64,000 bases of DNA from Eledone cirrhosa (lineage: Eukaryota), in contig OZ024745.1 of the NCBI GenBank assembly GCA_964016885.1, positions 23,684,001 to 23,748,000 on the forward strand. Reading direction: 5' to 3'. The notes beneath the pieces were generated by a model. That model worked only from the letters and a program-made list of their open reading frames with translations, was not told where the DNA came from and did not search any database. Both the position numbers and the translations under genes were made by a program. Positions 1-64,000 of this stretch are shown in pieces; position 1 is the first letter of the stretch, and every line of letters starts with the position of its first letter.

Positions 1-324
1 AAAACACAAGCATTTGTTTGATACAGAACATGTAACCTGTTGTACAGACACAGAACAAGAAACAATCGCTAGTTCCCGCCAGAGACTAACACAAGGAAAT
101 ACTGCAATGACTGACCAGATTGTAAGTAGCATGGGCCGACATTAAGCAAAAAGCCGATGATAGGGTGATTCTTTATTAGATTGTGTTGTCTATAAACCTT
201 CTCATCGTTTATTCGTCATTTCCTGTAGTTCTGTCTCGTTTTCAATGAATCTATTGCTAATTTTACAATTATATATGTATATGTACATATATATGTGTGT
301 GTGCGCGTGTATATATATATATGA

Positions 325-540
325 AGGCGCGTGGCTGAGTGGTTAGAGAATTGGATTCACAATCTTGAGGTTGCGAGTTCGATTCCTGGACCGGACGATG
401 CGTTATGTCCCTGAGCAAGACACTTTATTTCACGTTGCTCCTTCTACCTGGAGTTGCGACCGATAGATAGTAATAGCAATTGGAAAGACTCATGGGAACA
501 TTGTTTCCTCGGTCCGATTTGACGAAAGTCGATCGACTGA
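325..540 (+). mobile_element. tRNA-derived SINE (family 1)
   Basis: A-box-like GGCGCGTGGCTGAGTGGTTAGAG, B-box GAGTTCGATTCC, then TGTCCCTGAGCAAGACACTTTATTTCACGTTGCTCC; related copies at ~15770, ~16150, ~19130 and ~19470(-). Confidence 0.75.
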
Positions 541-661
541 CTATATATATATATATACATTTGTTTGTGTGTGTGTGTTTGTGTGTGTGTTTGTGTGTGT
601 GTGTGCGTATGTGTGTGTGTGTGTGTGTTTGTGTGTGTGTATTTGGGTGTGTGTTTGTGTG

Positions 662-714
<53 letters not shown>

Positions 715-765
715 GTGCGTGCGTGTGCGTATGTGTGTGTGCGTGTGCGTATGTGTGTGTGTGTT
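541..765. repeat. (TA)n/(TG)n microsatellite
   Basis: Directly visible dinucleotide runs. Confidence 0.95.
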
Positions 766-890
766 AGTAAAAAGCTCGTGGTCGATCCTCTACTATTACT
801 AATATACACAACCTGCATCATACCATATATTGAGTACTTCTTTGATTTCTGGTCTTGCCGGTCCCACTACCCCAGATTATATATAATATA
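766..890 (+). mobile_element. Possible Penelope-like 3' tail fragment ending in (TA)n
   Basis: Shares TATTGAGTACTT with the tail at 31076-31088 and also runs into TA repeats. Confidence 0.3.
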
Positions 891-986
891 TATATAGGGA
901 GAGAGAGAGAGATAGACAGCGATAGGTATATATATATATATATAGAGAGAGAGAGATAGATAGATAGATAGATAGACAGCGATAGG

Positions 987-1020
<34 letters not shown>

Positions 1021-1047
1021 TAGATAGATAGATAGATAGACAGCGAT

Positions 1048-1094
<47 letters not shown>

Positions 1095-1120
1095 TAGATA
1101 GATAGATAGACAGCGATAGG

Positions 1121-1154
<34 letters not shown>

Positions 1155-1188
1155 TAGATAGATAGATAGATAGATAGACAGCGATAGG

Positions 1189-1222
<34 letters not shown>

Positions 1223-1253
1223 TAGATAGATAGATAGATAGATAGACAGCGAT

Positions 1254-1301
<48 letters not shown>

Positions 1302-1377
1302 AGAGAGAGAGAGATAGACAGCGATAGGTATATATATATATATAGAGAGAGAGATAGATAGATAGATAGACAGCGAT

Positions 1378-1414
<37 letters not shown>

Positions 1415-1439
1415 GAGAGAGGGAGAGAGAGAAAGAGAT

Positions 1440-1496
<57 letters not shown>

Positions 1497-1500
1497 CTGA
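890..1500. repeat. Compound tandem repeat GATAGACAGCGATAGG-(TA)n-(GA)n-(GATA)n, ~8 units
   Basis: Fixed core GACAGCGATAGG recurs every ~50-70 bp between microsatellite runs. Confidence 0.9.
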
Positions 1501-1699
1501 TGAATGTGGGAGGTAAAGAGCAAGAATGAAAACTGAATGACGGAAGGAAAGAAAAACTGAAAGAAAGAAGAAAAAAAAAGAAAAAAAGGGAGAAAGAAAG
1601 AAGGAAAGAAAATGAGAAATAGAAATTGATGGACAGAATGAGAAAATGACAGGAAGTGTGGTAGAGAGAGGTTGGAGGAAATATTGAGTGAGAGAGAGG

Positions 1700-1972
1700 G
1701 AGAGGTAAGACAGATAGAGGGGGGGGGGTGAGAGGGGGAGTGAGAGAGAGTGAGTGAAAGAGAGTGAGAGAGATAAGAGTGATAGATAGATGAGAGCGTG
1801 TGAGGGAATGATTGAGTGAGAGAGAGTCAGAGAGAGTGAGTGAGAGAGAGTGAGAGAGAGAGAGAGAGTGAGAAATAAGAGTGATAGATAGATTAGAACG
1901 TGTGAGGGAGTGATTTAGTGAGAGAGAGAGAGAGTGTGTGTGTGTGTGAGTGAGAGAGAACAAGAGATTGGA

Positions 1973-2005
<33 letters not shown>

Positions 2006-2277
2006 GAGAGAGAGTGAGAGAAATAAGAGTGATAGATAGATTAGAACGTGTGAGGGAGTGATTTAGTGAGAGAGAGAGAGAGAGAGTGAGTGTGTGTGTG
2101 TGAGCGAGAGAGAACAAGAGATTGGAATAGAGAGAGAGAGATAGAGTGATTAAATGAGAGTAAGAAAGAGAGGGAGAGAGAGAGAGGGAGATAGATAAAT
2201 GGATAGAGAGAGAGAGAGAGAGTGATTAAATGAGAGTAAGAAAGAGAGGGAGAGAGAGAGAGGGAGATAGATAAATG

Positions 2278-2308
<31 letters not shown>

Positions 2309-2684
2309 TGATTAAATGAGAGTAAGAAAGAGAGGGAGAGAGAGAGAGGGAGATAGATAGATAGGTAGATAGATAGATAGAGAGAGAGAGAGTGATTAAG
2401 TGAGAGAAAGAAAGAGAGAGAGAGAGAGAGAGAGGGAGATAGATAAATGGATAGATAGATAGATAGATAGATAAAGAGATAGAGAGAGAGAGAGTGATTA
2501 AATGAGAGTAAGAAAGAGAGGGAGAGAGAGAGAGGGAGATAGATAAATGGATAGATAGATAGAGAGAGAGAGATAGAGAGAGAGAGAGTGATTAAATGAG
2601 AGTAAGAAAGAGAGGGAGAGAGAGATAGGGAGATAGATAGATAGATAGGTAGATAGATAGATAGAGAGAGAGAGAGAGTGATTA

Positions 2685-2722
<38 letters not shown>

Positions 2723-2725
2723 GAG
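1700..2725. repeat. (AG)/(GATA)-rich compound tandem repeats
   Basis: Recurring cores GTGATTAAATGAGAGTAAGAAAG and GATTAGAACGTGTGAGGG. Confidence 0.9.
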
Positions 2726-2729
2726 AAGT

Positions 2730-2896
2730 GATCCGACAGCTGAACCCTAAACGGAGACACCATTAATCCGCTGCGGAACTGACTGACAGCGACGCCTGGC
2801 GGCGAAATCCGCTGTCAGTGGGATCATGACGATGTCACAGGTCGGACTCTGCAACGGCGTAAGTGATGGTTTACCCAATGGGATTACGTCAGCTTG
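2730..2896. promoter_or_regulatory. CpG-rich unique island; possible promoter or first exon
   Basis: CpG-dense; contains a CCAAT next to TTACGTCA (CRE/ATF-like), a short ATG reading frame MTMSQVGLCNG followed by GTAAGT donor consensus, and hairpin ACTGACAGCG...CGCTGTCAGT. Confidence 0.3.
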
Positions 2897-2939
<43 letters not shown>

Positions 2940-3150
2940 TATGTATATATGTGTGTGTATATGTGTATTACACGCATATATATATATATATTATATATAT
3001 ATATACACGTTATATATATATATTTATATATATATATATACACGTTCTCGTGACTGTGTGTTTATCATACACGCATGCAACCGCGCACACACAAACACAT
3101 ACACACAGACAGACACACTCACATACATATATGAATATATACATATGACG

Positions 3151-3198
<48 letters not shown>

Positions 3199-3319
3199 AT
3201 CTGTGTGTGTGTGTGTGTGTGTACAGTCATATGGATGTAAATTCTTCCTTGTGTTTCGTTATATATGTGAACTCTATATACATTATATATACATTTTCCT
3301 GGCTCCATATATTTGGCTT

Positions 3320-3360
<41 letters not shown>

Positions 3361-3383
3361 ATATACGCATGTATGTATGTATG

Positions 3384-3417
<34 letters not shown>

Positions 3418-3427
3418 TGTATGTATG

Positions 3428-4375
3428 TTCTTCTGATTTTATAATTTCACAAATTTTTTCCCAATAAAGAGAGAGTCGGTTTCTAACATAGACACAAGAC
3501 TCTCTCATTGGAATTTACACAACATGAACTAGGTAGATATGCATGCATGTGTAGATATGGATGTTATTGTATGTGTGGATGTGTACGTTTTGAGTTGTAT
3601 GTGTGCATGTGTACATGCTTTGTATCTGTAAATGTGTATATGCAGTTATTAGATGCAACATTTTTGAAATGTTTTACATATTTTTACTGTTCCATTATTG
3701 GATTGTACTTGTAATTTCCTAACTAGATGTGTTCTTTCTGTCCCTGTGAAGCCTAGCTTCTCAAGATTTCTATTGAGGCAGTTACTAACATACCGCAGTG
3801 CCCCAATAATCATAGGCATAAATCTGCAGATTTCTCATCAGTTCTGCATAAATATTCTCCTTTTCGTTAATCTTTGATATTATATTGGCATCTGCTGGGC
3901 AGCTAATTTCCACTGCCGTGTATGCTTTCTTCTCCCTGTCCCATATAATAATATCTGGTCTGTTATGCCTGCATTATATTGGGGTTTTTACTGGAACATT
4001 CCACTAGTACTCTTTCATATTATGTACATGGATGTCTTCCACATTGCTGTAGCTTTTAATGTGTTTATTATCGGGGCTATCTTTTTTACGAACTGCATTG
4101 TACAGTGTTTTGGCCACTACATTATGCCTCATAGGTAGATAGTACCGCGATGACATCTTTGGACAGCTGCTGATGACATGGGTGAAATCCTCGATGTTAG
4201 TTCTGCAGAGTCTGCACTTGTTATCACATCTAGGTGTTTTACCTGCATCCCTATCTCTTTGTGAATCAGGTATTTCGTGTTAATCTCCTGTTCTTGGATT
4301 GCAAAAGCGTATCCTTCAAAGTGGGAGCCAATATAGTGGTTGTTGGTCCAAGATAGACTACTTTCCTTAACTATA
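3428..4375 (-). mobile_element. 5'-truncated, degenerate R4/Dong-like non-LTR retrotransposon (CCHC + restriction-like endonuclease), copy 1
   Basis: Minus-strand translation SHFEGYAFAIQEQEINTKYL...[36 protein letters not shown], followed by an RHNRPD motif; homologous to 28308-28916; 3' end abuts (TATG)n. Confidence 0.8.
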
Positions 4376-4384
4376 TTACTCTCA

Positions 4385-4385
<1 letters not shown>

Positions 4386-4444
<59 letters not shown>

Positions 4445-4445
4445 A

Positions 4446-4486
<41 letters not shown>

Positions 4487-4500
4487 GTCTATCTATCTCT
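4386..4500. repeat. (ATCT)n tract 5' of Tx1 copy A
   Basis: Directly visible tetranucleotide repeat. Confidence 0.95.
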
Positions 4501-4709
4501 CTGCCTGAAGCGTGGAACATCGGCGGTGAGATTTTTTGTAAATTTATATACGAAAAACAGAACGAATTGTTTGAAAAAACATATTATTTTGGAGATTAAC
4601 CCCCAAGCTGAATTGTCAGCTGTATGGTAATCCCATTTTTCGCCCCTTTGGGGGCGAACATTTAATTTAAAAATTGTTTTAAAATATCAAATTTTGCCAA
4701 CTATAAAAC

Positions 4710-6560
4710 ATGAATAACACGACAAGAACGATATCTGCTTCTGCTACTATGGACGTCGCCATAGATACGACTGTCAACAAAGGAAAAAAAAATATTGCCA
4801 CTTGAAGATTGTACAATTTCTACCATCGAAGCAGAAAAACATGAAAACACAGGAATTAACCCATTAAAATACATACACATGAAAAAAACAACATCAACAA
4901 CTACACAGATACATCTACACATAAAGTTTCACCTCGTCAAGGAACTGAGATTTCCAACACCGAGGCTAACAACGATGACAACAACAACAACAACAGCAAC
5001 ACCACACAAAAAAAGAAAATGTCTTTCGCTGAAACAGTGAACAAAAAGCAAGATTGTATAAATCTTGACATCTCAAATGCAAGAGATATGCTCCAGCAAG
5101 GGAGAAAATTTGTAACTTTCGAAGAGAATGGTGGGTTTAGAATTAAATCACCCTTGAAATAAAAGAAGACAGTGCGCAGAACAGTGACCTTTAGGACTGA
5201 GTCCAATACCACGAGAAAGCCGATATTTGTTAGTCAAGGAGATATAGAAAATACATTGAAAGAAATTCTAGCAAATATCGAATTTCTCCAACGAGGAAAA
5301 CAGTACGGAAGTGTTTCCGTACTGTTTAAAAGCGAGGCACTCGCCTGAAAACATTCTGTGAGACCAATAGTGTCAAAAGCATTCACCTTTTTCCCTACAT
5401 ACATGGGAAAAAGGACACAAAAAAAAATATATATATACCACCAAACATTAACATCTGGTGGATCTTAGCTGGCTTCGTAGTGCCAGAAACTGATATGATT
5501 CTTTCGATACGAAAGTCTATTCGACAAAGGTGGGCGGGTACTGATTTGGAGATTCTCTTGCAAATGAGGCCGGAGAGAATCTCCAAAATACCCGAAAGAG
5601 TCGTCATCGATGATAACAACAAAATAAACATTTCGGTAGAAGGACGAAAATTTCGTTGCTTTCGCTGTGATAGCACAGCACACCTAAAAGCCTCTTATCC
5701 TTCACAAACACACCACAACAACATCATTAAAAAAACACTATTACCAACACCAAAGCAACCACCACCACCACAAGTACAACGACAGACGAAACGAGCAACC
5801 ACACCAAAACAAACAGCCACTCAACCAACAACAACAGAAAAAACAGAGACAACAACCCTGAAGAACACAGCCCCATCCCATCCCACTCCATCAAACACTA
5901 CCACAAACACACACACCGAAACACCACCACCACACAACATACCCCTACCCCACACTCCTGACGATGATTATTCATCGACAGATGAAGCTGCTTCACCTTC
6001 TTTAAGTGAAGACGAGGGAGAGCCGCGGAAATCTAAAAAACAAAAAAAAGAGACACCACAAAACCCCCAAAACTCCAATCACCAACACCAACACACAACC
6101 ACAGACACAAACAACAACACAAACAACACCACAGTCAAACATCCCCCTACCAGCAAAACCAACACCAACACCACCCCAAACACAAGCACCCACCATAAAA
6201 AGAAAACTCCCGGACGAACAACAAACTAAAACAACACAACAAAAACACAAACAACAATACGCATACATCAACACACAAACAACAAGAGTTTGATGGAGGT
6301 CATCTCCCCAAACCCCAAGGTGGAGATGGAGGGCAAAACTTTTGTCAAGGCAGAATCGTCTCCACACCTTAAACTTATAAGGGTTTCTATGGAAACCTAT
6401 AATGCCCTGAAAAATAAATTTTCACAGGACGTGGGCAACCCCTGCTAGAAACCCATCAACCGCGTCCTGTTAAAATGTTTCCCCACCCCACCCAACACCC
6501 CATCCAGCACCCAAATGGAGATTGAACAATCCGATCTCCAGGAAACGAAAAGGTAAATGA
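4710..6560 (+). pseudogene. ORF1 of copy A (frameshifted; zinc knuckle decayed, CFRCDSTAHLKASY)
   Basis: ORF 5480-6229 aligns with B/C ORF1 (QMRPERI..IP..V..D...INISVEGR). Confidence 0.8.
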
Positions 6561-6599
6561 ACCTTTCGTCCTTTTTCTCCAGCTCTTCTTCACCACTTC

Positions 6600-8785
6600 T
6601 TTCCCGACTGCACCACAGTGGACGTGGGCAAACCGTAGCGGGACATCTAGATCGTATTTAGATAGGTTCTTCATTAGAGAAAGGGACAAGGAGATGTTAA
6701 GCTGTCCACGAATGTACAAGTCACCCGGTCTAGATGGTCTACCCTATGAGTTTTACATAGGCATGCCGGACTTGTTCTCTGGCGTCCTCGAAGCCGTCTA
6801 CTGCAATTGGCAGCAGAACGGGAGAATTCCCAGTTCTGCAGGCAAGGGCGTAGTAACGCTGATCAGGAAAGACGAGAACAAGGGGGACGAAATTAACAAC
6901 TTCAGGCCCATAACTCTGCTAAGCACAGAGTTAATGATTTTGGCCAAGGTGCTAGCGACGAGGTTGGCGGCTGTCGTCGAGAATCTGGTAGGGAAAGCGC
7001 AATGGTGTGTAATCCCGACCTGGTCCATACACAACAACCTCCACCTCATACGATAGATCATAGAGAGGGTGGGTAGTAAATCCGGCTTCGGTGGGGTTCT
7101 GATCAATTTGGATCAGTCTAAGGCATTCGATAGGGTCGACCATCGATACATGGAAGCGGTTCTCAAGGCGGCCGGTTTCGGTCCCGTTTTTAGAGGTTGG
7201 ATCGAGGCGATGCACACCAGCATCTGCTCGAGGGTCAATGTGAACGGCTACTTATCGGAGCCGTTCGCAATCACGCGTTCTATTCGACGGGAGTGCCCTC
7301 TCTCCTCCATTCTGTATGTATTGACTCTAGAGCCACTACTGCGGAAATTGGAGCTGTTGCAGGGCATCCCTCTAGAACCGGGACTGTGCAAAGCGGCGAC
7401 GGCTTATGCCGACGACGTGACGGTAATGGTGTTGAGCACCTCGGAAATCGGGGTGATCGGTAATTTACTGAAAAAATACGAAACGCTGACGGGAGCAAAA
7501 CTGAACCCGGACAAGTCTGTCGGTTTGCAACTCCGTACGTGGAGAGGCAAACCGATGACGTCCGACAGCGTCATTGGACGCTGGACGGACGGACCGATAA
7601 AATTGCTCGGGGTCTGGTTCGGTCCAGACCTCCAGGTGGATAAAAACTGGAACGAGGTCACGGCCAAGGTGTTTGCACTTACCCAGAAGTGGGCAGAGTG
7701 CAAACTGTCCTTGAAAGGTCGAGCGGAGAGGGCGAACACTTTCATAGCGTCCGTCATCTACTACCGCTTGACTGTCGTGCCTTGTCCCCGTGAACACCTC
7801 GCCAAGTTGGAACGCATGCTCTTCCAGTTTCTGTGAAAGAAGCAGGCTCCACTGGTGAGGAGATACGTCTGCTGTCAGCACCCTTCCAACGGAGGGCTGG
7901 GAATGCTGTGGCTGATGATGCACCAACATGCGCTGAGGCTGCGGTATCTCCAGGTATTCCTCACCGACCCCCAACCGGTGTGGGCACCGTTTGTGAGACA
8001 GGCTTTCCGACAGCTCGTCTCCCTGACGGAGCTGCAGTCCTGGGTGAAGAAAAGACCGAAAACGATGGGCGCCTGGCACATTGAATGCGCTCAGGAGCTC
8101 ATAGTCCTCTGGCAAGCGGGCACAGCAATCAGTGGAGACTCCATTTCGACATTCTATAGAGGGATTGTACGTTACAAGGGCGACGACGTGCTCGGAGAGA
8201 CTCTAGGCGTCAATGACGATGAGCTCACCAGTCTGTTTGGTAGGACTTCCGCCCGGGACCTATGGACAATTTCCAGAGGTCCCTGGCCTGGCAGTGCTAC
8301 CGAGGAGCTCTACCGGTTCGTGACAATATTTACAGGCACGGACGCCCCGGCAGGGATCCTTCCAAGAAGACGTGTCCAAGATGCGCGCAGGACATTGAAA
8401 CAGGCCTGCACGCAATTAAACACTTCCCGGGCGTAACCGACCTGTGGAACTATGCAGAACAACTGCTGTCGCGTATGGAACAAATCCAGTTGACTGCCGA
8501 GTCCATAGTAAGGATCAAACCGCCAGCCTCTTTCAAAAACGAAAGAGAGGCGGTTTTCCTCTGTACGGTGGCTATGGTGAAAGAAATTATATGGTGGACG
8601 AAATTGAGAGGACTGAGGACAGATGCCTTTCTCTCTGGACAACAATTCCCTTCTTTAAATATCACTTTAGAAGGAGAATCAGGGTGGAGAGAGAGGCACT
8701 GCACCCCAGTAAATTTACTGAAAGGTGGGTGAATGAAGCGAAAATGTGCCGAGTGATTGGGCCTTCTCTGTTTATAAGCCTGTAG
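6600..8785 (+). pseudogene. ORF2 of copy A (most endonuclease deleted; RT with stops and frameshifts)
   Basis: KSPGLDGLPYEFY, LDQSKAFDRVDH, AYADDVTV, zf CPRC; stops at ~7054 and ~7834. Confidence 0.9.
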
Positions 8786-9018
8786 GTTGAGGAAGAGAGC
8801 AAAAGGAAGAAAGGAGCACTTGCACAACACGCTCCTTGAGTTGAGGGTTGTTCTATCGACGGGGTATTAAACAACCCATTTGTGGCGCCTCCCCCCTATT
8901 GGGGATTTCGATTGTTGAAATTGTTTGTTTTTATATTTTTTACACGACTGTATGTAAAATCCCCGGCATGTCTTTGTATTGTCCCCTTTCTTGTTGCGCC
9001 CTTGTGGCTATTAAAGAA

Positions 9019-9138
<120 letters not shown>

Positions 9139-9355
9139 AGTCGTGTGTCACTTCGCGGAGAAGTTTCCGTTAATTTATGTAAGGAAAAAACGTGAGTTTT
9201 TAGTTCAATTTTATATCATTGTGTAACTTGACCACCCGTCTGGACCTTCAGGTGGTGGGTCAACTCATTTTCGCCCCTTCAGGGGCGGAATATCCATTTA
9301 AAAAAATTTTCTCCATCGAATCTTGGAAAAAATATTGTAAAATTTTGATTACGTT

Positions 9356-11242
9356 ATGAACGCTGCGTCCAACGATAATGGTGGTGGAGAGGCGGTAAGA
9401 CTACAAAGCTCGCAGTCAACAACGTCTTCTTCACTAGATACTATAGAGATGGAAAGACAAAATGAAAATAAAAAAACGAATTCACATCCAAACAACACAA
9501 ATGACACCAAACAGCTCAATGACAACAAAAATAACAGCAAAACCAATAATGATGATAAAAGCAACAATGATAACAACAACAAAGAAAAAAATAAAGACAA
9601 CGCCAATAACACCAGCATCAAAGACAACAACAACACCAAGGAAAATACGGATGATACCAACATCGATGACAACAAGAATAACAACAAGAATAACAACAAT
9701 AATGACAACACCACCAATACGGATTCCACAAAGAAACCAAAAATCTTCTTTGCGGAGAAAGTTCAAAAGAAAGAACAATTGATATATCTCGACATAACAA
9801 ATGCTGAACACCTTTTAAAGGACGCTAAGAGATATGTCACCTTCGAAAAAAATGGTGCTTTCAGCATCAATTCTCCGGTAGAAATTCGCAAGGAAACTGC
9901 TCTCAAAACGATAGTTTTTAGGACAGTTTCCAATTCTACCCGAAAACCAGTCCAATTGTCACAGAAAGATATTGGACTGGTTTTCAAAGATTCAATGAAT
10001 GATATTGCATTCATTCAAAGAAGCAAACTTTTTGGGAGTATTTCGGTACTGATGAAGGATCAATTGACGGCCCAAAATTACTCTGTGTCGCCAATTGTAT
10101 CCAACCTGTACACCTTTTTCCCTACATACATGGGAAAAAGGACACAAAAGATCAGAATCACAAGTGTCACACCAAAGGTGAACATATGGTGGATACTGTG
10201 CGGCTTCATCAATTTTGATGAAGACAGAATACTGTCAGTAGGCAAGTCCCCCAGAGATGTATTCAATGGGACTAGCATTGAAGTTCTGGTGCAAATGAGC
10301 CCAGAGCGAATAGCTATGATCCCACAGCGTGTACTCCTGGACGGACTTACCTACATAAACCTTTCGGTTGAGGGTAGGCGGCCTTCATGTTACCATTGCT
10401 TTAGCAGGGGTCACCTGAGGGCTTCCTGTCCTAAACTAATGAACCAAAAAAAGGCTCTTCTGCCAACACCCATCAAAACAACACAACCACCAACACCACC
10501 ACTACAACAACAACACCAACACACAAAAATAACCACAACAAACACAGTCCCACCCAACCTCACTCCACCTAAAACCACTGCAAAATCACATACAGACACA
10601 ACAGCTCCCCAAGACATACCCCTCCCCAATCACACAGACGATACAACAGATGAGGCTATCTCGCCATCACCCAGTGAAGACGAGGGAGAACCCCATCGCT
10701 CGAAAAGAAAGAAAAGACATCACAAAAGCAAAAAACCAGCAAACACTACCACAAACATACAACCACCAACACAAACAACAAAAATATCACAAACAAAACC
10801 CCCACCTCCTGAAAACAAAATACCTACAACAAAACGAAAGCACACACAAGAACTACAGACAAAAACAAACACAACACAAGAAAATTACACTTACACTTAC
10901 ATAAACACTGAAAACAAAACACTAATGGAGACCATTACGAACGACCCCACTCTATAAAAAAATAGCAAAAAAATGAACCTAAAACTGATTAGGGTCCCTA
11001 TACAAACTTATAGGTCCCTAAAAGAAACATTTGAGAAGGATGTGGGGAATTCCTGCGTGAAACCACTCAACCGCGTCCTTCTCAAATGCCTCCCCACCCC
11101 AGACACCCCCATCCCACCAGACCCCACCCCACCAAACATCTGCGTCCCCACCCCGCCGGAAACCACCACCCATCCAGACAACCCCTCCAACACCCCCATG
11201 GAAATCGTGCGGCCTGGTCCCCAGGAGGCGAAGGGTGAGTGA
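9356..11242 (+). CDS. ORF1 gag-like protein, copy B (one in-frame stop at 10955-10957)
   Basis: Asn-rich N terminus, CYHCFSRGHLRASC (CX2CX4HX4C), Pro/Thr linker; ORF 10973-11242 continues in the same frame. Confidence 0.85.
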
Positions 11243-11275
11243 TCTCTTTTCCTCTTTTAACTTTTCAGCACCAAC

Positions 11276-14200
11276 ATGGCCAATATAAGAGTTGGATGTG
11301 TGAACGTACGCGGCCTGGGGATGCCCTGGAAACAGGGCAAACTCTTAAACGACCTCAGGTCGCACAGTTTGGATGTGGTAGCCATTTGCGAGTCCAGGAT
11401 CCACGGCGAGCGACAGCTGGCCCCCATCTTCGATGACTTTGAGATCTACGCATCTCTCTGTCAACCGGGGGGTGGGGGCGGAGTTGCCGTTTTGCTGCGG
11501 AAACACCTGGGCCTCGTAACACAGACGGTACATCTGGACCCGGAGGGTCGACTGGTGGTCCTAGACGTTGACGGTAGTGAAGGTGGAGCGTTCAGGCTGG
11601 TGGCCGCATATGCCCCATCCGGGACACCGCGGCCAGACTTCTTCAAACGTCTAGAGACTTTTCTGGGAACGTCCCGCTCCTTGCTTTTAGTGGGGGACTG
11701 GAATGGAATCCTAGATGCACGTTGGGACTATGTGGGAGCATGTCCCGATAAAGGGGGTGTAACAGCCTCAAACAGTTAATCGACCGATTTGACCTGGCCG
11801 ATAGATATCGACTAGATTTTCCGACTGCGCCACTGTGGACGTGGAGTAATCGTAGCGGAACATCTAGATCGTACCTAGATAGGGTTCTAGTTAGAAATAA
11901 GGATAGGGACATGTTAAGCTGTCCACAAATGTTCATGGTTGCCTATTCAGATCACAAACTAGTGACCTGCATGGCCAACCTTGATAGAACCCATAGACAA
12001 GGACCCGGCTACTGGAAGCTGAACTTGTCGTTACCGACAAGCAAAGCCTACAGTAGACGGATTAGCACTTTAGTTAAACAGCACTTGACAGGGGCCATTG
12101 TCAACAACAGATGGTGGTACTCTCTCAAGAGGGCAGTTAGATTAGACTCGATAGTTTTTAGTAAAGAATTAGCGTTAGATAGAAATAGAACCGAGAAGGA
12201 ACTGGTAGATAAAGTAGAAGAGGCTATTAGAAGTGGCAACGTAGCCAGCGTGCTAGCAACGAGAACGGCCTTGGACCAGTTCTTCGACGCAAAGCACGAG
12301 GGCTGCGTTGTCAGAAGCAAAATACGTGCTCTGGGAAACGAGGGAGCCAAAGGTGTTAGCTGGGCCCGAGTGACGGAGGCAAAAAGTGGCAACAAGTCCA
12401 CGATTCGGTCTTTGAAGGACCAAAACGGACGCGTGATACGTGAGCCGAAGCAGATGTGTGCGGCTTTTCAGCGGCACTTTGCTCGGCTGTTCGGGGGGAG
12501 CGGCGCGCCGGGAGAGGCTATGGATTTCGGTCCATACCTCGACGGCCTACCGCGACTCTCGGACAGCGAGGCGAAGTTCTGCGAAAAGCCGATTTCAGCC
12601 ACTGAGATAGGGGACGCGCTGAGCCAATGCGGCAAACGCAAATCACCAGGTCTCGACGGTCTACCCTACGAATTTTACGTAGCAATGCCGGACTTATTCT
12701 CCGGTCTCCTGGAAGCGGTCTACTGCAACTGGCAACAGAACGGGAGAATTCCCAGTTCTGTAACCGGGGGCGTGGTCACACTAATCAGGAAGGACGAGAA
12801 TAAGGGGGATGACATAGGCAACTTCCGGCCCATAACTCTGCTAAACACAGAGTTACAGATTTTGGCCAAGGTGTTGGCAAAGAGGCTGGCGCTTGTCGTC
12901 GAGAACCTGGTGGGAGAAGCGCAGACATGCGCGATCCCGACCAGGTCCATACACGACAACCTCCACCTCATGCGATACATCATAGAGAGGGTAGGGTGTA
13001 AACCCGGCTTCGGTGGGGCCCTGATCAACTTGGATCAGTCTAAGGCTTTCGATAGGGTTGACCATCGTTACCTGGATGCGGTGCTCGAGGCGGCAGGCTT
13101 CGGACCCGTGTTCAGGGGCTGGATTGCTGCAATGCACAACAGCAACATCTGCTCAAGGGTCAAGGTGAACGGTTACCTCTCGGAGCCGTTCCATATTACG
13201 CGATCCATTCGACAGGGATGCCCTCTCTCCTCCCTTCTGTACGTACTGACTCTCGAGCCACTACTGCGGAAGCTGGAGCTATTGCAGGGCATCCCTCTGG
13301 AACCGGGACTGCGGAAAGCGGCGTCGGCCTACGCCGACGACGTGACAGTAATGGTGTCGAGCGCCTCGCAAATCGAGAAAGTCGGCACCTTACTAAAGGA
13401 ATACGAAAGTCTCACAGGAGCGAAGCTGAACCGGGACAAGTCCATCGGTTTGCAACTCGGATCGTGGAGAGGCAGACCGATGCCTTCCGATGGCGTCGTC
13501 GGACGCTGGACGGAAGGACCGGTAAAGCTGCTCGGGGTCTGGTTTGGTCCGGACCTCCAGGTGGAGAAGAACTGGAACGAAGTGACGGCCAAGGTGTTTG
13601 CACTCACCCAGAAGTGGGCCGAGTGCAAACTATCCTTGAAAGGTCGAGCGGAGGTGGCGAACACTTTTATAGCGTCCGCCATCTACTACCGCTTGACCGT
13701 CGTGCCTTGTCCAGCCAAAACGCTCGCCAAAATGGAGCGCGCCCTCTTCCGATTCCTTTGGAAGAGGCGGGCTCCTTTGGTAAGAAGATCCATCTGCTGC
13801 CAACACCCTTCTAACGGAGGGCTGGGGATGCCGTGGTTGACGATGCGCAAACACGCGCTCAGGCTGCGGCATCTCTACGTATTCCTCACCGGACAACCGG
13901 TGTGGGCCCCGTTCGTGAGGCGAGCCTTCCCACGACTCGTCTCACTGACCGAGCTGCAGTCCTGGGTCAAGCAGAGACCGAGGAAAATGGGCGACTGGCA
14001 CATCGAATGTGCTCAGGCGCTCACAGCCCTCTGGCAGGCGGACCCGGCGATCAGTGGAGACTCCACTTCGTCATTCTATAGAGGGTTGGTCCGCAGCAAG
14101 TGCGACGACGCGCTCGGTGAAACTCTAGGCGTGGAGGAAGATGAACTGGCCAGTCTGTTCGGTAGGACCTTCCGCCCGGGACCGATGGACAACTTCCAAA

Positions 14201-14712
14201 AGTCCCTGGCCTGGCAGTGCTACCGAGGAGCTCTACCAGTTCGAGACAAGCTCTACAGACATGGGCGCCCGGGCAGGGACCCTGCAAAAAAGATCTGTCC
14301 GAGGTGCGTGCGAGACGAAGAAACCGTCGCGCACGCATTCATACACTGCCCGGGCGTCACTGACCTGTGGGGATATGTAGAACGACTATTGTCGCGGGTG
14401 GGACCAATCCAGTTGACCACCGAGTCCATTGTCATGATCAAACCGCCACCCTCCTTCAAAAACGAAGGAGAGGCGGTTTTCCTTTGTGTGATAGCTATGG
14501 CGAAAGAGGTTGTATGGTGGACAAGGTTGAAAGGGCTGAGGTCAGACACCTTTCTCTCCGGCCAACAACTGATTCTTTTTTTCAAATACCACTTTGGAAG
14601 AAGAATCAGGATGGAGAGAGAGGTGCTGTACCCCAGCAAGTTTTATGAAAGGTGGGTGAAAGTGGCGAGAATGGCCCGAGTGAATGGGCCTTCTCTCTAT
14701 ATCAGCCTGTAG
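11276..14712 (+). CDS. ORF2 APE endonuclease + reverse transcriptase + Cys/His zinc finger, copy B (1-nt frameshift near 11755)
   Basis: NVRGL, GDWN, SYLDR, SDH endonuclease motifs; RQGCPLS and YADD RT motifs; CPRC...HAFIHC; G5 here versus G6 in copy C at the frameshift. Confidence 0.92.
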
Positions 14713-15436
14713 ATTGAAGAAAAGGAGGAGGAGAGGAAAGGAGTACAAGCTCTTCGTACTCCTGGAGATGAGGGTTGCACATTTTTTTCGGGGGTATGTG
14801 TTACCCATATAAACTGTCTCCCTCTATTGGGGAAAATCGACTAACTTTTAAATTCCATCTGTGATAACATTTTACACGTTTTTATTGTATGTAAACTTCC
14901 CCCTTTGTATTTGTCCCCTTCTTTTGTGCCCCTGTGGCTAATAAAGAAATATATCTATCTATATCTATATATATATATATTTTACCACTGTCGTAAAAAA
15001 AGCCTTCTGGATTATCTCCCTTTCTCTTCTCCTTCTCCTCACTTTTGGTTGCACGTGTCTCTCTCTCACTTTCTCCTGTCTATGTGAGAGGCAGCACGAT
15101 TATACCAGCTCTGAGTCGTAGCTGACCACTAGGCTAAAGTCTCCCAGGTTGGCCACAACTTACTTTCCCTATTTTTCCACGGTTACCCATTTGCATGTTT
15201 ATTTCACCTGTGTCTTCCCACGATAGGACCTGTTCACTTTTTTTCTCCTATTCTTTTTCTATTTTTTCTCCATTTTTCCTTCTCCCTTTCTTCCTCTCTC
15301 CTCATTTTCTTCCACCCTCTGTTCTTCCTCTTTTCCCTCTCTTTCCTTTTCTCTCTCCTTTTTTTCTCCCCTTTTTTTTCTCTCTTTCTCTCTCATTTTC
15401 CTCCTGGCCTGTTGATTAATAAAAGGCCTCGGGCGC

Positions 15437-15530
15437 TCCCGAACTCCACCGATGTCCTGTTATTCAGTGCCGAAACATCGGATCGGGATACATTTACAGC
15501 TGACGAAGGAAGCTCCTTACTTCCTTTCTC
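15437..15530 (+). ncRNA. Hammerhead-derived motif with core strands in non-canonical order
   Basis: CCGATGTC|CTGT (15449-60), GAAACATCGG (15472-81), TACAG-CTGACGA-AGG (15495-509); stems I and III are complementary in register. Confidence 0.4.
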
Positions 15531-15601
15531 CTCTTGTTCCGTCCTAACCACCATCCTAAACCTTGTTTTTAGTAACCACGCAGCTCCTTTCGTTTCATAT
15601 C

Positions 15602-15646
<45 letters not shown>

Positions 15647-15769
15647 ATGGATATGGTAAACTTCGTTTGAACATTACTTACGAGAGAACTCGATACTTGG
15701 GGTAGTAGATTGGGTAAAGGGAAAAATTGGAATTGTTCATTATATATATACATATCGATGCCTGCACGT

Positions 15770-15900
15770 TTGAATGGTTAAGAAGCTCAGTATACAAACG
15801 TGAGCTCCCGGGTTTGATGCTACTGCGTGGGACCTTGGGCAAGTTTCTTTACCGTAGCTTCCGATTGATCCAAGCATTCTGAGTGAAACTAGATACGGGA
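15770..15900 (+). mobile_element. Degenerate tRNA-derived SINE
   Basis: TGGTTAAG...GGTTTGATGC...ACCTTGGGCAAGT. Confidence 0.5.
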
Positions 15901-16149
15901 GCTCGTAGAAAGAATCTTACCTATAATGTCAACCCTGTCAGATATTGTATCACATTGATTCGACTCAAGGGTACACGTCTTTGTGGTATACTAACTGATT
16001 TACACCTTAATTTTAAGGCTCACCAGGCCGGTGTTTTGCCCGGTTTCCATGACATTAAGCGACTGAGAGTAGATGACACCTCCATCGGAGGTTTAACTCC
16101 CCCTCACTCCCCTGGTATTGCCACTATTCATTTTCAGCCGAATATACCG

Positions 16150-16410
16150 TACGCACGTGGCCTAGTGGTAAGGGTGTTGGACTTACGATTATAAAGCTGT
16201 TGGTTCGATTCCTGAGCTGGGTTGTGTGTTATGTTCTTCAGCAAAACACCTCCTTTCACGTTCCTCAGTAAACTCAGCTGAAAATGCGTACTAGCAATAG
16301 CTGGGGATTTAACGCTGTGATTGACTGGTGCCTTGTCCAGGGGGAATCTTGTACTCTCAGTCGCTTCATGCCACGACAACAACCAAGATAAGCACCGGCC
16401 TGTTGAGCCT
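16150..16410 (+). mobile_element. tRNA-derived SINE (family 1)
   Basis: CGTGGCCTAGTGGTAAGGG...GGTTCGATTCC...TTCTTCAGCAAAACAC..TTTCACGTT. Confidence 0.7.
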
Positions 16411-16949
16411 CTGAACTTGAGACTTTAGACTTTACAGAGATACTAGAGCAACTTGAAATGAAACCCATGACATTATGATCGTAAGTTCAACACACCTACC
16501 ACCAGGCCACATGCCTCCACTACACCTTAATTGACGAGGTAAATAATCATAAAATTTTCATCGTGAAAGTCGTCAAAGGATCCATCATATGTCCTGTCCT
16601 TACATAGATTCTATGGACGTCCGTCAGATTCGACGATGAATTGTTCCAGTTGTTCTGTTAACGGAACTGCGTCCTCATGAAGTTAACGTCTAAATGGCTG
16701 AGAATTCCACTGACACTTGTACTCAGGAAGATTCGGTGTGAGGAAGCTGGCCTTTTGAATTACATGTACAGTCCATCTGACAGGCTTCTAAAGAGTTTCA
16801 GTCTATGCCACACACAAGGCATGGTCTCACTCGAAGTTATGGTAAATGATGCTAGCCTACCATCCCACCTAAGTGAGAATAAACTCGAGACCTAATCATT
16901 GCGAAACGAACTTGAAAGTCATTCGGCCATATTAGGTTAACACAGCCAC

Positions 16950-18460
<1,511 letters not shown>

Positions 18461-18899
18461 AACAAAAATCTCTCAATGTGTTTGGCAACTATACAATGTG
18501 TATCATTTACAACATTTACCATTGTTAATAAACTTAATTAAATCAAATTAAATGTTGTTGTTTTTTGTTAAATTTTCATTTAGTTTCAGGATTAATTTAG
18601 GATTTTAATGAAGGTAATGTTTTGAACAAAATAGAAATACGCGCACGAGTATATATATATATATATTATATAAACCAATAAATAACTTACAAAGTCAAGT
18701 AGATATATACACTCGTGGAGAAGTATACATTGGACAGTGAATACCTGTTTACATCTTAACAACGCTACAGTGTAGATACAAAACAATGTGGAACCAATGA
18801 AAGACTGACTCCATGTAGTAACTTACCTGCTAGAAATAGCTGCCAAATCTGCTAAGAGAAAGGAAGGTCATATTGGATAGTACGATAATAGGTTTTAAG

Positions 18900-19075
18900 T
18901 GTATTATGTCATGTCGTCCTCAAAAGAAAACCTTCACAGTGCACCCTACATGTGTGTGCTGCTCCACTGAAGCAGGTGGAAGAAGTTCAAGTATCTCGGA
19001 ACCCTGTTCACGAGTGATAGAACAGATCAGGTTGAATTAAGTGCAAGGATTGGATGAGTTGGTGCAGTAATGAAC
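18900..19075 (+). mobile_element. RTE-clade LINE RT fragment (degenerate)
   Basis: Reads QVE..FKYLGTLFTSD...ARIG..GAVM; homologous to 53075-53150. Confidence 0.65.
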
Positions 19076-19315
19076 ATAATTGAAATAATTAATAAAGCAA
19101 CATAACATGCATATACACATATACATAGCTAATGTACAGGCTGTGAGGTCAATTCCTGGCGTTGCATTGTGTCCTTGAGCAAGATACTTTATTATTATTA
19201 TACTCGCAAGATACTTTATTATTATTATACTCGCTGCTTGTACCTGCTCACCTAACAAAAAGTGACTTGTACCTGTAATTTAAAGATACAATCTTGTATG
19301 TATGCATTAAGGGTG

Positions 19316-19368
<53 letters not shown>

Positions 19369-19469
19369 CAGCTCACACCTATGCAGGTTTAGCTGGCCTC
19401 CTCCAAGGTATATCTCGTTGGAGGTGTCTTGGGTGATTTAATGATAGGGACCCTAGTTCTATCCTCTCA

Positions 19470-19610
19470 TTTCTACAGCTGAGTAAACTGGAGCAACGTG
19501 AAATAAAGTGTCTTGCTCAAGGAAACAACACATCACCCGGTCCGAGAATTGAACGCACAACCTTTCGATTGCAAGCCCAATGCTCTAACCACTAAGCCAT
19601 GCGCCTTCAC
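19470..19610 (-). mobile_element. tRNA-derived SINE (family 1)
   Basis: Reverse complement of the 325-440 head (GAAGGCGCATGGCTTAGTGGTTAGAG...CCTTGAGCAAGACACTTTATTTCACGTTGCTCC). Confidence 0.75.
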
Positions 19611-20291
19611 GTGTGTCAATGCTCAGTCGCTCGCACGATAATTTCACGAATAGGTCAACCAACTGGATGACTTGATGTTAGAACAGGGAGGGCACCAGTA
19701 CATTGCATATACCACATTACATATACACATATGAGTGCAGATATTTTCTAAATGTCATGGAAATCTCTTATGATTATCCCCAATTCTAACGATGTAACAT
19801 TTGCGTATGTTTTCATTTTTGATTTTTGTTTCAAAACAAGCTTCTTCTTTATAAAATTAGTTTAAATACTTCAGAAAAAAAAGTAGGTAGATATGTAGTT
19901 ACTACATAATTAAGATGGTGTTGTAATTTCATACAGGATTACAGTTACCAGCAATACACAATTTCATGTGAAGCCAAATTAATACATTCTTAAATTTATT
20001 TCACATTTCCGTTCGAAATTCAGTGTGGAACTACGGTATGTGTTTAATTACAAACCTATAATGCTTCACACTCATTTCCGCACACAAACCACGACACACA
20101 CTCAGACAAACACACATACATACACGTGTGTGTATAGAAATACATACATGCGTGTATATATATATATACATGTGTATATGTATACACACACACGCACACA
20201 TATATATATATTTATATACATATATATATATATTATTTATATATATATAATATATATATATTTATATACATATATATATATTATTTATATA

Positions 20292-21597
<1,306 letters not shown>

Positions 21598-21648
21598 AGT
21601 AAGTTAAATATGTAAAATTTGACTTCGATTATTATAGATTATAAATTT

Positions 21649-21703
21649 ACTGCTATATATATTTCGGTGACAGCCATCATTGGCTGTGACTTCTTCAGGC
21701 AGT
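21649..21703 (-). ncRNA. Minimal type I hammerhead ribozyme
   Basis: ACUGC-CUGAAGA-A-GUCACAGCCA(AUGA)UGGCUGUCAC-C-GAAA-UAUAUA-UA-GCAGU; perfect 5-bp stem I and palindromic stem III. Confidence 0.8.
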
Positions 21704-21945
21704 CCGAATTGGTGTGGGAAAGACAGGTACACATGTTGTTGAGGTGTGTTTCACTCCGTCAATACATCGATATGTCCAGCTCCTGGGTGTGTTGTTATAT
21801 ATATATTTATTTGGAACCAAATAAATATATATATTTTTTTTAAAAATAAGACTTCAGTTGCATTTTCGATTTCATCTCTTTTTCTTTATACTTTCACTCG
21901 TGTAGGACACCTCGGTTATTTTTCATTTTGTAAAAAAAACCTCAC

Positions 21946-22051
<106 letters not shown>

Positions 22052-22334
22052 TATACAAAAGCCAACCGGGCTGTGTATGCAACACTCCAATCAGTAAACG
22101 ATGATGCAATTCGGTTCAAGCACTCAACTACATATGTACAAATGTGATTTGGTTGCCCATGGCAGAATATACCCACAATAATGATAATTACGAAGACTTT
22201 AATGTGGATATTTATAATTCATTTTATTCCTAATCTGCCCTAATACATATTTCTGAGGTATTCATGATAATGAAATGCATTCATCACACAACCACCAACA
22301 CGACTTCATCAGACAGTATCTTAAGTAATAAGTG

Positions 22335-22517
22335 TTTCTACTTTTGGCACAAGGCCAGCAATTAATTACCCAGTGCATTACTGGTACTTTATTTTATCGA
22401 CCCCGTAGGGATGAAAGGCAAAGTTAACCTCGGCGGGATTTGAACTCAGAATGGCAAGGGCCGTAACTCTATGCGTCATAAGCATGGCGTCCGACCCTAT
22501 ACCGATACTGCCAATAA
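22335..22517 (-). mobile_element. tRNA-derived SINE with Nin-like domain (family 2)
   Basis: Reverse complement reads GGCAGTATCGGTA..GAGTTCAAATCCCGCCGAGGTTAACTTTGCCTTTCATCC..GGGGTCGATAAAATAAAAGTACCAG. Confidence 0.8.
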
Positions 22518-23086
22518 GTAATAAGGTTGTTATATCATATTCCTATTTCAATATGGCCGATAAATAAGTTGACTGGCTGTCTACGGAAAAGAAACATCGA
22601 ATTTATCCGATACATACATAAATATCCGAGATGTACAGCTATATATTGATGAATGCTATGGCTATTCTATGAATAAAACTGACTGAATACACTTGTATTG
22701 TCTTACTGGCAGCATGTATTTTATTACCAACGTATTGAACACTGTGTGTGTGGATTAATGAATAAACTCTAACTAACTTCGGTGTCACACGTTTAATAAC
22801 TATACATTCACCTTCGTTGTACGGGTAGTATCTGGACCCACGTAAGATAATCTTTCAGAAGGAAAAAGCATTTCATAGCTCCAGAAGAATAATGATTTCT
22901 TTTCAGTAAGTTTGTTAATCAATTCACGCTGTCAGCGAATACACTATTCATGAGTTCTGAGCTACATTCTGTTTCTCCACAACAAAGTCAAGATAATAAT
23001 CGAGATGCTATCGAGTAATTCAAAGATATGTTTGCATTTTAAATTCAAGCTTTTTTCAACTATTTACACAGTGAGGCTAAATTATG

Positions 23087-23137
<51 letters not shown>

Positions 23138-23489
23138 TGACTATATTTCTAGATATAGTGTATATATATATATGTACGCATACGCACATATATGCATACA
23201 TAAATATACATACATGCTAACGTACATACTTACATAAATACATACATATACATGCATATACATACATATGTGTATATACATACATGTGTATGTATGTGTG
23301 ATGAAAGAGAGAGAGAGAGAGGGGGGGATAGAAAGAACATAAGTATGGAATAAGAAGTGGCTATGGTGCATAAGAGAGTTATGAGGAAATAAAACAATGA
23401 TGGGATAGGGCAAAACTCAAGGTGAGCAGGCGAACAAGGTACCATAAAAATGACACATAAATCTCTGATTAAAGTTATGACGTGGTAGA

Positions 23490-24690
23490 TATGGTGTGGT
23501 GCTATTGGTGGTGTGGTAGTGTTGGTGGTGTGGTGTTGCTAGTGGTGGTGGTGAGGTGTTGGTGGTGTGGTGGTGTTGTTGCTGGTGTGGTGATATTGTT
23601 GGTGTGGTGGTGTTAGTGGTGTGGTGGTGTTGTTGGTGGTGTGGTGTTGTTGGTTGTGTGGTGTTGTTGGCGGTGTGGTGCTATTGTTGTTGGTGTGGTG
23701 GTGTTAGTGGTCTGGTGGTATTGTTGGTGTGGTGTGGTGTTGTTAGTGTTCTGGTGGTGGTGGTGGTGGTGTTGTTGCTGTGGTGTTGTTGGTGTTGGTG
23801 TTGTTGGTGGTGTGGTATTATTAGTTGTTTGGTGGTGGTGTTGTTGGTGTGGTGTTATTAGTGGTCTGGTGGTATTGTTTGTGTGGTGTGGTGTTGTTAG
23901 TGGTCTGGTGGTGGTGTTGTTGGTGTGGTGTTGTTGGCGGTGTGGTATTATTAGTTGTTTGGTGGTGGTGTTGTTGGTGTGGTGTTATTAGTGGTCTGGT
24001 GGTATTGTTTGTGTGGTGTGGTGTTGTTAGTGGTCTGGTGGCATTGTTGTTGGTGTGGTGGTGTTAGTGGTCTGGTGGTATTGTTGCTGTGGTGTTGTTG
24101 GTGTTGGTGGTGTGGTATTATTAGTTGTCTGGTGGTGGTGTTGTTGGTGTGGTGTTATTAGTGGTCTGGTGGTATTGTTTGTGTGGTGTGGTGTTGTTAG
24201 TGGTCTGGTGGTGGTGGTGTTGTTGGTGTGGTGTTGTTAGTGGTCTGGTGGTGGTGGTGTTGTTGGTGTGGTGGTGTTGTTGGTGTGGTGTTGTTAGTGG
24301 TCTGGTGGTGTTGTTGGAGTGGTGGTGTTGGTGTTGGTGTTGTTGGTGGAGTGGTATTGTTAGTTTTCTGGTGGTGGTGTGGTAGTGGTGTTGTTGGTGT
24401 GGTGGTAGTGTTGGTGTGGTGTGGTGTTGTTAGTGGTTTGGTGGTGTTGTTGGTAGTGTGGTGTTGTTAGTGGTTTGGTGGTGTTGTTGGTAGTGTGGTG
24501 TTGGAAATGTGGTGTTGTTATTGTTGGTGTGATGCTGTTGTTGGTGGTGTGGTGTTGTTGGTGTGGTGGTGTTGTTGGTGTGGTGGTGTTGTTAGTGGTC
24601 TGGTGGTGTAGCTGTTGGTGTGGTGTTGTTGTTGGTAGTGTGGTGTGGTGTTGTTGGTAGTGTGATGTTGGAAATGTGGTGGTGTTGTTG
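23490..24690. repeat. GT-rich degenerate tandem repeat (GGT/GTT, TTAGTGGTCTGG cores)
   Basis: Directly visible. Confidence 0.9.
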
Positions 24691-24868
24691 TATATATATA
24701 TTTTATATAGACAGTACATATATGACTACATTTGAAGATATAGTGTATATATATTTTATATAGACAGTACATCTATGACTACATTTGAAGATATAGTGTA
24801 TATATATTTTATATAGACAGTACATCTATGACTACATTTGAAGATATAGTGTATATATATTTTATATA
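24690..24868. repeat. ~53-bp tandem repeat x3
   Basis: GACAGTACATCTATGACTACATTTGAAGATATAGTG recurs at ~24710, ~24763 and ~24817. Confidence 0.9.
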
Positions 24869-24869
24869 A

Positions 24870-25080
24870 TGGTTTCTGATTTAGGCACAAGGCCAACAAT
24901 TTTGGGGAGAGGGGAAAGTCAATTTGGGAGGAGGGGAAATCGACCCCAGTGCATTACTGGTGCTTTATTTTATGAACCCCGTAAGGATGAAAGGCAAAGC
25001 TAACCCCGGCGGGATTTGAACTCAGAATGTAAAGGGTCATAACTCTATGCCACGTAAAAGTGTATCCGACATACTAGCGA
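24870..25080 (-). mobile_element. SINE family 2
   Basis: Same GGCACAAGGCC...AGGATGAAAGGCAAAG...GGGATTTGAACTCAG core. Confidence 0.8.
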
Positions 25081-26130
25081 TACCTACACTATTTAGTGTT
25101 GTGTAGCGATATTTAGAATGTGGTAAACTCCTAATGAATTTAATTCATGGCCTGTTTTTTTTTAATTCCCATTTGAGGCAAATTCACTTCATTTTCATAT
25201 CTAAAGATCTTGGGAAAAGCATGGCTACCACAATATTCAATTCCTTCGTTTTTTTTCCACTAAAATCTAATGCCTGTATACACTGTCAAAAAGAAACCAT
25301 TATTTTGTGCAGGATTTAAAAAGATATTTGATATAGAGTATATGGGTGAAGTGCAAGGAATAGTTTAGAATATCTGTGGGTTGGAGTGCAGCAAACAATC
25401 TTTGATGATCATTGACCCTCGATTATACCCTTGGCTCATACGTCATATCAGAAGATATTATAAAACTGGAAATGAGGTTTTTTTTTAAATCTTCCCCAAA
25501 AGACAACAAAAAAAACGCGCGTGTTGAAATATCACCAAATAGGAAAAAGATGAGAGAGGGGAGGGGGAGAGAAAGAAAGAGTGATAGTGTATAAGTACCA
25601 AAAATGGAAAATAAATGAGACAATAATGAAACGACCATTGGAAATTAAGAAGGCAGTTTACTAGATTTATGCTGGAATATATACGCTGAACTAGATTCTT
25701 CACACACCTGCCTCATATATCAACAGAAAAAAAAGAAATAACCGCAGAATATTTGTTTGAAAAATTCAATTAGAAAATAGACAAATCATAAAATCCCTAT
25801 GGTAAGAGACAATAAAAAATATAAAATGGAAACTGAATAATGAACAAAAATAAAAAACAAAATAGACCTCACTTTCTTCACTATGAAATAAAGCGTACTC
25901 CAGAAAAAGGAAATAAAGAATGTGCCACATATTTTAAGAAATTTGAAATTAATAAAAAGAAATTAAACAGAGAGCAAAAAAAGAAAAAGGAAAGGAAAGA
26001 TAGAAGAAAAGGCAGATGTCTCTGAGATAAAAAAAATATGAACACCCGATTATATACTTTAGAAATCACATGTTTTGTAACGGTTCATATATATATATAT
26101 ATATATATATACATGCATACATACACCTCC

Positions 26131-26227
<97 letters not shown>

Positions 26228-26310
26228 TACATACACCCCCACATATATATATATATATATGGGGGTGTATGTATGCATGTATATATATATATACATGCAT
26301 ACATACACCC

Positions 26311-26348
<38 letters not shown>

Positions 26349-26619
26349 AGGTGTATGTATACATGTATATATACATATATATACATATATATGTATATAT
26401 AACCCATGCTAGCGTGGAAGAATGGACGTAAAACGGTAATGATGATGATGATGATGATGATATAGTATTGATATGATTAAATAGAGATGCTGTAGTGACA
26501 AAATCGTTGGTGCGTCGGACAAATTGATTTACTGTAACTAGCTTCGGAGCTTTACGTTCTGAATTGAAACCCCACCGAAGTAAACGTTACTATTTATCCT
26601 TCAGGAATGAAAAATAATA

Positions 26620-27003
26620 ATTGTTTCTACTTCAGACACAAGGCCAGCAATTACCTAGTACATTACTGGTACTTTATTTTATCGACCCCGTAAGGATGAA
26701 AGACAAAGTTAACCTCGGCGGGATTTGAACTTAGAATGGCAAGGACCGTAACTCTATGCGTCAAAGCATGGCGTCCGACCCTCTACCGATACTGCCAATC
26801 CACCACCTTAATAATTATTTCTACTTTAGGCACAAGGCCATCAATTATTCAGTACATTACTGGTACTTTATTTTATCGACCCCGTAAGGATGAAAGGCAA
26901 AGTCAACCTCAGCGGGATTTGAACTCAGATCGTAAAGGGACGTAACTATGCTCGAAATCATGGCGTCCGACTCTCCACCGATACTGCCAATCCACCACCG
27001 CCA
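26620..27003 (-). mobile_element. Two tandem SINE family 2 copies
   Basis: Core repeated at ~26635-26810 and ~26828-27003. Confidence 0.85.
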
Positions 27004-28129
27004 ATAATAATTTACCCTGAACTTATATTATTTGATGTGTCAGTTTTTAAGTTGGTAGCCAAACAGCTGGAGATGGTTTTCATTTAAGTTGCCAAAGGGA
27101 TTTTGTTAAAGGGTGATATCAAGGATGAGCCTTTTTACGATTTTTTTTTTCTTTTGGGGTGCGTAGAGTACGATACTAAGTTGGTTATATTTTTCATAGG
27201 TTTACTTGTATTTTAGTTTTTATTCATTTTTCAAATTCTGAGAATTTAGAATGTTTTTTTTTTTAATGCGAGGCAAGTCTATGAGGCAAGAACAGTACTC
27301 ATGATTCATCACGAGGCCTCCGATACTAGTGGAAGAAGGGGTGGGGGGAGTATTTTAAAACGGGAACCCTTTTCCAAGTACATAAAAGCATACAAGAATC
27401 TGGTGATTGTGCTAAATCGGGGACGAGTTATGTCGACAACACAAGAATTCCTCGGTGGAATTTTAACAAATGGCGTAAAACATCTCACCCGAAGCTCTAA
27501 TAATTCTGTCAATCTACCGAAAGGAAGAAAAGCAAAAATTTACTTTCGTGGGATTTGAACTCAGACCACAATGAGTCCAAACAAATATCCCAAAGGAGAT
27601 TTGGTTTTCGCTTTAATGATTCTGCCAATTCGCCGCCTTTGAATGCTGGTAAAAGTAATAAATCCATCAAATTCTAGAGGTTTTAGATGTGTTTTTGTTA
27701 TTCCCCATCGGTTTTCAGTTATTTGATGAGTGTAAAGTGTCAAGGTCCTTGTCTTAAGGTGTTAGGTCTCGCTCATGTTTGATGTGGCCATTGTTAAAAC
27801 TGTCGATACTACTAAATACTTTCTCTGCTATTTTATTGCTTGATTTATAATACATGTACACTACTGATATTTGCATGTTTTAGTTTTATTTTGTCTCTCG
27901 TCGCCTAATCTCTTCGTTTCTTTGTTGCTTGATGTTTATTTTTATTTCATTTGTCTGCAGGGTTGGTATGGTACATGTGAACTTATTCCTAGTTTTTGTT
28001 TTTACACACACATACACATACACACACACATATACACACACATAGACACCTATATATATAGAGAGAGAGCGATTGGTATATATATATATATACACATACG
28101 CGGCCCCTCACACACACACACGCACACAC

Positions 28130-28292
<163 letters not shown>

Positions 28293-28299
28293 CATATAC

Positions 28300-29140
28300 A
28301 TAATATAATGTGCGACAGTAAATGCAGACTCTGCAGAATTAAGATCAAAGATATCCCTCTTGACATAAACAGATGTCCAAAGATGTCATCACGGTACTAT
28401 CTACCTATGAGGCATGATGTAGTGGCTAAAACACTGTACAATGCAATCCGTAGAAAAGATAGTCCCGACAATAAACACATTAAAAGATACAGCAATGTGG
28501 AAGACATACATATATATAATATGAAAGGGCATTGGTGGAATGTTCCAGTAAAAACCCCAATAAAATGCAGGCATAACAGACCAGATATTATGATATGGGA
28601 CAGGGAGAAGAAAGCATGCACAGTAGTGGAAGTTAACTGCCCAGCAGATGCCAATATAATATCAAAGATTAGTGAAAAGGAGAATATTTATGCAGAACTG
28701 ATGAGAAATCTGCAGATATTCCACCCTGATTATACCTTCAGATTTATACCTGTGATTATTGGGGCACTGGGATATGTTAGTAACTGCCTCAATACAAATC
28801 TTGAGAAGCTGGGCTTCACAGGAACAGAAAGAACACAACTAGTTGGGAAATTACAAGTACAATCCATTAAAGAAACAGTAAAAATATGTAAAACATTCCA
28901 AAAATGTTGCATCTAATAACTGAATATACACATGTAGAGATACAAAGCATATACACATGCACACATACAACTCAAAACATCCACATCCACACATACAGTA
29001 ACATCCATATCTACACATGCATACATACTGACATGCATACATATCTACCTAGTTGATGTTGTGTAAATTCTTGTGTCTACGTTAGAAACCGATTCTCTCT
29101 CTATTGGCAAAAATGTATAAAATCATAAAACCAGACGAAC
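28300..29140 (+). mobile_element. 5'-truncated R4/Dong-like RLE retrotransposon, copy 2
   Basis: ORF 28308-28916: CRLC...CP...RHDVVAK...RHNRPDIMIWDREKK..VVEV..P...K..EK..Y (PD-(D/E)xK RLE); 3'UTR ends CCAGACGAAC then (ATAC)n. Confidence 0.85.
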
Positions 29141-29397
29141 ATATATACATACATACAAACATACACGCACACACATATATATACATACATACATACATAC
29201 ATACATACATACATACATACATACATACATACATACATGCATGCATGCGTACATACATACATACATACATACATACATACATACATACATACATACATAC
29301 ATACATACATACTGTCAAAGCCTCTATCATATATATATAAATAAAAGAGCAGATATATTAATCTTTGAGGTGGAAAAGAAAGTGTGAGTGTGAGTGT

Positions 29398-29481
<84 letters not shown>

Positions 29482-29482
29482 A

Positions 29483-29541
<59 letters not shown>

Positions 29542-29542
29542 A

Positions 29543-29598
<56 letters not shown>

Positions 29599-29630
29599 AA
29601 AGTAGTAGTAGTAGTAGTAGTAGTAGTAAA
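29398..29630. repeat. (GTA)n microsatellite
   Basis: Directly visible. Confidence 0.95.
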
Positions 29631-30317
29631 AGCAACCGTCCAGCAGACGTTAACATCGATGTTAAAAATAAAATAGAAAGAATATATCTAAGACATAGAT
29701 ATAAGTAAATGTAATTTCCTTATATTTGCCAGATATCTACTTCTATTATTACTATAATACTCATTTCTATGAGTTGATCTTCAATTGCTTTTTAATATTT
29801 TCTACTGTTATTACAGCCTTTTATTGTTGTTGTAAAGTTGATTTCGAAATAAAAGAGTATAATAGAATTCTTCATGTTTTCAGCTGCTTCCATTACCCTC
29901 TACAGCTAATAGCCATATTTTATTGGCTTTGTGTATATATATATAAGTAGTAATTTTCGGTTAAAGCTCTGTCACTTTCACGTTTATTTCACAAACAAGC
30001 AAGCTTTATCGTTGTTCGAACACCTGGAACACCCATCGTCTAAGTTGACGGAGGTCCAACACAAACACACACACATACAAACATACAAACAAAGTGACTA
30101 ACACACACGCACATAATGGATATTATTTTTATATACTTTTGCAGATGTACAAATGCTTCTGTGTTTGTAGTTGTTAGTATATACGCATGGATGCGTGAAA
30201 AAAAAAAAAAAAAAAAAAAAAAATCACAATATATATGGTCATGGAAATATGTATAACGGCTCAATTTATAAAAGACTCTAACACATACAACTTCGCATTT
30301 TCCTCTTTATATATATA

Positions 30318-30450
30318 CTTGATCACAAGAATATCTATTTTGTTAATATTTTGAATTAATATTAATAATTCCGGAAAGCTGTTGAGTGCTTCCAATCTAT
30401 TGTAAAACTCATTCTTTGATTTATTCATTGAACCTTGTTTAACCTTTAAA
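30318..30450 (+). mobile_element. Penelope-like 3' tail, same family as 56563-56705(-)
   Basis: CTGTTGAGTGCTTCCAATCTATTGTAAAACTCATTCTTTGATTTATTCATTGAACCTTGTTTAACCTTTAAA is shared; both end at (TA)n. Confidence 0.65.
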
Positions 30451-30481
30451 TATATATATATAATAAATATATATATATATA

Positions 30482-30537
<56 letters not shown>

Positions 30538-30632
30538 TTATACATTTTTTTTTTTTTTAAATATTTTGACGTTATAGTCACTTATATATTATGAAACACT
30601 GTTGACTTCACGCTCACAATAATTTCTATACT

Positions 30633-30680
<48 letters not shown>

Positions 30681-30851
30681 CATAACTACACATCTCTTCA
30701 TCTCTCTTAACTTTTGAAAATCATGGAATTGTGAAACTGGTTACGTTATAAGTGATTGTGAATAAACCTTCTTAAAGTCTACAATTGCCTTTCAACTTCT
30801 TTTTCCTATATTTTTACCCGTGTAGGATATATTAAAATAACATTATTTTCG

Positions 30852-30928
<77 letters not shown>

Positions 30929-30933
<5 letters not shown>

Positions 30934-31130
30934 AACGAGTAGGACCCCGACGGCTGAGCTCAAGCCGTTTCGACGGCTAATTCTGGACTAAAATGTCCAG
31001 AATTAGCCGTGGAAACGGCTTGAGCTCAGCCGTCGGGATCCTACCCGTTCCTATTACCCACTCTACTACCCTAAGTATTGAGTACTTTGGTGCGTTATGA
31101 TCCACCTGGTTCCTTACCACATTTCCTTCG

Positions 31131-31133
<3 letters not shown>
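30929..31133 (+). mobile_element. Fold-back Penelope-like fragment with the 3' half of a hammerhead, inside (TA)n
   Basis: 60-bp inverted arms 30929-30988/30995-31054; GAAAC-GGCTTGAGCTCAGCC-GTC forms stem III and a GUC site. Confidence 0.6.
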
Positions 31134-31188
<55 letters not shown>

Positions 31189-31401
31189 TACAGTTAGGTA
31201 TATTTGAAAAAAGGAAAAGAATGACTTCACTTGTAGTTCTAAATAATTTGAGTTAATTTTATAGTATTATAATATTGAGTTGGTAGATCTCTCTCTCTCT
31301 CTATATATATATATATACATATATGTGCGTGTGTGTGTGTAAAACAGAAATAAGAACACAATCGGTACAGTATATGGAAGGAATATATTAGATTTGGTAG
31401 A

Positions 31402-31451
<50 letters not shown>

Positions 31452-31457
31452 CACACA

Positions 31458-31491
<34 letters not shown>

Positions 31492-31590
31492 GTGTGTGTG
31501 TGTGTAAAAGGTAAACAGAAATAACAACACAATCGGTACAGTATATGGAAGGAATATATTAGATTAACGCTTGAAATAGCAGGAAGAGGG

Positions 31591-31626
31591 TCTTAACGTT
31601 TCCGACGCTAGTCTTTCATCAGAAGA
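31591..31626 (-). ncRNA. Minimal type I hammerhead ribozyme
   Basis: UCUU-CUGAUGA-AA-GAC(UAGC)GUC-G-GAAAC-GUU-AAGA. Confidence 0.65.
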
Positions 31627-31749
31627 ATAAGATAGATTGAAGGGACGGGTGGGGTGGCATCGGAAAAATGTCTTTAGATAAAAATAACAGGTCCATTCAT
31701 ATATATAGTTATCCCGAGTTGAATCGGGGCGTAACCACATAGCAACGTA

Positions 31750-31886
31750 TAAATATTTAATATAGAAATGACTTCTAAAAGACTAGAACTGTTTCATTCG
31801 GAGGAAATCATCAGGAAAGCCTCTGCTTTCCTATACGAAACAGTTCTAGTCCTGTAGAAGCCATTTCTACATTAAATATATATTTA
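31750..31886. repeat. Imperfect inverted repeat containing a degenerate hammerhead core (minus strand)
   Basis: TAGAAATGACTTCTAAAAGACTAGAACTGTTTC versus GAAACAGTTCTAGTCCTGTAGAAGCCATTTCTA; TCATCAG at 31808-31814. Confidence 0.55.
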
Positions 31887-32268
31887 TATGTATATATTTA
31901 TGTATGTTTGTATGTATGTGTGTGTGTACGCATGTACGTATAGTATGTCCATCAACACACATAGTGATATCAATATAAACACACATATTGAGATATATAT
32001 CAATACGCGCAAGCACGCACACATACATACATTCACACACACAAACAAACATGCACGCACATATATAAACAAAATATAAGTATGTTTGCACATATGTATA
32101 TACGCACATATATGTAATATACGCACATATGTGTACATACGTAGATATGAGTGCGTATAATCTCTTTTACAAGTCTGTACATATACATTTACATACATAT
32201 ATGTACATGTGTGTGTGGGCGTATCTGTGTATGTATTCCGGCGTGTGTGTTTCTTTGTGTGTGTATGC

Positions 32269-32368
<100 letters not shown>

Positions 32369-32553
32369 CTGATTGTGAGTGTTTATATATAGAAGTAACT
32401 GTATGTATAAACAGACTGAGCAATGTCGGAAATTGGTAATACCCTGGCGGCCTTCGTAGACGTAAACGGAGCGTAATCTCAGACCACCCGGGGTGTGAAG
32501 TGATACTATGTTGGTGGGGATGGAGATGCTGAGAGGGTGAGAGTGACACTGAG

Positions 32554-32597
<44 letters not shown>

Positions 32598-32689
32598 TGA
32601 GTCTGAGAGAGAGAAAAAGAGGAGAGAGAGAGAGGGGGGGTGACAGCTTCTACGTGATGTGAAGGATGCGGAAGAATGACTCAGTAGTG

Positions 32690-33399
32690 ATGGGGTGGTG
32701 GTGGTGGTGTTGATGGCTCTATTGATGTAGATGGTGGGGATGGAGGTGGTAATAGTGGGGTGGGGGTAGGGTTGATGGTAATGGTGGCGGGGGGTGCTTG
32801 TGTAGTGCCGGTGGTGGTGGTGGATGTACGGGTGTAGATGGTGGGGATGGAGGTGGTAATAGTGGTGATATTGGGGTGGGGGTAGGGCTGATGCTGGTGG
32901 GGGTAGGGCTGATGGTGGTGGTGGTGGTGGTGGTGGTGGTGGTTGTAGTGGTGGTGGTGGTTGTAGTGGTGGTGGTGGTGGTGGTTGTAGTGGTGGTGGT
33001 GGTGGTGGTGGTGGTGGTTGTAGTGGTGGTGGTGGTGGTGGTGATGGTTGTTGTTGTGGTGGTGGTGGTGGTGGTGGTGGTGGTGGTGGTGGTGGTTGTG
33101 GTGGTAGTGGTGGTGGTGGTGGGGGTGGTTGTAGTGGTGGTGGTGGTGGTGGTGGTGGTGGTGGTGGTGGTGGTGGTGGTGGTGGTGGTGGTTGTGGTGG
33201 TGGTGGTGGTGGTGGTGGTGGTGGTGGTTGTGCTGGTGGTGGTGGTGGTAGTGGTGGTGGTGGTGGAGGTGGTTGTAGTGGTGGTGGTGGTGGTGGTGGT
33301 GGTTGTAGTGGTGGTGGTGGTGGTGGTGGTTGTGGTGGTGGTGGTGGTGGTGGTGGTGGTGGTGGCAGCAGATGCAGCATCAACAACAACATCGACAAC

Positions 33400-33434
<35 letters not shown>

Positions 33435-33545
33435 CAGTAGTAGTAGTAGTAGAAGTAGTAGTAGTACGGGTGGTGGTGGGGAGTGGTGATGATGGTACTA
33501 AGGTGGTGTTGTTGGTGCTGTTGGTGTTGTTGGTTGTGTTGTTGG
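32690..33545. repeat. (GGT)n/(GTA)n microsatellite
   Basis: Directly visible. Confidence 0.95.
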
Positions 33546-35325
33546 TGGTGTTGGTGGTAGTATTAGTAGTAATAGTGTTGGTAGTATTAGTAGAAGTAGT
33601 AGTAGTGGTGATGGTGATGGTAGTATTAGTAGTAATAGTGTTGGTAGTATTAGTAGAAGTAGTAGTAGTGGTGATGGTGATGGCAGTATTAGTAGTAATA
33701 GTGTTGGTAGTATTAGTAGAAGTAGTAGTAGTGGTGATGGTGTTGGTAGTATTAATAGTAATCGTGTTGGTAGTATTAGTAGAAGTAGTAGTAGTGGTGA
33801 TGGTGATGGTAGTATTAGTAGTAATAGTGTTGGTAGTATTAGTAGAAGTAGTAGTAGTGGTGATGGTGATGGTAGTATTAGTAGTAATAGTGTTGGTAGT
33901 ATTAGTAGAAGTAGTAGTAGTGGTGATGGTGTTGGTAGTATTAATAGTAATCGTGTTGGTAGTATTAGTAGAAGTAGTAGTAGTGGTGATGGTGATGGTA
34001 GTATTAGTAGTAATAGTGTTGGTAGTATTAGTAGAAGTAGTAGTAGTGGTGATGGTGTTGGTAGTATTAGTAGTAATCGTGTTGGTAGTATTAGTAGAAG
34101 TAGTAGTAGTGGTGATGGTGATGGTAGTATTAGTAGTAATAATGTTGCTAGTATTAGTAGAAGTAGTAGTAGTGGTGATGGTGTTGGTAGTATTAGTAGT
34201 AATCGTGTTGGTAGTATTAGTAGAAGTAGTAGTAGTGGTGATAGTATTGGTAGTATTAGTAGTAATCGTGTTGGTAGTATTAGTAGAAGTAGTAGTAGTG
34301 GTGATGGTGTTGGTAGTATTAGTAGTAATCGTGTTGGTAGTATTAGTAGAAGTAGTAGTAGTGGTGATGGTGATGGTAGTATTAGTAGTAATCGTGTTGG
34401 TAGTATTAGTAGAAGTAGTAGTAGTGGTGATGGTGATGGTAGTATTAGTAGTAATAGTGTTGGTTGTATTAGTAGAAGTAGTAGTAGTGGTGATGGTGTT
34501 GGTAGTATTAGTAGTAATCGTGTTGGTAGTATTAGTAGAAGTAGTAGTAGTGGTGATGGTGATGGTAGTATTAGTAGTAATAGTGTTGGTAGTATTAGTA
34601 GAAGTAGTAGTAGTGGTGATGGTGTTGGTAGTATTAGTAGTAATAGTGTTGGTAGTATTAGTAGAAGTAGTAGTAGTGGTGATGGTGTTGGTAGTATTAG
34701 TAGTAATCGTGTTGGTAGTATTAGTAGAAGTAGTAGTAGTGGTGATGGTGATCGTAGTATTAGTAGTAATAGTGTTGGTAGTATTAGTAGAAGTAGTAGT
34801 AGTGGTGATGGTGTTGGTAGTATTAGTAGTAATAGTGTTGGTAGTATTAGTAGAAGTAGTAGTAGTGGTGATGGTGTTGGTAGTATTAGTAGTAATCGTG
34901 TTGGTAGTATTAGTAGAAGTAGTAGTAGTGGTGATGGTGATGGTAGTATTAGTAGTAATAGTGTTGGTAGTATTAGTAGAAGTAGTAGTAGTGGTGATGG
35001 TGTTGGTAGTATTAGTAGTAATCGTGTTGGTAGTAGTGGTGATGGTGATGGTAGTATTAGTAGTAATAGTGTTGGTAGTATTAGTAGAAGTAGTAGTAGT
35101 AGTAATCGTGTTGGTAGTATTAGTAGTAATCGTGTTGGTAGTATTAGTAGAAGTAGTAGTAGTAGTAATCGTGTTGGTAGTATTAGTAGTAATCGTGTTG
35201 GTAGTAGTGGTGATGGTGATGGTAGTATTAGTAGTAATAGTGTTGGTAGTATTAGTAGAAGTAGTAGTAGTAGTAATCGTGTTGGTAGTATTAGTAGTAA
35301 TAGTGTTGGTAGTATTAGTAGTAAT
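33545..35325. repeat. 63-bp minisatellite built from GTA/GTG triplets, ~28 units
   Basis: 21-codon period in the ORF track (VVLVVIVLVVLVEVVVVVMVM). Confidence 0.9.
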
Positions 35326-35394
35326 GGTCCTCTGGAGGTATTAGTTGTGTTACGTGGAGGAGAGGGATTAGTATTAACAGTGTGCTGTGCCTTT

Positions 35395-37181
35395 AAGGTG
35401 GTGGTGTACCTAGCTAGGAGTAGGCACGGGTGGATGGGACCAAGGTGGTGGTGTACCTAGCTAGGAGTAGGCACGGGTGGATGGGACCAATGTGGTGGTC
35501 TACCTAGCTAGGAGTAGGCGCGGGTGGATGGGACGAAGGTGGTGGTGTAGCTAGCTAGGAGTAGGCGCGGGTGGATGGGACCAATGTGGTGGTCTACCTA
35601 GCTAGGAGTAGGCGCGGGTGGATGGGACCAAGGTGGTGGTGTAGCTAGCTAGGAGTAGGCGCGGGTGGATGGGACCAAGGTGGTGGTGTAGCTAGCTAGG
35701 AGTAGGCGCGGGTGGATGGGACCAATGTGGTGGTCTACCTAGCTAGGAGTAGGCGCGGGTGGATGGGACGAAGGTGGTGGTGTAGCTAGCTAGGAGTAGG
35801 CGCGGGTGGATGGGACCAAGGTGGTGGTGTAGCTAGCTAGGAGTAGGCGCGGGTGGATGGGACTAAGGTGGTGGTGTAGCTAGCTAGGAGTAGGCGCGGG
35901 TGGATGGGACCAAGGTGGTGGTGTACCTAGCTAGGAGTAGGCGCGGGTGGATGGGACCAAGGTGGTGGTGTAGCTAGCTAGGAGTAGGCGCGGGTGGATG
36001 GGACCAAGGTGGTGGTGTACCTAGCTAGGAGTAGGCACGGGTGGATGGGACCAAGGTGATGGTGTAGCTAGCTAGGAGTAGGCGCGGGTGGATGGGACTA
36101 AGGTGGTGGTGTACCTAGCTAGGCGTAGGCGCGGGTGGATGGGACCAAGGTGGTGGGGTAGCTAGCTAGGAGTAGGCGCGGGTGGATGGGACTAAGGTGG
36201 TGGTGTACCTAGCTAGGAGTAGGCGCGGGTGGATGGGACCAAGGTGGTGGGGTAGCTAGCTAGGAGTAGGCGCGGGTGGATGGGACTAAGGTGGTGGTGT
36301 AGCTAGCTAGGAGTAGGCGCGGGGGGATGGGACCAAGGTGGTGGTGTAGCTAGCTAGGAGTAGGCGCGGGTGGATGGGACCAAGGTGGTGGTGTAGCTAG
36401 CTAGGAGTAGGCGCGGGTGGATGGGACCAAGGTGGTGGTGTAGCTAGCTAGCAGTAGGCGCGGGGGGATGGGACCAAGGTGGTGGTGTAGCTAGCTAGGA
36501 GTAGGCGCGGGTGGATGGGACCAAGGTGGTGGTGTAGCTAGCTAGGAGTAGGCGCGGGTGGATGGGACCAAGGTGGTGGTGTACCTAGCTAGGAGTAGGC
36601 GCGGGTGGATGGGACCAAGGTGGTGGTGTACCTAGCTAGGAGTAGGCGCGGGTGGATGGGACCAAGGTGGTGGTGTAGCTAGCTAGGAGTAGGCACGGGT
36701 GGATGGGACCAAGGTGGTGGGGTAGCTAGCTAGGAGTAGGCGCGGGTGGATGGGACCAAGGTGGTGGGGTAGCTAGCTAGGAGTAGGCGCGGGTGGATGG
36801 GACCAAGGTGGTGGTGTAGCTAGCTAGGAGTAGGCGCGGGTGGATGGGACCAAGGTGGTGGTGTACCTAGCTAGGAGTAGGCGCGGGTGGATGGGACCAA
36901 GGTGGTGGTGTAGCTAGCTAGCAGTAGGCGCGGGTGGATGGGACCAAGGTGGTGGGGTAGCTAGCTAGGAGTAGGCGCGGGTGGATGGGACCAAGGTGGT
37001 GGTGTAGCTAGCTAGGAGTAGGCGCGGGTGGATGGGACCAAGGTGGTGGTGTAGCTAGCTAGGAGTAGGCGCGGGGGGATGGGACCAAGGTGGTGGTGTA
37101 GCTAGCTAGGAGTAGGCGCGGGTGGATGGGACCAAGGTGGTGGTGTAGCTAGCTAGGAGTAGGCGCGGGTGGATGGGACCA
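35395..37181. repeat. 47-bp G-rich minisatellite, ~38 units
   Basis: Unit AGGTGGTGGTGTAGCTAGCTAGGAGTAGGCGCGGGTGGATGGGACCA. Confidence 0.95.
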
Positions 37182-37463
37182 TGAAGTGATAATTCGTCTT
37201 CTAAAGGCTTTAGTTCTGCAATGGTGGCAGTGTTGAAGGCAAAAGTGTTAGTGAGAGAGAGAGGGGGGTGATGTTAGTGGTTGTGGTAATGGCTGTGATG
37301 GTTGGTCATACATGTATAGTGCAGGTCAAAGGTTAGATTATTAATGTGTCTGCAAGTAGGGCTGTTATTACTGGGATGGAGAAGGTGATGGTGGTCTTGG
37401 TGGTATTGGCAGTGGTTGTATTGGTGATAGTGGTGGTGGTGGTTGTGGTGGTTGTAGTGATGG

Positions 37464-37464
<1 letters not shown>

Positions 37465-37496
<32 letters not shown>
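37465..37496. repeat. (ATCT)8 tract 5' of Tx1 copy C
   Basis: Directly visible. Confidence 0.95.
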
Positions 37497-37497
<1 letters not shown>

Positions 37498-37698
37498 GAT
37501 AGAGTAAGACACGCTTCGCATCGGCTCCGCTATTCCATCGGGATTTACCCTTACTATTGTAAGTACCGGATACATTTTTTAGTGCAACACATTTGGAACA
37601 CTAACCCCTGTTATTTAGGGAAACATTTTTGCATTTACCCCCTTTTTAGGGGGTAAAATAAATATCTATTTTTGCCGAAAAATTTCTTTCTTGGCAGC

Positions 37699-39534
37699 AT
37701 GGCGGAAAAGATGGCAGACATGTCTGCCATTAGCTCTGCCACGCCCCCCAAGTCTGAAGAACAAAAAATAATTACAACAAAATTAGACATTGAAACAAAC
37801 AAACAAAATGAAAAAACAAATGTTAAGGAAAATGAGCAAACAGAAAACAAACAAACAGAAAATAATACAAATAACGACAGGGCAACTTTCGCCCAGAAAA
37901 CAAAGCAATCCATTACATACACACCAATTGACCTAACTGCCGCCAGAGAAAAACTGGCCGAAGCAAAGAAACATATTGTTTTGGGGGAGAACGGAATGTT
38001 TTCCATTAACTCCCCCCCAGAATTCAAGAAAGCCAGAGCAGAAAACACAGTTATATACAGAACTATACTAAACCAGTCAAGAAAGCCAGCACAGCCCAGC
38101 CAAATGGAAATAGAGTTAGTCCTAAAAGACTATATGAAGAATATTCTCTTCATACGAAAGGACCGACTCTATGGCAGCATTTCGGTCCTAACAAGAGACA
38201 AAGAAACGGCGGTTCAGCTTTCCCTAAGCCCACTCTCGTCGACAACATATAGCTTCTATCCCTCCTACATGGGTAGAAGAACACAGAGAATAAAAGTAAA
38301 AACAATGCTGCCCACAATGGACTTCTGGTGGGCTATTGCTGGCTTCATTGATATGGGCGAAGACACTATGCTGTCAATGGGGAAGGCAACTGGAGATGCG
38401 TTCCTGGGAATGGGCCTCGACATACTAGTCCAAATGAGGCCCGAAAGAATAGCACAAATCCCGGATCGCATCTGGCTGGATGACCTTACCCCAATAGACA
38501 TAATTGTAGAGGGGAGAAGACCAGCATGCTATTTATGCATGGAAAGGGGACACGTTAAGGCTAACTGCCCGAAACGTATCCCCCAAAAAGGACTATTGCC
38601 CACACCCACCACAAACAGTACACCAGCACCACCCACCTCCAAAAATACACTAATACCACACACAGCAAACAAAATACAGACACCACCAACCACAAACACA
38701 ACACAAACATCACCACCACCAGCACCAAACACAAGCACGACACAAAAATCACCACCACCAACCACAACACAAACATCACCACCACCATCACCAACCACAA
38801 GCACGACACAAACATTACCACCACCACCACCACAAAACCCATTCCAAACAAATAATAAAAAAAACAGTAACAAATCTACCCCTCCCGCAAAAAAAAAACA
38901 ACCACACAACACGTCCCTCCCACCTAGCGCTGAAGAGTTTCCCCCAACTTCTGAAGAAGAAGGAGGAGAAGCCTTCAGACAAGTTAAAAGAAAAAAAAGA
39001 AAACACACACCCAGCACACCACAAATAACCCACACACAAACACCAACTCCAATCAAAAACACCCCACCCTCAACAAACAAAAATAAATCTGCGCCTCCCC
39101 TCTCCGAAACATTGACAGCATCACAAAAAAAGACGTTGTAATACACATATATAAATAAAGAAAACAAAAAACTGGTTAAATTAATAAACAATAACCCTAT
39201 GGTGCAGACCGAAGGGCCAAACTTTATCTCAACAGAGAACTTCACCCATTTAAAAATGATAAAGGTCCCTCTGGACCTTTATCGTTCCTTAAAAGAACAA
39301 TTTAGACGGGACGTGAGCCCCCCCTGTTTAAAACCGTTGAATCGCGTCCTCTTGAAAGATTTCCCCATAACCGCCCCTCTCCCTGACACAACTCCAAATA
39401 CCCCAACCCCACCACACACGTGTACCCCCACACCACCACAAAACATCCCTCCACCCAACACACCTGATGCCATGGAAATTACGCAACCCGGAGAGGTAAG
39501 TGCTTTTCTTTCTTCACTTTCAACACCAAAATAG
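37699..39534 (+). CDS. ORF1 gag-like protein, copy C (one in-frame stop at 39139-39141)
   Basis: CYLCMERGHVKANC zinc knuckle; reading continues in frame after TAA as YTYINKENKKL...KPLNRVLLK. Confidence 0.85.
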
Positions 39535-42500
39535 ATCAATTGAGAGTTGGCTGTTTGAACGCGCGTGGCCTGAGCTCAGCTTGGAAGCAAGCAAAGCTTC
39601 TAAGTGACCTCAGGTCACAAAGTATAGATGTGATGGTTGTTTGCGAGAGTCGGATCAGCAGCGTGAGACAGCTGGCGCCCGCCTTCGATGACTTTGAGAT
39701 GCACGCATCTCTCTGTCAACCCGGAGGCGGGGGGGGGGGAGTTGCCGTACTGCTGGATAAACGTCTGACTCTCGACGTACAGATTGTTCACTCGGACCCG
39801 GGGGGTCGATTACTGGTGCTGGACGTCGGAGGTGGTGAAGGCGGGGCTTTCAGACTGGTCGGTCTTTATGCTCCCTTCGGGGCGGAGAGAGCCGACTTCT
39901 TCCAACGTCTGGAGACTTTTCTAGGAACGTCGCGTTCCCTGCTTTTAGTGGGGGACTGGAATGGAATCCTAGATGCGCGTTGGGACTATGCAGGGGCATG
40001 TCCCGATAGAGGGGGGTGTAGCAGCCTCAAGGGGTTACTCGATCGATTCGACCTGGTCGATAGATTTCGACTAGATTGTCCAACTGCGCCAACCTGGACC
40101 TGGGCAAACCGCAGTGGACAATCTAGATCGTACCTAGATAGGTTTTTGGTTAGGAGTAAGGATAGGGACGTATTTAGTTGTCCAGAACTGATCATGGTTG
40201 GCTATTCAGATCACAAATTAGTGACCTGCGTGGTCAACCTTGATAGAACGCATAGACAGGGTCCCGGTTACTGGAAGATGAACTTGTCCTTACCGACAAA
40301 GAAAGATTACAGAAACCGGATTAGTAGCTTAGTTAAGATGCGGTTGACGGGAGCGATCGTCAACAGTAGGTGGTGGATATCTCTAAAGAGAGAGATTAGA
40401 GTAAGTTCGATAGGTTACAGTAAGGAACTAGCGGCGAATAGAAATAGGAGGGAAAGGGAGTTAACAGATAAACTAGAAGAGGCGATTAGGAGCGGAGACG
40501 TAGCCAGAGTGTTAGCGACGAGAACGGCATTGAGCCAGTTCTTTGACGCGAAGCACGAAGGCTGCGTTGTCCGAAGTAAAATACGTGCTTTAGGAAACGA
40601 GGGGACCAAAGCTGTTAGCTGGGCCCGCGTGACAGAAGCCAAGAGTGGGATTAAATCCACCATTCGGTCTTTGCGAGACCAGGATGGACGGGTGATCCTT
40701 GAACCTGAGCGAATGTGCGAGACCTTTCAAAGGCACTTTGCTCGACTGTTCGGAGGTGGCGGGGGGCCGGACGAGGATGTGGACTTCGGTCCATACCTCG
40801 ACGGTCTACCGCGTCTTTCGAGCGGCGAAGCGGAGTGCTGCGAAGGGCCAATCACAGCCACTGAAATCGGGGAAGCGCTCAGCCAATGCAGCAGACGCAA
40901 ATCCCCGGGTCTCGATGGTCTACCATACGAACTTTATTTGGCTATGCCGGTCTTGTTCTCCGAACTCCTCGAGGCTGTCTATTGCAACTGGCAACAGAAC
41001 GGGAGAATTCCCTGTTCTGTGACCAAGGGCGTGGTCACGCTAGTGAGGAAGGACGAGAGCAAGGGGGACGACTTAAGTAACTTTAGGCCCATAACTCTGC
41101 TGAATGCAGAGTTACAGATTTTGGCCAAGGTGTTGGCGAAGAGGTTGGCGCTTGTGGTGGGTGGTTTGGTGGGAGACGCGCAGACATGCGCTATCCCGTC
41201 CAGGTCCATTCACGACAACCTCCACCTCATGCGATACATCATAGAGAGGGTTGGCTACGAACCCGGCTTTGGTGGGGCCCTGATCAACTTGGATCAATCT
41301 AAGGCGTTCGATAGGGTCGACCATGGTTACCTGGATGCGGTGCTAGCGGCGGCGGGCTTCGGACCCGTTTTCAGGGGCTGGATTTCTGCCATGCACAGTG
41401 GCAACATCTACTCTAGGATTAAAGTAAACGGCTACCTCTCGGAGCCGTTTCAAATCACCCGATCCATCAGACAGGGGTGCCCCCTCTCCTCCCTTCTGTA
41501 CGTATTGACTCTCGAGCCACTGCTGCGGAAGTTGGAGTTGCTGCGGGGCATACCCCTGGAACCGGGATTGCACAAAGCGGTCTCGGCCTATGCCGACGAC
41601 GTAACAGTAATGGTGGCGGACGCCTCGGAAATCGGGGCGATCGCCACCCTACTGGAGGAATACGAAAGGCTGACGGGGGCTAAGCTGAACCAGGACAAGT
41701 CAGTCGGTTTGCAACTCGGAACGTGGAGGGGCAAACCGATGCCGTTAGACGGTGTCGTCGGGCGGTGGACGGAGGGCCCGGTGAAGCTGCTCGGGGTCTG
41801 GTTCGGACCGGACCTCCAGGTGGAGAAGAATTGGGGCGAGGTGACGAGCAGGGTGTTTGCGCTGACCCAGAAGTGGGCCAAGTGCAAACTATCACTGAAA
41901 GGTCGGGCGGAGGTGACGAACGCTTACATAGCGTCCGTCATCTACTACCGCCTGACCGTCGTGCCTTGCCCCAAGGAAAAGCTCACCATCATGGAACGCA
42001 TGCTCTTCCAGTTCCTCTGGAAGAAGCGGCCTCCCATGGTGAGGAGATCCATCTGCTGCCAGCACCCTTCGAAAGGAGGGCTGGGTATGCCGTGGCTGTT
42101 GATGCGTAGGCACGCATTGAGGCTACGGCATCTACAGGTATTCCTCAACGGTCAGCCGGTGTGGGCCCCGTTTGTGAGGCGAGCCTTCCCACAGCTCGTC
42201 TCGCTCACCGAACTGCAATCCTGGGTGAAGCAAAGACCGAGAAAACTGGGCAACTGGCACACTGAGTGTGCCCAGGCGCTCACGGCTATCTGGCAAGCGG
42301 ACCCGACTGTCAGTGGAGAATCCACCTCGACATTCTATAGAGGGTTGGTGGCTAGCAGGGGCGACGACACCCTTGGAGAGTCGCTAGGCATGGAGGAGGA
42401 CGAACTGGCCAGCCTGTTCGGTAGAACTTTCGGCCCGGGACCCATGGACAACTTCCAGAGGTCCCTAGCCTGGCAGTGTTACCGGGGGGCTCTGCCCGTT

Positions 42501-42971
42501 CGAGAAAAGCTCTACAGACACGGGCGCCCGGGCAGGGATCCCGCGAAAAAGATCTGTCCCAGATGCGTGCGCGACGAGGAAACCGTTGCGCATGCACTGG
42601 TACACTGCCCGGGCGTTGCCGATCTGTGGGGCTACGTCGAACGACTGCTGTCGCGTGTGGCGCCGATTCGATTAACCGCCGAGTCTGTGGTGAACATCAA
42701 GCCGCCTCCTCCCTTCAGAAATGAAGCAGAGGCGGTCTTTCTGTGCGTAATAGCCATGATGAAAGAGGTTGTGTGGTGGACGCGCCTGAAAGGTCTGAGG
42801 TCGGGTGACTTTCTCTCCGGCCATCACCTGGTTTACTTCTTCCGATACCACTTCGGAAGAAGAATCAGGATGGAGAGAGAAGTGCTTGGTCCCAGACAGT
42901 TTTATGAAAGGTGGGTGAAAGAAGCGAGAATGGCCCGTGTAAATGGGCCTTCTCTCTACATTGTTCTGTAG
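39531..42971 (+). CDS. ORF2 APE endonuclease + reverse transcriptase + zinc finger, copy C (position of B's ATG reads ATA)
   Basis: Open 1143 codons; NARGL, GDWN, SYLDRF, SDH; RQGCPLS, YADD; CPRC..HALVHC. Confidence 0.95.
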   Translation: MDQLRVGCLNARGLSSAWKQAKLLSDLRSQSIDVMVVCESRISSVRQLAPAFDDFEMHASLCQPGGGGGGVAVLLDKRLTLDVQIVHSDPGGRLLVLDVGGGEGGAFRLVGLYAPFGAERADFFQRLETFLGTSRSLLLVGDWNGILDARWDYAGACPDRGGCSSLKGLLDRFDLVDRFRLDCPTAPTWTWANRSGQSRSYLDRFLVRSKDRDVFSCPELIMVGYSDHKLVTCVVNLDRTHRQGPGYWKMNLSLPTKKDYRNRISSLVKMRLTGAIVNSRWWISLKREIRVSSIGYSKELAANRNRRERELTDKLEEAIRSGDVARVLATRTALSQFFDAKHEGCVVRSKIRALGNEGTKAVSWARVTEAKSGIKSTIRSLRDQDGRVILEPERMCETFQRHFARLFGGGGGPDEDVDFGPYLDGLPRLSSGEAECCEGPITATEIGEALSQCSRRKSPGLDGLPYELYLAMPVLFSELLEAVYCNWQQNGRIPCSVTKGVVTLVRKDESKGDDLSNFRPITLLNAELQILAKVLAKRLALVVGGLVGDAQTCAIPSRSIHDNLHLMRYIIERVGYEPGFGGALINLDQSKAFDRVDHGYLDAVLAAAGFGPVFRGWISAMHSGNIYSRIKVNGYLSEPFQITRSIRQGCPLSSLLYVLTLEPLLRKLELLRGIPLEPGLHKAVSAYADDVTVMVADASEIGAIATLLEEYERLTGAKLNQDKSVGLQLGTWRGKPMPLDGVVGRWTEGPVKLLGVWFGPDLQVEKNWGEVTSRVFALTQKWAKCKLSLKGRAEVTNAYIASVIYYRLTVVPCPKEKLTIMERMLFQFLWKKRPPMVRRSICCQHPSKGGLGMPWLLMRRHALRLRHLQVFLNGQPVWAPFVRRAFPQLVSLTELQSWVKQRPRKLGNWHTECAQALTAIWQADPTVSGESTSTFYRGLVASRGDDTLGESLGMEEDELASLFGRTFGPGPMDNFQRSLAWQCYRGALPVREKLYRHGRPGRDPAKKICPRCVRDEETVAHALVHCPGVADLWGYVERLLSRVAPIRLTAESVVNIKPPPPFRNEAEAVFLCVIAMMKEVVWWTRLKGLRSGDFLSGHHLVYFFRYHFGRRIRMEREVLGPRQFYERWVKEARMARVNGPSLYIVL

Positions 42972-43202
42972 GTGAAGAAGTGAAGAGGAAAGGGGGAGCG
43001 CCTCCTCTCTGGGCTTCCCCCGCGAAAAGAGTTGCACACTTTTCGGGGGTATGTGCAATCCCCAACACGCCCCCTCCCTTTTGAGGACTTTTTATTGTTA
43101 TATTATTATTGTTATTCCTTTTTTCTTTACTCGATTTATGTAAACTCCCCCACTGTGTAAATGTCCCCTTCTTTTGTGCCCTCGTGGCAAATAAATAGAA
43201 AT

Positions 43203-43261
<59 letters not shown>

Positions 43262-43284
43262 GCTATCTATCTATCTATCTATCT
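43203..43284. repeat. (ATCT)n spacer between Tx1 copies C and D
   Basis: Directly visible. Confidence 0.95.
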
Positions 43285-46200
43285 ATGCTTCTAAATGACC
43301 TCAGGTCACAACGTATAGATGTGATGGTTATTTGCGAGGCCCGGATCAGCAACGTGCGACAGCTGGCCCCCACCTTTGATGACTTTGAGATGCACGCATC
43401 TCTCTGTCAGCCCGGAGGTGGGGGTGGAGTTGTCGTTCTGCTGCAAAAAAATCTGGGTCTCGCAACACAGATGGTACATTTGAACCCGGAGGGTCGACTA
43501 GTGGTTCTGGACCTTGGCAGTGGTAAAGGCGGAGCGTTTAGGTTGGTAGCCGCCTACGGCTCTTTCGGGTCAATGCGGCCGGACTTCTTCCATCGTCTGG
43601 AGACTTTTCTAGGGACGTCCCGCTCCTTGCTATTAGTGGGGGACTGGAATGGTATCCTAGATGCACGCTGGGACTACGTAGGGGCCTGTCCCGATAGAGA
43701 GGGGTGTAATAGCCTCAAAGGGTTAATCGGTCGATTTGACCTGGCCGATAGATATCGACTAGATTTTCCGACTGCGCCAACCTGGACTTGGGCAAATCGT
43801 AGCGGAACATCTAGGTCGTACCTAGATAGGTTCTTAGTTAGAATTAAGGATAAGGACTTTTTAAGTTGTCCAAAAATGTGCATGGTTGGCTATTCAGACC
43901 ACAAATTAGTGACCTGCATGGTCAACCTTGACAGAACTCATAGACAGGGACCCGGTTACTGGAAGCTCAACTTGTCCTTACCGGCAAGTAAGGCTTACAG
44001 GAACCGGATTAGCACTTTAGTTAAGGAGCGGTTGACGGGCACCATCGTCAACAGCAGGTGGTGGGGATCTCTCAAAAGAGAGATTAGAGTAGTCTCTATA
44101 GAATTTAGTAAGGAGTTAGCCTCCAATAGAAATAGGAAGGAAAGGGAGTTGGTAGATAGTGTAGGAGAGGCAATTAGAAGCGGCGACGTGGCCAGAGTGC
44201 TAGCGTCGAGAACGGCCCTGGGCCAGTTCTTCGACGCGAAACACGAAGGCTGCATCGTCCGAAGCAAAATACGTGCTCTGGGAAACGAGGGGACCAAAGC
44301 TGTTAGCTGAGCCCGCGTGACAGAAGCCAAAAGAGGGAGCAGATCCACTATCCGGTCTTTGCGAGACCAGGATGGACGGGTGATCCTTGAACCTAAGCAG
44401 ATGTGCGAGGCTTTTCAAAAGCACTTTGCCGAATTGTTCGGAAGGGGCGGGGGGCCGGTTGGGGACGTGGACTTCGGTCCATACCTCGACGGCCTGCCGC
44501 GTCTCTCGGACAGGGAGGTGAAGTCCTGCGAGGAGCCGATTTCAGCCGCTGAGATAGAGGACGTGCTGAGCCAATGCGGCAAACGCAAATCCCCGGGTCT
44601 CGATGGTCTTCCATACGAACTATATCTAGCTATGCCGGACTTGTTCCCCGAACTCCTCGAGGCGGTCTACTGCAACTGGCGACAGAACGGGAGAATTCCC
44701 TGTGCTGTGACCAAGGGCGTAGTCACGCTAGTGAGGAAGGACGAGAACAAGGGGGATGACATTAGTAATTTTAGGCCCATAACTCTGCTAAATACAGAGT
44801 TACAGATTTTGGCCAAGGTGCTAGCAAAGAGGTTGGCGCTTGTCGTGGGCAACCTGGTGGGAGATGCGCAGACATGTGCTATCCCGTCCAGGTCCATCCA
44901 CGATAACCTCCACCTCATGCGATACATCATAGAGAGGGTTGGGAACGAACTCGGCTTTGGTGGGGCCCTGATCAACTTGGATCAATCTAAGGCATTCGAT
45001 AGAGTCGACCATGGTTACCTGGATGCGGTGCTAGCGGCGGCAGGCTTCGGACCCGTTTTCAGGGGCTGGATCAATGCCATGCACAGCAGCCGCATCTGCT
45101 CTAGGGTCAAGGTGAACGGCTACCTCTCGGAGCCGTTCGAAATCGCGCGGTCCATCCGACAGGGGTGCCCTCTCTCCTCCCTTCTGTATGTAGTGACTCT
45201 AGAGCCACTGCTGCGGAAGTTGGAGTTGTTGCAGGGCATCCCTTTGGAACCGGGATTGCGGAAAGCGGTGTCAGCCTACGCCGATGACGTAACAGTAATG
45301 GTGTCGACGGCCTCAGAAATCGGGGCGATCGGCACCTTACTGGAGGAGTACGAAAGGTTTACAGGGGCTAAGCTGAACCGGGACAAGTCGATCGGTCTGC
45401 AACTCGGCACGTGGAGGGGCAGATCGATGCCCTCCGATGGCGTCGTCGGGCGCTGTACGGAGGGCCCGGTGAAATTGCTCGGGGTCTGGTTCGGACCAGA
45501 CCTCCAGGTGGAGAAGAACTGGGGTGAGGTGACGAGCAGGGTGTTTGCACTGACCCAGAAGTGGGCCGAGTGCAAACTGTCCCTGAAAGGTCGGGCGGAG
45601 GTGGCGAACACTTATATAGCGTCCGTCATCTACTACCGCCTGACCGTGGTGCCTTGCCCAAGGGAAACGCTCGCCAAAATGGAGCGCGCACTCTTCCAAT
45701 TCCTTTGGAAGAAGCGGGCTCCTATGGTGAGGAGATCCATCTGCTGTCAACACCCTTCGAAAGGAGGGCTGATGATACGTAAACACGCATTAAGGCTACG
45801 GCACCTTCAGGTATTCCTCTCCGGTCAACCGGTGTGGGCCCCGTTTGTGAGGTGAGCCTTTCCCAGACTCGTCTCACTCACCGAGCTGCAATCCTGGGTC
45901 AAGCAAAGACCGAGAAAACTGGGCACCTGGCACACCGAGTGTGCCCAGGCGCTCACGGCTCTCTGGCAGGCGGACCCGGCTGTCAGTGGAGAATCCACCT
46001 CGTCATTCTATAGAGGGCTGGTGACCCATGGATAACTTCCAGAGGTCCCTGGCCTGGCAATGCTACAGAAGGGCTCTGCCCGTTCGAGAAAGGCTCTACA
46101 GACACGGGCGCCCGGGTAGGGACCCATAGAAAAAGGTCTGTCCCAGATGCGTGTGCGACGAGGAAACCGTTGCACACGCATTGGTACACTGCTCGGGCAT

Positions 46201-46819
46201 TGCCGATCTGTGGGGCTATGTCAAACAACTGCTGTCAAGGATGGGACCGATCCGGTTGACCACCGAGTCTATTGTAACGATCAAGCCGCCTCCCCTCTTC
46301 AAAAACGAAGGAGAGGCGGTGTTTCTGTGCGTAATAGCCATGGCGAAAGAGGTTGTATGGTGGACGCGTCTGAAAGGACTGAGGTCAGACACCTTTCTCT
46401 CTGGCCAACAACTGGTCCGTTTCTTCCGATATCATTTCGGAAGAAGGATCAGGATGGAGAGAGAGGTGCTACACCCCAGCCGTTTCTATGAAAGATGGGT
46501 GAAAGTGGCGAGAATGGCCCGTGTGAATGGGCCTTCACTCTACATCAGACTATAGGTGAGGAAGATGAAAGACCAAGGGAGCACCCCTTCTCTGTGCTCC
46601 TGAGGAGAAGGGTTGCACACTTTTTTCGGGGGTGTGTGCGACCTCCCAAGGCGCCTCCTCTCTATTGAGGACTTTGTTATAAATTTTATTTTTTGTTATA
46701 TTTTATTTTATTTTTATATATTGTTATTGCCTCCTCCTTATTGAGGACGCCTTGTTTTGTAATCTCCCCCCATTGTACTTGTCCCACTTTTGATGCCCTG
46801 GTGGCAAATAAAAGAAACA

Positions 46820-46820
<1 letters not shown>
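43285..46820 (+). mobile_element. Tx1/L1-clade LINE copy D, 5'-truncated inside the endonuclease, degenerate
   Basis: Starts at LLNDLRSQ; stops at ~44308 and ~45853; deletions at ~45770 and ~46022; 3'UTR then (ATCT)n at 46821-46870. Confidence 0.92.
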
Positions 46821-46870
<50 letters not shown>

Positions 46871-46909
46871 GTAATATTAGTACTGGTTTTGATGAACTTA
46901 TTGGATATC

Positions 46910-47040
46910 TAGGTGGCGAAATTACAGAATCATTTTGGCTCTCTGCTCGCTGAGTTCAAATCCCACCGAGGTCAATTTTGTCTTTCATCCATTTGAGGTC
47001 GATAAAATACAGTATCACTCTAATACCGAGGTCGATTCTT
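46910..47040 (+). mobile_element. SINE family 2 (degenerate)
   Basis: GAGTTCAAATCCCACCGAGGTCAATTTTGTCTTTCATCC..GAGGTCGATAAAATA. Confidence 0.7.
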
Positions 47041-47489
47041 CCTCTATACCGTTTTCTCGCGTCCATTTTCTCACTCTCTAGCCTTCTCTGGAAGAAATCG
47101 ACTGTATTTGGACCTGGAGAGTGATCAACCAGGTTAAAAACAATGACCTAGGAACGCCATATATCAATACAGCATCCCCTAAGATCTCTTTGGGAGTTAC
47201 ACGACTAAGGAAGGATTGGAACAATTGTTTAGTATTTCTGTTAGAAGAATCGCAGACAGAAACATTGGTTAGCAATGGAGTCGTGAATAAAAGATGTTTG
47301 GTGTTGTGGTGATGGAAGTGGTGGGCATGGATTAATGGTGACGTTAGCAGAAAAAGGACAGTGAAATCTAAAATAGGTTACAAAATTTACACATTATGAA
47401 ATTGACTGTTCTTAAGGTTTGGTTGCTTGGCAATGTTGCTGACACATCGCTTTCGATAATGAAATATAACTAATATATTCGCAGAATCC

Positions 47490-47690
47490 AAGGGCGGTAG
47501 ACTGGCAGAATCGGTAGAGCATCGGATAAAATGCATTGCTATAGTTCTTCTGACTCTTTATATACAATTTGTATTTCATCTTTCCGGAGTAGATAAAATA
47601 AAGTACCTGTCAAGTAGCCGGATTAATTTTAATAAATGTTCCCTTCTCTTAAATTTGCTGGCCTTGTGCCGAAATTAAAAATCAATATTA
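47490..47690 (+). mobile_element. SINE family 2 (degenerate)
   Basis: GGCGGTAGACTGGCAGAATCGGTAGAGC...GATAAAATAAAGTACC...GCTGGCCTTGTGCC. Confidence 0.65.
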
Positions 47691-48064
47691 TTAGCAGAAT
47701 TCCTAACATGTTTCATGTTACTTGATGTATCCTTTCACGTATTGAGTTTAACTCAAGTCTTTGCCTTTCATTGTTTCGTGGTCGATGAAATGAATACTGG
47801 AGTCTTCTATCCCTCTCCTTGTTCCAATGTTAAAATTGATATATGAATGTATTTCAACTTTTAGCTCCGAGATGAGCTTATACGCATCAAAGTAAAAAAA
47901 TAAATTTCAAATATTTGGGCCAAAAACCCAAATATTATGGGGTTCCTCTTTTTGAAGGTAAATACTTAAGTCCTACGTTCCTCTTGAAACATAATTTAAC
48001 AAATGACAATTTAAACAACTTAAAACAAGCAAATTTATGGAGCGAAAACTGGCATGGCGTATCG

Positions 48065-48475
48065 TATGGTTTCTGATTTAGGCACAAGGTCAACAATTTG
48101 ATGCGAGGGGAAAGTCGATTAAATCGACCTCAGTATGTTACTGGTGCTTTATTTTATCGAACTCGTAAGGAAGAAAGGCAAAGCTAACCTCGATGGGATT
48201 TGAGCTTAGAACGTAAAGAGCCGTAAGTCAATGCCATGATTTCTGACGTTCTACCGATAATGCCATTCAACCGACTTAATAATAATTATGATAATAATTG
48301 TTTCTACTTTTGCCACAAGGCCAGCAATTATCTTAGTGTATTACTGGTATTTTATTTTATCGACCCAGTAAGGATGAAAGGCAAAGTTAACCTCAGCGGG
48401 ATTTGAACTCAGATCGTAAAAGGACGTAACTATGCTAGAAAGCATGGCGTCCGACCCTCTACCGATACTGCCAAT
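48065..48475 (-). mobile_element. Two tandem SINE family 2 copies
   Basis: Core repeated at ~48080 and ~48312. Confidence 0.8.
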
Positions 48476-48642
48476 TCAAGGATATAGAATGGTGTATGAA
48501 GAGAATGGTGTATGAATACATGAAAGTTTTATGGCTATTAGAAGTGGTGTGAGGAAATGTTTAGCTATTCTAGGAAAGACAACAGACTCTGCTAAAGGAG
48601 AGAGGAAGAAAGAGTGAGAGAAAGAGAAAAAGAAAGAGTGTA

Positions 48643-48706
<64 letters not shown>

Positions 48707-48934
48707 AGAGAATGAAAGAAAGATAGATATAGAAAGAGAGAGAGAGAGTGTGAGAGAAAGAAAGAGGCGAAGGATTCCGTTGATTTGCTGCAATTCTTAG
48801 GATAATAGATGAAACAGCTTGATATAAACAAAAACCCAAAACAATGTGAATGTAAAATCACAGGAGACAGAGAGCGGCGTCTGTAGACATGTTTACATTA
48901 TATTCAGGATATTGACTACGTGAAATATACGTCA

Positions 48935-50610
48935 CAAGGACATGAAATATAGGGATCAGGATATGAAATATAGGGATCAGGATATCAAATACAGGGATCA
49001 AGACATGAAATATACGGTAGAGGACATGGAATATAAGGATCAAGACATGAAATATACGGATCAAGACATGAAATATACTGATCAAGACATGAAATATAGG
49101 GATCAAGGATATGGAATATAGGGATCAAGGACATGGAATATAGGGATCAAGACATGAAATATAGGGATCAAGACATGAAATATAGGGATGAAGACATGAA
49201 ATATACGGTAGATGACATGAAATATACGGTAGAGGACATGAAATATACGGTAGAGGACATGAAATATAGGGATCAAGACATGAAATATACGGCAGAGGAC
49301 ATGAAATATAGGGATGAAGACATGAAATATACGGTAGAGGACATGAAATATAGGGATCAAGACATGAAATATTCGGTAGAGGACATGAAATACACGGTAG
49401 AGGACATGAAATATGCGGTAGAGGACATGAAATATACGGCAGAGGACATGAAATATACGGTAGAGGACATGAAATATACGGTAGATGACATGAAATATGC
49501 GGTAGAGGACATGAAATATGCGGTAGAGGACATGAAATATACGGTAGAGGACATGAAATATACGGTAGATGACATGAAATATGCGGTAGAGGACATGAAA
49601 TATGCGGTAGAGGACATGAAATATAGGGATCAAGACATGAAATATACGGTAGAGGACATGAAATATACGGCAGAGGACATGAAATATGCGGTAGAGGACA
49701 TGAAATATAGGGATCAAGACAGGAAATATGCGGTAGAGGACATGAAATATACGGCAGAGGACATGAAATATAGGGATCAAGACATGAAATATACGGTAGA
49801 GGACATGAAATATAGGGATCAAGACATGAAATATACGGCAGAGGACATGAAATATAGGGATCAAGACATGAAATATTCGGTAGAGGACATGAAATATACG
49901 GTAGAGGACATGAAATATGCGGTAGAGGACATGAAATATACGGTAGAGGACATGAAATATACGGTAGATGACATGAAATATACGGTAGAGGACATGAAAT
50001 ATACGCTAGAGGACATGAAATATACGGTAGATGACATGAAATATGCGGTAGAGGACATGAAATATGCGGTAGAGGACATGAAATATACAGTAGAGGATAT
50101 GAAATATACGGTAGAGGACATGAAATATACGGTAGAGGACATGAAATATACAGTAGAGGATATGAAATATACGGTAGAGGACATGAAATATACGGTAGAG
50201 GACATGAAATATACGGTAGAGGACATGAAATATAGGGATCAAGACATGAAATATACGGTACAGGACATGAAATGTACGGTAGATGACATGAAATATACGC
50301 TAGAGGACATGAAATATAGGGATGAAGACATGAAATATACGGTAGATGACATGAAATGTACGGTAGAGGACAGGAAATGTACGGTAGAGGACATGAAATA
50401 TAGGGATCAAGACATGAAATATGCGGTAGAGGTCATGAAATATACGGTAGAGGAATGAAATATAGAGATCAAGACATGAAATATACGGTAGATGACATGA
50501 AATGTACGGCAGAGGACATGAAATGTACGGTAGAGGACATGAAATATAGGGATCAAGACATGAAATATACGGTAGAGGAGATGAAATGTACGGTAGAGGA
50601 CATGAAATAT
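48935..50610. repeat. 21-bp minisatellite, ~80 units, two main variants
   Basis: GACATGAAATAT-ACGGTAGAG and GACATGAAATAT-AGGGATCAA. Confidence 0.95.
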
Positions 50611-50720
50611 GTTTCAAGACATAATTTATTCTATAATAAAGTTGGTTTGGAGAATTATGACTGGTCTGCAAATAAGAAAAAAATAGGCGAAAATAGATTA
50701 TAAAGTAAATACTACTACTA

Positions 50721-50861
<141 letters not shown>

Positions 50862-50894
50862 ATAATAATAATAATAATAATAATAATATTAATT

Positions 50895-51085
50895 GTTTCT
50901 ATTTTTGTCAAAAGGCCAGCAATTACCCAGTGCATTACTGGTACTTTATTTTATCGACCCCATAAGGATGAAAGGCAAAGTTAACCTCGGCGGGATTTGA
51001 ACTCAGAATGGCAAGGACCGTAACTCTATGCATCAAAACATCATAGCGTCCGACCGTCTACCGATACTGCCAATCCACCACCCCT
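50895..51085 (-). mobile_element. SINE family 2
   Basis: Near-identical to the 26635-26810 copy. Confidence 0.85.
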
Positions 51086-51097
51086 TTAATAAGAACA

Positions 51098-51205
51098 TGA
51101 AGAAAGAAGAAGAAGAAGAAGAAGAAGAAGAAGAAGAAGAAGAAGAAGAAGAAGAAGAAGAAGAAGAAGAAGAAGAAGAAGAAGAAGAAGAAGAAGAAGA
51201 AGAAA
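51098..51205. repeat. (GAA)n microsatellite
   Basis: Directly visible. Confidence 0.95.
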
Positions 51206-51599
51206 GAAATGCATAAATGAATGAAACGAAACGAAAACAAAATGGATGTAATGGTATTGCGAGTAAAAAAAAAATTGCGAGATAACAAGTAAATCCTTTG
51301 AAATAAAGTCTGAACCACATGAAGTATGGACGTAGCTAGTGGGTATTAGAAGGTTTCGTCTCTGGGATTGGTTATAAAGTGAAAGTCTAGAAATGATGCT
51401 GTGACATATCGGAAGCAACCATTTGCGGTTGACCAAGTAAGAAGATGAAGACAGCTATAAAACATCTCAGAAATTCGTCTTCATATATTTAAAAGGAACG
51501 AACGAACGAACAAAAAAAAAAAAAGTAGTAACAGGAATTTTTCTCGCAAGAACAACATTAATAAGAACGACGACGACAACAACAACGACAACAATAGCA

Positions 51600-51607
51600 G
51601 CAGCAAT

Positions 51608-51671
<64 letters not shown>

Positions 51672-51702
51672 ACTACTACTACTAATACATCGACAAGAAT
51701 AG

Positions 51703-51740
<38 letters not shown>

Positions 51741-51829
51741 TTGATGTTGATGGTGATATTGATGGTGATAAAGATGATGATGTTCATGATGATGATGACG
51801 ATGATGACGATGATGACGATGATGATGAC

Positions 51830-51860
<31 letters not shown>

Positions 51861-52030
51861 GTGTTGACGACGATGATGATGATGATGTTGATGGTGACGA
51901 TGAAAATGATAACAAAGATAATGATGATGACGATGGTGATGATGATAATGATGATGATGGAGATGGTGATGGTGATGATGATGCTGATAACAAAGATAAT
52001 GATGATGTTAGATGATAATGATCATGATCG
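51600..52030. repeat. (CTA)n/(GAT)n microsatellites
   Basis: Directly visible. Confidence 0.95.
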
Positions 52031-52855
52031 TGGGAAAGAAGGGGGAGGGTAGTGGTGGTGATGCTGGGTGGGGTGGAATGATAATGGTGATTTCTTCAGA
52101 ACCAAACATAATATTTCAGACCACCAATGAAGAAGAATCATAAAAATGTCTGAGATATTAGCCACCTAGATAACTATATTGAAATATGTATATATATATG
52201 TATATATATATATGTGTGTGTATGTGTGTGTGTATGATGTAGAAATATATATATATATATATAGTTCTATATATATATATATAGTTCTACACACACACAT
52301 ACCTACATATATACATAATACATACTTGCATACGTATATTTTTTTTTCACACATACACCCGCACGTATATACATATATACATATATACATGCATACATAC
52401 ACACATATATACATGCAAACACACATATATGTAGAAATGGATATTTATATCAGTGTGTATATGTGTGTGTGTGTGTGTGTATGTGTGTGTATGTGTGTGT
52501 GTGTGTTTGTTTCCACACATATGAAAGACATATAAAACGATGACACGAATGGGTAGAAGCAAATGCGTTTAAACTGAAATTTCCAATCATGTTCTTCCAA
52601 GGAAGATCTCATAGATAGAAGTGGTATGGAAGGCCTGTGTCAGCAGAGAACAGAGTTATGGAAGCACAGTAGTACTAGAGAGAGCAGTGGCATGGAAGTA
52701 CCGTGGTACCAGAGAACAGTGGCATGGAAGTACTGTTGTCACAGAGAACAGAGGTTTGAAAGGATAAAGCTATCAGAGAGAAACAGTATCAGAAAGCAGT
52801 GGAGTCAATTACTTTTTGTCCAAATAGAATCTCAATGTTTTTGTAACTGGTTCTG

Positions 52856-52938
<83 letters not shown>

Positions 52939-52969
52939 CGTGTGTGTGTGCGTGCGCGCGCGCGTGTGT

Positions 52970-53007
<38 letters not shown>

Positions 53008-53074
53008 GTATAAGGTTGTTATATGCCAGTGTATGGATATCTAGAAGTGAATCTAAGGAAATTGTGACGAGGAG

Positions 53075-53390
53075 GTTGTGTTCACGAGTGATGGAAGGCA
53101 GGAGACTGAATTAAGTGCAAGAATTATTGGTGCTGGTTCAGTAATGTGCCAGTTGTAGCATTCGGTAATCAGAAGAAAGGAGGTAGGTGTAAAAGCCAAA
53201 CTCGCCTTCTTCAATTCACTATTCATGCCAATCCTTACCTATAGTAATGACTGAAAGAATACAATCGTGAATACAAGCGGCCGAAATGGAGTCCTTCGAA
53301 GGATCTTTTGAGTAACGTTACTTGATAGTACACGGAGATGAGAGAGTCACTCCAGGTAAAGTCGGTACGACTACTACAAACACGAAAGAT
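53075..53390 (+). mobile_element. RTE-clade LINE 3' RT fragment (degenerate)
   Basis: VFTSDGRQETELSARI.GAGSVM...KAKLAFFNSLFMPILTY...TERIQS.IQAAEM. Confidence 0.7.
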
Positions 53391-53551
53391 GTTTCTTGTC
53401 TTAATCCCTGCAGTGTTATTGGTATATCTGTATCTATCTGAATTCTTACATTATTATCTGTCGCTTATCTGGTGTTCATATCAGTGCGATAACTCTGAGA
53501 TACCAAGAATCTTCCAAGAAGAAACCCTACCACCTATTTATAACATCTACA

Positions 53552-53700
53552 TCAGTCATAGGAAAACTGTGGCCCGCGAGCCGCATGCGGCTTGTTTGGC
53601 TTTCTGAATGGAACACCTAATTTCAAAATTGCCTTGAATTTATTAGTTGTGCGGTCCGCCTCATGATCAGCCACATCCTATGCGGCCCATGTCTGATCTA
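53552..53700 (+). mobile_element. hAT (Charlie-like) DNA transposon terminal fragment
   Basis: CAG..AAACTGTGGCCCGCGAGCCGCATGCGGC plus repeated TGCGGCCC-like subterminal motifs. Confidence 0.5.
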
Positions 53701-53944
53701 AATGAATCAAAGCATTATTATACCAAAAGAAATGTTGTACCAAAATAGTCAACCAAAGCAGCAGTTGTTTTTGTTGATAATGAATCATGAGATCCTTAGC
53801 TTATTCAATACGTTATTAACCTCGACAGTTTCATTTCTCCAGACTTTCATAAAATATTTTAATTATATACTACAGTCGAAGCGAAATAAATAAGTCACTT
53901 AGTAGACACTTAGTAAAGAATAAATTTATACGTGAGTGAATAAT

Positions 53945-54160
53945 GGTTTCTTATATAGGCACAAGGACAGCAATTTTGGGGGAGGGGAAAGTCGATTAAA
54001 CCGATCCCAGTTCGTGACTGGTACTTTATTTTATCGATCTCGTAAGGATGAAAGGCAAAGTTAACCTCGGCGGGATTTGAACTCAGATAATAAAGGGCCG
54101 TAATTCTATGTTGCAAAGCATGGCGTCCGACCCTCTACCGATACTGCCAATCCACCGCCT
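53945..54160 (-). mobile_element. SINE family 2
   Basis: Full core including GGGGAAAGTCGATT. Confidence 0.85.
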
Positions 54161-54587
54161 ACGTGAGTGAATAATGATATCATAATAATATTATTAATAT
54201 TCGGTTCGTTTGCAAGCAAACAACCTCATAACACCATGTGTGTTTTTTAAATGACTAACGACATCCTTTCGTCCAACTTACGTATACATTTAGGTATCCA
54301 CCATGTTAGAGCGAAAATGAATTTTGTTTTTAATAAATAAATTGATGTATGAATATATGGTGTATGTCCTCATTCCCGCGACAGGTGGTCTGATATAGCA
54401 GAACTATATTGCAAGGTGTGACCCAACAGATGTATAACTTCTGACATGTCATAAATAGCTCTAATTGAAGACAATTCTTCCCATTTTGACATGTCCTACA
54501 ATGTTCCAATCCGAGCCACTTGTACTCTTTCTCTCTCTCTCTCTTTCTATCTATGTGTCTCCATCTCTTTCTCTCTCTCGCTCTCTC

Positions 54588-54676
<89 letters not shown>

Positions 54677-55104
54677 TCCAATTGCCAACCAGAATCATTA
54701 AAGACGTACAGATCCTGATTTCTCTATAGATACGGTGTATCTTCAATAGAGTGTTTCCAGAATTTTGATGAGTTTTTAAAGCAGATATTCGTGTTTGAGT
54801 TACATTACTTTCCAAGTAAATATAGATAACTACATTATTATTATTGTTATTACTAATGGGGTTGCCTCTCATCCTTACGGGATCTATAAAATAAAGTACC
54901 AGTAATGCACTTGTGCCAAAATCAGAAACTTTTTCTTTGCTTGTTTCCATAAAACTTACCAGTATTCCGTTGGCATTCATCTATTACACAATTTACACCT
55001 GATGAGATCAGCGGCTTCTTACGCAACCTGGCCACTTAAATGTGCATAGTAATAATATATATATATATGTATATATATGTATATGTATGTATGTATGTAT
55101 ATAT

Positions 55105-56562
<1,458 letters not shown>

Positions 56563-56996
56563 TTAAAGGTTAAACAAGGTTCAATGAATAAATCAAAGAA
56601 TGAGTTTTACAATAGATTGGAAGCACTCAACAGTTATTTTTTTCCAGAGTTATTAATATTAAATCAAAATATTAACAAAAATTGAACTTCATTGTGATCA
56701 AGTAAATTTTGTTATACATATTTCAGAGGTACTGAGCTAACTTCAGCAGTACGTCCTCATCAGATAAAATAAGATGATGCATGACATACCCTCACTTAGT
56801 AGATGGTTAAGATCCAGTCATGGTACTACCATGACTGGATCTTAACCATCTACTAAGTGAGGGTATGTCATGCATCATCTTATTTTATCTGATGAGGACG
56901 TACTGCTGAAGTTAGCTCAGTACCTCTGAAATATGTATAACAAAATTTACTTGATCACAATGAAGTTCAATTTTTGTTAATATTTTGAATTAATAT
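56563..56996 (-). mobile_element. Penelope-like 3' end with a near-perfect 170-bp-arm palindrome, inside (TA)n
   Basis: 56656-56825 is mirrored by 56827-56996 around C56826; the tail is shared with 30318-30450. Confidence 0.75.
56882..56946 (+). ncRNA. Type I hammerhead ribozyme (mirror copy on minus strand at 56706-56770)
   Basis: AUUUUAU-CUGAUGA-GGAC-GUACUG..CAGUAC-CUCU-GAAA-UAUGUA-UA-ACAAAAU. Confidence 0.65.
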
Positions 56997-57018
56997 ATAT
57001 ATATATATATATATAATG

Positions 57019-57050
<32 letters not shown>

Positions 57051-57110
57051 CGTATGTATGTATGTGTATTAGTATATATATATGTATGTATGCATATACG
57101 TATGTATGTA

Positions 57111-57151
<41 letters not shown>

Positions 57152-57554
57152 ATATGAATGTATGTATGTAATATGTATGTGAATGCGTGCGTATGTTTCT
57201 ATTAGTGTCTATGCACGTGTCAGTGTATAATAAGCCAAAGCGTATGCAAGCACATGTATACGTATGTGTGTGTATGTGTGTGTGTATCACTGCACATGTC
57301 AGTGTGTGTGCATGTGTGTGTATCACTGTACATGTCAGTGTGTGTGTATGTGTGAGTATACATAAACATGTTTGACCGTATTAGGCTATATACGTATGTC
57401 AGTGCACGAATATGTATATGTATGTGTATGTGTGTATGTGTGTGGGTATGTGTGTATGTATGTGTGTGTGTATATGTGTGTGTATGTGTGTGTGTGTGTA
57501 TGTAGATGTGTGTATGTGTGTGTGTGTGTGTACGCTGTTGTGTTCTAATTCCAG

Positions 57555-57672
57555 AACAGCAGCAGCTGCAACAAAAGCAACAACAACAACAACAACAACA
57601 ACAGCAACAACAACAACAACAACAACAACAACAGCAACAACAACAATAACAATAACAATAACAACAACAGCA

Positions 57673-57704
<32 letters not shown>

Positions 57705-58155
57705 AGCAACAGCAACAGCAACAACAACAACAACAACAACAACAACATCAGCAGCAGCAACAACAACAACAACAGCAACAACAACAACAACAAAAACAAC
57801 ATCAGCAGCAGCAGCAGCAATAACAACAATAACAACAGCAGTAACAGCAACAACAACAACAACAGCAGCAGCAGCAGCAACAGAGCATCAACAATAACAA
57901 CAACAGCAGCAGAAGCAGCAGCAACAACAACAATAACAGCAACAACAGCAGCAGCAACAACAACAACAACAACTACAGCAGCAGCAGCAGCAGCAATAAC
58001 AACAACAACAACAGCAGCAGCAACATCAACAGCAGCAACAACAACAACAACAACAACAGCAACAACAACAGCAGCAGCAACAGCAGCAACAACAACAGCA
58101 ACAACAACAACAACAACAGCAGCAGCAACAGCAGCAGCAATAACAACAACAACAA

Positions 58156-58193
<38 letters not shown>

Positions 58194-58201
58194 ACAACAG
58201 C

Positions 58202-58259
<58 letters not shown>

Positions 58260-58294
58260 ACAACAACAACAACAACAGCAACAGCAGCAGCAGC

Positions 58295-58361
<67 letters not shown>

Positions 58362-58835
58362 GTAGCAACAACAACAGCAGCAACAACAACAACAACAACA
58401 ACAATAACAACAACAACAGCAACAACAGCAGCAACAGCAACAACAACAACAACAACATCATCAGCAACAACAACAACAACAACAGCAGCAGCAGCAGAGC
58501 ATCAACAACAACAACATCAGCAACAATGACAACAACAACAACAAGATCAGCAACAACAACAACCACAACAACAACCACAACAACAACAACATCAGCAACA
58601 ACAACCACAACAACAACAACCACAACAACAACAACAACACCAACAGCAGCAGCAACGACAACAATAACAACAACATCAGCAACAACAACAACAACCACAA
58701 CAACAACAACCACAACAACAACAACAACAACAACAACAGCAACAACAACACCAACAGCAGCAGCAACGACAACAATAACAACAACAATATCAGCAGCAAC
58801 AACAACAACAACAACAACACAGCAGCAGCCAGCAT
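57555..58835. repeat. (CAA)/(CAG) microsatellite
   Basis: Directly visible. Confidence 0.95.
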
Positions 58836-58924
58836 CAAGTGTAATGTCAGACTCATTATATGGAATACCAGCGACGGTAATGAGATAATGGTAGTGCCAT
58901 TATCACATAACAGACTGATAGGTG

Positions 58925-59800
58925 TAGTAGTGGTGGTGGTGGTGGTAGTGGTGGTGGTGGTGGTGGTGGTGTTGGTAGTGGTGGTAGTGGCATAAGGAGA
59001 GTGTGGTGGTGGTAGTAGTAGCATAGAGAATGGTGGTGGTGGTGGTGGTGGTGGTGGTGGTGGTGGTGGTGGTGGTGGTGGTAGTGGTAATGGTGGTAGT
59101 GGTGGTTGTGGTGGTGGTGGTAGTGGTGGTAGTGGCACAAATAGGGTGGTGGTGGTAGTAGTAGCAGAGAGTGGAGGTGGAGGTTTTGGTGGCGGTGGTG
59201 GTGGTGGTAGTATAGAGTGGAGGTGGTGGTGGTGGTGGTAGTAGCATAGAGAGTGGTGGGGATGGAGTGGGGGTGGGGTGGTGGGGTGGTGGTTGTAGCA
59301 TAGAGAATGGTGGGTGGGTGGGGCTAATGGTGGTGGTAGTGGTGGTTGTAGCATAGAGAATGGCGGGGATGGGGGTGGTGGTGGTGGTGGTGGTAGTGGT
59401 GGTAGTGGTGTTGGTGGTTGTGGTATTGGTGGAGGTTGTGGTGGTGGTGGTTGTGGTGTCGGTAGTGGTTGTGGTGTTGGTGGCGGTTGTGGTGTTGGTG
59501 GTGGTTGTGGTGGTAACATAGAGAGCGGTGGTGCTGGTATCAAAGGATGTAGTAGTGGTGGTACTGGTGGTTGTGGAGGTGGTGGTGGTGGTAAAGCTGG
59601 TTGTAGTGGTGGTGTAGTAGTAGTGGTGGTGTAGTAGTGGTGGTGGTGGTGGCGTAGTAGTGGTGGTGGTGGTGATTGTGAAGGTAGTGGTAGTGGTAGA
59701 GCTGGTTGTAGTGGTGGTGTAGTAGTGGTGGTGGTGGTGGTTGCGGTAGTAGTATAGGGCGTGGTGGTGGTTGCGGTAGTGGTATAGGGGGTGGTGCTGG
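58925..59800. repeat. (GGT)n degenerate microsatellite
   Basis: Directly visible; recurring GTAGCATAGAGA interruptions. Confidence 0.9.
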
Positions 59801-59807
59801 TGCAATG

Positions 59808-60190
59808 CTGTTCTTTCTTTCCAGCGACTATGTTGAAAAATAAACCTCATTTTGTTATTCTATGAGCGTATCATAGGCTAATTATGAAGGAGTGATGCTA
59901 GGGCTGTAAAATCTTGCACACATTAATTTCAACTTTTCTTATTAATAACTGCTTCTACAACCATTAATAATTGTTTCTTTCCCGGGGCTATGTTGAAAAT
60001 CAAATTTCATTTGGTTATTCCATGAGAGTATCTTGGTCAGTTTATAAAAGAGTGATGCTAGGGCTCTGGAATCTTGCACGCGTTAATTTCAACTCTTCTT
60101 ATTAATAACTGCATTGTTTCTTTCCAGGGATTGTTGAAAAATAAATCTCATTTGGTCATTCCATGAGAGTGTCTTGGTTAGCTTATGAAA
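59808..60190. repeat. ~150-160-bp diverged tandem repeat x2.5
   Basis: TGTTGAAAA..AAA..TCATTT.GTTATTC.ATGAG.GTATC at ~59831, ~59991 and ~60132. Confidence 0.8.
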
Positions 60191-60248
60191 TTTTCAGGCG
60201 ACCCTCGGAAAATGGTGCTGCTGTGTAGGTCTATGGAAGTTGAGGAGG

Positions 60249-60284
60249 TTTCAACGTTTCGGACAGAAGTCCTTCTTCAGGAAA
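60249..60284 (-). ncRNA. Minimal type I hammerhead ribozyme
   Basis: UUUC-CUGAAGA-A-GGAC(UUCU)GUCC-GAAAC-GUU-GAAA. Confidence 0.75.
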
Positions 60285-60453
60285 GTTCGGATAAGAGGTG
60301 AACAGATACACGTATGAGTAAGGGGGTGGCATACGTGTGGTTGTGTGTTAGGGAGGAAATTGGTAGATGTGCGTGGCTTCAGTCTGTGTCCTAGAGTCTT
60401 AGAAAGTGAAGTCTATGAGGTTTCATCTCTCTCTCACCCTCTCTCTCTCTCTC

Positions 60454-60496
<43 letters not shown>

Positions 60497-60635
60497 ATAT
60501 ATATATATATATATAATTTTTTTTTTCTTTTTTTTTTTTTCCCAATATCACACATCAATCTAAAACTACTTTTCATATATTGATTTAAAACTGCACTATT
60601 CACAAGTGTGTTTTAACCTTCATATCATGTCTCCC

Positions 60636-60706
60636 TATTTTATCTGACGAAAACGCAAATGTTATCGCATGATGATATTTGTTTTTGAAATGCGCATAAT
60701 AAAATA
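60636..60706 (+). ncRNA. Type I hammerhead ribozyme with palindromic stem III; Penelope-like tail runs to (TA)n at ~60835
   Basis: UAUUUUAU-CUGACGA-[~16-bp stem II]-GAAA-UGCGCA-UA-AUAAAAUA; perfect 8-bp stem I. Confidence 0.85.
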
Positions 60707-60832
60707 CATGGAACTCTTTTAACCATCTTTTGATCTTATATATTATTTATAGTCCAGTCCTACAAACTGTAGAGTGCTTCTTGACCGATATTTGCATTGC
60801 TTTATTGTGCTACAATAAAACTCACCTCCTAC

Positions 60833-60904
<72 letters not shown>

Positions 60905-60908
60905 TATG

Positions 60909-61062
<154 letters not shown>

Positions 61063-61201
61063 CATATACATATATATATATATATATATATATGTATGAA
61101 AAATATGGGAAGAACGATACTGCGTGGTTGCACATGGGTTACATATTATAAAATTAGTCCCTCATCAGTGATTTGCCAACCGTCATTGGTATTTCATCGT
61201 A

Positions 61202-61294
<93 letters not shown>

Positions 61295-61308
61295 CGTTGT
61301 AGGGTCGG

Positions 61309-61388
61309 TTTTTTTTTTACTTCTGCATGACACACTAATTTTGTTCACATACATACACACATAACATGCGGGCAATCACATATACACC

Positions 61389-61432
<44 letters not shown>

Positions 61433-61567
61433 TATATACATATATATATATACTCAAAATATATGCACATGTGCGCATGTGTGTGTGTGTGTGTTTGTGA
61501 TTGCCCGCATGTTATGTGTGCATGTATGTGAACAAAATTAGTGTGTCATGCAGAAGTAAAAAAAAAA
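61309..61567. repeat. ~70-bp inverted repeats around a TA/TG microsatellite core (MITE- or fold-back-like)
   Basis: TTTTACTTCTGCATGACACACTAATTTTGTTCACATACAT..ACATAACATGCGGGCAATCACA and its reverse complement at 61496-61567. Confidence 0.8.
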
Positions 61568-61744
61568 TGTGACAAGGGGGTTGTGGAGGGGGAAGACAGG
61601 GTTATAGGAAATTTTCGATTGAATCGTAGAGTGACCTCTATTGAAACTGGAATGAACCGATTGAGATCGATCGAAGGTGAGGATATATATGGAAATAGCA
61701 TGGACATGAGATAGCAAGAGAGAAATATTGAAAGAGAAAGATAC

Positions 61745-61780
<36 letters not shown>

Positions 61781-61789
61781 TGAGTGAGT

Positions 61790-62372
61790 GAGAGAGGGAG
61801 AAAGAGAGAGTGTGTGTGAAAGAGAGAGAGAGAAAAAGAGAGGGGGAGAGGTGAGAGAGTGGGTGGAGTGACGTCTGTAAAGACCAGAAATAAGAGAGAG
61901 AGAGGAAGAGAGAAAGGGAGAGAGAGAGAGAAAGGGACGGAGAGGGTGAGAGGGGTGAGAGAGAGGGAGAGGGTGAGTAAGGGAGGTGAGTAAGAGAGAG
62001 GGAGAGGCGTGTGAGAGGGGGTGGAGTGATGTCTGTAAAGACCAGAAATAAGAGAGAGAGAGAGGAAGAGAGAAAGGGAGAGTGAGAGAGAAAGTGACGG
62101 AGAGGGTGAGAGGGGTGAGAGAGAGGGAGAGGGTGAGTAAGGGAGGTGAGTAAGAGAGAGGGAGAGGTGTGTGAGAGGGGGTGGAGTGACGTCTGTAAAG
62201 ACCAGAAATAAGAGAGAGAGAGAGGAAGAGAGAAATGGAGAGTGAGAGAGAAAGTGACGGAGAGGGTGAGAGGGGTGAGAGAGAGGGAGAGGGTGAGTAA
62301 GGGAGGTGAGTAAGAGAGAGGGAGAGGCGTGTGAGAGTGGGTGGAGTGACGTCTGTAAAGACCAGAAATAAG
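61790..62372. repeat. ~160-bp purine-rich tandem repeat x3.5
   Basis: GTGGAGTGA(C/T)GTCTGTAAAGACCAGAAATAAGA at ~61863, 62021, 62181 and 62341. Confidence 0.9.
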
Positions 62373-62499
62373 AACGCCAACTGAAACGAGCGACACCTTT
62401 GTTCCCCTTCTTTGATGTAATGTGACCTTAGTTGCAAGTTGGAGGTCGGCTTGGCGGGAACTGGGCCTTTTGTCAACTGGTTATGGCTGTTTGTTGTGG

Positions 62500-64000
<1,501 letters not shown>

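Follow-up and report, generated by a model that had tools for sequence, protein, structure and literature searches.

A splice-donor-like motif kept at the ORF1 stop codon of octopod L1/Tx1-like LINEs and its possible role in making an ORF1-only mRNA

The window, a 64,000-nt stretch of the Eledone cirrhosa assembly GCA_964016885.1 (contig OZ024745.1, positions 23,684,001 to 23,748,000, forward strand), holds four copies (A to D) of L1/Tx1-like LINEs of this octopod (Table 1). As in the L1 group, ORF2 combines an APE endonuclease, a reverse transcriptase and a C-terminal zinc finger (PF03372, PF00078 and PF13966; APE, RT and zf-RVT), and its best solved relative is human L1 ORF2p (E = 7e-50; R2, 1e-22). 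The separate ORF1 has the RRM and/or CCHC knuckle of that group: its look-alikes in the Atlas are CCHC/RRM at 0.90-0.92, its relatives are annotated as octopod CCHC-type proteins, and ORF1 of C gave a weak zf-CCHC match (E = 0.015). A word-index search with ORF1 and the viral collections returned no match, and an Rfam scan of the window and of L097 gave 0 matches. All four copies are inserted in a microsatellite, flanked 5' by (TATC)n and 3' by either TATC or degenerate TA/TC repeats; sequence-specific insertion, often into microsatellites, is a Tx1 trait. Two ORFs, an APE-RT-zinc finger ORF2 and microsatellite insertion are shared with the Tx1 families Kibi and Koshi, which insert in (TC)n and (TTC)n, respectively (PMC4494074), and with the L1-Tx1 elements of Octopus vulgaris, where 13 recently active families are described (PMC13282606). 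The (TATC)n target sets the present elements apart from Kibi and Koshi as those are described (PMC4494074), and the accessible text of PMC13282606 contains no occurrence of "splic". Copy C is little decayed, with 89 silent versus 40 replacement changes on its branch and 1084 ORF2 codons free of stops.

Table 1. LINE copies and splice-like features of the window (coordinates count from its first nucleotide; a slash marks the exon side of a donor-like site)
Feature	Coordinates	Strand	Remarks
LINE copy A	4500..9020	+	decayed; endonuclease domain mostly deleted directly past the junction (about 6600)
5'UTR donor-like GTGAGA of A	4526..4531	+	rank 6
Junction of A, AAG/GTAAAT	6550..6597	+	phase 2; ORF1 stop TAA within donor, then pyrimidine tract; AG at 6582 out of register with that of B
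LINE copy B, L1/Tx1-like, in (TATC)n	9140..14950	+	full length; one early ORF1 stop (10955-10957), one frameshift (near 11755)
5'UTR donor-like GTGAGT of B	9192..9197	+	rank 6/274; followed by U-rich run
Twin 5'UTR hairpins of B	9230..9295	+	loop 2 holds acceptor-like AG at 9282, 91 nt past the 5'UTR donor
ORF1 of B	9356..11242	+	RRM-like and CCHC region; true end TGA 11240-11242
Junction donor of B, AGG/GTGAGT	11232..11242	+	phase 1; over last ORF1 codons and stop; rank 1/274
U/C-rich tract of B	11243..11266	+	+9 to +32 of donor; read as putative TIA-type donor helper and inter-ORF spacer
Acceptor-like AG of B	11267..11268	+	only B has AG at the aligned position; rank 1/369
ORF2 of B	11276..14712	+	APE endonuclease/RT/zf-RVT; strong ATG context; in frame with ORF1
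Pyrimidine-rich final ORF2 codons and AG of B	14689..14712	+	weak candidate partner acceptor; rank 3/369; coding also explains it
LINE copy C	37497..43200	+	full length; 1146 codons of open ORF2 frame; ORF1 with a single early stop (39139-39141)
5'UTR donor-like GTAAGT of C	37559..37564	+	two acceptor-like AGs follow, at 37649 (91 nt past the donor) and 37697
Junction of C, GAG/GTAAGT	39493..39534	+	phase 0, in ORF1 frame; pyrimidine tract, no AG; ORF1 stop TAG overlaps ATA at ORF2 start position
LINE copy D	43286..46815	+	5'-truncated, begins about 70 nt inside ORF2; no junction

The original prediction had placed a conserved splice donor, pyrimidine tract and acceptor at the junction of the two ORFs, and its letters and coordinates proved correct: GT at 6553 and AG ending at 6582 in A; GT at 11235, AG ending at 11268 and ATG at 11276 in B; GT at 39496, CAA ending at 39523 and ATA at 39531 in C. 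Scores came from a generic animal splice matrix rather than one built for this host; by them the junction donor was the top sense GT of every element with a junction (1/204 in A, 1/274 in B, 1/267 in C). It overlaps the ORF1 stop codon in A and B, a feature that had been overlooked, and lies in phase 2 in A, 1 in B and 0 in C; a one-base-longer variant in the X1, X4 and X5 contigs is in phase 2. Since the donor occurs in all three phases, a fixed peptide cannot explain it. In phase 2, the stop codon itself supplies the TRA of GTRA. At fourfold sites, ORF1 of B and C is saturated (12/46 alike). In ORF2, however, such sites are 66% alike (256/390), so the three copies share the motif partly by descent.

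A second lineage carries the same motif. The RT tree, of which only an 11-row clade of unnamed elements was used (five members without DNA), joins the window elements in one clade (support 100/99) with a sister family whose ORF2 is 41% identical and whose ORF1 is homologous (E = 1e-11 to 1e-9). In 61/61 of its copies, AAG/GTAAGT stands one base past the ORF1 stop, outside coding sequence, and this donor ranked 1 or 2 in 6/6 copies scored. With fourfold identity of 91-100%, the sister family counts as a single lineage, and the evidence therefore amounts to two independent lineages, not 64 cases. For comparison, 80/83 control loci were kept, 43 of which reach the ORF2 start; removal of 10 (9 near-duplicates and 1 without ATG) left 33 to be scored, and in 14 of them the ORF1 stop could be placed. 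A donor of comparable strength at that stop was present in 0/14 of these distant L1-group elements, and a donor plus acceptor before ORF2 in 0/33. G-K-(S)-stop, which a donor read through in phase 1 would encode, closes the ORF1 of two distant relatives (2/7 with the C-terminal motif, 5/150 overall).

The acceptor fared differently. Each tract holds 16-18 pyrimidines per 19 nt, a level reached after 6/272 GT sites in B and 7/265 in C. However, when the acceptor position was aligned on a shared CACCA block, only B showed AG; C has AA there and A has TT, with its own AG about 12 nt upstream; the best AG nearby in C ranks 115/374. Only 13 nt separate the donor GT from the ORF2 ATG in the sister family, with neither tract nor AG there (61/61). 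An acceptor at the aligned site before ORF2, as leader-to-ORF2 splicing of the SpORF2 type would need, was thus found in 1/3 window copies, and one within the spacer in 0/61 sister copies. Judged on the letters, the splice-like motifs are real, and of the donor, tract and acceptor first claimed as a conserved set, the donor stands, top-ranked and beyond chance, while the acceptor does not: the conserved part is a donor, not a donor-acceptor pair.

Donor-like sites also occur in the 5'UTRs. The proposed positions (4526, 9192 and 37559) are right and the sister family has a similar site, AAA/GTAAGT, 50-64 nt in (34/48 copies), but these donors rank only moderately (6, 6 and 5 in A, B and C) and share no alignment column; against 2000 shuffles each, P was 0.04, 0.07 and 0.035, for a search interval picked post hoc. 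The original prediction joined such a donor to the AG before the ORF2 ATG, giving an ORF2-only mRNA. In B no acceptor of the element scores higher than this AG, which is followed after 7 nt by a strong-context ATG, A too has a top-ranked AG, 5'UTR donors recur in the sister family, and human SpORF2 provides a precedent (PMC2896524). That precedent also qualifies the claim that such expression would be unusual for the ORF2 of an L1-group element. Nevertheless, C lacks both the AG and the ATG though it is little decayed, and the truncated D does not start at the position of this AG; neither its 5' end nor the ends of the deletion in A fall at GT/AG.

Of the six runs listed for 9140-14950, 0 are on record as RNA, a result with no bearing on expression; contigs of 4 of them were mapped over 9140-12000. 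The joint 9191>11269 looked for in the four contig sets was absent among the 15 of 51 joints listed, as were any GT..AG joint from the junction donor and any sign of a spliced, SpIRE-like retrocopy, and one contig (9142-9484) crosses the 5'UTR donor of B unbroken. Joints to far acceptors would be visible only as loose ends, of which 24 of 848 were listed. No change at 11235-11280 appeared among the 40 of 617 other letters and 12 of 55 indels listed, which is no proof of conservation. Summed X1 contig depth rises at the ORF2 start (38,700 to 105,800), as a leader-to-ORF2 transcript might suggest, but such a step is expected from subfamilies with a common ORF2 and separate ORF1s, and it does not discriminate between the readings. 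There is little support for a leader-to-ORF2 mRNA, since the aligned AG is found only in B, the sister family has neither tract nor AG, and a usual animal intron is longer than 28-34 nt; we consider it quite improbable.

Could the 28-34 nt segment itself be a micro-intron that joins ORF1 and ORF2 when spliced out? In A and B, the order of GT, tract and AG is that of an intron, and the one-base-longer variant would put donor and AG in the same phase. In B the two ORFs lie in one frame with two stops between them, a second feature overlooked before, and excision of the 34-nt segment gives no in-frame fusion, as had been stated. In-frame fusion through the mini-segment or through the AGs at 11289 and 11291 was rejected on inconsistent phases; those AGs rank 229 and 299 of 369. 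The segment is also too short for a usual animal intron (PMC13644364), and the relatives are octopod; the phases of A, B and C disagree, and only 13 nt are left in the sister family. An intron excised from the template RNA would moreover vanish on transposition, and contigs span the segment unbroken. The micro-intron reading is largely excluded, its likelihood being slight indeed.

The junction may instead be a translational spacer only, made of a stop, a U-rich gap or weak hairpin and a start context, whose splice likeness is a by-product of termination-reinitiation. In A, B and the sister family, the motif contains or adjoins the stop, and the distance from ORF1 stop to ORF2 start is 33 nt in B, an overlap in C and 14 nt in the sister family. 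Such a short gap or overlap resembles the 63-nt spacer of human L1, to which the two stops between the in-frame ORFs of B may also be compared, and the UAAUG of SART1; termination-reinitiation in those two elements involves no splice donor in the description available (PMC5972666). T-rich spacers are common in L1 (PMC5381506). The purine and pyrimidine runs of the junction can pair in A, B and C, yet the hairpins did not exceed shuffles (z -0.2 to -1.3), those of B and C included. A UGGGA TURBS core was not found upstream of the junction, where a conserved ATGGARAT is present in the ORF1 frame. A spacer alone leaves unexplained the perfect GTAAGT past the stop in the sister family, the other top-ranked sister donors (in the 5'UTR and after ORF2) and the lack of a comparable donor in 14/14 controls, and we regard it as unlikely to be the whole account. 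Reinitiation itself also fits the explanation that we favour below.

Further signals lie at the 3' end. In the sister 3'UTR, a donor and pyrimidine tract 15 nt past the ORF2 stop are followed, 218-263 nt beyond, by a pyrimidine tract and YAG in 56/56 copies reaching it, all of which still contain the intron-like stretch. The window copies have only weak candidates (ranks 3-6), whose position is not constant and whose codons are pyrimidine-rich anyway. A candidate downstream partner acceptor, as copia/EVD-type splicing would need, is thus well formed in the sister family and weak in the window.

These observations bear on another reading, in which the donors are unspliced landing sites of U1 snRNP that block premature polyadenylation, aid elongation or keep full-length RNA nuclear. 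Donors are conserved and partner acceptors are not; the sister family has no acceptor before ORF2, and its commonest type (35/57 anchors) has none before ORF1. AATAAA occurs in the ORF1 regions (2 in B; 6 in C, including its 5'UTR), every genomic copy seen is unspliced, and the unspliced RNA of EVD is described as protected by U1 (PMC5580714). On the other side, AATAAA is absent from ORF2 of B and C, which lies past the junction donor, leaving little for U1 to protect there, and the sister 3'UTR acceptor (56/56) suggests real splicing. We hold U1 binding without splicing to be a minority possibility.

Taking as established the motif, its rank, its position, its independence of phase, its occurrence in the sister family and the lack of a conserved acceptor before ORF2, we tentatively favour, at slightly short of an even chance, a selected 5' splice site at the ORF1 stop that serves to drop ORF2 and yield an ORF1-only mRNA. 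The junction would be a U1 snRNP site under selection at the stop codon, and the pyrimidine run behind it a U-rich helper rather than an element of a 3' splice site, with the AG of B incidental. TIA proteins bind U-rich RNA 10-28 nt past donors (PMC2964331), a position that the run matches; the TIA1/TIAL1 enhancers were found in human cells, whereas a helper role of the run here is predicted, and the sister junction donor has no such helper. An optional splice whose acceptor lies at the ORF2 end or beyond it would excise ORF2 as a roughly 3.5-kb intron, and the resulting mRNA would supply surplus ORF1 protein. Nonsense-mediated decay follows a 50-nt rule, and a splice junction at the stop codon would allow escape from it. 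The unspliced, U1-bound RNA would be the transposition template and would yield ORF2 by termination-reinitiation over a 0-33 nt gap. ORF2-less copies were not found in the sister arrays, where 62/62 ORF1-end anchors continue into ORF2 (loci found via ORF2, neighbours only). The broader proposal that splicing makes subgenomic mRNAs survives in its ORF1-only branch, for which signals are maintained (ORF1-stop and 5'UTR donors recur in the sister family at 41% ORF2 identity), and not in its leader-to-ORF2 branch.

A more far-reaching version is possible but rather doubtful: donors in the 5'UTR, at the ORF1 stop and at the ORF2 stop might compete, clade-wide, for a shared 3'-end acceptor in an alternative-splicing programme. 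Donors placed at stop codons would let the products escape decay, ORF1 would come from a dedicated spliced mRNA, and only unspliced RNA would be copied.

The closest parallel to an ORF1-only mRNA is found in Ty1/copia elements, where Arabidopsis EVD (shGAG) and Drosophila copia use a conserved U1 site for a Gag-only subgenomic mRNA (PMC5580714). Here too a U1-type donor is conserved at the end of the structural gene, unspliced RNA as template would match, and the copia intron of about 3 kb compares with the roughly 3.5 kb proposed (PMC5580714). Ty1/copia elements, however, are LTR elements with one Gag-Pol frame and demonstrated splicing, whereas the present ones are bicistronic and non-LTR and have an ORF1 with its own stop, a putative splice and a candidate partner acceptor. 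Human L1, of the same group, also has 5'UTR donors and spliced forms (SpORF2, SpIREs), its spliced retrocopies being dead ends; the human acceptors are located within ORF1 and regarded as incidental, and the accessible parts of these sources describe no fixed ORF1-stop donor (PMC2896524, PMC5860796). The conserved part in the octopod elements is the donor, not the acceptor. A search for a LINE with a conserved ORF1-stop donor or an ORF1-only spliced mRNA found none in the literature covered, chiefly open-access papers. Tamura, Kajikawa and Okada reportedly dealt with splice sites of a zebrafish LINE in 2007.

It is still a matter of debate how a LINE, with a single bicistronic RNA, balances the output of its ORF1 and ORF2 proteins, with IRES and reinitiation proposed (PMC5381506, PMC5972666), and L1 splice sites are usually taken as accidents yielding dead ends (PMC5860796). 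If the motif is a spacer only, the elements are an ordinary new microsatellite-targeting LINE family. A donor kept at the ORF1 stop in all three phases, and between lineages with 41% ORF2 identity, points instead to purposeful LINE use of the spliceosome or U1. High-copy elements of this kind are predicted to feed strong donors into octopod host transcripts, and the clade-wide programme, if true, would mean that LINEs had independently reached an equivalent of the copia Gag strategy.

Four L1-group LINE copies, each adjoining (TATC)n, lie in the window. Their ORF2 carries APE endonuclease, RT and zf-RVT domains, with human L1 ORF2p as the nearest solved structure, while named ORF1 relatives come from Argonauta hians, Octopus sinensis and O. 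bimaculoides, which makes an octopod host most likely. Judged by target preference, the copies likely belong to Tx1. A–B and C–D form head-to-tail pairs with only (TATC)n between them, as expected for repeated targeting of a single microsatellite. The window also holds a LINE fragment with a restriction-like endonuclease motif (recognized by eye), a dispersed 190-nt repeat family, resembling octopod SINEs, and long minisatellite arrays with periods of about 47 and 21 nt (self-BLAST offsets).

Coordinates of features in the window
Feature	Position	Strand	Remark
Copy A	4500-9020	+	decayed; most of endonuclease deleted
Copy B	9140-14950	+	
Copy C	37497-43200	+	
Copy D	43286-46815	+	5'-truncated; without junction
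A-B pair	4385-15000	+	
C-D pair	37466-46870	+	
ORF1 of B; C	9356-11242; 37699-39534	+	
5'UTR donors, A; B; C	4526; 9192; 37559	+	
Twin 5'UTR hairpins, A; B; C	4590-4670; 9230-9295; 37600-37660		z -4.7; -2.9; -2.7
Acceptor-like AG in second hairpin loop, B; C	9282; 37649	+	
In-frame ATGGARAT, A; B; C	6517; 11199; 39473	+	
Junction donor, A; B; C	6553; 11235; 39496	+	
Stop-start overlap, C	39531-39534	+	TAG/ATA
Donor-like site past ORF2 stop, C; D	42972; 46556	+	GTGAAG, rank 8; GTGAGG, rank 2
LINE fragment	28062-28916		
190-nt repeats	22323-22515; 26612-27010; 48130-48478; 50872-51092; 53940-54160		
Minisatellites	35394-37181; 48918-50630		

The original prediction placed a conserved donor, pyrimidine tract and acceptor at the ORF1/ORF2 junction and matching donors in the 5'UTRs of A, B and C, and every one of these motifs was found where it had put them. 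Sites were scored with a generic splice matrix, whose frequencies may not be the host's. By this matrix the junction donor is the top sense-strand donor of each element (1/204 in A, 1/274 in B, 1/267 in C), and a pyrimidine run occupies its positions +10 to +28. The donor is thus upheld, but the acceptor is not: the junction AG is the top-scoring acceptor in A (1/274) and B (1/369) with the same matrix, but once the elements are aligned on a common CACCA block the acceptor column reads AG only in B, AA in C and TT in A, whose own AG lies ~12 nt upstream. Loss of exactly the AG and exactly the ATG in C by two independent decay events seems unlikely, because the C branch carries 89 silent versus 40 replacement changes, and its 1084 ORF2 codons contain no stop. 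Splicing of a 5' leader to ORF2 in B-type copies, as first proposed, has human precedent (PMC2896524; PMC5860796) and is improbable here; that the 28-34 nt junction segment is itself an intron is very unlikely (PMC13644364).

The true end of ORF1, overlooked earlier, is the junction itself. In B, ORF1 ends GGT GAG TGA, so that the donor overlaps the final codons and stop in phase 1, and both ORFs share one frame with two stops in between. The stop of A (TAA) falls within the donor (phase 2), while the ORF1 frame of C stays open across both donor and tract (phase 0), ending at a TAG overlapping the non-AUG codon ATA at the ORF2 start position; ORF2 of C is open. Contigs of three runs carry a variant with one extra base ahead of the donor, like A (depth 1189/18629, 8/59 and 43/43). 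At the sequence level, the motif therefore persists while the frame shifts through all three phases. Descent still explains part of this sharing within the window, since B and C agree at 66% of their ORF2 fourfold sites (256/390); those of ORF1 are saturated (12/46 alike). At the amino-acid level B and C are 48% identical in ORF1 and 82% in ORF2, which suggests that the 5' half may have been exchanged between lineages. An in-frame ATGGARAT (M-E-I) in good start context lies 12-14 codons upstream of each junction donor.

A scan of prokaryote genomes yielded a sister family of 61 loci (L081-L141), all from one GTDB record that carries a bacterial MAG label, with at least 61 eukaryotic two-ORF LINEs, most of them intact, in tandem on many contigs (period about 6.4-6.9 kb), evidently host DNA contaminating the bin. 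Such a head-to-tail LINE array is unusual. The family's ORF2 is 41% identical to that of C, its ORF1 is homologous, and it forms one clade with the window elements (support 100/99). In 61/61 loci the ORF1 stop is followed by G/GTAAGT, seven bases and the ORF2 ATG, a perfect donor outside the coding sequence that ranks 1 or 2 in all six elements scored with the generic matrix. No pyrimidine tract or AG precedes ORF2 at any of the 61 junctions. Because each element has 2-5 sites scoring >=5.5, we estimate the chance of such a donor lying 10 nt or less from the ORF1 stop at ~1%; with fourfold identity of 91-100%, the copies are one family and hence a single independent replicate. Among 33 non-redundant control L1-group elements (22-32% identity), one has a strong acceptor before ORF2 and none a donor-acceptor pair there; none of 14 has a donor at the ORF1 stop. 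Two distant ORF1 proteins end G-K-S-stop and G-K-stop (2/7 with the C-terminal motif, 5/150 overall, at the protein level only), as phase-1 read-through of a donor would give.

Further splice-like sites flank the ORFs. The window 5'UTR donors are present as predicted, with only moderate scores and no common aligned column; sister 5'UTRs carry AAA/GTAAGT 50-64 nt in (34/48), the remaining 14 having a weaker GTAAGA farther inside. The second of the twin 5'UTR hairpins shows one compensatory change, and its loop holds a top-ranked acceptor-like AG in B and C, each exactly 91 nt past the 5'UTR donor; this stretch, missing from A, is possibly an ordinary 5'UTR intron. In sister elements a donor and then a pyrimidine run lie 15 nt past the ORF2 stop, with a tract and YAG another 218-263 nt along in 56/56 copies reaching so far. 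The complete intron-like 3'UTR unit (donor, U-rich run, CCGAC, pyrimidine tract, YAG; 8477-8726 in locus L097 and equivalents) is retained in all 56. Donor-like sites immediately past the ORF2 stop occur in C and D, not in A or B. The best candidate partner acceptor in the window is located at the end of ORF2, reaches no better than rank 3-6 and falls within pyrimidine-rich codons.

No GT..AG ends at these sites were found among the joints listed (15/51) from four contig sets, and contigs cross the 5'UTR donor and junction unbroken. In the sister arrays 62/62 ORF1-end anchors run on into ORF2 (a count in which overlapping loci recur), and no copy lacks the 3'UTR intron-like stretch. A U1 site that acts without splicing, or a plain translational spacer, T-rich spacers being common in L1 (PMC5381506), would account for these facts and for the weak window acceptor nearly as well as ORF1-only splicing; we consider either one rather doubtful.

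Spliced L1 RNAs are already known, as is Gag-only splicing in copia. The literature searched, most subscription papers lying outside it, contained no account of a donor fixed at the end of a LINE's ORF1 throughout a deep clade, and "splic" is absent from the main text of two octopus repeat papers (PMC13282606, PMC9115989).

We read the conserved unit, positioned where ORF1 stops, as a putative 5' splice site and the pyrimidine tract as part of the donor module, since +10 to +28 is the TIA position and the sister post-ORF2 donor has a tract without a fixed adjacent AG. TIA proteins bind U-rich RNA at that distance past donors and recruit U1 (PMC2964331). The closest working model is Ty1/copia, in which a conserved U1 site yields a Gag-only spliced mRNA and protects unspliced RNA (PMC5580714). 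Beyond sequence conservation we infer each step: ORF2 would act as an intron of some 3.5 kb whose optional removal would leave an ORF1-only mRNA. With the splice junction at the stop codon, no decay would be triggered under the 50-nt rule. Unspliced RNA would be the source of ORF2, translated through termination-reinitiation; this fits the ORF1-ORF2 gaps (33 nt in B, an overlap in C, 14 nt in the sister family), in agreement with cases in L1 and SART1 (PMC5972666).
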